From positions 186,001-250,000 of the forward strand of contig NW_003314270.1 of NCBI RefSeq assembly GCF_000143415.4: a stretch of 64,000 bases of DNA, in the 5' to 3' direction. The translations under genes were made by a program, and so were the position numbers. The notes below the pieces were generated by a model. That model did not search any database. It was not told the DNA's origin and saw only the letters and a program-made list of their open reading frames with translations. Positions 1 to 64,000 of this stretch are shown one piece after another. This stretch comes from Selaginella moellendorffii. Its lineage: Eukaryota; Plantae; Lycopodiophyta. Positions within the stretch are counted from its first letter, which is position 1, and each line of letters begins with the position of its first letter.

Positions 1-6
1 GGGACT

Positions 7-1236
7 TTGTCCAGCGTTTTCGTCTCCAACAGTCTGATGGATATGTATGCAAAGTGGGGGAGATTGCTGGATTGCCGGCGAGTTTTCGACGGGATGATAG
101 AGCGGGATTCAGTCTCCTGGAATGTTATGATCATGGGGTATGCAAAAGGTGGCGAGGCCGAGCGAGCTCTCGAGTTATTCACGGCCATGCAAGCGTTAGA
201 CGTGGTCATCAGCTCGAGAACTTTGGTGGCGGTTCTCCAGGCATGCTTGGATATGGCCGAGAAGGAAGAGGCTCGGCTTGTGGATGGAAGGCCCTTGAAA
301 GTGGCGTCGCTGGAGAAGGCATTGGCTTTTCATTCCTGGTTTCTCGACGGGCTGGAAGATGTTTACGCTGCAAATAACTTGATCAGTCTCTACGCTTGGT
401 GTGGAAGTTTGGATGATGCGGCTCGGGTCTTTGACAAGATGGTGATCAAAGACATCATGATCGAAGCATACACCGAGAGTGGCAACCATGAGCTTGCCCT
501 GCAGGAGTTTTCGAAAATGGGACTCCGAGGACTGAAACCGGACTCGCAGACTTTTGCATCGGTACTTAAGGCCTGTGGGGGTCTTGGAGCACTGCAGGCT
601 GGACAGAAAATCCATCGTCTGATCGAAGAAACTGGGGCAGAGATCTCTCCGGCAGTGGCAAACTCGCTGATAAGTTTCTACGGCAAGTGTGGTGACATGG
701 TGGAATCTCGGCGAGTGTTCGATGGGTTTCCAGACAAGGACGCAGTGTCTTGGAGTGCACTGATCGCAGGATACAGCCGTCAAGGGGACAGTGACACGGT
801 GTTTGATCTGTTCGAGAGAATGCAAGAGTTTTCCAAGCCGGACGCTGTGACATTCTCTTCAGTTCTATCGGTCTGCTGCCACTCTGGTTTGGTCGACAAG
901 GGGATGGAATACTTTCAGGCGATGTGCTCGGATTATGGACTTAGTCCGAGTGTGGAGCACGTAATCTCCATGGTTGATCTACTTGGACGTGCTAATCGGC
1001 TGGAGGATGCGCTTGCGATGGTGCAAAGCCTGCCTGTGGAAGAGGTGTGCTCCAGGATATGGATGGCTTTGCTTGGGGCTTGTTTCAAGTGGAAAAATGC
1101 GGTGATTGGAGAGGTAGCCTTTGATGCGTTATCAAAGGTTGACGATCAAGGTGGTACAGCTTATGCTCTCATGGCAAACATATACTCAGGCTCAAATAAT
1201 GAAAACTATGACAACCTTGAAGTGATTGGTACGTAA
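7..1236 (+). CDS. PLS-class pentatricopeptide repeat protein (E-type, no DYW), probably 5'-partial
   Basis: Repeated PLS motifs (SNSLMDMYAKWG, DSVSWNVMI, ANSLISFYGKCG, AVSWSALIAGY), plus MVDLLGRA...WMALLGAC and YALMANIY at the start of the E region. The ORF is open at the window edge and stops before the PG box/DYW domain. Confidence 0.9.
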   Translation: MSSVFVSNSLMDMYAKWGRLLDCRRVFDGMIERDSVSWNVMIMGYAKGGEAERALELFTAMQALDVVISSRTLVAVLQACLDMAEKEEARLVDGRPLKVASLEKALAFHSWFLDGLEDVYAANNLISLYAWCGSLDDAARVFDKMVIKDIMIEAYTESGNHELALQEFSKMGLRGLKPDSQTFASVLKACGGLGALQAGQKIHRLIEETGAEISPAVANSLISFYGKCGDMVESRRVFDGFPDKDAVSWSALIAGYSRQGDSDTVFDLFERMQEFSKPDAVTFSSVLSVCCHSGLVDKGMEYFQAMCSDYGLSPSVEHVISMVDLLGRANRLEDALAMVQSLPVEEVCSRIWMALLGACFKWKNAVIGEVAFDALSKVDDQGGTAYALMANIYSGSNNENYDNLEVIGT

Positions 1237-1303
1237 TGAAGTTTCTATGCCTTTGCAGTTATCTAACTCTTGTTGTTTTCTTTGCAGCTGGATCTTTGTG
1301 CTG

Positions 1304-2907
1304 TCACTTCAAGACATGAAGTGTGGACAGAGTTGGATCTGATGCTCCACTGATGGTAATTCCTGAAGCATGGGCTTGCTTCAAATAGCCAAGAGCCTCC
1401 TGCGAGACGAGCTCTCCACTCGAGGAAAGAGCACAGAAATACCAGGTGGATACGGGCACACGAGCTCAGCACTCGCTAGACCCACTGCTTCGTCAGCTTT
1501 GCAGCAGTAAGTTTCTGTAAAGAAAGCATCTCTTGGACTAACTAGTGCTTTCCATTTGATTTTCTTACAATCAGGCACTCAGGGTCTGGAATAAGGACCT
1601 ATTGTCGATCTGGAAGAACTCGAAAGCTCTTGAAAGCCTTTGATAAGTTTCTCAATGTCGCTGCTGCTAGTGCTGGCTCCTATAGCAAAAGTTATGGAGT
1701 TCAGAAGAGGAAGCTCGGCCACCACCTCGCATTTATCACACAGAAAGTCATCGGCAAGAGTTCCTGTGACTCCGAGCTCCCACAACCCAATGGTGATCCT
1801 AAGCTCATAAATAATGGTATCAGCTTTGGCTGCCAAGCTCACATTTTCTCTATCAAGGACTAAAACTTGTGGGATTTGTTTCAGGCGTCGTCGAAATGTG
1901 GAAGCCAGCTCCAGAGCTGTATCAAACAATGGATGGTCGTCGCTTGCTGCACAACTCATCTGGTCCCTTGCGGCATCGAGAGAGGCCAAGAGAAGGTAAC
2001 TCGGACTGAAGCTTTGCAAGGTTCGAAGGCACTTGCTAATTCTCTCGTGCTTTACAATCTCGCAGCCTCTCGCAAGATGGAGCATCCCGGACTGCGTAAG
2101 AGACGAGAGTACCTTATGCGTGGATTGGACAACAACGTCGGCTCCCTGCTCGAGTGCCGTTGCAGGAAACCTCGAGTGGAACATGAAGTGCGCTCCATGA
2201 GCCTCGTCAACTATGATCGGGATACCATGCTCGTGATACACCTTTGCGATCTCCTCCAGGGCTACACACTCCATAGTAAGTTGGCAAGACAATCAGAACA
2301 GCTCCAATTCTCACGTCTTTTCTTTTCTGCAGATCCAAAATGGCCAACTCGATGCTCTCTGCGGAGACACCACGAGAAATATTCCAGAGCTCGTCATAAC
2401 AAGGAAGAACATAGTGAGGCATTGCTCCAGCAAGAACCATGGCTGAGAATGCCGAGACGTGGGCGTTCCCGGGGAGGATCAAAACGTCTTCGGTCTTGCA
2501 GCAGCTCATGACCCCCGGTTGAATTCCACACGTAGAGCAAGAACCATGAGTACCCTTGGCGGCAGGAAGAGATCAGAGCGCTCAATTCCACTCCAGGCGA
2601 CGCTAATATCAGACTCCAGGGATCCATGTCATGCAGCTCCGAAAAGCACGGCGGCCATTTGCTGCGCTTTGGTGGCTTCTTGTGGCGAGTGCAAGTTATC
2701 CAGGCCTGGCAGCTCCGGGAGATCAAACTGGAAGGGTTGAGCTCCGAGAAGCTTGGAAATCGAAGAGGGCGCTGAGGAGCCGCGGCCGTGGCCTGGGAAG
2801 TGAAACGCAGCGACACGCTCCTCGCTGGTTCTCTTGGGAGCTTCTAGCAAAGGAGCTGAGAAAGAAGGGAGTAGTAACGGATTGAGCACCGTCGTCGGCA
2901 ACGCCAT
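1304..2907 (-). pseudogene. Orn/Lys/Arg decarboxylase (class I, PLP-dependent) pseudogene
   Basis: Motifs FHFPGH, DLPELPGLDNL, PTYYG, IVDEAHGAH, QSTHK (PLP lysine) and CPYPPG lie in different frames. In-frame TGA at 2629-2631 and 1579-1581; frameshifts near 2540, 2260 and 1420. The C-terminus GELVSQEALGYL...HVLK ends at 1304. Confidence 0.88.
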
Positions 2908-3025
2908 GACTCCTGAAAGGGAAAGAAGCACGAATACTTGATACACGATATTGTTTCAGGAATGCGAGATCCACAAGCTTTCATCGAAGTCTCAGACGTA
3001 AAAATTTTTACCTTTTATCCAGACC

Positions 3026-3185
3026 AAAATCGAACCCGAAACGTATGGTTTAATCTAGAATAATAACTTATTGAGCAAAAATTTTGCATAAAAGTCCTTG
3101 TAGAGTGGACTCTTTGGCATTAAACCAGGTAGTTTACCTCTTGATAGCCATGATCTCAGCATATCATACTATGTACTTGAACCAT
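3026..3185 (-). repeat. tRNA-like/SINE-like repeat, degraded copy A
   Basis: Collinear similarity to 4757-4936 (aatcgaaccc, ttttgcataaaagtccttgt, atatcatac, tacttgaaccat). Confidence 0.6.
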
Positions 3186-3877
3186 CAGTAAACTTTTGGC
3201 TTTGGGAATTTGCTATGAAGTACTCATAGAAAGATTCTTTTTAGCACCACAAGGTGGATTTTAAATTGGTGGGTTTCTCTATTAATCACAATGTTTTTTT
3301 CAATTCCTAAGGGAAAGCAAGCTAGATGGATTAGTCCAAGCCCCAGGACTTTGCAGGTTGCAAGCTCAATTATATTAACTCTTGATCCTCTATCGAGAAT
3401 TACTGAAATTGGGTTTATATATTAAGTTAAGGGGTTTTCATACACCTTCTATGGTTATATTTGAATGCACTTATATGTCTAAGATTTTTTTGGCTAACTA
3501 TGGAGCTAATTAGAGAATGCGGAAATATTAAAATATTCCCTAAGGATTCCCTTAAGGCATATTCTAGGGATGCTCAGTCAATCTATCCAGTTGTTTTAAC
3601 TAGATTTTAGCTCCTTGGTTTCTGGCCACTAGCGAGCAGGAGGAGCAAAAGGAGGATCTCCAGAGGAGTATCAGGAAAATGTTAGGCCAGGATATTCTTA
3701 GAGGAAAAGAACAGCACTCTAGCTAGAACAAATGGAGCAAGCAGCTATGGAAGCCCCAACAAACAATCACAATCACCTTACAGATTATATCGGGATTCTG
3801 CAGTAGGAACACCTAAAAGCGCTGTTGACTAATGCGCATGCCTAGTTGGCACGCTGGTGAAGCCATTCTTCTCCCAC

Positions 3878-3885
3878 TATATAAA
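3878..3885 (+). promoter_or_regulatory. TATA box of the small Cys-rich gene
   Basis: TATATAAA 50 nt upstream of the ATG at 3928. Confidence 0.6.
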
Positions 3886-3927
3886 CTGGGTAGTGTGCAT
3901 ATCGTCTCTGCGCTTGTTCCAAGCACT

Positions 3928-4185
3928 ATGAAGAATTCCAAGTGCGCTCTCCTCATCCTTGCTTCCCTTGTTCTTGCATCTTCAATCAAACAGGCTTCTT
4001 CTGCTGCTCCAGTAATCGATTGCCTCAACGTCATGCTTCCTGAAGCTTGCCTTGTTCCAATTCAAGGCGACAAGTGCTGCCAGCTCCTGATCGACATCGC
4101 TGAGACCTGCGGCTGCGAGCTCAACCTGTTCCAGAATCTCAAACTCACCTGCGACGATGAGCTGTGCCCCTCTCCAGCTCCATAA
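3928..4185 (+). CDS. Small secreted 8-cysteine-motif protein (nsLTP/prolamin-like), 85 aa
   Basis: Signal peptide MKNSKCALLILASLVLASS...; Cys pattern C-X8-C-X8-CC-X9-CXC-X11-C-X4-C; upstream TATA box. Confidence 0.8.
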   Translation: MKNSKCALLILASLVLASSIKQASSAAPVIDCLNVMLPEACLVPIQGDKCCQLLIDIAETCGCELNLFQNLKLTCDDELCPSPAP

Positions 4186-4756
4186 TAATCCTAATCCCGG
4201 AACAGTAGATTACACCTCAAGTTGAAGCATGATGTAAGGTCTTGTAATAAGAGATTCGCCCTGACCTGAGCTGTGTGTCCTCATGGTGCCGGCTGATTTT
4301 GAACTAGTGCATGCTGGAGAATTCTGCATTGCAGCCGTTTTCTTAGGTCCTCCAAGCTAGCACCAGCTAGCTGATAGAAGAAAATATTTCTACGCATTTC
4401 TTCTGCCTTGGAAATGTGACCATCTCATCTCTGGAGGAAAAAGAAACAAACAAAAAAAAGGCAGCATACCTCACTCTCCGGATTCGTGGAACCCCGTTGC
4501 TCATTTTCGAGAGGCCAGACAAAGTTCTCGACCGGGAGAAAACTTCGAATGCAGGGACACGAGGAGATAGATTTCGCGAGATCATCAAATAGATGTGGGA
4601 GTGAACAAGACCACGTCAGCGCGCAGGGCCACGACGCCGCCACAAGTTGTGACGATAAACTCATACATTTAACCATGTATCAACCGTCATAACAATAATA
4701 ACCACATGGTAAAGGAACTTATTGGAATATTCTTTGCTTTACAAGCAACATTGGCA

Positions 4757-4945
4757 AGAATCGAACCCAAAACGCATGCTCTGAGAAACAAGGGCTACTT
4801 AAAGAGCAAAGATTTTTGCATAAAAGTCCTTGTTTGATTGGACCCTTCGGCATCGAACCTGGGTCTTCTACACCGGTTTACCTTTACACTTACCTGGTAG
4901 CCAATAATAAAATATCATACCATCTACTTGAACCATATGGCATCC
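4757..4945 (-). repeat. tRNA-like/SINE-like repeat, copy B
   Basis: On the minus strand: an A-box-like TGGTTCAAGTAGATGGTATGAT and two B-box-like motifs, GGTTCGATGCC (4849-4859) and GGGTTCGATTC (4758-4768). Similar to 3026-3185. Confidence 0.55.
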
Positions 4946-6159
4946 ATGGCACTCTGATAAATCCCGGATCGACCCGCATTCTCGCTGCTCGAACTAAAAT
5001 CGGGGAAGGGCTTCTGCCAAGAACGAAACGCTGGTAGATGGATCGGGGTGGCGCTCCTCTTCCAAAATACTGGATCCGAGGATGATAGTGGGGCTCTGGG
5101 TGTGGGGAGTTCACTCGGTGGTGGATTAAACGATGGAGAAACCCCACTTGGCCAAGGAAGGAAAATTGACAGAAGTTTTGTTTGATATTTTCTCATTCAC
5201 TCGCTGTTTCTATGAATGAAGCAGGGAAGAGAACAACTGGTGGCTCATTCCCGTCGCTCTGCTCGTTTGTAAATGTACCCAGGCAAGGATTGTAGATTAG
5301 TAGATCTAGGAACGGACTGTGTCTATTGAAGACCTGGGAGCTTTGGAATGTGTCCTTTCCTCACTATATAGTACTTTTGCAGGATCATTATTTGTGATAA
5401 ATTATTATATTTTAGTAAAGTTTCAAGATTGTTAATAGTATTTTTGACACTCTCTTATACAATTTACCAACGAAATAGTTTTTGATTAATCCCACAGTCA
5501 GTTAAAAAACTAAAATCCATTGTGAACTAACATATAATTCACAAAAATTAAAATATAGTCAATGGTCTTATTTTTAGAATTTTAGAGCTTTGTTAACACC
5601 TTTATAAAGCTCTAAAATTAACAGTGTTAATGTAAATTTTTTAATGCAAAAGACATTATCACTGTGTTTTAGAAAGTTTATAAATTATAAACATGTTTAA
5701 AATTAATCTAATTCTATATAGTAGAATAAGTGTTTAGAAATTATAAACGCGTTCCCTGGCGGTATGGTCGCAGGACGATGGAACCGTTCGAGCTGTGGAT
5801 CGAGAAGCGCGGGGAGAAGCTACGGCGGGAGTACCGCGAGGATTGGACGAGAGCCTTGGATCCTGTGAGGTTTGCAACAAAACGCTGCAAAGTTGAGACT
5901 CCTTGACAGCGAAGTATAGTGAGAATATCAAAGCTGCGAGAAACAAAGATCAAAGCTAAGATCAAAGTGCGAAGATAAAAGAGAGACACTTTGAAAGGAG
6001 ATATTCGTTCTTCTGCCTCTTTTGTGATGCATAGCTAGCTCCTGGAATGCATGAAATTCCTTATCGGAGTGTCTCCTCCACCTTTTTCCTTCCCCCTATG
6101 AGCTTGGAGCTTGAAAGTCGGAGCTTTGAACATGGAGCTTGACTCGATCGATCCATGGT

Positions 6160-7096
6160 CTACATGATACAGCAGTTCGCGTTCTCGTTTGCTAGGCCCG
6201 GTGGCAAGGAGGCCAAGTTATCCGGTGAGAACCTGGGAAACAGGAGTTAAGAGAGGACGAAGAACACACACACGGACTTACATTTGCAAGCCAGGAGCGA
6301 GTTCTTCGATCATCTCCGCCGGGGGTTGTCCGCAGCTCTGCATGGATTGCATCAGCTCCATGATGGCATTGAAGTTGTCAGGGGTGGTCTCGTAGACGTG
6401 ACAGAGCTGCTTGATGAGATCGTGCTGCCTCGAGTATCGATCAAACTCCTCCTGGCTGAGTTTCGACTTGTTGGCGCTGAGCCACTCCGGGTATCTCTCG
6501 CCAATCTCCAGCATTGGCTGATAGAGCACGTCCTTCGAGAGGAGCTGCTGCATGAAAGTCCCCATCACGGATTGTAGATCCTGAAAGAAAAATAAAAACC
6601 TTGAGAATCGCAAGAACAACGAAGAACACGAGATCTTTCCTTTTTACCTCTGTTCCAAGGTAAGACTCAAATTCCTTGGTCATCTTCTCCAGGAGCTCTT
6701 GCTCTTGCTCTTGCGCCTGCGGCAATGGATCAATGCGGTGCACCGTGTCCTTGGTCTTCTCCGCGAGCTTCTCCAGCGTCGCGGCCCGCGAGCTCACATC
6801 TGGATTAGCGCTGGAGCTGCTGCTGGACGACGATCTCTTCTTCGCCACTTGCAGCGGCGGCAAGCCCTTCCCCAGCGCCTGCGACTCTGGCGATCTAACG
6901 ACCGATCAATCAAACCCCGGGGGAGGAGAGCCGCTTACTTACCTCGAAGATGGACCATCCGCCGGCTTGAAATCGCCCAGCGCACCTGGCAACACAAGAC
7001 AAGAAAGAAAACCCCATGAATCCAAGGAATTCGCCGTGCGCGCGCGCATCACTCACTGTCCAGGAGACTATCGAGAGAATCGTCCGCACTCGCCAT
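6160..7096 (-). CDS. PEX19: Peroxin 19 (peroxisomal membrane protein chaperone), multi-exon
   Basis: N-terminus MASADDSLDSLLDS/ALGDF; core MQQLLSKDVLYQPMLEIGERYPEWL...MQSCGQPP; C-terminal CaaX box CCIM-stop at 6160-6174. Confidence 0.93.
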
Positions 7097-7276
7097 GGCG
7101 GAAGAAGCAAAAACCCAGGCGCTCGGACGAGCCCTAAAACAGGGGAGGAACCCTACACCCTAACAGAATATGCTTTCATATCCTTCTTTTTTGCCCTAAT
7201 ATTTAGGGCCCACGTCACAGAGGGGTGCGCCCTTATAGAATCTTTTAAATTGGAAGAGGCGGGAAGAGGGAGGAGA

Positions 7277-7987
7277 ATGCGAATGCTTTTGGGCGTGTGT
7301 GGATGCAGCGATCAGGTCGATGAGCTCTCGGGAACTCGCTCGCCTATACAGTCCCGCAGGAAGATCCACCACACCCATCCACAGATCGTCCAAAAGGTAT
7401 CACTCTCCCATCAAATCTTCTTCCGTGTGATTCTTTCTTCATTCCTTCTTCCTCCTTTGCATTCTACAAATCTATGCATCGAAACCTTTCAAATCTTCTT
7501 CTTTCCTTTCATTCCAATCCAATTCCACTGACCCAAGCCTTTGAAAAGAAACTCTTCACTGCAGCTGGAGGACTTAAGCCACCACCAACGCTGCGAATCC
7601 AAGGCCACCAACACGGCGGCCACCAACGGATCATCGCTCCACACCAAGTACGATGAGATCAGCGCCAGCCTTGCCAAGTGCAAGGACGAGCTCCGCGAGC
7701 TCCAGCAAAAGTCTCTCAGCGTCACGCCCTCCCACCTCCGCCAAAAGTACGTGACCATGGGCGACGGCCTCAAGAGGATCAAGGAGGAGCTGCTAGCGCT
7801 CGAGAACGAAACCAAGTCGCTGGATCCGGAAAGCCAAAAGGCCAAGTACGAGGCTCTCCACATCCAGCTCGCCAAGAGCCGGAAAGAGATCGAGGACGAG
7901 TTGCAAAAGTGCTGGACGCAGCTCAAGCTCCACCACCTCGAGTCACAGTTTGCGAGCGCTACGTACGGTAAGGGAAGTTTGATGTGA
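7277..7987 (+). CDS. Putative coiled-coil protein (two exons, intron ~7397-7537)
   Basis: GC-rich 148-codon ORF with heptad-like helices. A phase-0 AAG|GT...AG intron joins an upstream exon starting at ATG 7277. The start codon is uncertain. Confidence 0.45.
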
Positions 7988-8075
7988 GCCTGCAACTACA
8001 AATGGTTTTTTTCTTCTCAAACATCTTGGAGCAATCCAAAGCCATACCTTTAGCGTACAAGCAATACCGAGAGAA

Positions 8076-10406
8076 CTAAAACCTTCGAATGTCCCTTGGA
8101 GGCCTGAAGTTGAGCGGATGCGTCTGAGGCGTGGCGTTCTCGTCTTGCCTCCACATTTTTATCGTCTTGTCAGCTTCGCAAGTTACAAGTCGGGTCCCGG
8201 TGATGTCGAAAGAAGCCGCAAAGATACTCGCTTCGGCATCCAGCGAACCTGCCATGAGCAAGAGTTACGCAACCTGGACCACTTCCCCACCAAAATGCGT
8301 ACCTGGCTGAACGATGGTTTGAGTTTGCTGGAAGTTATGGCCGCTCGTCCAATCCCAGAACCAGATGCTTCCATTATCACCTGATACAGCGCAAACGTTA
8401 GATGATTCGAAGCTACACTTGTCGATGCGTTGTTTTACCTCCTGTTACAAGCACGTTCTCTTCGTTCAAAGCCATGCAGTTAACGATAGCCTTTTGCTGT
8501 GAGCTGTGAGAAAACACACAAACCATGTCCAATTTTGACGTTTCGACGCTATCAAACAGAAAAGGAATTAACTTACAGCATGTTGTGCACAAACTCGCCC
8601 CTCGGCAAGCTGAACTTCTTAATATTGTCCGCTGAGGCAGATGCAAACGCGGGCCTGCAAGGCAAGTTAGTGAAACAAACATACTTAAGAAAAATCGAAC
8701 ATACTGTAGCGGATGCAAGGCCAGTGCGCGCACCGACTTTTTGTGAAATGTCAAAGTCGAGAGTGTCTTTCCTGCACACCAGAACAATCGTTATCAGTGA
8801 AACTACAAATTCAACTATTTAGGAGAACTTGCCCGCTGCTAGATTCCATAGCTTGACCGTGCAGTCGTGAGATCCAGTCACCACTTGTGGATCCTGCCAA
8901 AGTGTATGAGTCACGCACACAAACAAAATAATCCCTGTTTGAAAACTTACTGTGGCTTGTGTTATCACCGAGCATACAGTGTTGTCGTGCCCAGATAGAG
9001 CAAAAATTTGAGCTTTTGTCCGCATATCCCAGACCTGGAAAGCAGTTTGTGTGGATAAGAACAGGCACTCTTCATGAGTTAAAATCTTACTCGACAGACG
9101 GAATCCCTTCCTCCTGTTAAGAGTATATCCAGAGTAGGATGAAGCGTAAGACAGTAAACTCCACTTAAGTGCCCATGGTAGGATCGGATAACCTGCCCCA
9201 AACATGCATGAGTTTTAAATTAAGAGCAGACGCATTCCTCACCTTGTTGTATTCGAGATCCCAACATTTCACTTGCTTGTCGTCTCCAGCCGAAAACATG
9301 TAAGGATGGCGTGGACTAACAGCCAGCCCTTTTTCAAACAAATATACAAGAAACATTTAAGACTAAATCCAAACTTCAAATGTAGAATGCAAACCTCGAA
9401 CTTGCTCAACATGTCCTGTTAACGTCAACTTCAGGGTAGCTGAGGCAGTATCCCAAATCTAAAAACGAACACAACGGTCAGAACGAAGTAGCGGCATAAA
9501 AATGAAGGGAAAAAAAAAAAAAAACAAAGCTTACTTTTATTGTACGATCTGCAGATCCCGTACAGAACCACTCGTTTCCTGGATCGAAGGCTATCGCTCG
9601 AACCCATCCCAAGTGAGCACTAATAACCTGTGAAGTTGCAATAAGATCAATACACAGTACTCGTGAAAAAATGTGAAGTCTCACTCTATAGTTCTTCCAT
9701 GGAGCATGCCACTCCGGCTTCGGCCACCTACTGGGAAGCCTTCGCATTACAGCCGCACTCGGTTGGTATCTCGCTATACCACTAGACAATGGAAAAATCT
9801 GTTAAAACCGGAAACATATGAGCGTGAGTCGCTACATACCTTTCTGGTGTTCCGGAAGGAGTAAACGCAGGCTGAGGACCGACAGGGCCCGCACGAACAA
9901 TCTGACCGGGTGAAGCATCTGGCAAAGCCGCAGGCTTCACATCTGTAGCGGCAGTCACAGCAGCATTCGTTAATGCGTACGCGTTTTTCAGAGGCTGCTG
10001 TGTGATTTGTGGGAGATCTTTCACCACAGCATACTCCGCGTGCTGAAAGGCACAAGGGAAAAAAAAGAAGAGGAAAAATTAATGTAAGCATGCGCTAGAA
10101 TGAGAAGAACAAAAGGAGTACGAAGTTCCTTACAAAATCATTCTCAAAAGGGCACACACCTTATAAGCAGTCCTGATTCTCCGGCTGCCAAAGAAAGACG
10201 CCATCAGCTCTTTGGTTCGCTACATCGCTACTAAAGAGATCTCACCTCTCGGCGCCTACCGGATCTGGAGGAGCGTTGCCGAAGAACTCCGCGGCTTGCT
10301 GCAGCGACGAAAGCGTGAGCTGCTCGATCGATTGCGGCTTCTCTGACGGCACCAAGGGCGCCTCATCGACGTCCATCGCCTGCGTCGCCTCCATTGCCGC
10401 GGGCAT
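8076..10406 (-). CDS. PRL1: WD40 spliceosomal NTC protein PRL1/PLRG1 (Prp46), multi-exon
   Basis: [89 protein letters not shown]; C-terminus [10 protein letters not shown]. Confidence 0.95.
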
Positions 10407-10590
10407 ACTCTCTAAAACCCTAGCCAAAAAGCCCTAAATTCGCAAAGCCACCAAAGAATATACCCAGCTATAAATACCAACATGTTTTAACAAAAAAAAG
10501 TGTTATAGAGCATTTCCAAACACACAGTGAGATAGTGAGATAATGAGAGAAAGGAGAGGCATAGCAATCATAAAATGAGTCCACTAATGC

Positions 10591-11865
10591 CTACCTCTCC
10601 CAGTGCTTGTTCCCTGCAGCTAAGTCATGGTGGAGGCCACCGATGGTCGATCCACAGTCAGGGCACCGCGACTCCGTATATGGTCGACCGCAATCTCCCA
10701 CAGCGTAGACATGGCCCTCTGGGCACTGGTACCATTGGCCTCTGAGATTGGATTCAGCCGTGTGCATGGCTTCCATTACCTGGTGAGTTAGTCGCTTTCG
10801 CACCATCTCTTTCAAGCTCTCGGCGCTAGCGTTGTTCTTGTCATGCCTGAGAACAATCTCACACAGAGTCGCAGCGTCGGAGAACTCGCCCAGGCTTGTC
10901 AGTGCCGATCCCCACTGGATGAGCGATTGGATCGCGAGAGACTGACTTGGGGCGGAGATGAAGTTCGGGTTTAAGCTGCTGGAGTCGAGCGGATTATCAG
11001 CGCGTTTGGCTGGCAAACTTCGAACTTCGGTGCCCAGGCTGCTACTCTCCTGCTATAAACCGGGACGGCGTGCTCGAATTCTTCCATCCCGCACAGTGCT
11101 CGAGCGAATCCGAAGTGTGCTTCAAAGTTCTCCGGCTGGTTTTTTATGACCTCTTTGAAATGTCCGTGTGCTTGCTCGTATTGTTTCCTCTCTAGCATTT
11201 CCATCCCTGCTTTTACGTATCCATAGACTTTCATCTTGACGAGCTCTATCTGATGCAGCTTTTCCTTCATAACGTTTCCGTAGCGAAAGGACTTCCAGAC
11301 TGGCATCTTGCATGCCGGACTGCAAGAAAGAAAGCAAAAACAGGTCAAATCAGGAACGATGCTTGAGTTACCAGGATTTCGGGACGATTGCTTTGGCAGA
11401 ATCTGGCTCACCGTGAGCGTCCATATCCATCCACTGGTCAAGCCCCGTTACCTCGAAGATGTGGCCGCAGTCGAGAAGCTCGATGAATCTGTCGGAGCTC
11501 TCGCTCTCCTTCAGAGTCATGCGTGTGATTGCATCGAAAGTATCCGGATGGCAAATGCGGCAGGCACTTGGGCAAGGCTCTCCACACAGGCCAATGCAGG
11601 GATGCCCACAACCGAGCAGCTTCGTGCACGGGCTGTCACAGCGTGGCCTCTAGCAGATCTGGAAGCAGAGAAGCTTGCAGCTGAAATGCTCACAGTTCCA
11701 GGAGCAAGGCTCGAGGCAGGGCTTGCATAGAGCTCTACAGACGTCTGCTGTGAAAGCAGCGCTTCTCACAAGGCTGTGAGCAAGGTGGGCATGAATTAAA
11801 TAAAGCGCAGCTCTCAGCCTCGGCGTTGCAGTGGTGCGCGCAAAAGAGATATCTTTTGCACTGCG
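10591..11865 (-). pseudogene. ZNFX1-like C-terminal fragment (NFX1-type zinc fingers, RING-like, TPR, RZ-type zinc finger)
   Basis: CPPCSQPCE...CEHFSCKLLC...CGHPCIGLCGEPCP, CGHIFEVTGLDQWMD, CPACK...RYGN, a TPR-like helix pair, and GQWYQCPEGHVYAVGDCG...CPDCGSTIGG. Stops at 11735-11737 and 11650-11652, plus frameshifts. No helicase part fits before the GDSL gene. Confidence 0.75.
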
Positions 11866-12190
11866 AGAAGAAGAAAATTAGACAACTAATCATTTAAAGT
11901 TTCTTGCAGTTACCACGGTTTCTTGCGGATCTGAAACTTGTTCACTTATCTGTATCTGTTCTTGAACGACTTTGTGCGTTACACACCTCAAATGCTTGCT
12001 GATCCATGCTTTCATTCTCAAAGATGCCTCAAGAGAAAATATGGCGGTGTGGGACGATTTTATAATGATACGCACTTTTTGTTTATGTGAACCAAGAAAA
12101 CGATATATTAAGGCAACATAACAATAATAATAACACTTTGACTCTATACTTATCGCCTCATTTGGGTATTAAAGCTAGCAAGCACAAGAA

Positions 12191-13471
12191 ATGCAAATGG
12201 ATTTCCAGGCATTTTTCTTGATCTTGGCCACATTGTCGCTAGATTATTTGGTTGCGACTGCATCAGTCCCAGCTTTGTTTGCGTTTGGGGACTCCCTTGT
12301 GGATGCAGGCGACAATGAACACCTCAACACTCAAGCAAGGGCGAATCACCCTCCTTATGGCATTGATTTTGAGAATCACCAGGCAACTGGAAGGTTTAGT
12401 AATGGTCGCCTTGTTGTTGATTTGATTGGTAAGTTGAGATAAAAATATTTCTTTCTAATCTACATATATACAATGGCTTTTCCTTGATGGCACAGCATCT
12501 TACCTTGGCCTTCCATATCCACCTGCATACTATGGCACAAAGAACTTCCAACAAGGTGCCAACTTTGGGTCAACTAGCTCTGGAGTTCTTCCCAACACTC
12601 ACACGGTTAGAGCTCGAATCTTCTAAATCTTCGAGCTTTGATGTAATTAATCCTCTGATCTAAATGCTGTAGCAAGGTGCCCAGACACTTCCCCAGCAAG
12701 TTGATGACTTCCAATCCATGGCCTCTCAGCTCCAACAGCAGCTTGGATCAAACGAGTCGTCCAGCCTTGTTTCCCAATCCATCTTCTATATATGCATTGG
12801 AAACAACGACGTCAACGATGAGTTTGAGCAGCGTAAGAATCTCAGCACTGATTTCCTGCAAAGCGTCTTGGACGGTGTCATGGAACAAATGCATGTAAGT
12901 GTCGTTTTGATCTTCATGGGTAACTTTGCGATGATGATCATGATTATTGCAGAGGCTCTACGAGATGGGAGCTCGCAAGTTCGTCGTGGTTGGGTTGAGC
13001 GCCGTGGGATGCATTCCCCTCAATGTGCAGCGGGATGGGAGCTGCGCTCCAGTCGCTCAGGCCGCGGCGTCATCCTACAATACAATGCTCCGCTCGGCCC
13101 TGGACGAGATGTCGAGCACCCACCAAGGTATCCATATCGTGCTCACCAATTTCTACGATCTCATGGTGGACACCAACACCAATCCCCAGCAATTTGGTAA
13201 GAAAAAGATTGATGAGTCATAATTCTCATCCTCATGGCCTCTTGATCAACACAAAGGTTTTGAGGAATCGACGCGGGCTTGCTGCGAGATGGGCTCTAGA
13301 GTACTGAATTGCAACGATGGAGTGAACATCTGCCCAGACCGATCCAAATACGCCTTCTGGGATGGCGTCCACCAGACCGAGGCCTTCAATAAGATCGCTG
13401 CGGCAAGGTGGTGGAATGGAACTTCCAGTGACGTTCACCCCTTCAGCATTAGCGAGCTCGCAGCGCTGTAA
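12191..13471 (+). CDS. GDSL esterase/lipase (5 exons)
   Basis: Signal peptide, FAFGDSLVDAG, PPYGIDF, TGRFSNG, GANFG, IGNND, LYEMGARKF, FWDGVHQTE (DxxH). Confidence 0.95.
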
Positions 13472-14434
13472 TATAATGTATTTACAAGCGGTTTTTTCAA
13501 GGTATTGTCAAATGAGCAAGAAAGCCCCCACCAAGCGTCATCTTTGCTGAATGAAGCTACAGGATCAAAAAAAGCTAGCAGCTCGTCATAACATCAGTCG
13601 CTTGATTTTTTTTCCAATCCCTCTGGTGGAGGACTTTCGAAGCGGCAGCTTGTTCTCTCCTTGTTGGCCCAGAGACAAGAATTTCTTTTGAAAATGTAGG
13701 ATTCATCTGCTCTACACTAGGGAATTTTTTCTCCTTGTGCTTTGAATCTTCATGATCCATAGTCTTCTTTCTACAAATGTTGATACTGATGTTGATGTCG
13801 TTGTTATTGTGCTTTCTTTAGTTGGAGGAGAAGTGGAGACTTTCGCACGGTGTACGTTGCTTATAAGGAGCCAGAGAGAAACGTAGAATTGGAGGTGTTT
13901 ATCGTGGTCACGGGTCGGGAACTTTCTTATCTCATCCTCTCTTTTTTGTGCGTTTTTCGTCTTTATATTAATCACAAGCTCCGGGTTTGAGATCTTTTAT
14001 AATCATGTCAGTATTATCAACATGGTTTAAATCCTTTTGTGCCCAACCTTTTGAGCAGCGCTTTGCACCATTTGCAGATTGGCGTGACGGGCGGAGGAGA
14101 GTGATGATTCCAGACGGAACTTACAGCTTTGTGGATTTATTTGAGTACCACGAATTGTGAAGAAGATTCTCTGCGCGTCCGCTGAAGTGACTCTATATGT
14201 ACTAGAAATAGTTTCTATGGCATTACAGAAAATTGTTGTGAGCTGCATGATCCGAACGTACTGCAGGAGCTACACATATAGTGCTGACCTCTACACTTCA
14301 AATGGCGAATAGACACACTCCCAAGCTTATAGAAACTTATGTATGTTCAGTGTCACAGGCTGTTCGATATCACATAGGCTAACAAAGTTCTCTCCACAGA
14401 AAGATCGCTCTGATTTCCTTAGCTGTGCATACCT

Positions 14435-15046
14435 TTAGTCTTCGAATGGCGAATCAAGCAGCTCCCAAGCTTGATCAAGCAAGGCCCTGCTACGCTTGTA
14501 CGACTGGAAGAAGTCCCCAAACCCAGAGCGAGTCATCTTCCTCTGCGGAACCATAAAGTCGCCTTCACTATAGAGGTCGAGCAGGTGAGACAAAAACATC
14601 AACACGGCCTCCAGGTGCTTCTCATACAGCGGCTTCCTATCGTCCCTGGCTACCACTGCTGTTCCCACACCATCCTGGTACTCCAGCGGTGCAAAGCCAG
14701 AGTCCGGCTGAATCATGAGATAGGTGATGCCCTGGTTCTCGTACAGTCCGCGCAGAGGGTGGCCGAGCGGGTTGGGCAGCGGGTCCACCTGGAACACTCG
14801 CAACGGCAGCTTGATCAGCTTGGACACCGGCGAAACGGGCGCGGAGGAGAAGATGGGGTGGCTGGTATTCAGCACCACCGCCTCACTGGACACCAAACCA
14901 GGGCCACGCTTGCAGAAGACGCGCACACACTGGATCATCTCACCCTCACCTGATGTTGTTGAGTACGGCAGCGTTGGTGGTGCCTCGTGCGTCCTTGCCT
15001 CGTCGTCATCAGACGAGCTGGTGTCGATCCGATCCCACTTGCTGTA
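14435..15046 (-). CDS. Uncharacterised protein (NQxxTYLMI...GFAP...VVARxDxKPL motif), 5' end apparently truncated
   Basis: GC-rich 167-aa ORF. The frame stays open upstream (YSKWDRIDTSSSDDDEA...) until it runs abruptly into AT-rich repeat DNA at ~15047. Confidence 0.65.
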   Translation of the reverse strand, partial: YSKWDRIDTSSSDDDEARTHEAPPTLPYSTTSGEGEMIQCVRVFCKRGPGLVSSEAVVLNTSHPIFSSAPVSPVSKLIKLPLRVFQVDPLPNPLGHPLRGLYENQGITYLMIQPDSGFAPLEYQDGVGTAVVARDDRKPLYEKHLEAVLMFLSHLLDLYSEGDFMVPQRKMTRSGFGDFFQSYKRSRALLDQAWELLDSPFED

Positions 15047-15290
15047 ACAAATATTATCAACATTAATAGAAAATAAATTTTACTAAATCTATAACTTTAC
15101 TAGTGCGTGTAGAGTAAGTGTATAAAAAAGCTGCCTTGTGAATTTGGCCACCAATGTGGGGAAAAAAATCATTTAAAGTAAAGGTTTTTTATACCCCATG
15201 AAGAAACTTTGACAATATAGTCACTTATCTAATAATATAAACCACTTGGTAAAGTTTTTCTTATCCAAATAAAATTATACATATTATCTT

Positions 15291-15480
15291 ATTTTGCCAT
15301 CTTAAGTACAGTTGCCTTTTTAATAAGTGTATTTCCCCCAAAAGTTGCCATCACAAATTACTCTCCCTCAATTTTATTATCTTAAAAAATTGAGGGAGAG
15401 TAATTTGTGATGGCAACTTTCAGGGGAAATACACTTATTAAAAAGGCAACTGTACTCAAGGTGGGTGGCTTGGCAAAATT
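15291..15480. repeat. Long near-perfect inverted repeat (foldback/MITE-like)
   Basis: 15301-15375 is the reverse complement of 15386-15460 with a few mismatches and a ~10-nt loop. The outer attttgcca/tggcaaaat pair also matches. Confidence 0.9.
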
Positions 15481-18268
15481 TAGAAGCATATAAAATATAT
15501 AAAAAAAGACATATGTATGTGTGACTCATAAAATAATATTTTGAACACAGCTTTTTTGAACATAACTTGCATTGGTGCCTACTATGTATGCATCACAAAG
15601 TCTAAATTAACACTAAATATGCATTTTTTTGTGTTCTAAAAATTTCAACTCCACATCAAATATCATTAAGGTTTAGACTTAAGGCTTTTAAGAGTAATAT
15701 TCTCTAGCACATAAGCTAGAGTTTGACTGCTTTTTGGATGTTACAAGCCAATTTGCCATTGTTAAGGTTGTTTCTTGGCTAATGATAATAAAAAATGTTT
15801 TGCATAATAAACTTAAACACAACAAATCATTACAATGTTAAAAACTTCAAGCTAATGCCTTATTATGGCTATAACAAAATCCATTAGCTTGCAAACAACC
15901 CATTGCACTCAACACTCCAAGCACTCAAGAAATATTTTACCTCCACCACTATGCTTCAATTAATCAAGTATGGAGCCTAACTTTAATCAATTAAGCTTGC
16001 CACCACACTCTAATTGATCGTGATTAGGGCAATGTGTTGCAAAGAAGCTACAAGATATAAGAGGTGAGATCAATTAAAGCACTGTATTTACATTAGGGCA
16101 TATTGCAATCGATATACACCTCTAGGCCATAAGAAATGAGCCATAACCATGAAAGATGAAAGGAAAGAGATGATCACAATCAACAAATCACAAATCTACA
16201 CTTATAAGAATGAAGAAAAATATTGTTGGCTAAATTTGTGGTGACATCCCATTATTTAGGATGATATGACATTAGCTTTATATAGAAGCCTAAGGTCTCA
16301 TACCCCATGCATATATAGCATACCCCATAATAGAAATATTATGTGAGTGCATGGAATATGAATACAAAAATGTATATATTAATTAACCCAAAAATGTGTA
16401 TATTAATTAACCTAATATGTTTATGTGTATATAAATATATTAATTAATATGTTTATATTAATTAAACATATATATAGAAGCAAGTGGTTTAAATTGAAAC
16501 CAATCTAATGGCTATCAAAATCCCACTATATTAATTAATATACAGCATTAGAGCCATATACTTAGACTTCAAATCATCCCTCCTCTTGGAAAGATGGAAA
16601 GTAATTAGGGTTTTTTGGTTGATAAGTCGGGATTTAAAAGAATATCAAGAGGAGGCATTTAATGGATCCATAGGTGGTGTCAGTTGTTTTTAATCCCTTT
16701 TGACAAAGTATTTTAATTGCTACACATACACAATTTCTAGAGGATTGGCTTACTGAATGTCATGCTGAACCTCATAAACTTGTGGTTTAACTTGTTACAA
16801 CACCTAATATGATCCCTTCCACTGAGCAAGAAGCCCTTTCAACAAACCATATACTATAAGATTGAGAAAGTAAACTAATGCCAAGTTATCTACTTTATAT
16901 TTCACAAGTAGATGATGATGGGAGTTGTAGTGCTATTGTTATCTCACTTATACATAGTGTTTAGTAGACACTACTTGGATAAGTGGAAGAATGCTCATTA
17001 AATAGAATCCCAATACCTAACATTGGCAACTTATAGTAATCATGAAGGTAAACTCAACTCTATTGTCAGTATCGGATCATGACCATATAAAAGTTTATTT
17101 GGTGAAGCATCAACAACACTCTGTACCTTTGTGATATAAGCATACTAAAGAGATGGCAAATAATTATCTCAATCCAAATGTTGAAAGTTCATATATTTCA
17201 TGATCATCCCTTTGAAGGTCCATATTAAGCTATATATTTGTGAATGATAAGTACTCGTGAAAATGTGGTGTATCCTCAATTAAGATATTAAAATGTGAAA
17301 TGCCTTATAGGATCATTATCTGCAAGGATCCACTTCAGACATAAATGTTAGAACACCACTTGATTGAGGAGGAAGTACTCAATACCAGTTGCTAAAAAGT
17401 CAAAGCAATTAATATTCTAGATATATATAAAAATGTTTTTGCTTAGTCTTTGCACTAGTAAGAGCACCAACTTCCATCTAACGAGTTAAATTGTTAGAGG
17501 CAATAATGATATACTCATTGCCAATCGTAAACCGTGGAAAAGGCCCCATCAAATATAACACCATTAACTCAAATGAATAGGAAATTACAATTAATTCCAA
17601 TTGTTCTTCCACAATACAAAGGAAAGTATTATAAGCTTGGCAAACACAACTACAAACATATCAAATAACATCATATCACATCTCTAATGAATAGAAAGTT
17701 CTATGTAGTTTCTTAGTGACATATTGATGTTCTATATACTAGCCTAGAATAAAAGAGTCATGATAAGTATGGAGAAAGCATGGAATAAATATTAAAGGCA
17801 CCACTAACTATAAATGACCATTAGGATCAATCTCAATAAAATAAAGAGTATTGTTCTCAAGGTGATATTGAGAATGTAAATACTGAAATAATAAATTATC
17901 ACCAAGTGATGCAAGATTTTCAAACCCCTCATGAAGCCTTCAAATCCATAGTTCAACTTTTTGAGCTTCATTAAAAGAAAGTAAATCTTGCTCCATAACT
18001 TATGGACATTGAACATCATATATAAAAATTGTCAATAGTATAGAATCCTTATTCAAAAAAACCACTAATGCTGAAACAACAGACTCATCAAGAGTAGAAG
18101 AAGAAAATGAAAAAGGAAAAAGAGCTTAAGAAAAGGCATTAGCATTAACTATCCTTGAGCAATAAACAACCTTGAAATTATATACTTGAAGCTTTAGGAT
18201 CCACCAAGTAGTACGACCAACTAAGTTATTTTGCTTTAATAACAAAATAATTGCAACATAATCACCTT

Positions 18269-18863
18269 TGTAAGCAACCAAAGGGAACGATTTGAAAGAC
18301 GATTTATAAAAGTTTGAACAAAAGTACACCTTTTTTTTCCAATTGGCTAAGGGTATTATGATATTTAGGGTTAAGCATCTTCAGGTTTGAATAATATTGG
18401 GTTGGGTGACATTTCGGAAAGTTCAAATTTAGAAGTTGACCTTTGGTATTAAAAGAGTATTGTGTCTGATTCTATTGGTTGGTTAAGGAAAAATTACACC
18501 ACATATTGAGATTGACATTTGATAGGTTCGATTTGTTCCAACTAGGCTCGACCTAAAGGGTAGAGTGTCAAGAGAGTTGTGGCTCTTAACTTCAATTCAT
18601 GAGGGTGTGAACTTACAGGGAAATATGGTGAATTGTAAGCAATCAAAGAAAACAATTCGAGAGACAATCCATAAGAGTTCAAATATAAAGAGAAAAGGCC
18701 CATAAACAAAAGCACCCCCTTTCTAATCGGTTAAAGGTCTTAGAATATTTATCCTTGGGTTCAATTAATTAAGGATATTAGAATATTTAAGGTTAAACAT
18801 CTTTGGGTTTGAATAATATTTGGTTGGATGGCCTTCCGAAAAGTCTAAACTTAGGAATTCACA
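18269..18863 (+). mobile_element. TRIM (miniature non-autonomous LTR retroelement) nested in the Gypsy RNase H
   Basis: LTRs at 18269-~18441 and 18634-18863, both starting TGTAAGCAA; the second ends CACA. PBS-like TGGTATTAAAAGAG at 18444; purine-rich tract before LTR2; 5-bp TSD ACCTT (18264-18268)/ATCTT (18864-18868). Confidence 0.8.
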
Positions 18864-19909
18864 ATCTTTTAATAATGTTCGAAAACCATATAAATATGCA
18901 TAAAGCTTCTCAATGGTGAACACTCCTCTATTATAGAGTAGTTCACTTTTGTTGATTGTAATGTATGGTTGATATATACAATGGGATAATATTAACCAAA
19001 TACACTCAGGCTTTTTTGCATCAATACACCTGCAAGACTGATATCAAATGCATCCATGTGTAAAATGAAAGGTCAAGTGCAGTTAGGATATGTTAAAACT
19101 AAAAGAGTCATCAACGGCTCTTTAAAATCCATAAATGCTTATTCATAATCCACAGACTAGATGAAAGACAATGTTGAGGACTTCAACAATATTCACCATG
19201 GTGCAGTATAATTAAAACAATGATTAACCAAATGATCAAGATATTACACCTTGCCTAAAAAGTGTTACACATCATTCACACACTTTGGATTAAGGAACTT
19301 TAGAATAGCTACAAGTTTGTCAAAATCAACTTACAAACCTTTACAAAAAATATAATACCCAAGATAAATTATATTTTTGGACCACACACTTTGACCGCTT
19401 TAGTTTTAAACAAACTTCCCATAGCCAATTCAACACTTTATGAACACCACTCTCTAGGTGGATTAAAACATCATCAATGAAGTCAATAGTCATTTATGAT
19501 ATATTGCAAAGTATTTTATTCATCATTAGCTAAAAAGTCACTAGAGCATTATTCAAACTTAATAGCATCACTAAGAATTTGTACAAACCAAATGATATAT
19601 GAAAAGTAGTCTTAAGAACATTTTCTTTGGCTATTAGCATTTGTTAGTACTCAAAAATAAAATCTAACTTAGTGAACCAATGACTTTTCCCTAGACAATC
19701 TAGAAGATTAGCTATGTGAAGAAGAAGGTACATATATAAAATAGTCACTTTATTTAATGGATGATAGTCAATGTAGAATCAAATACTTATCATAAAATAA
19801 GGTTTATATGTTTAAGGATTTTGAGACTTTCAAATAACACCCTTCTTTAACATCTTCTTGATATTTGTGCATAAAATCTTGATTTCTTTTGGTCGTTGAT
19901 GCTGCACGT

Positions 19910-20073
19910 AAACCTTGATTGGACAAATATAAGGATAATTAACTTTAAGTATCTCAAAACCCTTAAATAATTGGAAAAGGGGGTGCACTTTTGTTTATAG
20001 GCCCTTTCCCTTTATATTTGAACATTTATAAATTGTCTTTCAAATCATTTTTTTTTTTTTTTTGTTGCTTACA
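19910..20073 (-). mobile_element. Solo/partial LTR of the same TRIM family
   Basis: The reverse complement reads TGTAAGCAAC...gttcaaatataaagggaaaagggcctataaacaaaagtgcaccccc, matching 18634-18730. The lower boundary is approximate. Confidence 0.7.
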
Positions 20074-23000
20074 TCCTTCTTGAGTCTATCCACCATTACG
20101 ACACAAAGACCATCGAAAAGATCTAGAGAGGAAATAACAAAGTAAGATGAAAATATAGTAAAAAGTAATGGAGAAACAAAAGTCATGGAAGTAAAGGTAG
20201 AAGTGGAAGGATGAAAGAAAATAAAAGTGGGAGGAATAGAAGAAATATAAAAAAGTATGAAATGAAGTGAAAAAGCTTTAAAATCACACTTGGCATGATT
20301 GGGCCGTAACCAATTTATACCAAAGATGAGGTCAAAAGCTTAACTCAATACCACTCCCAACATTTAAAGTTTAAACTCGAGATCTTTCACATGCACAATT
20401 AAGTCCACATTATCTCACACATATGTATGTGTATGACCATTGTTATATAGAATGAAGATTAGCTCTATTGTATGACACAACTGTAGATGACAATATACAA
20501 CAATAGGTTGAGCAATAAAAAATAAACTCAAATATTTATTAACTAATCTGGAGAGAATAATAAAAGACCTCTTATTATAAAATAAGTTTGACAAGTAAAC
20601 ATTGGATGAACCGGTGCCCCACCCCTTTATAATATTCTTGAAAAAAAAATAGAAGGGTCACTAACTTATTTGCACAAGGACCTTTCACTAATTACACAAG
20701 TCTTCATTTCTCAGAAGAATCTTTGTATCAAGACCTTCCATGGCAACAACATCAACAAGACATCATTAACATTAAGGCCTCCACCCAAGAAATGAAGGAT
20801 GCCAATCCAGAAAATGTCAATAATGCTAATATATGTGGCCAACTTCATCACAAGCCTAACAATAGACATTGTTACTACGACTATATCCTTGTCCTTGTCC
20901 TTGAATACAAGCATCAATAGCATCAACCTCCATTAAAATAAGATTATTTCTCACAAGAAGTGGATCTGAAATATGTATAACAAGAAGTGGAAGAAGTAAT
21001 GTCTTATAACGTTGTATCAGTCAAAAAGCATTATCAAAGATGGTTGGAGCAAATGCATACTGAAGTCCTATAAAATTTTGACGAAATGTAGGCCATAATA
21101 TTCCCATAAATAAGGTATATTCTTACTTATGTTTATTTAAAATATAGTCATTTTTGCTATTGGGAAGGACTTAATCTACTCCAACATATTTGGCTCCACA
21201 CGAAGCAAAAGGCTCTAAAAGTAAATATCAAATTGCATCACTAACTCAGATGGCCCTTAATGAAAATGATGCAATTGTTAAAAGGCATCATCACAATTGT
21301 TAGTATATCCAAATGTATGCTTGAAGATATTCGGGAGAATACTCTAATCCATATAAATGGTTAAGTTTAAACCTTTATACCACTGCAATGCCATCCTTTA
21401 GAGACACATAGGAAACTTATATAAGCACTAAACATCATCCCAAGAATGATAAGTAGTAATCATTATAAAGTGATAAAACTAATGGTATATATCATCTTTA
21501 AGATTCCTAGAAAAGAACTTTAGTTGGACATAAGGATTGGCAACAAAAATAAAAGAAGCTATACCACCGTGAATGCCATTATCAACTAAGTCTAATTGTT
21601 CAATTACAGCCTCATAACATTTAATAACTACACTAATTGCTACTCTAGAGTCAAAGGAGGAGGAGGTTATTACTTTGCCATGAAGATGAATGAAAAGAAA
21701 AAAATAATTGAAAAGAAATTGAAAAAGTTACAAGAAAAGTAAAATTTAGATAGTGCAAAAGCTAAATCTAAACTAAAATCCCAAATCCAAACACTCTTTA
21801 GGGACAATTAAAATTGCCTCCCACCTCCACTAATGTGCATGCATGAAATATAGAAATGAAAAATGTATATATTAATTAGCCCAAAAAATCTAGTTTTATA
21901 TACATAAGTAAGAGGTTCGGATTGAAATTAATCTAACAGTTACCAAAATCTCACTATGTTAATATTAATATATGGCATTAGAGCCATATAGTTCCTTACA
22001 ACACATTTTAATTGCTTATATAGCAATTGAAAAGTGATTGTGTATATAATATTTTTGCATGCAACTCAAAATAAATAAATAAATCCACACATGTGTAAAT
22101 ATAATGACCATTGCCATAGTCTTTTCTTAGTGGGAATGGAATTGAGGGAGCAAGTAACACCATTTTTGATTCTTGCCCAAATGTGTATATTATATGTGTC
22201 AAATTTCCTTCTTCTCTCAAAACACCCCTAAACAATTATTAGTCGAGACAAAATCTTATCAAAATATTTCAGTAAGACAAGGTTAAATAAATTGTTATGC
22301 ATTGCATATAGCAATGCTTGGTTTTCTTAATAGTAGTGTTATTATTACTTATTAATCCAATTGATCAAATGAAGTTTATAATTATAAGCATGTTTTTAAT
22401 TTCTAATCACAATATTAATCTTATTACATATCAACCATTAAATGATAGAATAAAAAAGAATATACTAGAAATGGTTTAAGAAAGTTTATAAATTATAAAC
22501 ATAATGAATAAAAATCATTAGATGGTAGAATATCCTAGAATATCCAAGCATATTCTAGGTTTATCCACTACCATCTCCCTACAGGTTTGCTAAAGCAAAC
22601 CAAAAAATAACTCTTCAACATCCAACAACTGGATCTAATGGTTTAAAAAGTTTCTTGCAAAATATAAACCATAGCTGGGATGGATCATGATGTGACACAC
22701 TCAAGCATGCAAGCAAACATATCAAAGAGGTCTTTTTAGTTTGTGCTCCCTGATGCTACAAAATGCTGCAACATAAACTTGGACTAGTACTGGACACAAT
22801 TTGATCACATTTTTTCAGCTGTGTTAAGCAGTAAGTTCCTCTCAAAATACAGGCTAATCAAGTGTTCTGTCACAACACATTGAGAAGTGGAGGTGGATAT
22901 GGAATCTGAACTATTAAACTATAAATAATTTGACCAGCTATGATTGTAAAAGTCAACCAGGAACAGCTTGAAGATGTCAATTATGACATTCTGTAGTCTT

Positions 23001-23128
23001 CATTTTCAGGCGGTATGACTAACTTCGTGCACGCGAAAATTTAGAGAAGCAAGCATTTGCTGGGCTAGTCAATTGACCACGTGTTGCATTCGTGATAAAT
23101 TGATTGATGGGTCACAAAACCAGCAAGA

Positions 23129-23413
23129 ATGAGGAGATTTAGCATCACTTTCATTGTGGCGATGGTGATACTACTACATTTGCAGCTTCACTTCGTATGG
23201 CCTCTCTTTGGTAGTTCTTCCTCGGCCACTGCACCATTCACAATCAACAAGGGGATTGTGAGAAAGCTGCTGGAGGAAGCTCCTCCTCCAAATCCTAGTA
23301 AGTATTCGTTTGAAAATCTTTAGCTTTCTCTTTACCATCGCTGCAAATTTCCAGCCGAATTTGGAGAATTTCGACCGGGGAATCGTCAGCCACCCCTCTG
23401 CTGCAACCCATAA
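23129..23413 (+). CDS. Small secreted peptide precursor, copy 1 (75 aa; exons 23129-23297, 23355-23413)
   Basis: Signal-like MRRFSITFIVAMVILLHL; RKLL; phase-1 GT-AG intron; C-terminus TEFGEFRPGNRQPPLCCNP-stop. Confidence 0.8.
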
Positions 23414-24678
23414 AACGCGATTCGAAAAGCCCCATCCCATATCTCACAACGGGAAATGCTGACTTCACAAAGATAAAGAACTAAGAATCACAAAGATATC
23501 CTTAACATTTTTCTCTTGTATAAAACAATGGACAGCTCCGTACAGTCCGGAATAAATAGAAAGGTAGCATACTTCTGCAAAACTACTATGCTCTAGAATT
23601 ACCCGGTGGAGCTCGCGGCCAACTTCGGTGAGAGAATGGACAAGGCCAGCTGATTATTCTCTCGAATAATCAAGCATTGGGTGGCAATTTATCCATCGTG
23701 AGAATGAACAAGGTAGCCAAGGAGCTGCTCATGCAGATGGTGGCCAAGCATCCCGTGGTCACAAATGTGCGTTGCAGGGAATCTGAGCGCATGCAATGGC
23801 TGGGGCTTAACTAATACACAGGGACACTACAATGGCAGCTTGAATGGCATCCCCTGTTGTTGTTACGACTGGAAGTCCTGAACCATCTTTGACCAGAGCT
23901 GTAACGTTTTCTTTCGGTCTTGGAGTGGTGTTGGTGAGATTGTGTTCTTGAAAATATTTCTAATACTACTTGAACTATATGAACGACTACATACGAAACA
24001 CAGCAGGATCAAATTCTGTCCCGTGCAAGTTGTCATGTTCTCAGAGGAAAGTCCATGTTCATTTTGTACGAGTCATGTTTGATCTTCGAGCATACTTTAC
24101 ATGAATTAGAAATATATTTTGGGGTTAGAAGAAAACTTTGCGAACTGGTTTTGAATCTTGTGGCTGTGAGACTGCGGAAGAAGTCAAAGAGAAGCCAAGT
24201 AGAAAGTTGCAAATGTTTATCACCAGCAGTGTTGCAATTCTTGCTGATTGTGCGGCAACATGTGAACTCCTATCCCACATGATTGGTGGTAATCTTTTTT
24301 TTATTCTGTGTAAATTTGCCACAAGGAACAATCCTAGTTTGCCGAGTAGTACATATATTTATTCAAGTCATGTAAATTTTTGTGGAGGTGCAAAGTTACG
24401 TAATCAAGTCAGAACCGGGGCTTTTCCGAAGGCGAGCCTGGGGTGGTGGACCAAGACGAAAAAGACGCTCCAGATGCATGGGGTGAAGAACTTGAGTCCC
24501 GTGTCCGACTTGATCTTGACAAATCTTCAATCTCCGTTATCAGGCGGATAACCACGAGTTTAGATCTTTTTAAGAGCTTACCTTTTAACGAAGAAGCCAT
24601 TTGCCTAGTGGCCGCGTGTTGCATTGCAGCTTGTGATAAATGCATAGTGCTCGCAGAGATCTCACAAAACCAGAAAGG

Positions 24679-24934
24679 ATGAGAAGATTTCATAAGGCTT
24701 TTATCACGGCGATGGTGATACTACTACATTTGGAATGTCACTTCTCAGGTGGTACTCGCGTTCTTTTTAATAGTTCTTCATCAACAATCAACGAGCTTCA
24801 AAATGAGTGAGAGCTGTGGCAGTCTGAGGACGGGTATCTTAGTAAGTTTTCGAATAAAAATCTTTCGCTTTCTGATCTTGCTCAAGTTTCTAGCGGATGC
24901 TCAAGGATTGCCACCCTCCTGTTCCAACCTCTAA
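24679..24934 (+). pseudogene. Small secreted peptide precursor, copy 2 (nonsense mutation)
   Basis: MRRFHKAFITAMVILLHL...; in-frame TGA at 24808-24810; same intron position (24842-24893); shortened C-terminus TDAQGLPPSCSNL-stop. Confidence 0.75.
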
Positions 24935-26441
24935 CGGACGAAGAATCACAGCCGAAGACTGGGCTGCCTCAAGCTTCGGTCAAGAAGCTGCTAGTACCTT
25001 GTATGAAATTTGCTATGTTATTCTAAATTTGTTTTTCGTTCATGATCCCTCAAATGTTAATTTGATGTTGTTGTTGTTGTTGGTATTATTCCTCTGCTTG
25101 CTTTGGCCATGAACCCCATCTTCATGATCATTATCATCCATCCCATGCATTAGAGAACTAGAAAATGGTTCTACCACTGATGAATCATGCTCAGCAACAC
25201 CATTATCCAAAGACAAAAGCTCCCTTCCGCACAAAGCTGAAAAAGGCAATGCTTTGGCAAATGCAACAAGAAACACCACCAAAGCAGACTTCACTAGAGC
25301 TTAATAATGCCTGCTGATTGCTTATGGTTGAGAATACTCATTGATTACACCCCTGTGTTAAGTAGGGCAAAATGTCAGGATGGCCGGTCTAAGTTGGTAG
25401 ACTCAACCTCACGAGGGTGTGTGTTCCAATTCCACTTTGACAGTTAGTTACATTCATCCAGCACACAGTTTTATAGAGTTGTAAAGTTGACAGTAGCAAG
25501 GTGGTAGAAGAATACTGTTCAATTTGGTGTACTGCATTTGCAACTTCATGCAATACATTGAACTGCCCCGTCAAAGGCTAGTTATAGCCTTATGGTTATC
25601 TCTTTGCCTCATACTTCAAGCAACACTGGTCGTCTTTGGTGGCCGGTTTGGGTGCCAACCTCCGAATGGCTTCAACTTAAAGTAGAGAACTAAAGGTTTT
25701 TCCGCATATGTTCAGGCAGGCACAACGAACAGCCTTAGCCGTTAAAGCCTGGGAAGCAATGCCCGGTAATTCTTTGCTTCGTTGGAAGTAGTACTCTTGC
25801 ATTGGGGTAAGGGACGAACCGAATATTTTCAATTAATAGTGGTGCAAAATCTAGTGACTGAGGTCGAGAGATCAAGGAGAGGTTTGCAATGCAAGGTGGC
25901 TGGCTGTCTCATGAAATCCTGGGTCGGAGTTAATCTTGGGAGGTGCTGCACTCGCTAGCACTTAATCTCGCGAGCTCTTCTCTTTTGCTCGGTTGCTGGG
26001 AGGCGAGTTCCTGCTGCAAAGCGAGCGCTTCTCTCCCGGCGAGTGCTCCTATTCCTGCAAGCTTCCTGTTGCTTGAACGGAACTGACTTGGATGTATTGC
26101 ATAGTGGCCCCATGATCGTGGGCTTATCCATTTGTTGGGTTTCTCATCTGCTATTGCTTTATTCAAGCCATGAAATTTGTTGTGGAGGTGCTGTACAGAC
26201 CACAACAGAACTATTTTACATTATCAAGTCAGAAACGTGTCCAAGTGACAAATCTTCAGTCTCCTTTTTCAGGCGGATAACCACGAGTTTAGATTTTAAC
26301 TGCTTTCTTTGTGAAAAAGCTTGCCTTTTGACGAAGAAGCTTACGAGTAAGAATTTGCCACTCCCTAGTGGGCTAGTCAATACACCGCATGCTACATTGC
26401 AGCTATAAATGGATAGTGCTGGGAGAGATGGGTCAGAAAGG

Positions 26442-26752
26442 ATGAGGAGGAGATTTCATAAGGCTTTTATCATGGAGATGGTGATACTACTACAATTGGA
26501 ACGTCACTTGGCAGGTGCTACTCGTGTTCTCTTTGATAGTTCTTCATCAACCACTGCACCATTCACACTCAGCGAGCGTCGAAATGTGTGGAGAGTGCGA
26601 AAACTGCTGGACTCCCCATCAAATGTGGACTGGCAGAGTCGTGGTAATTTTTCATGTGAAAGTCTTTTAGTTTTCTATTGCTCAATTTTCTAGCAGTCGA
26701 TCGAAATTTTCGACCGAAGAGTCGCCAGCCACCCTCCTGTTGCAAGCCATAA
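26442..26752 (+). CDS. Small secreted peptide precursor, copy 3 (86 aa; exons 26442-26643, 26694-26752)
   Basis: MRRRFHKAFIMEMVILLQL...RKLL; phase-1 intron; C-terminus AVDRNFRPKSRQPPSCCKP-stop. Confidence 0.8.
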
Positions 26753-27773
26753 AGGAAAGAATCAAAGACTCAACTCATGAATAATTTGCTGATTGCGGCA
26801 TTTGGTTATTTAATTTTTAAAAATATTTTCGAAATGATATTAAAACTTGATCTATGTTAGATTGTTATTGTAACATTCGCACAGAGACTGGAGACATTGC
26901 AATTACATCTACTACGTTTCAGCAAGCTTACAAACCAAGAAATATACCGGGGCAAATTCGCTATTTTAGAATGGCGCTGGTGATGAGTGGCTGGATCTTC
27001 CATCGCTAGCAGCTGGGATCAGTAGCAGAGGGAGTTTTCTTGATCGATTTTGTATCCCTTATTGTGTAAAGGATGAGAGAAACAGAATCTTTTCATATTC
27101 CTGTAGAGTCTTTTCTTGCATAAGATAGCTGTTAAATTTAATCCGTCCATTCAAAATCTAACGGTTCGGGTGGGCCCAAACAAGTGAGCACTGAAGATTG
27201 TGGAATGACTCTGACGGATAAATGTGAGAAATCCCAGATCAAGAGGAAAACAACAATTGCCTATGGCCGGGTAAGTCCTTTGACCGGCCCAATCCAATCT
27301 CCACTTTCCAAGAACAACAGCACCTCTATAAGGCATTGCAATCATCCGATGATCACCAGGGCCCAATGGGCAGGATTTGCACAGCACTTTTTAGAAGGAG
27401 CTTGTAGGCTTGGAAGGGACTAGCAACAAAAGAAGTGATCTTTTGCATTCTTTCCACACAGGAATGCTACTTGAGCTCCACTGCCTGATTGACGTGCTTG
27501 AGATGCTGACCATGAAGCAGAGATTAGACGAGCTTCCTACCTGCTTGCAAGACTCAGGATGAGCTTCCTGTAGATCTTCTCATCACTTCAAATATAATAT
27601 CACTATTTGGAGAGGGCTACAAAACCTGCAAAAGCTATATCAACCAAAGAATATGTTAAATATATACTTGGAGTGTTTAAATTATAAATATGTTTATAAT
27701 TTATAAACAGCTAGATTATACTTTGGTTTGCAATTAGAATTAGGGCACAAGGTTACTTACATTCCCGCGCAGG

Positions 27774-28823
27774 ATGCCGCAAAGAGGAGCGATCTCCAGC
27801 GGCAAATTCGTGGCAGAGCTGGAGCTCGTCTTCTTCAGGCTGTCGGCGATCGATCTGTGCCAGGCCAGGTGCGTGTGCCGCGAATGGCGACGAGCAATCG
27901 ACGATCCCAGCTTCCGCCAAGGCTACGCGCGCTCCCACCGCTGCATCCCTCACCTCTGCCTCCTCCTCGACTCTGGATCCCTCCTTGTCAAGCCGGTGGA
28001 GCCGAATTCCCCGCGCTGCGAGTGGCGCCACTTCCAGACGCTCCCCACGGACATGACCATCGCCAGCACCGACGCGGGCTTGCTGTGCCTGGCCACCTTT
28101 GCGAAGTGGTGGGTGCCATCCTCCATCTTCGTGTGGCGCTACAGCGATCTCAACTCCTCCCCGGCGAGAGTTCCTTTGCCGCCAGTGAACAACCATGACA
28201 CGGACTTGACGGTGTACCGCCGCGAGAGGGATCGATCCACGCGAGAGTTTTGCGTCGCAAGCTTCGACCGGCCATCGCTCGCCTTCTACATCTACGACTC
28301 GGCGTCGGGCGAGTGGTCCTTGCGTGAGAACGAAGACTACCCAGACTCAGGGGCCATGCTCGACGAGAATGGGTTCTATCCGATCCTGGATCACGGCGAG
28401 GTGGTGGTGCTCTGCACAGATACCTGGAGCCTCGCGAGATACAACGTGTGGCATGATTCCTGGCGCATTTTCAAGCTTGATAGCTGCGAGTTGGAGTTCG
28501 GAGAGACGTGGTCCTTGCTTCAGCTGGATCGGGATCGGCTGTTCGTGGTTAGTGACGAAGGACAGGCGGAAGATCGCGAGGGGCTGATTGTCGCTGAGAG
28601 GCGGGGAGACAAGTGGGAGATTGTTTCGAGGCGAGACGAAGAGTTTGATGATTTGCTGGTGAGAGCGAGAGAGGTGTGCACTGATGGGAGCAACAGTATA
28701 TGGCTGGTTGACCGGGTTAACTCGCGGATTGTGCACTTTGGAGTCGATTCCAGGAGCTGGTCATTGGAGGAGGCGCCCGACGGTGTGACAGGATTCAAGG
28801 AGCTTGCTTGGTTCTCTTGTTAG
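27774..28823 (+). CDS. F-box protein (single exon, beta-rich C-terminal domain)
   Basis: N-terminal F-box ELELVFFRLSAIDLCQARCVCREWRRAIDDPSF; IASTDAGLLCL and YIYDSASGEW motifs typical of plant F-box/kelch-like proteins. Confidence 0.88.
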   Translation: MPQRGAISSGKFVAELELVFFRLSAIDLCQARCVCREWRRAIDDPSFRQGYARSHRCIPHLCLLLDSGSLLVKPVEPNSPRCEWRHFQTLPTDMTIASTDAGLLCLATFAKWWVPSSIFVWRYSDLNSSPARVPLPPVNNHDTDLTVYRRERDRSTREFCVASFDRPSLAFYIYDSASGEWSLRENEDYPDSGAMLDENGFYPILDHGEVVVLCTDTWSLARYNVWHDSWRIFKLDSCELEFGETWSLLQLDRDRLFVVSDEGQAEDREGLIVAERRGDKWEIVSRRDEEFDDLLVRAREVCTDGSNSIWLVDRVNSRIVHFGVDSRSWSLEEAPDGVTGFKELAWFSC

Positions 28824-30140
28824 TGCTGAAAACTGGGAGCTCTTCTCGAAGAAGATCCAGGAGCTGTGAGCTACTGCTGTGATGATCGGCATCGGGTGGT
28901 AAATCGCTGCTTTGGGAAAAACAAGATTGAGCATGTTTGTGACACTGACGAAAAGTGTGCAAAGTTCGCGAGAGGAAGAAAAGTGGTGCCGAATTTCCGG
29001 GTGTGATAAACGCGCCTCCTTCCACAGAAGCAAGAAAAGGTTTGTCTTCCGATGAGTTTCATGATTGTGCCAAGGCAGGAGAGATTTTGGTCTACCGGCT
29101 GGAGGTCTTGGGAGCTCAAATGGTAATAATGGGTACTTCTCTCTTTGTGAAGTAGCCTGCGCTCGCGGATTTATTAGTTTCGGTCGATCGATCTCAAGCC
29201 GTGCACTGTGCAATGCGCTCGAATTGCTTAGTTAATCTTGAAACAATTTCTACGTTTGAGCTGGAGTGGGGACGTGGCAGTGATTTTTGAAGCTGTGTCG
29301 CGGTTAGTACTACTTGAACTATATGAATGAATATGAAACAGAAGAAAGTTGTGACTTTGCAGCCGAACTGGTTTCGAAGCTTGTGGTTATGAGACTGCGG
29401 AGAGTAGCAAGTTGGAAATGTTTTATCACCATATAAGTGTTACAAAATATCTTCATTCTTGCTGATTGTGTGACCATTTCTCATGAAGCTGCAACATGAT
29501 TGGTGGTGATAAATTTGCCAAAAGGAACACCCCTGGGAAGTCGAGTGTCGGTGTATACGTTGGAAACACAATGTCTACATACATTGTTGTTTCCTCCTCT
29601 TCTATATATTTATTCAAGTTATGTAAGGTTTTGTATATGATGATAAAACATTTCTCGTTTGCTATGTTTCTTGTTCTGTAACACAACACCAGAAGAAGAA
29701 CTGTGGTCAAAGACGGTCCAATACTTCCAGTCATAGCGCATAACCATGCAACAACGAGGCCAAGGCATAGCTTACAGTGTCCCTGCTTATTAAGCCCGCT
29801 TTCAAGCTTTCATCGTACCTGCGATGGACACGTGTAAGCACGGAATGCTTGGCAACCATCCGTATGAACTGATACTTGTTCATCCTCACGATGGATGAAT
29901 CAACGCCTGATGGTTGATTATTATTCTGGCTGGGTTCTCTCACCAAAGTTGGCAATGGCGGTAGTAACCGAGATTGCATCGGAGCCATTTAGCTTGGTAA
30001 ACGCCACTCCACTCTACCCTGTCAGGTGACAGTTCCGAGCCTCACGCTCAACTTTTCTGTCAAGGCCTCTAGCTCATTCTCGTCACATCATTTGGAATCC
30101 CGAATGCGTTTCTAAAGAGCACCTTTAAGTCTATCAAAGG

Positions 30141-30290
30141 ATGTGGCAAAGAGGAGCGTGGCAGCTCATCTTCTTCAGGATGTCAGCAATCAATCTGTGC
30201 CAGGCTTGCATGTGCCGCAAATGGCGAGAGCAATTAACGATCCCAGCTTCTGCCAAGGCTATGCGCTGCATCCCTCACCTCTCACCTCTC
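30141..30290 (+). pseudogene. Truncated F-box paralog of 27774-28823
   Basis: QLIFFRMSAINLCQACMCRKWR...CIPHL matches the 5' end of the F-box gene, with deletions and a frameshift. Confidence 0.75.
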
Positions 30291-30989
30291 CAATCAAACG
30301 TTAAAATTGGTTTAAGACCAACGGCTTAGATTGGTTCAGAGGTTTGCAAACCAAACAATATCAGTAGAGGTGGCATTGTGCGCGCCATTCTTCTTGCAGC
30401 TGCCAACACTGTCGCGGCTCCTGCCTTAATCTGCAACCTCGGGATTTGCTTCATGAGCTCTACGACGCAAGGATGAGCCTGATTTTCGCGTGCCCGGCAC
30501 TTACAAGGAAACCACCTAGTACTTACTTGAGAAATCCGGGCACTGGAAGATTCATTTGGAACATTGTATTAAAGTTTTGAGGCTTGCTGAAAAAACTTAT
30601 TCTTGCTTTGGTTGGTAAAAGATTAGTATTCTATATACAGCTGTAACTATCATGTGATTGAGGAAACATATACAATCTTACACCCATCTTTGTTTTTCCC
30701 TTGGAAGATATATTAACAACTAGAATATTTTAGATTATACTAGTTGAAAGTTGAGTATTCAAAACTTTCTAAAGGACTTCTACTTAGTTTAAAGGGTATA
30801 ACTGAATAAAGGCCGAAGGAGTTATTCATTTTTCTTTTCCACCTCCACCTCGGGCCACCAATGCATCTCATGGGAACTCACCTTGCTCTTGAATCCAATT
30901 GAATCTCATGAATAAACAATGAAAGGACACGCAAGTAAGTTTAAGGAAACCCGCTAGTTCATTCTGAATGTTTTTTTTCCTTGCGATCT

Positions 30990-31440
30990 CTTTTGCAGGC
31001 ACCCCCAAGAGCTGCACTTCTTCATGTCCACCTTGCTCACAGCCTTGTGAGACTGCTTTCACAGCAGATGCTTCCTGGAACTGCGAGCATTTCAGCTGTG
31101 CCTCGAGATCTGCCCCTGCTGTGACAACCCCTGCACGAAGCGCCTCGCTTGTGGCCATTCTGTGTGGAGAGCCTTGCCCAAGTGTCTGCCGCCAGAAATC
31201 ACACACATGACTCTGCGGAGAGTGAGAGCTCTGACAGATTCATTGAGCTTACCGACTGCAGCCACATCTTCGAGGTGGCTATGCTTGACCAGTGGATGGA
31301 TATGGTCACAGTGCGGCAATCGCTCTCAAAACTTCCAATTCCATATCTGATTTTGCTAACACTTGGAAGTCCACAAGCTGTATAATTGGACAGCGTTCGT
31401 CCAGACGGAAGTCCATGCACAAGATTAGGCATGCAAATGC
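30990..31440 (+). pseudogene. Second ZNFX1-like zinc-finger fragment (inverted paralog of ~11270-11830)
   Basis: CPPCSQPCE, WNCEHFSC, LCGEPCPSVCR, ESESSDRFIELTDCSHIFEVAMLDQWMDM; broken frames. Confidence 0.75.
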
Positions 31441-31899
31441 TAAGCAGGAAACAATACAAGAAAGCACGCCGCAGAAGCCATCGAACACGCTGGGAGAAAA
31501 AAAGCTGAATCTAGACTTGCTGGTCACAAATCAAGGCCATGAGTACGTCCCTTTGTTAAGTGATCAATTGCGGGATGAGGAAGTTAAAGCACGCAGTCAC
31601 TCATGCCCCTTATAGCCGACGAAGTCTGAAGCTTGCCAGCGCCACGGCTCAAGCACGCCCAGGCTATACTCCGCTCGACGTCGACTCCAACAGCTTAACT
31701 CGAGCTCCATCGCACCTCCAAGCAAATCTCTCCCGATCCAGGCGCGCATCAATTGGGGATCCGCGCTAAGGATGTGAGATTGCTCTCAGGCGCGACAGGA
31801 ACAACGCCAGCGCTCGAAGCTTGGAAGCATCGCCAGGTAGTGGTAGCCGTGGAGCGTGCCCACGGAAAGGTTCCCATCTCTATGTGAGGAATTTGCGCG

Positions 31900-32150
31900 G
31901 TGCCCCGCATTGTAAACTCTTCATCTTGTTGGTAGAAATTCTTGATATTGTACAAAAATTTGAAGCGTGGTAAAATAAATTATAGGTCTTCATCTGAAAA
32001 CTTAGGACTTTGATGATACCAAACTCGTTTTGAAGCTTGTTGATTGTGAGAGGTGTAGTGCCTGAGGAAGAAGTATCAAAGAGAAGCATTAAGTTGCAAA
32101 TGTTGGATCACCATCGCCATGGTGGAAGTGTTGCAGAATCTCCTCAAATG
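31900..32150 (-). pseudogene. Small secreted peptide precursor, inverted degraded copy 5
   Basis: The minus strand reads ...RRFCNTSTMAMVIQHLQL / LLFDTSSSGTTPLTINKLQNE. The start codon is lost, it is frameshifted, and no CC motif is recognisable. Confidence 0.6.
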
Positions 32151-32655
32151 AGAACATGATTGTGTGGTTTTCACGTGCTGCAACACACAATATGTTTGAC
32201 TAGCCCACTAGGCATTGGCAGCCACTTGCAAGGTTGTGAGGACTAGTATTCTTGTCTTTGCATTTGACTCATACTTTTCGGGTACCACGGACTGAGTCTG
32301 CTTGTAAGATTTGTCCCAAGTTCATCTTTCAGATAACTTAGAGTAGGGAACAAGCCTAACTCAAGTGAGCTGGGACTAAACTTTCCAAGCCAGAAAAAAA
32401 TGAAGAAACTTGGAACTTACGGGTTCGAAATCTTGACAAATCTTTAGTCCTCGTTCTCGGGCGGAATCTGGAAACATGAGGAGTCAAATGCAAAAACTCA
32501 TGATAACTAGAAGTTTAGATTTTAACTGCTTTGTTGTTTTAACGAAGAAGATTGTAAGCATTTGCCACTGCCTAGTGGGCTAGTCAATCAATACACCGCG
32601 TGTTGCATTGCATCTCCTGATAAATTGCAGAGATGGGTCTACAAAACCAGCAAAA

Positions 32656-32927
32656 ATGAGGAGATATTTCAACACTATCATCATAGCGATGTTCATACTA
32701 CTCCATTTGGAACTTCACTTCTCAGGTGCTACTCGCCTTCTCTTTGATAGTTCTTCATCAGCACTCACAATCGACGAGCTTCGGAATGAGCGGAGAACAC
32801 TTGAGTTTGAGCAAACTCCTAGTAAATTTTTGTATGAAAATCGTTAGTTTTCTCTTTACCACTTCTAGCAGAATATCGAGAAATGCGACCGCGGAATCCT
32901 GGACCACCCCCCTGTTGCAACCCATAA
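32656..32927 (+). CDS. Small secreted peptide precursor, copy 4 (74 aa; exons 32656-32821, 32869-32927)
   Basis: MRRYFNTIIIAMFILLHLELHFSGATRLL...RRTL; phase-1 intron; C-terminus TEYREMRPRNPGPPPCCNP-stop. Confidence 0.8.
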
Positions 32928-33260
32928 TTTTAAATAATTTGAGCTGAGTTTGTTCTGTTTTTCGTCGCGACCCGATAGCTGGCGAGCACATAATTATTGT
33001 CCCGCTCGAGCGCTCCACCTCCATCAATGTGGGCTTGGCGGTGATTTTGATACTACCAACTTACCCACTTTAACTTTAGAAATCTGCTACAGCAAGTTTT
33101 TAGTAAGTTGTCTGAAATTACCATCGCTGCAGATTTCTACGAACAAGGAAACGTCAAGAACTGGCCAAAGATTAAAGAAAGAAGCTTATTTGCAATGTGT
33201 ATAGAACAATGAAGGAGAGCTCCTGTACAGCTTTAGTCCCGGAATGAAAAAAGTACTTAT

Positions 33261-36200
33261 CTACAACACTACCATACACGCCAGGCTCGACGGTGGCTGG
33301 CCATCATCCCTGTGCACCACGAAAGTCCGGGCCTCATTCGCCACTCTCCAAAGCCTGCACGTCAAAAACGCTGCACCGCCCGGCGATGGACTCCTCAGGA
33401 GCGCTGGCTCCACGTAAACCGCCTGCGTTGTGTGTTTACTAAGTACACAAAACACCACCTCCACCTCAGGCTCGTAGAAGTCGGCCACCGTGACGCATCC
33501 CACCGAGACATATCCGGGTGGAGCTCGGGGCATCCAGATTGTGAGAGGGGATGGGCCTTGCTCTCGCCAGACCTGTGAAGTTCGAGAAGTTTAGTCCTGT
33601 GTAGGATAGTTTCTTTTACCTGATCAAAGCCTTGAGGATGGAGGAAGATCTGGTCGGAAAGAGGATACACGAGCACACTCTCAGGCTGGTCATGAGCAGC
33701 GTGAGCGACGTCTCCAACGGTGGCATATCTACAAACCAGAGGAGTCTTAGACAATAAGAAAGAAAGAAAAGAAAAGAAAAAGAGTGTCATGACTATCACT
33801 CACCCGGACGGACAGGCCGGTCGCCAAATGGATATGGGGTTGGTTTCACCATCGGGATCACCCTGTTAGAGAGAAACTTGTGAGCACGAAAAGAAACCGG
33901 CCAAGATCCACGTACCTGGTTCGACCATATGAGATCAAAATCACTGATGAACCTTCCGGCTCTTGGAGAACCAGTGGACGAGCCTTCGTCGATGCTCAAA
34001 ACTTTGTCCGTGGCAGCATCCGACTCTTTTGCTAGAAGTGAGCTCCGGTGCGCGGAGCCAAGCAATGCACCAAACGTAGCCAGCATTGGTATGGAAACCG
34101 GAGCTGCAGGCCCAGCTAAAAGTCCAAGTGCAGGAGCCGCGCTTGAACTAGATCCTGCGTATGGTCTACTTCCTGGCTTTAGCTTCATACTCTGAAAATC
34201 TACTATAAGAAAAACAAGGAAGAGAAGTAGAACACACTAACCTCTGAACGAATAGCGGCGCGTTCAGGTCCGAATGTTTCATACGCTCTTTGAATTGATG
34301 CCATTATCTCCGCGGGCTGATTGGTACCAGGATGACACTTCACGACACGCATAGTTTCTCTCGTGTCGAATATGGAGGTCTCCTGGCCGGATGTCCGAAG
34401 GTGCAAGATCAACCGCGATGGTTTAGGCTCATGCGGCTCCTTGGTTTCCTGCTTGCCGATAGCTAGCTCCATTGTCATGAGTTCTCCCCATGTCACGTCC
34501 CAGACAATAGTGCACGGGTTTTTTAACAAGTCGGGCTTCTTCTGCACCAGAATGCCAGTCGGATGCTGCAAAACAAGAAGTGAGGAGTTGACGAAGAGAA
34601 AAAAAGAAAGAGCAACTCGTTCCGTTACCTGCAACAAGATCACTCGCCGATGGGTGATAATCAGTGTACGAGCTTTAGGAAGATTAAAGTGGTCCTCGTA
34701 TGCATCTGATGCCGCAAATTTCCCACGAATTTTAAAGATGTCTACGGGTCCAAAAAGAGTTCCTCGTTGGGCCAGTTGCAATAGCACCTAAGGAAGCAAA
34801 CGTTTCGTATATAAAGTTTGCAAAGAACCTCAAGAATACCTGTCCTTGAGCTTTGTACTCATCGTATGGGCGGAGAATGTTGTCACCGCCAATAACTCTG
34901 GGCAAACGACGACGCCGGAGCTGTTCCTCGGACGTGAGAACAGCTGCCAGCTTCATTCTCGTAGCATTGGCTCCTTCAGTAGTTTTCGACAGCAGGTCAA
35001 GCACGCCACTCATCGGCTGCACTGCTGCACCGATAACTCCCTTCCCAACACCTTGAAGAAATCCCTCCACTCCCGCCGAACGAGCACCTTCCAGTGGCTT
35101 TGTTAATATCCCGGTCACCCCCCTGAAAAATCCTTTGGCAAGGGCCTCGCCACCTTCACGAATACCATCACCTATGTCTTCTACTGCCGCCTTTGTCTCC
35201 TGAACAATCAAGTGGAAGTTGTAAGTTGTGAAGAGTGAGAAACTTTGGATACGTACATGCTTTTGACGGCTCCGGATAAACTTTTTATCCATCGAGAGTG
35301 CAGCAACGCCTTTGCTCATGTGTCCCAACGCGCTGCTCGCATTTCCCAAAAGATCCACACCAGATAATAGCTTGAGAGGTTGACTGAGCATATCGTTACG
35401 AACACTTGCGATTGCAGCTGCAACCAGCGCACTTTGACTCATGCATATGTTTTCGTGGACATGAGGCGTAATGCGAACCTAGAAGCCATGAATTAGCTCT
35501 TTCCTGCTGAAGAATAAAAACAGCGTACCGGCATATCATCGGTGTTGCCAAGGGAAGTAAGAAGCGTGGACCAGAATCCAAGAACTCCGCGAGGCCGCTG
35601 TGTTGGAGACATTGCTAAGGTCACCTTGAAGCGTATCTCCGACGTATTCAGCAGTCTGTAAGTGCAAAATATAATAAGGAACACAGGCTTGAGAAAAAAA
35701 GCTGACACTATCTTACCCAATGCTAATAATCGGATCCAGAGCTACAGCAGTCGTCTGGCTGCTTCTTAACTGTCCCAAGTTTAGTCGGGTGAACATTTCA
35801 TGAAGCCGCCAGATGATTGGTTCGTGAATATTCACCAAAAATGAAACGTTTGGAACGTTCGGACCCTGAAATTCTCAGTATAAGCAACCAAAAAAGCATG
35901 CAACACGAGTAATACCTGGATGCCGATGTATGGGTAAACCTGCTGATCCGACAAACTGTTCTCCTTCAGAGTCACTGTAAACTTCAACAAGAACTCGCAA
36001 TTCTTTGCAGTGTCCTGAGGCGAGAAAAGCACAGGCATGGGAGTCAATGGCAGCTGATTATCAACTTGGAGGCCGTCCACTTTTACTTTAAACCTGTAAG
36101 CAGACCATTAGAAGAGATCCAACTTAACGAACACAAAGTTACCTGCTGATTTGCGATCCAAGTCCTGTAGAATATGAAACAAAGAAGTTTATCACGGACA

Positions 36201-39200
36201 GGTAGAGGAGTTCCTCCGGAGTGTGATCAACAATCGACAGTCCAAGCTCGGCCAGTTCTATTGACGTGTGGAACTGGTTCTCCGCTTGGCTAGTTTGAGT
36301 TCGCTCGGGAAGCTGAGTGGAGGATGATGACACAGGAACAATACTCATGTCCTCGGGTCTTGTGATCGAATTGGTCACGGAAACCAGGTGAATGGCACCA
36401 TCACGATGAACCTTAACTTGCAAAACCGGACCCGGACTACTCGAAGTAATAAGCTGATGAGTTCTGGCTTCATCAATTTTGTACGTCTGTGATGAATGCG
36501 GATCCGCTCCCTCGACGTTGATCTCCAGCATGCGAGGGAGATCAAGATCCTCCCATGCAAACGTATCACAGCTCCCGGCTGGTAGATGTTGCCAGGATTC
36601 AGAAGATGTACCTTCCTGTCGATAGTTGATTGAGACTGTGGACTTGTTCTCAATCCTGGGAAAGCAATGTAAATAGAGGAAGTTTTGACAGTAGAAAGGC
36701 TATACCTGTATGGCCCATGAATTGAAGCGTATCGAAAAATGACCAGCTGCGAGGCATGCCTAGATCCGCTTCGCACCTCTATGCGAATATAGAGTTTGGA
36801 GCTGCCGTTTGTACTTGTTAGTTTCAAGTGTGTTGTTCCAATAGTCTCAATGTTGAAGGGCGGGCTCCATTTGTAGCCCTCGAGATAGACCTGCATTTTA
36901 AATTCAGTACAAAGCTTGAAAAGTGTGACCTTTCTGTGTTGGCATACCTTGAGAAGTTCAGGCTCATCACTTGTGCGCCACACAAATGTTTTCGGCGTTT
37001 GATTGGGATATAGAAAGTCTTGAGCTTGTATATCACCTTGACGAATCTGTAGCCTTTTGCCAAGCCTGTTGATGAACACTGAATGAGGCTGAAAACGGAC
37101 AACCTGCACATATTTAAAGCCGTGAGAAAACTTCAACGGATTTTCCGTCTAAACGAACCTTGGTTCTCTCAGATGATAGATCCAAAGTGGTTGTCAGCTT
37201 TACATATCCACCGTTTGAATCGTATGCCTTCACAACTATGAGATCCTTCTGAAAACAGTCCAAATGCATTTATAAGAGAAAAAAACAGAGAAGAAGAAAC
37301 TACTTACATTATCCTCCAATTCTCTGAACGAAAAGCCGTATTTGAAGTTGTCGCTGTCTGCAGCAGACACAGCTAGCCCAATACGAGGCGAAAGCACGTC
37401 CTCCACTCGAGGAGCATTCGGGAGTGGACCTAGTCGGTCCAGTTGAGCGTGAGGCGAAAGCATGAGCGGGGCAGGAGAGCTTTCTATGACATCAAGAACG
37501 CGAGTAACGGGCAGCATCCTTGCTTTTCTTGCAGGTGTAGCCAGTTTAGAATTCCTCGTGCCCTTCGGTGTAGAAAGAGGCTCCGAGCTTTCGACTTCAA
37601 CCACTCTATAGGCCAGTGGTAACCCGGTATCGTTGGATATCCAGTATGGCACGAGCAAACGCACGGTTTTAGCAGCCAGAAGTGAGCTTCCAAAGTCATA
37701 CTCCAGGCTTACGCGTAGCCTCCTGCAGGATACCATTGTTTAGAACACACGCTATAAAATCCTGACGCACCTGTTGCTAGCATGATGCACCATCCAGAAC
37801 CCAAGAGGAAGGTCTTCAGACTTTGGATCAAAAATAAGGACGCCTTCCTGCAAGCAAGGCAAGCTTATTTCGAAAATAAGACTTAAGAACATAGAAAACG
37901 TACCTTCTCTGGTCTCCAGCCACCTTGTGGCAGCCACGTTAAGAAGATCTGCCTCCTTATATCCGCAGCGTAGACACAAACAGAGTCACCGGCTGAAGCT
38001 ATCCCATGCTGCCGTTTGACCGGCCTGGCCTCATTTATCTTCTCCCAGATTATGTACTCTGCGTTGCAAGGCAGAAGGTTTTCCAGCCGCAAGGGTGCGT
38101 TCACTGATAATCTCCAGTCGTAAATTTGAGTGTTTAAGTCGCCAGACAGGATAGTAGCATCCGCTTCCATGCTGAGCCAGCAATGGCCTTTTGAGCTTGT
38201 CATATCAGCCGTGACGCATAGTAGCAGCTGTTCTCTTTTCTCAAGGTGGCCCAACGTGAAATCCTGTGAGGAGATGTTGCTTTTACTCTGCTTGATAGAC
38301 TTTCTTGGCGTGGATGAGTTCGCAGCAATGGGATTTGGATCGCTTATTAACCGACCCCACAGATAACTTCCGCATGTGTCTGTCACCGGACGAACTTGAG
38401 CACAGTAATCTGCCTGACGAGCAGTGCTTGCAAGAGGCAGCTGGATGGACGACCCCGGTTGTATCACTCCCACCACCTCTCTTTTGTGCGCCTTCTTGTT
38501 GTCTGGCACACGTTGTCTAGTGCGGATCCAACGTCGTCGTCGAACAAAATCGAAAGTGGACTTCCTCGATGCCTTAGAAGAAACTGGCAGCGTCCTTAAG
38601 CTCTGGAAGTCCGGACCGTAGAACCAGCCGTCTTGATCTACGTTTCCAGAAAGATCCACTGTCCAGTCTGAAGTCCAAATCCAGCCCGGCGGCAACTGAA
38701 CCTTTAGTATTTCCTACAAGAGGATACACTCAAGTCAGTTCAAGCAATTCTACAAATGATCGACTTTGTACCTGAGATGATTGAGTAAAATCTCGCGTAC
38801 TCCACCGTCCGGGATCGGTCGGAATAAGATGTCCCGGCCATTTGCTTCCCCACCCTGCTAAAGGTTGATATCTTTGGTTCTCAAAGCATTCTTCGTCAAC
38901 ACGAGTAGAATTGTCTAAAGATGTAGCGCCACCATCTGTGTCATTCGGCGTATGGAGCAGAGAATATGGGCATATAGCCACTTCCAACGCCATGTCTGTG
39001 TTGTTTGCGACGATAACCAAACTCCGAAACGTAGCATGCTTTCGACCCTGATCCATCGTTACGTCCACAGCAACTTGTTGCTCACCAACTGTTTTGGGAA
39101 TTGTTGCTAATGGTAGCACGCACCGCAAGCTTTCCCAAGGACCATCAGAACGGCACGAAAACAGCAGGCCATAGTCTTTCGTCGGCAGTTTCTCATCCTT

Positions 39201-42200
39201 GTCACGTCGCCAATCTGGTGCAGTAGAGAAGAAGTAAAGCTGAACAGCTATGTTGCCACACTCTTGAGACTGCAGCTCTGCAATGTTTCCCTGCACAGCC
39301 AACCATTAGCTAAACTAGCATTGCAAATGTCAGCTGTATATACCCGCTTTCGAGGCGGTCTCAAGGAGAGAATTTTGGCTTGAGCAGCTGGCCAGGATTC
39401 TTGACTAATCGACTGCCTGACCATTTTCCACAACGTCGAAGGTTGAGATACTTTATGACTCGCTTCTTCTTTCACAGGAAGTGAGAGAATACCGACTGCC
39501 TCTCCTGCAAAGAGTAATAAAACATATGGAACTTCAAGTAACAAAGAAGAAAGTACCTTTTCCACTTCTAGCAGCTTGATTGGTAATAACCACTTCCAAA
39601 TTCACAGACCCCTGTGTGCTAAACAATCAATACTGTAAAGAAACAGTAATGAAATTACTTACCTGTGACGGAACTTCAAAAATGAAAACTTCATTCCAGC
39701 TTGCTGAAGCCCGGGACAGGGACTGCACGTCATTTGGACGCACGCAACGAGATCTAGCACTTTGTGGGAGCGCTTTCGGATCTTCAGGTAGCTGCTTCGT
39801 AGTCACTAAACGAAGAGCACACAGAAAATCGGGACAATTACCATCATCATTTACCAACAAGCCCTGCATCGACAAGCCGTTAACAATGTAGATAACAAAA
39901 TAATGTAAATTACCTTTGCTTCAAGCACGTGAACTGCGACAAATTGCCGGGATGGTTTTTGAACCCCGCTTGCCAGCTTGTCGGGAAAGCTAGGGGGTGG
40001 CAAAGGAATAATGGACGTTTCTCCTTCTTGCAGCACTTCTACATTCTCAAAGCCGCTTCGGAAAGTTCTCAGGTAGAGCTCAGAAAAGAGCATATTTTGA
40101 ACTACAAGCTTCTCACTGTCATCTTCCTCCAATGCAGCTTTGCCCGTCATTCCTGCTTTGTAATCCGTTTTCTCCTATCATCACAACCATACGCAGTCAG
40201 TGTATGTATTCCATCAAGAAAGAAAAATTATACCGTCCTCATCGCGCTTAGCGCCTCTTGTTCCGACTCGGTTTGCTTTTGCCAGACAGCCATAGCTCCT
40301 ATCAGAGCTTCCAGGCTAGCAGATGTAATATTAATGCTGACCGTGCTGGCTGCGGTGATTCGAACACGTCTACCAATCTTTAACGTTGCATCCGAATCCC
40401 CACCATAGAACTCGTATCTATAGCCAAACACAGAAACAAGCACGGTAAGGTCATGGCTAGAAACTTATAAAAGGTGTCACATACTTCAGAATGCCATCAA
40501 ATGGTTCAATCAGTGGTTCCCAAGCATCAAGGCTCGCGTTGAACGTGGACGCAGCAATCGATGTCAATGCCACGGCATTCAGAGCATCCGGTCGACCATG
40601 GGCTGCTAAGTTGACACCGGTTAAAGTCGCATTAACAAGAGGTGTTGCCTGCAATAACAAAGTTACTAGTGTTTTAAAACAATATATAAAAAACTGCGCA
40701 TACCATGCCAGAAAGATCGTCAACGACAGTAACCGATAAACGTCCAAGTTTCATTTCGGCAGTCAGGTTTTCCCGGACTTTAGGCCGTCCAGTTTCGGCA
40801 AGGAAGTATGCCATCCGCACGAGAGGCTTTTTCAAGTCAGCACGAGCAATGAAAGTGCTAGCCTGCATACAAAAAGTCGTGGAATGAGCCAAAATGATAT
40901 GAGATCTTGAAGATACCTGGTTCTCCACTTTCCACAAGCAGCAGCTGTGACCACCACGGCTGCCTATATAGCTCCACACTGGACGCTTGGAAAGACTTCC
41001 TTGACTCACAAGATCCATACGAACGCACCGGACCATATCAAGTGGAGGATGATCAGGCGTTGTTGTTGCAACACATCCCAAGGCAACATAGCCCGCCGGT
41101 GCGACTGGATACCAGATGTACACATCTTCAAGGCCTCTCCCACAAATGTGAACCTTTTGCTGGAAACGAATGGGTTTACAGAGACGTCCTGTGCCATCAT
41201 CACGTAAAACTAATCCAATGCCTGGTGGCTCGAGCCTGAAAAACAAAAAGAAACGTTCAAACTTCCTCTGTGACTGAAAGACTTCACGTACCCGTCAACG
41301 ATGCTGTCGCCAACAATTGCATACCCGCTGGCTGGGATAGGCCGCCAAATCGAAACCATGCGTCTGGTTTCCGTGCCTTTGTCCCACCAAAGCCTTTCAA
41401 ACTGAGGAGTAGTCAAGGAGTTTCTGCTAGCTCGTGGTGCAGGATGAGGCGTACGTTCCACCACTTTAACTTCGACAGCGTCGTCCGTTCTCTCGGTCGG
41501 ACTACTCAAGTGATTCAGAACTAGGTGACGCAGGTCGCACAACATATCCTTTTGTGGTGGATTAACAGAAGAGCGTGCAAAAAAGGAGCCAATCGTGTTG
41601 TCTACACGCCAAATGCTGCAACCATCCGCATAGTCCCTTCACAGGAAACACAAAAGCTTAGCTTCTTCACCGAAAGAAAGAAACAAGACTCAGCTAAATA
41701 CCTGTCACCAGGAGGAATGCACAGAACGCAGTCTGTGACTGCACTCGATGTCAAAAGGTCCGATCTGACGCAGTGGACAGTATTTAAAGAGGGAGGAAAA
41801 GTTCCTCGCTCGGCCACACAGCCAACGGCTTTGTATCCTGGCGGCGCAACCGGGAGCCAAACACAGCATGGTTCTTCATTGAAAACTGAGTTGCTGGAAT
41901 TCCCATACGAGCTCCAGACAAGGTCGAACTTTAAAGGCTTTTTAACTCGATGGTGAGAATTGAAAACAGCTACAACCCCTTGAGACGGGGGTGCCGTCCT
42001 GCAAATGCAAAAGATCAGTACATAATTTTTTTTCTCGCCACGAAGAATCACTCACCCCGAGGTTACACAATCGCTTAATATCACGTAGCCAGGAGGAACT
42101 TTTGGCCTCCAGAAAGTAACTTCGGGCGAAGAAGTATTCCCTGCGGTGATACGAAAGTTAAGAACAATAATTAATCAAAGACCAGCTTAAACCTGGCTTG

Positions 42201-45200
42201 TTCACCCATATTCGGTCAAAATGGGTGCAACGATGTATGACTCCGCGATCAAGATGGAATCGTGCAACAGCATCACCGTGCAAACGCATTACCAACCGCA
42301 TAACGTTGAAAGAGGGCCGCAAGAAAACGTCTGATGCGGTGACTAGAATATTGGACTTTCCTTGGGCACAGACGTACTCGGCAGAAATATCAAGTGGATC
42401 TAATATCATGACTCCCGAACTGTTTTCTACACTTAGTCCCTTCACAAAACTCCTCACCCATCTGTTTTCACCTTTCAACGCGAACCTGTAAGACTAGCAT
42501 TAGCGCAAGAGGAAAAGAAATAAGCAACTTACATAAGGTTAAAATCCATTTTTGCTCTCAGGAGTTTTTCCTGCCGGGACAATGTTGTAGACGATGGCCA
42601 TTTTGTGCTATCGTAAAATGTCAGTTCCGGTGCTACAATCTGCTAGAAAACATGAGCAAACACGAAAAAGTTCAAGTGCATATACCTGTACATCCAGAAG
42701 AAAGTCCTGGTTGGAGTCCCCATGATCGTCAAGTTTTGGGCTCCCTGGATCTGTTGCTGACCCTTCATCCACTACTGTCGTGATCTTTTCCTCGTTACTT
42801 ACAAATGTGACACCATCTTCTTCATGAAAACTGTAGCTAGCACCACTTGCGAGTTTGATGCACTCGTGAATACGCGCTCCATTCTGCAGATGTGTTGGTA
42901 AAAAAAAGTAGCACAGCACATCTATACCTTGATTTTAACATTTTTGAAACGCAGCTTCTTCCCATGTCCAACAACGATAACAGGTTCTGCGTTGGCACCA
43001 GCATAATCATCTTCAACTTGTAACTCCAGCACCCGGTCACATCCGTCGTATAAAAACTCTTGGATGTGAACTGCATCAGCGATAACTTGACGCTCCGGTG
43101 ATATTATCGACATTGGCTCTTCTTGCCGATAATGAGAACTAACAAGCCTGACGTGCTTTGCTGTTGCGAGGGGATCTTTTTCTTCATCACCAGTTGATGC
43201 CACCGCCGATGGGACAAAAAACTGGCTGACTTCCAAGAGAAAATCCACCACCACCAGCAGCCGAGGTCGTTGCATCCGAATAACAATAGTCTGAGCGTGA
43301 GGCTTCATTCGCAGGTCCATTACTAACATCGTTAGTCGAGTGACAGACTTATGTTCGCTTTCGCTAGGCTGGCCGTCTTTCTCGACATCGGCAATAGAGC
43401 CAAACATCATCCTCATCTCTGCATTCGTGCCAGGCCGGAGATCCACAACCGAGAGCTTTGGTAATGTGACATAAATATCGGTTTCCAGTGTTGATGCGAA
43501 ACGATAACCAAGCCAAAAACCGTGCACCTAGTTTTAGAACCAATCGTCAGTATATGAAATCAAGGAAACGTTTTGTAGAATTACCTCGACACGAGCAAGA
43601 GGGGATTCACGTTCTATACCTTTGAATAGTTCCAGCTCTGCATATAACACATCTACTATAACCCAAACTTTGGTGAAGTATGTCTGAGAATCACGGAAAT
43701 GTTCTTCGAGCTCCACTGATTTGAAATTTGGAGTTTCTTGGTCATCGGATTCGCTCGAAGTCGATTCTCGAAAGTTTGGCGGCACGTCAGGTGGCTCGTT
43801 TATATTCGTTGAAGCACAATCAATAATGACCAGATATTCTCGGTCCGACATTACTCCGCACAAAGTTAGCACCTAGCAACCGCGAAGTAAGCAAGAAAGG
43901 CAAGCACAACGCCGGAATTTTACCTGGACATCAACTTGCACTTCAGGTACTTTCTGAAAAAGATCGCGCAAAGGACGCCTTATGGTCACATGTAGACCTT
44001 GAGCTTCTTGTATCATGGGCTTCCCTGCTTTACCATCAATTCCGACCACCATGTTTACTCCTGAAATCTATGAGGAGGAGTGAATAGGATATATAAAAGA
44101 ACAAAATTCCTCATGCTTACATCCACGTCTAAAACATCGAGATGGACAGCAGAAACTACGTCCCGCGAGCCTCCATGCCATTCAAATGTGTTTGACAGCT
44201 TCAAATGGCCGAGATCAACCTCCATAAACCTGGTGACAAGAATGTTAGAGAAACAACAAGATTAACGGAAAAAATACGGACTCCTTGCTGCTGGAACTGC
44301 GAGGCATAATAATGATCGGTGTATCCATCGATAAATTAAGCCTCAAAGCGGGTGCTCCGTCCATATCAGCTTGCTGCATGATCTTTTCAGTACCACCATC
44401 GACAACTGTGATTATCTGTTGAGTTTGTTGAGTTTGAGGGGAGGCTAGTGCATAGAAATAAGCAGCCACCTGAAGATGGGAAAAAGTAAGAACATCAAGC
44501 TAAAATATATTAGCAGCAAAGATACGAACCTCTTGTATAAATCTGTAAAGAAAAACTACTCGAACCGCAGAAAACTTTCCAACCAAACTATAGTCACAGC
44601 CTTCAAAGTCGTCATCGTCTCTGTTGAAGGATTGAAACTCTATCTATAAAAGAAATGTTATTTTACGACAGACAAGCTGTCTGAAGAAAGTACCTCGACA
44701 AGTGAACCGGAGTCAGGATTTCGAATGTCACAAAGCCAGCCCCATCGGTGTTCAGGGCCAAGCTTCATGTCACAGACCCGCAAGTTTCCCAGATTTCCTG
44801 AGATGGTGAAAGAACCAGGATATACCTGCGTTCAACACATTAAGCCTCTCCAAGCTTATCAAGCACGCACCTTTAAGTCCATTTGAAACTTTTCTTGAGC
44901 CAACATAGCAAGTTGAGATCCGTCTTCCAGATTCAAGAAAATGCGAGTGCTCTCCATATCCATTTTGAGCCCAAACACAACCCTGGACTTTCCTCGTCCT
45001 AGTAATCCTTTAACAAGTTGTCTTTGCTCCACCTCCAGAGAAAGAGCAGCCTGTGATGGTGACTCTTCTGCCTCCATAATTTCACTGAGCTGCATTCCGA
45101 ACTCGATCAACGCGACTATTGTTGGACGATTACAGAAAAAGTCTAAGGTGGCCATCTTCATAATCATCTGCAAAATATGAAGACTTTAGATAAGGAGAGC

Positions 45201-48200
45201 ATACAAAAGTACAGAAACGAATACCTGCGTATCAGTATCAACATATTCGGAAGACTCTGTTTCCCTCAGGACAAGTATCACCTTGACAAAATCAGATGCC
45301 TCTGAACCTTCAGCTTTTTCGGACAACTGATCCAAGCTCCCCCATATCTCAAGGAAGTTGGCCTGGTCAGGCTGCCAGCTTAGAACGAGCTTTTCGGCCT
45401 CTTCAGAAAATCCTCCAAAATCAGGCTGAGCGTCTTTAAACTGTTCATCGTCATCTGGTTTCGGTGCTTCTGGTTCTTGTGGTTCTTCTGCTCCCACAAA
45501 AGTTGTGGACAAAACTGATCGAGCAACATACCGACAGGACTGAGAAACTGATCCCTGGAGCTTATCCTCAATCTTTAAGGAATGTAGCTTCACTGCTATT
45601 TTCATGTCGTACGGCCGCTGCAGCAAATTCACCTGCAACAGTTTTTAAGTTCACATATCTAGAATCCTGTGTTGAGCCAAACTCACCTTACCACCTGATG
45701 CTTGGAGCTCTGCTATGACAATCTCGTCATTTCCCGGCTTACCAATCTATAAACGTTCATTAAGACCTACAAAACTAATGAAGGAACCATACCTTTCCGG
45801 AAACAGAGATGCTTAACTCCTTTAGAGCGCCAGAAACAAATAAAGTGAGTTGTTTTGAAGAATCCAACACCTTTGTACTCGTCTCTTCGGGATTAGACAG
45901 AAGAGAAACTGAAGCCTGAACAGTTAAATAGCTTCATGAAACCATGTAAAAGTGATATGAAAAACTTACGGACGAACGGTAAGTAGCAAGTGTAAGATAC
46001 TTAAACCAAGACGCCTTTGATTCTGTACTTTTCAACTGGAGAACAACTGCGCTCGAAGATTCGATTACCTAGAGCAAGACAAGAACTGTTTGAATTCCAT
46101 CTCTAAAACAAGCATACCTTCTGCAAATCAATACCCCTGTTACAAACCGCAACCACGTTTTCTGAACCATCAATATATTCGGGAGGTATTTCAACTATTT
46201 GTTTGCCATTTAAGCTGTAAAACACAAAAAAAGATTAAGACAAGAACTTTATACACCGCACGACTACTTGCCTACAATAACGTTGATATGTCTTTGAGTC
46301 TTCTGCCTCTAGAACGTACAGGTATGGCCCCGCCAATGTAATCCAACAAGGCTGCCATTCTGCAGTAATATTACCGATTCCCTGCAGAATGAGCGATGCT
46401 TAGACGCTGATGAACGAGGAAAGTAACAATTTACCCCCCACAGAAGCACCCGTGCATCTCCAGATGCCTCTGATGGTTGCCAAGATAAAGCGTTCGGCTG
46501 GGAGCTGGACCGGTCAGCCGACTCCAGAGCGTGCAGAAGATAGAGCAGCCTAAGGTATCTTGCAGGAGAAAAATGGATACCAAGGCGAGGAACTTCAATT
46601 GCTACGCATGTTGAAGGCCAATTCAAATCTTCATATTGAGCCTGGAACATAAAGTCAATAACCACAAACTATGTCGTAACTAGCTTCACCATATGCAGCA
46701 TAATCGACATCCCACAACGGTCAAGTACAGGAAAGATTGAATATGCATTGTCACAAGCATCTGTGGCCAGCGCAGGAAAGTGAGCCCATTCGAAATCCCC
46801 ATCAACAAAGAAAGCCGATATATCCCGTCCAGATACATGAAGTTTAGTGTAGCGCCTTCGTTTCAGGAACTCAACGTCGTCATTCCCCTGAAGAAGGATG
46901 TTGCAAGTTTTAGATGCATCTTATGCACGTACCAGTGTTCGAAGATTAAAATGTCCCAAGTCTACCAACAATTGGCTTTTCTTTCCAATTCCTTCATCTT
47001 TGAGTGCAGGAATTAAAACTTTTGGAGCGTCAAGATCAATATCTATAGAGAACCTGCATGCAAGAAAAAGTCAAGCCAAAAAGAGTAGCATAAACTTTTC
47101 AATACCTTCTCTGTTTCTCTAGTTGAGATAGTATCCGTTCTTGAGCACGCCTCGTTACCTCTTCTAGCTTTGTCTGGCATGCATGCACTGTGAAATGAGT
47201 AACATATATTTTTGCTACGGAGCCTCATACCTGCAAAGCGACAGCAGTTTCCAAAGCCACTGTCGGGCTCATAGCTTGGCCAGATTTCATAAAGTGCATG
47301 ACCCTGTCAAAACTGGATCTCCAAACCTGCACGCATTATGTAAGCTGGGATGAACTTTTTCAACACAAAACGTTACCGTCACATAGCATGATGACATCGC
47401 CACAGACAGCTTCCAATCCAAATGTTCTTCGAAAGGAACATACACAAACGTCAAATCCAACGCTTGTGCTCTTCCCTCTCTACTCACGCTCTGTCAAACC
47501 AAACAGATATTATCATCTTAATACAAGCAAATTCCATTCAGCTTACCGAAATGAGAGGCCCCTCTGGAGATGAAAGGCCATAGTACGTCAACTTAGTGTC
47601 GCAGAAGAACGTTTTCGGGAACAGCTTGAGAGAAACGTTTAAATTGGAGAAAGTCCCACATAATATGACCAAATCGGTGCTGTCTTTTATGCACGCCAAG
47701 CTCTGTTTTATGGTCACGTCGAGCATTGTTTGCAGCATGTTCTGTGGCTCTTGAGTAGAAAGCAGCGGATAGTCTTGCCCCGGTTGATAGCTTAGAAGCT
47801 CGTTAATCTTATTCCATTCTTCCTTTGTAAGTTGCGCTGGGGCCGCTTCCGTTTCAGGGCCTTGGGCAACTGAGGCCCTTGGACCAGCGCCGCTCCTGCA
47901 TAGCAAGCGATTAATGTAAAACAAATGAAAACATATGCCACAATACCCGCCAAATGGCCACCAGGTGCTTTTCCTGGACTTTTCGCGTGCCGCGGCTGCC
48001 TCTTTTAACTTTGCCGTCTCAACTTTTGCATGGGCAAGCATTCTGCAGCCACCACTCCTCCATCAACTAACAGAAAGGATAAACAAACTACCGACCTCCA
48101 AAGTAGAATAACTTCTACGTCTAGCTCCCGGTCGATTTGCCTTATTTCAAAATTGTCAAACTTGCCCTGCTGGAGCCCGCTAACATAAAGATCCACATAT

Positions 48201-49940
48201 TTCTTTCGTAACCCTGATGCTCGAGACAGATTTTCCCAAGAGAAGTTACACCTGCAAACATTTGCTTTAGCATACTCGGTTATTAATCAAAACGAACCTT
48301 GACTTTCTCTGCTGCTGCGTTACTGCACGACCAGCATAGCGCCACCATGCCTTAGCATCTACCAATACGGGTATCATAGGTCTGAAGAGAGAGAACTCCA
48401 TTCGTATCCTGTACCGTGAAACACCCTCCAACAGTTGAATACCATCCCGATATTGATCCTAAAACAGAATGAAAGTTAACCCAAGTGTAGCATTTAGAGA
48501 AACCAACCTCAGACACAGCAATAGACACTTGATCCAAAACAAGAGAAGCCTTCTGAAAAGGTGTTTTAGAATCCCTTTTCTCTCTCTTTCCACACCGGTG
48601 ATACTTCATCAGGCCAGCAACCGGATGAAGCAGGTACTTGTGTTGTATTTTCCCTTTAATACTCGGTTCAAACATCTGAAACCATAATAATTTTAAATGC
48701 TGTTTTCATTGAAGAAAACACAAACCTCGCTCCATTCTTTGGATGTCATCTCATCCCACCGTTTCTCCAGAGTCCACGGCCCAGTATCCGAGTCATGGTA
48801 GATAGAAAAACTATCCAGCTGGAGCGACTGCACAGCAAGCAGGAAAAAAGAAACTGAAGTACACGTTACAAAATTGATCAAAATACCTTGTGAAGCTTGT
48901 CAAGAGCTCCGCTAGTTACGAAGGTTTCTACATCATTCTCGTCAATGGTCACAGCGGCAAGTTTGGCTAAAGTAACGCCAAAACAAAATGGATGGGAGGG
49001 GTTGCTGAAAAATGAAGCCAGTATCAGTACCAGCATTTAGCTTGATAGAGATGAACGCGACCTGAGGGTGTCTTCGTAACGAATATGAAGATTAGTCACG
49101 GAGACTTTAAGATTGCCAATGATCGTCGCAACGAGCGAGCCTAACCAGGACTTACTTTCCGGCGACTGCAAAAAACAGAAAATTTAACACGAAACCTCAA
49201 ACAGCATTTTGCGGCACATACCGCATCATCACCGGATCTTCCTGCCTTCGCATCAAGCAATGCCATCTCCAGCTCCTTAAGACACAAAAAGCGTTTGAGA
49301 ATAAACTTCACAGGCAAGTATGTACTAACCTCAATCTGGCTCCGCTTAGCGTCAAGCCAGGCTTCCATGTTCTCGTTCTGCAACCGCATTTCACGAAAGT
49401 TTCCGTAACGCTTGAAGCTAAAAACCAAATCGTACCTTGAAAAGCTGTTCATCTTCAACAGGTTCCGCCAAAACAAAAACCCGGTCGAGAAGTACAATCA
49501 CCGGATCTTTTCCAAGCTTGTTCCAAGGAATCTAAGAAAAACGAAAGCATAAGAATCGAAGGTACACTTTTCTTGATCAATGCCTTGCCTTCAACGTGAC
49601 AGACCCAAGGAATCCAGCTTTGACAGTGAGAGGAAGCCTCAGAGCATTCAGTGCTTCAGCCTTGAGCTGCAAGTCCTTGAGCACTACATCGCCTGTCCAA
49701 AAAACACCAAACTTTCAACACCTCGCGAGCAAAAAATCTAGCTCTCACCTTTCCACACACTGATCTGGAGCGCCTCCGCTGAGAGACCCCGCACATACTG
49801 GCCCAGGTATCTGCGAAGAAGATACAAGACCTGCAGAAACAAGAAATGGAGAAAATCGCGAGCTCAATCCAGTCCGCCAATGCAATCCATCTCTCCAATC
49901 CCCAAACTAGCGATCGATCACTCACATGAGCCTCAAACAT
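33261..49940 (-). CDS. VPS13: VPS13 bridge-like lipid transfer protein, plant M-type (Chorein-N, Vps62-like repeats, C2, DysF-like, VAB/SHR-BD, ATG_C); many short introns
   Basis: Start MFEAHV...; GFLGSVTLK/IPWNKLGKDP; Vps62-like WRPIPASGYAIVGD and APPGYVSVGCV; ENQRYQPLAGW and DQDGWFYGPDF...[50 protein letters not shown]. Confidence 0.95.
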
Positions 49941-50143
49941 GACGACACCGAGCGCCCAAGCGCATCACTCCTGCCGATCGCAGCGCCTAGCTAGCCCTAG
50001 GCAGCACAAAATTTTCTCCACAGCAAGCAAGTATATGTCAGTGAATATTCGCCATTGCGTGGCAATACGTCTAAAACCTAAGGTTTATATATATTAACGT
50101 TAGGGTTTAAGAGTTGAACAACCCTAATCGTGGCAATTGAAAT

Positions 50144-50253
50144 TTCGCCGATGCGGCTGCGACGATGTGCCCTGGCTCGCGACGAAAATCTTGGCTCTTC
50201 GCCGATGCGGCTGCGACGATGTGCCCTGGCTCGCGACGAAAATCTTGGCTCTT
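50144..50253. repeat. Perfect 54-bp tandem duplication
   Basis: ttcgccgatgcggctgcgacgatgtgccctggctcgcgacgaaaatcttggctc occurs at 50144 and 50198. Confidence 0.95.
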
Positions 50254-50444
50254 TGGCAAAAGTGATTACACGAGCTATCTTGATTGGGAAGAATGGAATC
50301 TCTCACCAAGCGGGACGAGAAAATTTCCACCACCATCATCAAGCTCTAAAGTTATACGGGATATGCCAACATTCCTTTCTCTATAGTCAGGGCTGTGGTG
50401 TATATTTTTATGTGGGGAATAGATTTACATGTATAGGAAAAAAA

Positions 50445-51488
50445 CTAGCACGAGGATCGAATTTCACCATGCCCTGCTGTGATTGGCGAGAGGTTGCCCA
50501 TTTTGATCATGCCATCAGCGAAGGCGGTAAAGAATGTCTGCTGGTTGGCCGCAAACTCCTTGACAAAGCCCACCAGATCAATCTCCAAGAGCTGCTGGTC
50601 TGAAAAGAGGAGCGACTGATTGGCCAGGAGAGCTCGAAAGTACAAGTTGTCGAAGGTGGTGGGGGATGGATCCAAATTGGTCAATCTGTCTGGGGCTGTT
50701 GGAGGGCAATTCTTCTCGAGTCGAGATTTGAAGGCCCGATCGATGCTATCTCCTGGGGTTCCATTGAAGAGGCGTGCGCTAAATGTAAAGCACTTGGCCT
50801 GGCCGATGGAATGGCCTCCTGCAAGTGCTACGAGATCACGCTTGGAAAGACCCCGCCTTTGGAAGCGCTCGATGAGCTGCGTTGCGGTGAGGTTTGGGCT
50901 GGGAATGGCCTCCATTGCGGCGGCGACGGTCGCGGGACTGTCCCGTCGGCCAAATTCTACTGTCCATGAAGGGCCGCCCAGCTGCAAAGTCGAAAGAGAA
51001 TGATCAACTCAAGCCGCGATGGAGATTCTCACTCACGGCTATGACGGATTCCCGGGCGCTCAGCGCAAGAATGTCCGCGCACGATACTGTTGCCGGGCAT
51101 GAAGTCTCCACGGCGCGCTTGACGTTGTTGATGGTTTTGAGTCCCTTGGCGGAGCGCCCATCTCCTCGCTGGAGGAGCAGCGATCCGTCGCAGCCCTGGC
51201 AGCCATAAATGAGTAACGCTATTTTAATTTCTGACTTACTCGAGAGAAGCAATCTCGGAAGTGGAGCTTGAGGATCGACGCAGCAGATCGACTGTCGTTG
51301 GAAAATTCAGAGCGAATCACACTTCTCACGATCTGAGGGAGATCGGGACAAGTGTTAGCATAGAAAGAAGTTGAGAGCTCCAATGACATTGTTGGCGATC
51401 CCTGGCGAAATGCATAGCGCCGCAGCAGTGCTAGCACCAGCAGTAATGCTGCAGAGACGACTGGAGCCTGGAATTTGGATCGCTGCAT
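50445..51488 (-). CDS. Class III secretory peroxidase-like protein with substituted distal residues (3 exons)
   Basis: LSTSFYANTCP, KLHFRDCF, GCDGSLLL, CPATVSCADILALSAR, GGPSWTVEFGRRDS, LVALAGGHSIG, FDNLYF, MIKMGNL...GEIRSSC. Confidence 0.9.
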
Positions 51489-53149
51489 TTTGATCAGTAA
51501 AACTTCCCTCCACTCCTCTTTGCAAACGAAGAAGTTTTGGCTTCTTTTTATACTGAGTCCCAACTATTGTACATGTCATGCCCCTCATAGCCATATTACC
51601 AGGGGTACCCCACAGTGTGGGTCCACCCGGGAATACCCTTATTGGGACATTCAGAATCCACATTTTTGCTTACTGGGACATTCAGAATCCACATTTTTTT
51701 CTCCAAGTAGAATGTGGGGGATGCCATGGTAAGTTCAATGTTTCAATGCATTCAAGCTAAAAAACATTTTTAAGGAAAATTTGGATTTAGACATTGTAGA
51801 AACTCCACAAGTAAATATTTTATGTGATTTTAAACATATAAGTATTGTGTAATCTATGTAACAATCACTCTCTCAACTACCCCTAGGACTTCTTTTGAAA
51901 CATAAAAGCTAAGCAATATTAGTTTTTCAATTTGAAACTTTTAATTTTTTCTATCTCATTTCTTTTTTATACATATTTCAACTGGTTTTGGTGTTTTCAT
52001 CAAATTAACAATAAAGGATCTCACCACTAACCTAGCCCCTCCTTACACATAGTTTAATTACATCACAGCTTGTGTTACTATGCATAACATAATGATAATT
52101 AGTAGTGCTAGGTTTTAGGATGAGTGGGATGGTAAAAACTATGATTTAGGATATGATACTCAAGAAAACAATGTTGCTAGAAGTATTTCTAGATTTAAAT
52201 TTAGGAAGATTGTAATAGATTATATTTTAAGTTTTCATCAATAGAAAAAACTATATTCTCTTCCTAATCTACATTTCTAAACAATACAAAAAAGATAGTT
52301 TCTCATCCATCATTAAATTCATAGAACATGGGACGAGTTTAAAATTGGAGTATGGTATATATTGCCAAGAAACTCAAGTTTAAATTGTTTTGCCAGTAAT
52401 TTCTTGAAAAAAATCTTAAAGAAAAAGGAATGGAGTTTATTTGATGTGGAAAACATAATCAACTACTCTAAATTTTTTTCCTTTTGAGGAAGTTCTTACT
52501 CAAAAGACTTTTAGATGACACATTTTTTAATAGCGTGTCACAAGACATACATAAGCATGAAAATTGGACATTTATAACTCTTGTATTTGATTCCAGCTTA
52601 AAAAAAGTTAAAACCAATACTAACGAAGAATAAATTGAGGAATTATTCATCCAAATCTTACAAGGCTTTGATAGAGGCAAAATTATAGTTAAAACATTAT
52701 GCTATAAAGTATATTGTGTTGATCTAAAGTCATAATCTCAAAGGAAGGATTAATATAGCTGTTATTAATGCCATGCCTTGGCATACCCTGTCTGCTTCTC
52801 CTCACTTTGCAATCATCATCTTCACAGCATCCCTGAGGCCATGGCCAGCAGCAAGAGAGCGTCCACCTTACCTTCCCGTCTTCACTCCACGAAAGCCCTT
52901 TCTATTGCAGCACCTGGATCCATGCGGCTCTTGTTGAACTTCCGCCACGGTCTTCTTCGTCTTCTGCTGCTGCTTCACCTTGATTTTCTTGCCTCCGAGC
53001 AGCCTTGAGCAACTCTTCTTTTTCTTCAAGAATAGACTAAATGGGGCAACCTTTGCGCCCCGCTCTTATCTAGAGCCTCTGAGATTTGCGTTTGAGTGAA
53101 CATATTTTTTATGAGTTATACAAAATTGAGAGCTGGCTGGGTTTATGTT

Positions 53150-54736
53150 TCAAAAAATTGCCGAGCAAATACCTCTCACTGTGTCTGGAGTCGTTCGGCA
53201 GCAGCCACCAATCACATTAGCCCCAGCTCGCTTCCAGTTTTTGACAAACGCCATAAAATCCTTTTCACAATTCTCTTCATGCTGAAATAGGAAAAAAGAA
53301 GCAAATACTAGGAAACTATAGAAACTCTTTCTTGTACCTTCCAAAGTTTGGTCTTCGGGTCATATTGCTCTCCACTGTTAGGATAAACCACGATTGTTTT
53401 TGAGGTAGCCTGGTAAAAGTTTCAGGCATGAAATCAAGTCAAAGATTTTAAGGTACCTTGCGAGCTTCGTGAATAAGTCCTTCCACAAAATGTGGAGGAC
53501 AGCAGTTGATTCCCACAGCCACAACTTTGTCACACTTATCGAGCATGGCTATGGATTCCGAGAAGTTGTCTCCAGACACCACATTTTTCCCGTCTTTGGA
53601 GCTAAATGCTATCCATGCTGGTACGTCAATATCCTCCTCTCCGAGCAACTCGATAAAAGCCTGAGCAAAAAAAAACCGTGTTTTTTCCTTAGCAGTTTCT
53701 TATTCATAAATTATCAAACCTGAGCTTCGAGTTTGCTGGGAATTGTTTCGATGGCAAGTAAGTCTGGGCCGCAGCTGCTAAGAATTTGAAGCCTTCGTCG
53801 ATGGAAATCTTTGAGCTTTTTTAGAGTCATTCCTGGACCATAGTCACCGCTGGAACAAAGAAGTTTGATGCTTCCGAAAAGAGGTGGAAGAACTTTTAGA
53901 GTACCTATACTCGGAACCATCTGCTAGAAATGCTCCATAGCTTCCAATCGAAGCTGCGACTAGAGGACGATTAAATCTCTCAGCTCCTTGAGCTCTCTTT
54001 GTCCTCCAGAACCGATCCCGAGCTTCACAAGCCAGCGTCACGCTTTTGCGGAGAAGAGCCTCGCTTTCTTCCAGACTTATCCCACGAGACTGGAATCCCT
54101 GAAGTGTGGCCTGGACGAAACAACACCAACGCTTTCAATTTAAGAAAAAAAATCAAGGAGTTGAGGCTTTGAAGCAAGCTAACTTAACACTAGAAAGTCA
54201 AACAATAACTCAATCATCTAAAGCCGTGGACAAAAACAAGGAACTACTTCGTCAAGAAAAAAACAGAATCGAACTTTTAGAAATCGATAGAAAACAAAGT
54301 AAGCTCTGAACGAATCAAACAAGAAACAGGTTCGTATAAACTCAAGATAAGAGAAAATGCCGTAGGAAAGAGATTAGAAGGGAAACTTGAGATTTACCTG
54401 ATACGAGGATGTGACAAGAACTTCCGCTCCCGATTCCAAGTACTCCCAATGCACCTATCCAATCCAAAAGAAGACAATCACTCCCAAAACTCCAGCCAAA
54501 GCAAAGCAAAGATCTTTCCACCCATCCATCCAAACAAGAACCGCAAGAACAAAAAAAACCTTAGCGATGAGGCCCGGATTGGTGATGAGGCAGAGCGCGC
54601 TCCACAACGGATCGTTGAGGAGAGCGCCGTGCTTCTCCAGCTGCGTTGCAAATCCGCCATCCTTGACAACGCATCCCTTGTGCCGCACTAGCTCTTCCAA
54701 GCAATCGAAGCCGCCAGGCCTCGCATCAGACCCCAT
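53150..54736 (-). CDS. HMT: Homocysteine S-methyltransferase, multi-exon
   Basis: DGGFATQLEKHGALLNDPLWSA, AASIGSYGAFLADGSEY, DFHRRRLQIL...PDLLAIETIP, GINCC, YPNSGE, GANVIGGCCRTTP. Confidence 0.95.
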
Positions 54737-56418
54737 TGTCTATCTATTCTCTTCTCTAGGGCTCTAGAGCTTCTTCCAGCCTGCCTAGATCTATCAATCC
54801 TTCTTTTTCTTCTCCTACCTAGATATCTGTGTGTGATTTTATCTACATTTGTTGGCCACTTTTTCTCCACATTCTTCCATTCAAAGCAAGCGAAGGACGA
54901 CGTGTTGAACGCAGGGCAACTTTCAAGCCAGCGCAGGTTGCCGCCTGCCTGCCAGTCCGGTGTCAGAAGAAAATCAACACACAAATGGACTTTTTAGTGG
55001 GTTGGTAGCAGACTGTACCTGGTCATCCAAACGGCACTGTACCTGGTCAAAACGTGTGTCCAGATGAACAGCTGGCTGTTTTTTCAGTTGAATCTCTATC
55101 TCTTCTTCTTTTGCTACCACACTTCCAAAATAAGTTTATTTCTATCAGCTTATAATTTCAAGATACTAAACAAAGCATATGATCCAACTTTTCTTTCATG
55201 ACTTTTGGCTGTTTGTTGATGCACTTTGCTGCTTGTCTGCCACATCTTGGGTCCTTGTTTGTCCCTGTTCCTCAGATCGTTTATGAGCGAACGCACCAAC
55301 TCAATGCAACAGCGCCGCCGCAAAGTCGCTGGATATCCCAAGCAGCTTGAGATTTGCTAGAGCCACAATACAACAAAACAAATCGTATTAAAACAAGGGG
55401 ATGGTACAAGAAACTCTCAAACACGTCAAACATCGCTGATCTTCCGACGTGCATGCGCTAGAGCTCGAGGAATTGCCACGGCCGGGCTCGTTCTGGAGGC
55501 AGACGGAAAAGAGAAAAGCAGAGACTCCATCAGCACTGAAAACAGAAATTCGATACCAGTTGCTTACCTGAGCTGCGTCTCGCAAAGCCCCGGAGGCGAG
55601 CAATCACCGGCACCTTATTCTTTTCCGCGAACTCTCGACGCCAGCGGAAGCGCCGCCGCTCCATCGCTTATCTTGGACGAGCTGGCCAGCAGTTACCGGT
55701 TTTCAAGACCGGCAGAAGCTCCCGCATTTTATCCGGATCAAACTGGCATTAAACAGCCAGAAAAAAGCGTTCACTTGAAACACATCAATGAATTGAAAAG
55801 CAAAATACCCGGGAACACTCTTCAATGATACTGACGACAGAGACCTGTGCGCAAGATTCAGCATAAGCTCCCATCGTGTTGTTTGTGAAGGCCCATCACA
55901 AAACATGCTGTCCTTCATAGTCAAATCCTCCAGGAGCTTCTGTGAAGGATTCTGGCGTGGATTCGCCATGCTTTTCCATTCCGCCAGCCACGACGAGCTC
56001 ATCTGTTCCCAGTGCGATGCTTTGAGCAGCTAACATCACCGCTGTCGAAAATGCAGGAAACAATTCTTTACGAACTGTAACAAAGATATGAAAACTCTAC
56101 AAACCGTTCACAAACTTTGTCTCACAGTTGTGCGAATCGTCTTTGACGAAACTCCAGTTCGACACAACCATAGTTTGCATCAAGACGAGCAAGACTCACG
56201 ATTGTATTGAAGAGTCAAAGAGGAATAGACGAAGAGTAGCTTTGGAACAAGTTATTCACATAACTAACATTTAATCGCCGCTGCGCCCGAGCCCTCACGC
56301 GAGAGTAATGCCTGGCAGGCGCATGAAGAAACTAAGAACCCTAAATTCCAATGTAACATACACAAAAACAATATACACAACTATGATCGTCACCAAATGC
56401 TCTGCTAGAATCCTCTAT

Positions 56419-57051
56419 TTACACTCTCTTGCCATTCTCATTCTCACACAAATCATCTGGAATTGGGGCTACTAGTAGTGAGAGCTCATGCTTTTCTTGA
56501 TCTTGTCCGTGCTGGAAGTTATCATCGCCTAAGAAATGTGATGGCAATTGATAGGACACGAGTGATGCCTGGACTTGCAAGAACTTGGCGCGCTCAATCA
56601 CAACCCTGTACATCGCTTCCAGCGACTCGGCATGCTGCTTGAGCTCCTCGATTCCCATGCCACTCACATCCTCCTCCCACCACTGCAATCCCCGCCCTCC
56701 TCCTCCTCCTCCCGCGAACTCCCTCTGCAAGATGGCGTGCTTCTCATTCTCATTCTCCAGCTCCTGGAGCAATTCGTTGTACTGCTTCTCTAGCTGCCGG
56801 ATCCTCTCGATCTTCTCGCAATTCACCTGCACGGGCCGCTTGAGCGTCTTGTCGATCACGTAATCGATGCAGGGATGCCCGAAAGAGAAGGCCTTGCCCG
56901 CCTGCGAGAAGACGATGATCCCCACCTCGGAGCCACAGAGGATGGACAGCTCGCTCGCCTTCTTGATCAGACCCATGCGGCGCTTGGAGAAGCAAACCTG
57001 GCGGGCGCTGCGATTCTCGATCTTCTTGATCTCGATCTTGGCCCGCCCCAT
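56419..57051 (-). CDS. Type I (M-alpha-like) MADS-box transcription factor, single exon
   Basis: [40 protein letters not shown]...FSFGHP; no K-box exons; [14 protein letters not shown] motif typical of M-alpha proteins. Confidence 0.92.
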
Positions 57052-57180
57052 GTCCAAATTCACAAGAGATTGACGATTGAATCGATTGGATCACAGCTCA
57101 AGAACGAATCCTCTCGCCAATGCCAAAGAATCGCTCCAAAACTCGCCCAAAATCACCGCGCACTGTGAGCTCGTCCACCG

Positions 57181-57189
57181 CCACGTGGC
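57181..57189. promoter_or_regulatory. G-box in the short divergent MADS/PPR promoter
   Basis: CCACGTGGC within the 314-bp intergenic region between head-to-head genes. Confidence 0.4.
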
Positions 57190-57365
57190 AGTAGCTTCCA
57201 CACTTGGCTCCCATCTGGCTATGGCGGACATACTAAACTGGAAGAGATTTCCTTGCGATTCTGGGAGAAAAGCGCGTCAGGGTAAAAATAGTAAATCCGA
57301 AGGGGTAAAACAACTTTTAACTTTTTTAGGGCTGTTGAGGTTTAGGGTTCTTGCGGCAAGGATGA

Positions 57366-59977
57366 ATGGGAACGATTGAATCTCCACTTCCTCTGAAGAA
57401 ATCCACGCCGCCATCGCATCCTCTCACGAAATGGCAGCAGCAGCAGCAGAATTCTTCAAGCAATCGAGCGAATTCCTTCGGTGAGCGTGAGAGCTTGCAC
57501 AAATCCATTCAGCTCCTAGAGTCGCGCGAATTGGAACTCGATCCCGTCGGCTATGCTGCGCTCATCCGCCGCTGCGGCGCCGCCAATGCCATCTCCGCCG
57601 CGCGCCGCCTCCATTCTCACATTCTCTCCCTCCCGCACAGCAATTCGCAGCCCCCATTTCTCGCCAATCTCCTCATCGAGATGTACGGCAAGTGTGGCCG
57701 GCTGCCGTACGCGCGCGAGCTCTTCGAATCCATGCCTTCCAGGAACGTCCACACCTGGACCGTGGCGATGGCAGCCTTCTCCCACAATGGCTGCCACAGC
57801 GAGGCGCTCGTCTTCTTCCGGCGGATGTACCAGTCCGGGGAGAGGCCCGATCGAGTGACTTTCAGCGTGATCTTAGCAGCGATCGCGCAGATGGGCGCGG
57901 CCGCGATCGATCAGGGGAGGGAGATCCATCGGTACGCGCGGATCAGTGGGCTGCTGCCCAATGTGGTGGTGGGCACTGCGGTGATCAGCATGTATGGCAA
58001 GTGTGGCCGATTGGACGACGCGAGGGCGGCCTTCGAGGAGCTCCAGTGGAAGAACTCGGTGACTTGGAACGCGATGATGACGAACTACAAGCTGGATGGG
58101 AGGGATCGCGAGGCCCTGGAGCTCTTCCGGGAGATGTGCGAGCGCTCGAGGAGCGCGAGGCCAGATAAGTTTAGCTTTAGCATCGCGATCGAGGCTTGTT
58201 CTAACTTGGAGGACTTGGAACAGGGGAGGGAGATCCATGAGATGCTTCGCAGGGAGGGAAAGGAGCTCCACAAGGTAGAGTTTTCTTCTTTCTCTTGTTC
58301 TTCTAGTTTTTTTATAAATTCTTTTCTAGTTTTCTTCGAAGTTCTAAGTTCTAGTTTCCTTCCAAGATCTCGTTGTTCTTCTAGTTTTCTTGCAAGTTCT
58401 CTTTTGTTTTCGTTTGTTCTTCTAGTTTTCTTCTAAGTTCTCGTTTGTTTCTTTCAAGTTCTCGTTTGTTTACTTCTAAGTTCTCGTTTGCTCTTCTAGT
58501 TTTCTTCCAAGTTCTCGCTTAGTTTCTTCTAAGTTCTCGTTTGTTCTAGTTTTCTTCTTTCTCTTGTTCTCTTGTTCTCGTCTTTCTCTTGTTCTTCTAG
58601 TTTTCTTCTTTCTCTTTTGTAATCTTCAATGACAACTTCCACTTCCAGGACGTGGTGGTTGGCACCGCATTGCTCAACATGTACAGCAAGTGTGGAGATC
58701 TGGAAGAAGCCCGCAAAGTCTTCGACTCGATCAGGCACGACGCCGATTCAGTCTGCTGGAACGCGATGATCGCCGCCTACGCGCAGCACGGCCGAGGCAA
58801 GCAAGCACTCGACCTCTACAGATCCATGCACGACACCACCGATCTAGCACCGAAGCAGGGCACTTTCGTCACGGTGATCGACGTCTGCGCGGAGCTCTCG
58901 GCGCTCAAGCAAGGCCGCGCCATCCACGCCAGGGTCCGAGCCACGAACTTCGACGCCAACTTGCTCGTCTCCAACGCACTCGTTCACATGTACGGGAAGT
59001 GTGGCTGTCTGGACGAAGCTCTCGACGTCTTCCACTCCATGAAGCTCAAGGACGAGATCTCGTGGAACACCATCATCTCCTCGTACGCTTACCACGGCCA
59101 CAGCGATCAAGCGCTGCTGCTCTACCAGGAGATGGATCTCCAAGGTGTGAAGCCGACCGAGGTGACCTTCGTCGGGCTTCTCTCGGCTTGCAGCCATGGC
59201 GGCCTCGTCGCCGACGGCCTCGACTACTTCTACCGCATGCAAGACGACCACCGGATCAAACCGAGCGTCCCACACTTCGGCTGCATCATCGATCTCCTCG
59301 GACGAGGAGGGAGGCTGGCGGAGGCCGAGCTGGTGCTCAAGTCGATGCCGATACAAGCCAACGCCGTGCAGTGGATGTCGCTGCTCGGGGCTTGCAAGAC
59401 GCACGGAGATCTCAAGCGAGGGGTGAGAGCCGCGGATCAAGTGGTGGACAGGGTGCCGTGGACTTCCGGGGGATACGTCTTGCTCTCCAACATCTACGCC
59501 GCGGCCGGGCGGTGGAAGGACGTGGAGAAGATCCGGAAGATCATGGCTGCGCGGGGCGTGAAGAAGAGCCCCGGGAAGAGCTGGATAGAGATCGGGGACG
59601 TGGTGCATGAGTTCGTGTCCGGGGATAGCTCACATCCACAGGGGGAGGAGATTTACGTGGAGCTGGGAAAGATGGTGGAGGAGATGAAAGGGCTGGGATA
59701 CGTGCCCGATACGAGCAGCGTATTTCACGACTTAGAGGAGGAGGAGAAGGAGGATTTGCTGGTTTGCCACAGCGAGAAGCTGGCGATTGTCTATGGGAAT
59801 ATGGTGGTGCCTGGGAAGTCGATGCTGAGGATCGTGAAGAACTTGAGGGTGTGCTTGGATTGTCACACCGCTACCAAGTTTATGTCGAGGATTACCGGGA
59901 GGAAGATCGTTGTGAGGGACGCTGCGCGGTTTCATTTGTTTGAGAATGGTAGCTGTTCTTGCAGGGACTACTGGTAG
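57366..59977 (+). CDS. PLS-class DYW PPR protein (organellar C-to-U RNA editing factor); exons 57366-58274 and 58649-59977
   Basis: PLS repeats, PGKSWIE, HSEKLA, KNLRVCLDCH, terminal CSCRDYW; a phase-0 GT-AG intron joins ...ELHK|DVVVGTALL. Confidence 0.95.
58275..58648 (+). repeat. Pyrimidine-rich minisatellite forming the PPR intron
   Basis: Repeated ttctagttttct and aagttctcgtttgtt units fill the intron. Confidence 0.8.
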
Positions 59978-60822
59978 ATTGATCATATCATATCAACTTT
60001 TAGTAACTATCAAACTTACAGGAACATTGCTTGAGTGGATTGATCTTTCTCTCGGAGTTTAGAAAACAAGGAGCTCAAGGCTTTGAACCGATAACTTGTG
60101 CTCCAAGCTCGCCGACGCTTTGGTGGAGAGGCCTTCTCAGTATGCTCGAAGAGTGGGGCCTCATTCTCAGAAACATGCATCACTTGCTCAATTCACTCAG
60201 AACACACCAGGTTTGGCAACAAAATCCCTCAATTTTTCCTTTTTTTTCTTGTTCTCCAGGCTAGAGCGACACTCAAATGCATAAACGAAGAAGCTCGCAA
60301 GTAAGCATTTGGATTCATCTTTTCGTGTTCATATTTCTTTCTCTTTGATTCTGTCAGGAGGGCAAGATTAATCCTAGCTGCCACACTAGAAATATTACCC
60401 AGCAAAGAATGCTGTGAGCTGTTTTCTCCGTGGTGTTCATGAATTGTGCACTTGATGATCCTGGAGAGAGCACCACAAAGCAACCCGGCTCTTTCCTAAT
60501 TGTTTTCATTTTCGATCCATCCAGATAGATTAATGTAATTTTATATCAACTGTTAGACAACATCCAAACGAGCCGCTCGAACCTCAGTCATCCTTGTAAT
60601 CTGTGTAGTTGCCCTCCGGACAATTGCAGTAGGGGACTGTGCCTTCATTTTCATCCTCCGGACCAATGCAGAACACAACAGCTAAAGCATACGGTGAACA
60701 TCGTTTCCATAAAAGAGGCCAGCTCCACCAATCTGTTGGGAAACTAGAAAGTTAGAGCAACAAAACAATGTAGAGATCAAAAAGAAAAAAATGACCAACC
60801 AACCCTTCCCAAAGCCACGTAA

Positions 60823-61800
60823 TCAATTTCCTGTTTGGTTCATCAGATGCCGGAAACATAGAATTGAACTCCACTCTTGCACCTCCAAAGATAGCATAAA
60901 TCCCAGACAATCCTGGCTAACATAGATATCCTTCTTTTCTTTTGGTTTTTCTTCCCATAATTGAACCACAAGTGGATTAAGTTTAGCAGCCCAAAAGAGG
61001 ACGGCATCCTCCCCTGTCAACATGTAAGCCATTTCCTCACACGTCCTCCTTTCACCTTCGTTGAGAGGATATCTGTGCCCACAGGGGAATCCCACCAGCA
61101 GCCATCTGCTACTCCTTTTAGACTTGAGCTTCAGAAACTCTTAGTAGATTGTAGAGCCAGTATGATCAGCTAAACTGGACAACGATAGGGATTTTACCCC
61201 GTTGCTGTAAAGATTGTATGTCAACGTGGGCCTGTATCCCGATTTAACTTCCTCCACTTCATGCTTGCAGTCAGTGGATATTGATACTTCTCTTGTTCTC
61301 GTCGATTTGAAGTGTCTCCTCCACCTTTCCATGTCGCACTACAAGTCTCCCACCACTGTGATTACCTGGAGGCTGACTGGAAATGTAATCTGCATGAAGT
61401 CGACATTTTCAAGGTGAAAGCATCTCGTTTAGCATCCCGCTTGTTAGAACCATTCTTCTGTCGCGGCTTCTTCCCAGCTCAGGACCAAAGATGCAACGAG
61501 GCCATCCCGCGGTGTATATACGTGTGTTTTAAAATAGTCCTCAGCTCGGTACAGAGTCAGCTTGTGCAGCTCAGCCCTGAGGCTGGTTGCGTTTGGGACT
61601 AGTGTGTCCCTCACTATGTCCAAAATCTCGTAGTTTGCTGGATGGAAGTCTGTCACAAACTCTTCAGGATTGAGCTTGACTGACTTGCGATAGCTCGGAT
61701 CATAAACATCCGAATCACCTGAAAGTCATGAAGTTCTCTTAACATAATTCAATGTCTCATGCAGAGCATCTGCCTTTTCCAAATGGTGCATTACTGCACT
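60823..61800 (-). pseudogene. 2OG-Fe(II) oxygenase-like remnant
   Basis: APFGKG, VYDPSYRKS, AELHKLTLY...FKTHVYTPR...ASLVL, DCKHEVEEVKSGYRPTLTYNLY, GFPCGHRYP. HxD is changed to HVY, and stops interrupt the middle. Confidence 0.65.
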
Positions 61801-62099
61801 CACAAGCAAGCTTCTCAATCTCCACCGGAAGTGTGATAGAAATCAGGCACTACATGAACAATATGGATAGTACTGGTTGAAAACAGCATTATATCTACTC
61901 ACCTGCTGCTTTGTTGAGTATACAATTCGTATGTCATCAATTTCGAACTGGTTGGCCTGGAGGAAGCTCAGGTAATGTGGACTCATCCTCAAACGGTGGA
62001 ACAAACTTGATTGCTTGAACAAGCTTTTTATCAGCTTCGGAACGTGCTATTCTTACTCGTGGATCAGACGGCACATTCTTCCTATACCTGGAAGGTAAG

Positions 62100-63150
62100 T
62101 TCATGAGCAGAAGGAGCTCCAACTTCGATGAGTGAGGATAATGGAAACGAAGCTTTCTATGTCGGTAGCTTTCTTTGCCGCATGACAGTCTCTGGCCACC
62201 CTTTCCAAAGACGGCATTCTCAGAGAACTTGTTTGAGAATTTGGTATAATCTGCCACAAATTAAGAACCATCTTAGAAACCAACTGCCAACCAAAAAATG
62301 GCTTATACCTCGACAATGTTGCCAATAAACAAATCTCGAACATGAAAGGCATGAACAGCGGTAATATCTTTGATGCGTGAAGCGTCTTTGACAGAGGGAT
62401 GTCGTACGCGAGCCATGAGCCGAACAGATGAGCTTAGCCTCAAGCTATGCAGCTGGTTCAATCCTCCATTACTACTAACATCCACATCCAGGACTTCAAG
62501 GTTCGGAGCATTCAGTTTAACGCTTTTGTCATGACGTTCAACTCCAAGAAACTTGAGACTGGAACTGTGGAGCATGAATTCGTAGAGCAGAGAATCTTGG
62601 CCAGTAGAGCACAAGCATCTCTAGAGCAGGGCATGAACTCACACACTAGGACAACTTCTTGGATTTTCCGTAGCCAGCTGATTTCACCTTCAAGCAGCAG
62701 CGAACGAATCCGGGAAGCTTGACTTCTCGAGGATACGTACCTATTCACAGGAAATCGAGAAAGAGTGTAACTTCGGGCACGCTGCAGCCACCTTACAGCT
62801 GAAAGACCATGGTATGCCGCCGTCGGAAATATAAAAGTCTAAAATCTCAAGTCACTGTGATGCACGAGAGTGTAAATTGTTCAAAAGCTATGAAGGAAAG
62901 GAACAGACACAAAACGAAACCTGCTTGAAAGAAGCTTAGAAATACTGACAGGCGGTGTGTTGATGCGGAGACGGCGAAGGCCAGGCCTTTCACGCAGGGT
63001 GCTGCACAAAGCAGCCTCGATCACCTCGGGAACGTCGGGAAACTTGCGCAAAAAGTTGAGCTCCAGTCTAGGCATGTAGCTGCTCCACTGCTTGCACACT
63101 TGACCTAGCTCCAATGCTCGATCCTGACTCCCGAACAGCAGTTCATGCGG
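62100..63150 (-). pseudogene. Degraded F-box/LRR-like gene fragments
   Basis: LELGQVCKQW (F-box-like), LRRLRI, LNAPNLEVLDVD and LHSLRL in broken frames. Confidence 0.35.
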
Positions 63151-64000
63151 CAACGAACCTCTGGGTTAGTTAATGAACAAATCCAAAGAATCAGCTGAAA
63201 AGCGCGTCAGGGTAAAAGGTAACTCCAAAGGGGTAAAAGAACTCCTAGGGTTTTTGTGGCTCTCTTGCACGCAAAGATGTGGCACGGCCAAGTGTGGAGA
63301 GTCACACGGCCGGCACCAGCAACCATCACCGTACTTGTGGTGGTACCGAAGAGCTTGACTGAATCAAAGGTGGTCTGAAAGTTGTGGTAACGTGCGAGAT
63401 TTTATGGTGGTGGTCGGAGGAGTCGCTGTAAGAAGATGAGTAGGAGCATGTTCTTGAAAGGCATCGATCTGTGGTGGTGGTGATCTCCGTTGAAGATCGA
63501 GAAGCTCTTTCTTGAAGACTATATAGTTGCTGGAACTATATGTGGCTATGTTGTGTCAGTAACTGGATCTCCACCTCTTACGCCATCATGGATCTACCCT
63601 CACTTATGCTGACAATTGCCTTGGCTGCCCCTATCCAGCTCCTTTTCCACCAAGAACAAGGCTAGCTCTGTCTCAATGAAATTAATTTGATGGCTCATGG
63701 GTTGCAATGGGAAGTGGGAATGAGGTGATGACAAGGTATCTATCATCAAAAGTACTATTAAAGCTTTTTCTTGAATGTGCTTCATTTGGATAGGGACCAG
63801 AGCAGCTGATCAAGCATAGTAAAACGTGGACGAAAGCAGATTATATGGCCTTGATACGCCTCAAGCACCATGAATACTTGTTGCGCTGGGAAGAAAGGAG
63901 AAGGTTGTTATTCTATGTTCAATGGCAGCAGATTGTAAACAAGATGGAAGATGTAACCATTAGCAAATGCAACCATGCATGGCAAAATCTGGTTGTCATG

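Follow-up and report, generated by a model that had tools for sequence, protein, structure and literature searches.

Annotation overlooks small spliced ORFs, and for this reason the peptide ligands of non-seed plants have been poorly catalogued. Among the described families, the CEP domain of seed plants has its conserved part at positions 7-15, [PS]GHSPG[VI]GH (PMC4197245), and the C-terminal GxGH motif is common to CEP and PIP (PMC8462819). The origin of CEP and CEPR is placed in seed plants (PMC4197245, PMC8462819); the CEPR subclade is drawn as arising after the lycophyte split, with three undifferentiated HSL-clade receptors in Selaginella (PMC8462819), and no CEP was reported in Selaginella by a survey that scanned unspliced ORFs (PMC4197245). 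With respect to precursor processing, RKLL is a documented plant pro-protein processing motif and proRALF23 is processed by SBT6.1/S1P, according to 10.1101/2022.07.28.501549.

The 64-kb window (the whole stretch of Selaginella moellendorffii DNA analysed here) contains three intact two-exon copies of a small gene on the + strand, c1, c3 and c5, with ATGs at 23129, 26442 and 32656. Their spliced translations reproduce the models proposed in a sequence-only reading of this DNA, namely three intact genes with phase-1 introns and last exons of exactly 59 nt. c1 (23129-23297 + 23355-23413) specifies a product of 75 aa; its exon 1 (169 nt), covered by RNA reads in run X1, encodes Met, the signal-like h-region ITFIVAMVILL, Ser4 and a pro-region with RKLL at 23261-23272; a 57-nt intron (23298-23354) separates it from exon 2 (23355-23413), which ends with EFGEFRPGNRQPPLCCNP and the stop codon. 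c3 (26442-26643 + 26694-26752; 86 aa) has a longer exon 1 (202 nt) with a weaker h-region and RKLL at 26598-26609, a predicted intron of 50 nt (26644-26693) and an exon 2 (26694-26752) ending with VDRNFRPKSRQPPSCCKP and the stop. c5 (32656-32821 + 32869-32927; 74 aa) comprises an exon 1 of 166 nt with a signal-like h-region and RRTL at 32791-32802, a predicted intron of 47 nt (32822-32868) and an exon 2 (32869-32927) ending with EYREMRPRNPGPPPCCNP and the stop. All three introns are of the GT..AG type and in phase 1, those of c3 and c5 being modelled from the sequence only, and the exon 2 ends were obtained by translation and motif scan. The earlier claim that ORF-only scans miss this family holds.

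The three products share the C-terminus [F/M]RP-x4-PP-x-CC-x-P-stop, in which the last four residues are CC-[NK]-P and the Cys residues number exactly two, adjacent to each other; 7 of the 15 residues of the C-terminal 15-mer are invariant. Across six frames of the 64-kb window CC-x-P-stop occurs three times in total, always at c1, c3 or c5 and always after [F/M]RP...PP. To our knowledge, a Pro-rich peptide carrying a vicinal Cys pair at its C-terminus has not been described among plant signalling peptides.

The precursors (74-86 aa) match the general layout of small secreted peptides, with an N-terminal signal-like segment, a variable pro-region and a short Pro-containing C-terminal peptide. 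Each intact copy also carries a Ser4 stretch after the hydrophobic segment, and the pro-region varies in length. The plant pre-pro-peptide layout proposed earlier is thus borne out by the hydrophobic N-terminus, the conserved RKLL/RRTL and frame-preserving exon-1 indels. As judged by hydropathy only, c1 and c5 show a strong combination of a basic N-terminus and a hydrophobic segment and c3 a weak one (peak Kyte-Doolittle mean over 11 residues: c1, 3.2; c5, 3.0; c3, 2.2); the h-region of c3 has an internal Glu, which we count against a secreted peptide. The R-x-x-L site, of the type used by plant subtilases, aligns across the copies as RKLL (c1), RKLL (c3) and RRTL (c5). Alignment of the copies also revealed a conserved upstream block, at 23061-23128 (+ strand) in c1, which consists of GTGTTGCAT, then ATAAAT, then a short upstream ATG (uORF), and has counterparts at 24612-24678, 26369-26441 and 32576-32655. 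Only 34-43 nt separate the conserved ATAAAT box from the ATG downstream of it, and the short uORF overlaps the start ATG; both features count against the secreted-peptide reading.

c1 is transcribed and spliced as predicted, at a low level. Four RNA-seq reads of run X1, with four different starts, connect 23297 to 23355 (GT..AG) and confirm the intron 23298-23354, for which this check had been suggested; their mate orientation is the same as that of the reads of the neighbouring + strand F-box gene. Spliced + strand c1 RNA is limited to ~23100-23499 and was seen in one of three runs (X1) at a depth of 1-2; of c1 and c3, the two copies over which reads were aligned, c1 alone has RNA support. 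For the second intron put forward for the same check, 26644-26693 of c3, the GT..AG phase-1 model stood but RNA confirmation did not follow, with zero c3 reads in the three runs (X1-X3).

The family is without detectable relatives or annotation in the public protein sets searched, and its description as lineage-restricted, unannotated and built like a small secreted pre-pro-peptide is upheld. When the spliced c1 and c5 products were compared with a 5.8-billion-protein collection, the word-indexed search returned no candidate and no self-match; the neighbouring F-box protein does find matches in that collection, to S. moellendorffii proteins only, so the c1/c5 blanks mean that the family is unannotated there. 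The profile of exon-1 translations found no relative among 1.84 billion representative proteins, its lone marginal match (E = 4e-4, 554-aa protein), to the poly-Ser part of the profile, having been rejected as low-complexity. Pfam gave no match on the exon-1 and exon-2 frames, the ESM Atlas search with c1 exon 1 (top score: 0.78) led to unnamed plant clusters and was uninformative, and the exact look-up of four neighbouring ORFs found none on record.

The intact copies are packed within 10 kb together with at least four decayed ones, where the sequence-only reading had counted two pseudogenes: c2 on the + strand and at least three exon-1 relics on the minus strand. The copy alignment places c2 at 24679-24934, which corrects the earlier account in that this + strand pseudogene starts at 24679; it carries a stop at codon 44 of exon 1, and its exon-2 homologue has lost FRP through an 18-nt deletion and reads PPSCSNL. 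The minus-strand relics, identified by sequence similarity, are located at 32024-32146 (ATG lost and frame shifted, still with ...RRF..AMVI..HLQL / LLFDTSSS..TINK), 29360-29475 and 24140-24270 (..GDKHLQL..LLFDFF..). Identity between c1, c3 and c5 is 65-80% from ~100 nt 5' of the ATG through the stop codon and falls to background (29-38%) immediately past it. A transposon carrier of this unit was considered and ruled out, as no TE domains were found near the cluster and a TATA-like box, an ATG, an intron and a stop are all present in the unit. The Rfam scan of 22-34 kb gave no match. A long hairpin of minus-strand relics and plus-strand copies was considered but found little favour, its arms being just 71-85% complementary over 45-63 nt. 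At two paralogous F-box loci of the S. moellendorffii assembly GCA_000143415.2 no linked family member was found.

The family resembles CLE, IDA, PIP, RGF/GLV and CIF, which are perceived by LRR-RLK XI, in the pre-pro-peptide layout, the Pro-rich putative mature region, the subtilase-type basic processing sites and the tandem expansion of the genes. However, the C-terminus of those peptides is His/Asn (HN, HH, GH; PMC8462819) and in none of them Cys-Cys-x-Pro, and the spikemoss family has neither the DY sulfation motif nor a Pfam or profile match. With RALF, EPF/EPFL, defensin-like and other fast-evolving secreted peptides it shares a putative signal peptide followed by a pro-region, birth-and-death evolution and a Cys scaffold that is kept while the residues between vary; the R-x-x-L site also recalls the RRIL-type site of RALF23 cut by S1P (cited in 10.1101/2022.07.28.501549). 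Those peptides have four or more Cys, whereas here there are just two, adjacent to each other, so that a disulfide-stabilised fold is impossible; moreover, the putative mature part is far shorter and there is no sequence similarity.

We propose, with moderate confidence, that c1, c3 and c5 belong to a family of very small two-exon secreted-peptide genes in Selaginella that is lineage-specific, evolves fast and has expanded by local duplication and decayed in a birth-and-death manner. For its products we infer secretion, processing, modification and function as follows. The precursor would enter the ER; a subtilase would cut after R-x-x-L and free a C-terminal peptide of 25-30 residues, which perhaps would be trimmed afterwards; the prolines of the tail are candidates for hydroxylation; the terminal Cys pair may make a vicinal or inter-chain disulfide; and the product would act extracellularly. 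The scaffold residues are fixed and the intervening residues differ non-synonymously, and this pattern of substitutions leads us to prefer extracellular peptides diversified between paralogues, phytocytokine-like or defence-like, to a conserved developmental hormone.

A possible but rather doubtful alternative is that the copies are young orphan or proto-gene repeats, i.e. copies of a locally duplicated segment that by chance includes promoter, small ORF and short intron; some of them would still be open and weakly transcribed, but would yield no functional peptide. Several measures agree with it. Purifying selection on the C-terminal 15-mer, which the sequence-only reading had made a test of its proposal, was not detected: dN/dS is ~0.9-1.7 for the C-terminal 14-18 codons and ~0.5-1.0 for the whole CDS, values that, coming from three short paralogues with little power at the C-terminus, are absence of evidence and not evidence of neutrality, though a ratio of ~1 is what proto-gene repeats would give. 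Conservation is about the same in exon and intron, exon 2 (71-80% nucleotide identity) being no better kept than the intron (64-83%). Also against our own reading, the seven invariant codons are nearly invariant at synonymous sites as well, and their conservation could for this reason mirror limited divergence time. The c2 pseudogene has accumulated lineage-specific changes no more numerous than those of the intact copies, the majority of copies have already decayed, expression is very low and confined to one sample, and the collections searched hold no relatives. On the other hand, the exon-1 lengths (169, 202 and 166 nt) differ by multiples of 3 throughout, and the gaps in exon 1 form several independent blocks of 3, 9, 9 and 18 nt (DNA alignment made without regard to codons), whereas the intron lengths differ by 7, 10 and 3 nt; exon-1 indels thus all preserve the frame and those of the introns do not, which argues that the reading frame is under constraint. 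Exon 2 is indel-free. Three copies at ~25-30% divergence retain the start, the two splice sites, the position of the stop and R-x-x-L, and the similarity stops exactly at the stop codon, which speaks against non-functional repeats. In a substitution-only simulation at 12% per-lineage divergence, the probability that ATG, GT, AG, open frame and stop all survive was ~0.10-0.15 per copy, with indels uncounted.

The remaining explanations concern the nature of the product. Judged from its residues the family is not a CEP, and its earlier placement as a possible sister to CEP finds no support. The case for a true divergent lycophyte branch of CEP, with a 15-mer that is a homologue of the CEP domain and is recognised by LRR-RLKs of the HSL/CEPR clade, would rest on the layout of the small precursor (putative secretion signal at the N-terminus, then a variable region, then a short C-terminal peptide containing Pro), on [F/M]-R-P at positions 2-4 of the 15-mer in all copies, and on c5, which matches Arabidopsis CEP1 at 6 of 15 residues, ungapped (shuffle P ~0.001, uncorrected for the choice of copy, family or register); some CEP genes likewise stop directly after the peptide domain (PMC4197245). 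However, the conserved core (positions 7-15) is matched at 0/9 residues in c1, 0/9 in c3 and 3/9 in c5, and R3-P4 are the only family-wide residues in common with CEP; they lie, like the c5 match, in the N-terminal half of that domain, which is its variable half. The N-P-G of c5 is missing from c1 and c3 and is therefore a derived or chance match. The SPGxGH core, the C-terminal GxGH and the terminal His are absent from all three copies, which have instead PP-x-CC-x-P with two Cys and, ahead of the peptide exon, a phase-1 intron. Nor is the peptide the best-conserved part of the precursor. The host is also a lycophyte, with no reported CEPs or CEPR subclade, the latter being drawn as later than the lycophyte split (PMC4197245, PMC8462819), even if the scans for CEP used unspliced ORFs. 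On balance, we regard a CEP branch as very improbable. Scarcely better are the prospects of the broader idea that the cluster represents in lycophytes an ancient FRP...PP superfamily, ancestral to seed-plant CEPs and perceived by the HSL clade; if it were true, the origin of CEP-type signalling would shift to the vascular-plant ancestor, and the Cys-Cys-x-Pro end would be a new C-terminal receptor anchor or a dimerising ligand. We consider it equally unlikely that the product is unsecreted, i.e. a small membrane-anchored or lipid-modified protein with an uncleaved N-terminal anchor and a Cys-Cys acylation or metal-binding site. The hydrophobic segment of 11-15 residues with basic residues ahead and the terminal CC-x-x, which resembles dicysteine lipidation motifs, would suit such a protein, but for a transmembrane helix the h-region is short, and a stretch of small residues (G/S/A) comes after it, as at signal-peptidase sites, and the conserved R-x-x-L and Pro-rich tail are typical of secreted pro-peptides.

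A family of secreted-peptide genes in Selaginella, as we propose, would offer the HSL/XI receptors of lycophytes candidates for orphan ligands, and, provided that the peptide is made, a Pro-rich tail with Cys-Cys would represent new chemistry. As an expressed and unannotated family, it illustrates what surveys of unspliced ORFs overlook. One weakly expressed gene and two paralogues give plant peptide biologists a lead to follow, but they do not revise the evolution of CEP.

The three intact genes of the + strand, referred to here as c1, c3 and c5, consist of two exons each: 23129-23297 and 23355-23413 in c1 (75 aa, intron of 57 nt), 26442-26643 and 26694-26752 in c3 (86 aa, intron of 50 nt), and 32656-32821 and 32869-32927 in c5 (74 aa, intron of 47 nt). 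All three introns are of the GT..AG type and in phase 1, exon 2 is 59 nt long in each gene, and the translations agree with those of the sequence-only reading, which had proposed a family of secreted peptides resembling CEP (C-TERMINALLY ENCODED PEPTIDE) and ending in a vicinal Cys-Cys. The C-terminal ends are EFRPGNRQPPLCCNP, NFRPKSRQPPSCCKP and EMRPRNPGPPPCCNP, respectively. A six-frame scan of the 64-kb window found CC-x-P-stop three times, in each case at the end of one of these genes and preceded by [F/M]RP...PP. The genes are paralogues with 65-80% identity from ~100 nt 5' of the ATG through the stop codon, where the similarity among the copies stops abruptly (29-38% identity just downstream).

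RNA-seq data from three runs labelled as the same species (X1-X3) were mapped to 22900-28899, with ~12% of each run read. Four X1 reads with four different starts are spliced from 23297 to 23355, leaving out precisely the predicted GT..AG intron of 57 nt, which confirms the c1 intron proposed at 23298-23354. The mate orientation of the c1 reads is the same as that of all reads on an F-box gene of the + strand, which indicates that the c1 RNA originates from the + strand, and the coverage is limited to bins 23100-23499, as expected of a small mRNA of ~300-400 nt. The depth of c1 in the portion of X1 read (~12%) is just 1-2; in the same share of each run, no c1 transcript was found in X2 and X3, and c3 received zero reads in X1, X2 and X3. 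As a positive control, the F-box gene is expressed in all three runs (depth 2-6); many reads diverge by 1-5% from the window sequence, so the RNA sample represents another haplotype or accession. A 34-nt segment in the 3' flank of c1 (23431-23464) is matched by reads of the opposite orientation in X2 and X3, and by two in X1; in these reads the segment is flanked on either side by foreign sequence and bears A>G at 23448, indicating that some other expressed locus contains this short element in the inverted sense.

The cluster also contains decayed copies. The pseudogene of the + strand (c2) starts at 24679 rather than 24680; its frame is closed by a stop at codon 44, and exon 2 has lost the FRP part through an 18-nt deletion. 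At least three relics of exon 1 were found on the minus strand (~24270-24140, 29475-29360 and 32146-32024), with start codons lost and frameshifts present. With three intact genes among at least seven copies, the cluster exhibits a birth-and-death pattern. A minus-strand relic lies ~500 nt (400-600 nt) upstream of several + strand copies, or of where such copies would be expected, and this placement suggests that the cluster may descend from a head-to-head gene pair that was later duplicated as a unit. A 48-nt inverted repeat (23665-23712 versus 29875-29922, 81% complementary), with one arm 3' of c1 and the other close to the 29.4-kb relic, is part of another repeated segment.

An upstream block containing GTGTTGCAT followed by ATAAAT is conserved ahead of the ATG in all copies, and within it a perfect CACGTG occurs in c1 only. 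The ATAAAT box (23095, 24636, 26405 and 32620) is situated 34-43 nt 5' of the main ATG. Additionally, c1, c3 and c5 have in common an upstream ATG in an ATGGGTC block, which opens a uORF of 5-11 codons overlapping the main ATG (23107-23142, 26428-26445 and 32633-32659); c2 is devoid of this ATG and exhibits AGATCTC at that position. The short distance of the ATAAAT box from the ATG, together with the overlapping uORF, calls for caution with regard to the 5' end of the mRNA and the translation of the main ORF.

Could the open frames have survived by chance in neutrally evolving copies? Exon 1 measures 169 nt in c1, 202 nt in c3 and 166 nt in c5, and all the differences (33, 36 and 3 nt) are multiples of three, spread over several independent blocks of gaps (3, 9, 9 and 18 nt) that are seen in the protein alignment as well as in a DNA alignment made without regard to codons. 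Exon 2 has zero indels among the three genes; between the introns the length differences are 7, 10 and 3 nt, and indels whose length is not divisible by three abound in the upstream region. A substitution-only simulation with 12% divergence per lineage gave P ~0.10-0.15 per copy of retaining the ATG, GT, AG, open frame and stop. If indels must also preserve the frame, the probability per copy falls, by a rough estimate, to the order of 0.02, and a neutral cluster of seven would be unlikely to keep three copies intact. The end of the similarity at the stop codon likewise speaks for coding. The evidence against coding, or neutral to it, includes the Nei-Gojobori dN/dS values of 0.5-1.0 for the whole coding sequence, ~0.6-0.9 for the N-terminal 36 codons and 0.9-1.7 for the C-terminal 14-18 codons. 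Exon 2 is no better conserved between the copies than the intron (71-80% vs 64-83% identity), synonymous positions, too, hardly vary in the seven invariant codons (R, P, P, P, C, C, P), and lineage-specific changes are no more numerous in c2 than in the intact genes. The reading frame and a few of the scaffold residues seem to be kept, and purifying selection on the whole C-terminal 15-mer is not demonstrable from dN/dS with three paralogues, which leaves the proposed conserved, hormone-like 15-mer without support from the selection tests. In classical peptide-hormone families, constraint on the precursor is strongest in the mature peptide, whereas the Selaginella cluster exhibits the opposite.

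The predicted layout is like that of a secreted pre-pro-peptide. The proteins start with MRR..., followed by ITFIVAMVILL or IIIAMFILLHL (Kyte-Doolittle mean over 11 residues: c1, 3.2; c5, 3.0; c3, 2.2, where the segment is weaker and contains an internal Glu) and by a run of four Ser residues. A basic site is aligned in all three copies (RKLL in c1 and c3, RRTL in c5). RKLL is a documented processing motif of plant pro-PMEs, and proRALF23 is processed by the subtilase SBT6.1/S1P (10.1101/2022.07.28.501549). We infer that the precursors would enter the ER and that a subtilase would cut them at the basic site, freeing C-terminal peptides of 27, 30 and 25 residues (c1, c3 and c5, respectively), with an acidic N-terminus and a Pro-rich, basic portion nearer the Cys pair. 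Their prolines could be hydroxylated, the Cys pair could form a vicinal or inter-chain disulfide, and the putative peptide would act extracellularly. The boundary of 15 residues suggested earlier was adopted from CEP and is not backed by any other evidence.

A canonical CEP combines a secretion signal with a domain near the family profile, in which positions 7-15 ([PS]GHSPG[VI]GH) are conserved, positions 1-5 vary and F2 is missing in Poaceae; no CEP was reported from S. moellendorffii in a scan covering unspliced ORFs (Ogilvie et al., PMC4197245). The origin of CEP has been placed in seed plants, the GxGH end is common to CEP and PIP, and Selaginella has three undifferentiated HSL-clade receptors (Furumizu et al., PMC8462819). 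The match of c5 to Arabidopsis CEP1 comprises 6 of 15 identical residues (shuffle P ~0.001 for a single comparison, uncorrected for the choice of the best of three copies, several peptide families and registers). Much of it comes from N-P-G, which is confined to c5, with R-Q there in both c1 and c3. The conserved core is matched at 0/9 positions in c1, 0/9 in c3 and 3/9 in c5, and the family-wide likeness to the CEP domain is restricted to R3-P4, with F2 additionally in two copies. The proposed CEP link is therefore unsupported: we conclude that the family is not a CEP by CEP's own defining features, and deep common ancestry of the two seems very improbable.

The window is plant nuclear DNA, with a PPR gene (7-1236), an Orn/Lys/Arg-decarboxylase-like fragment (1579-2292, minus strand), exons of a VPS13 gene (34203-39302, minus strand) and a PPR gene followed by a PPR-E-DYW deaminase ORF (57366-59977); none of the single-exon neighbour ORFs tried is recorded as an exact gene product. 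Between c3 and c5 is the intronless F-box gene (27774-28823, + strand; 349 aa, with the Pfam F-box domain at residues 16-48), and its exact record is absent from the gene-position collection. LOC112342417 and LOC112349304 of S. moellendorffii (62-69% identity) are its best and sole relatives among 5.8 billion proteins. The 5' end of the F-box gene recurs in decayed form at 30140-30300. No transposon domain was found in or adjoining the cluster, and Rfam gave no match over it.

Searches with the spliced c1 and c5 proteins against the word-indexed collection of 5.8 billion proteins returned no candidate, self-matches included; as this collection contains S. moellendorffii RefSeq proteins, the family is unannotated there. 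A profile of four exon-1 translations reported one marginal low-complexity match among 1.84 billion representatives, a size at which relatives below ~40 bits are invisible, and no family member was found at the two paralogous F-box loci in assembly GCA_000143415.2. Altogether, the family is real and unannotated, with experimental support for one intron. As far as seen, it is confined to the Selaginella lineage, and we rate it as a new family inside a known kind, the small secreted peptide precursors.
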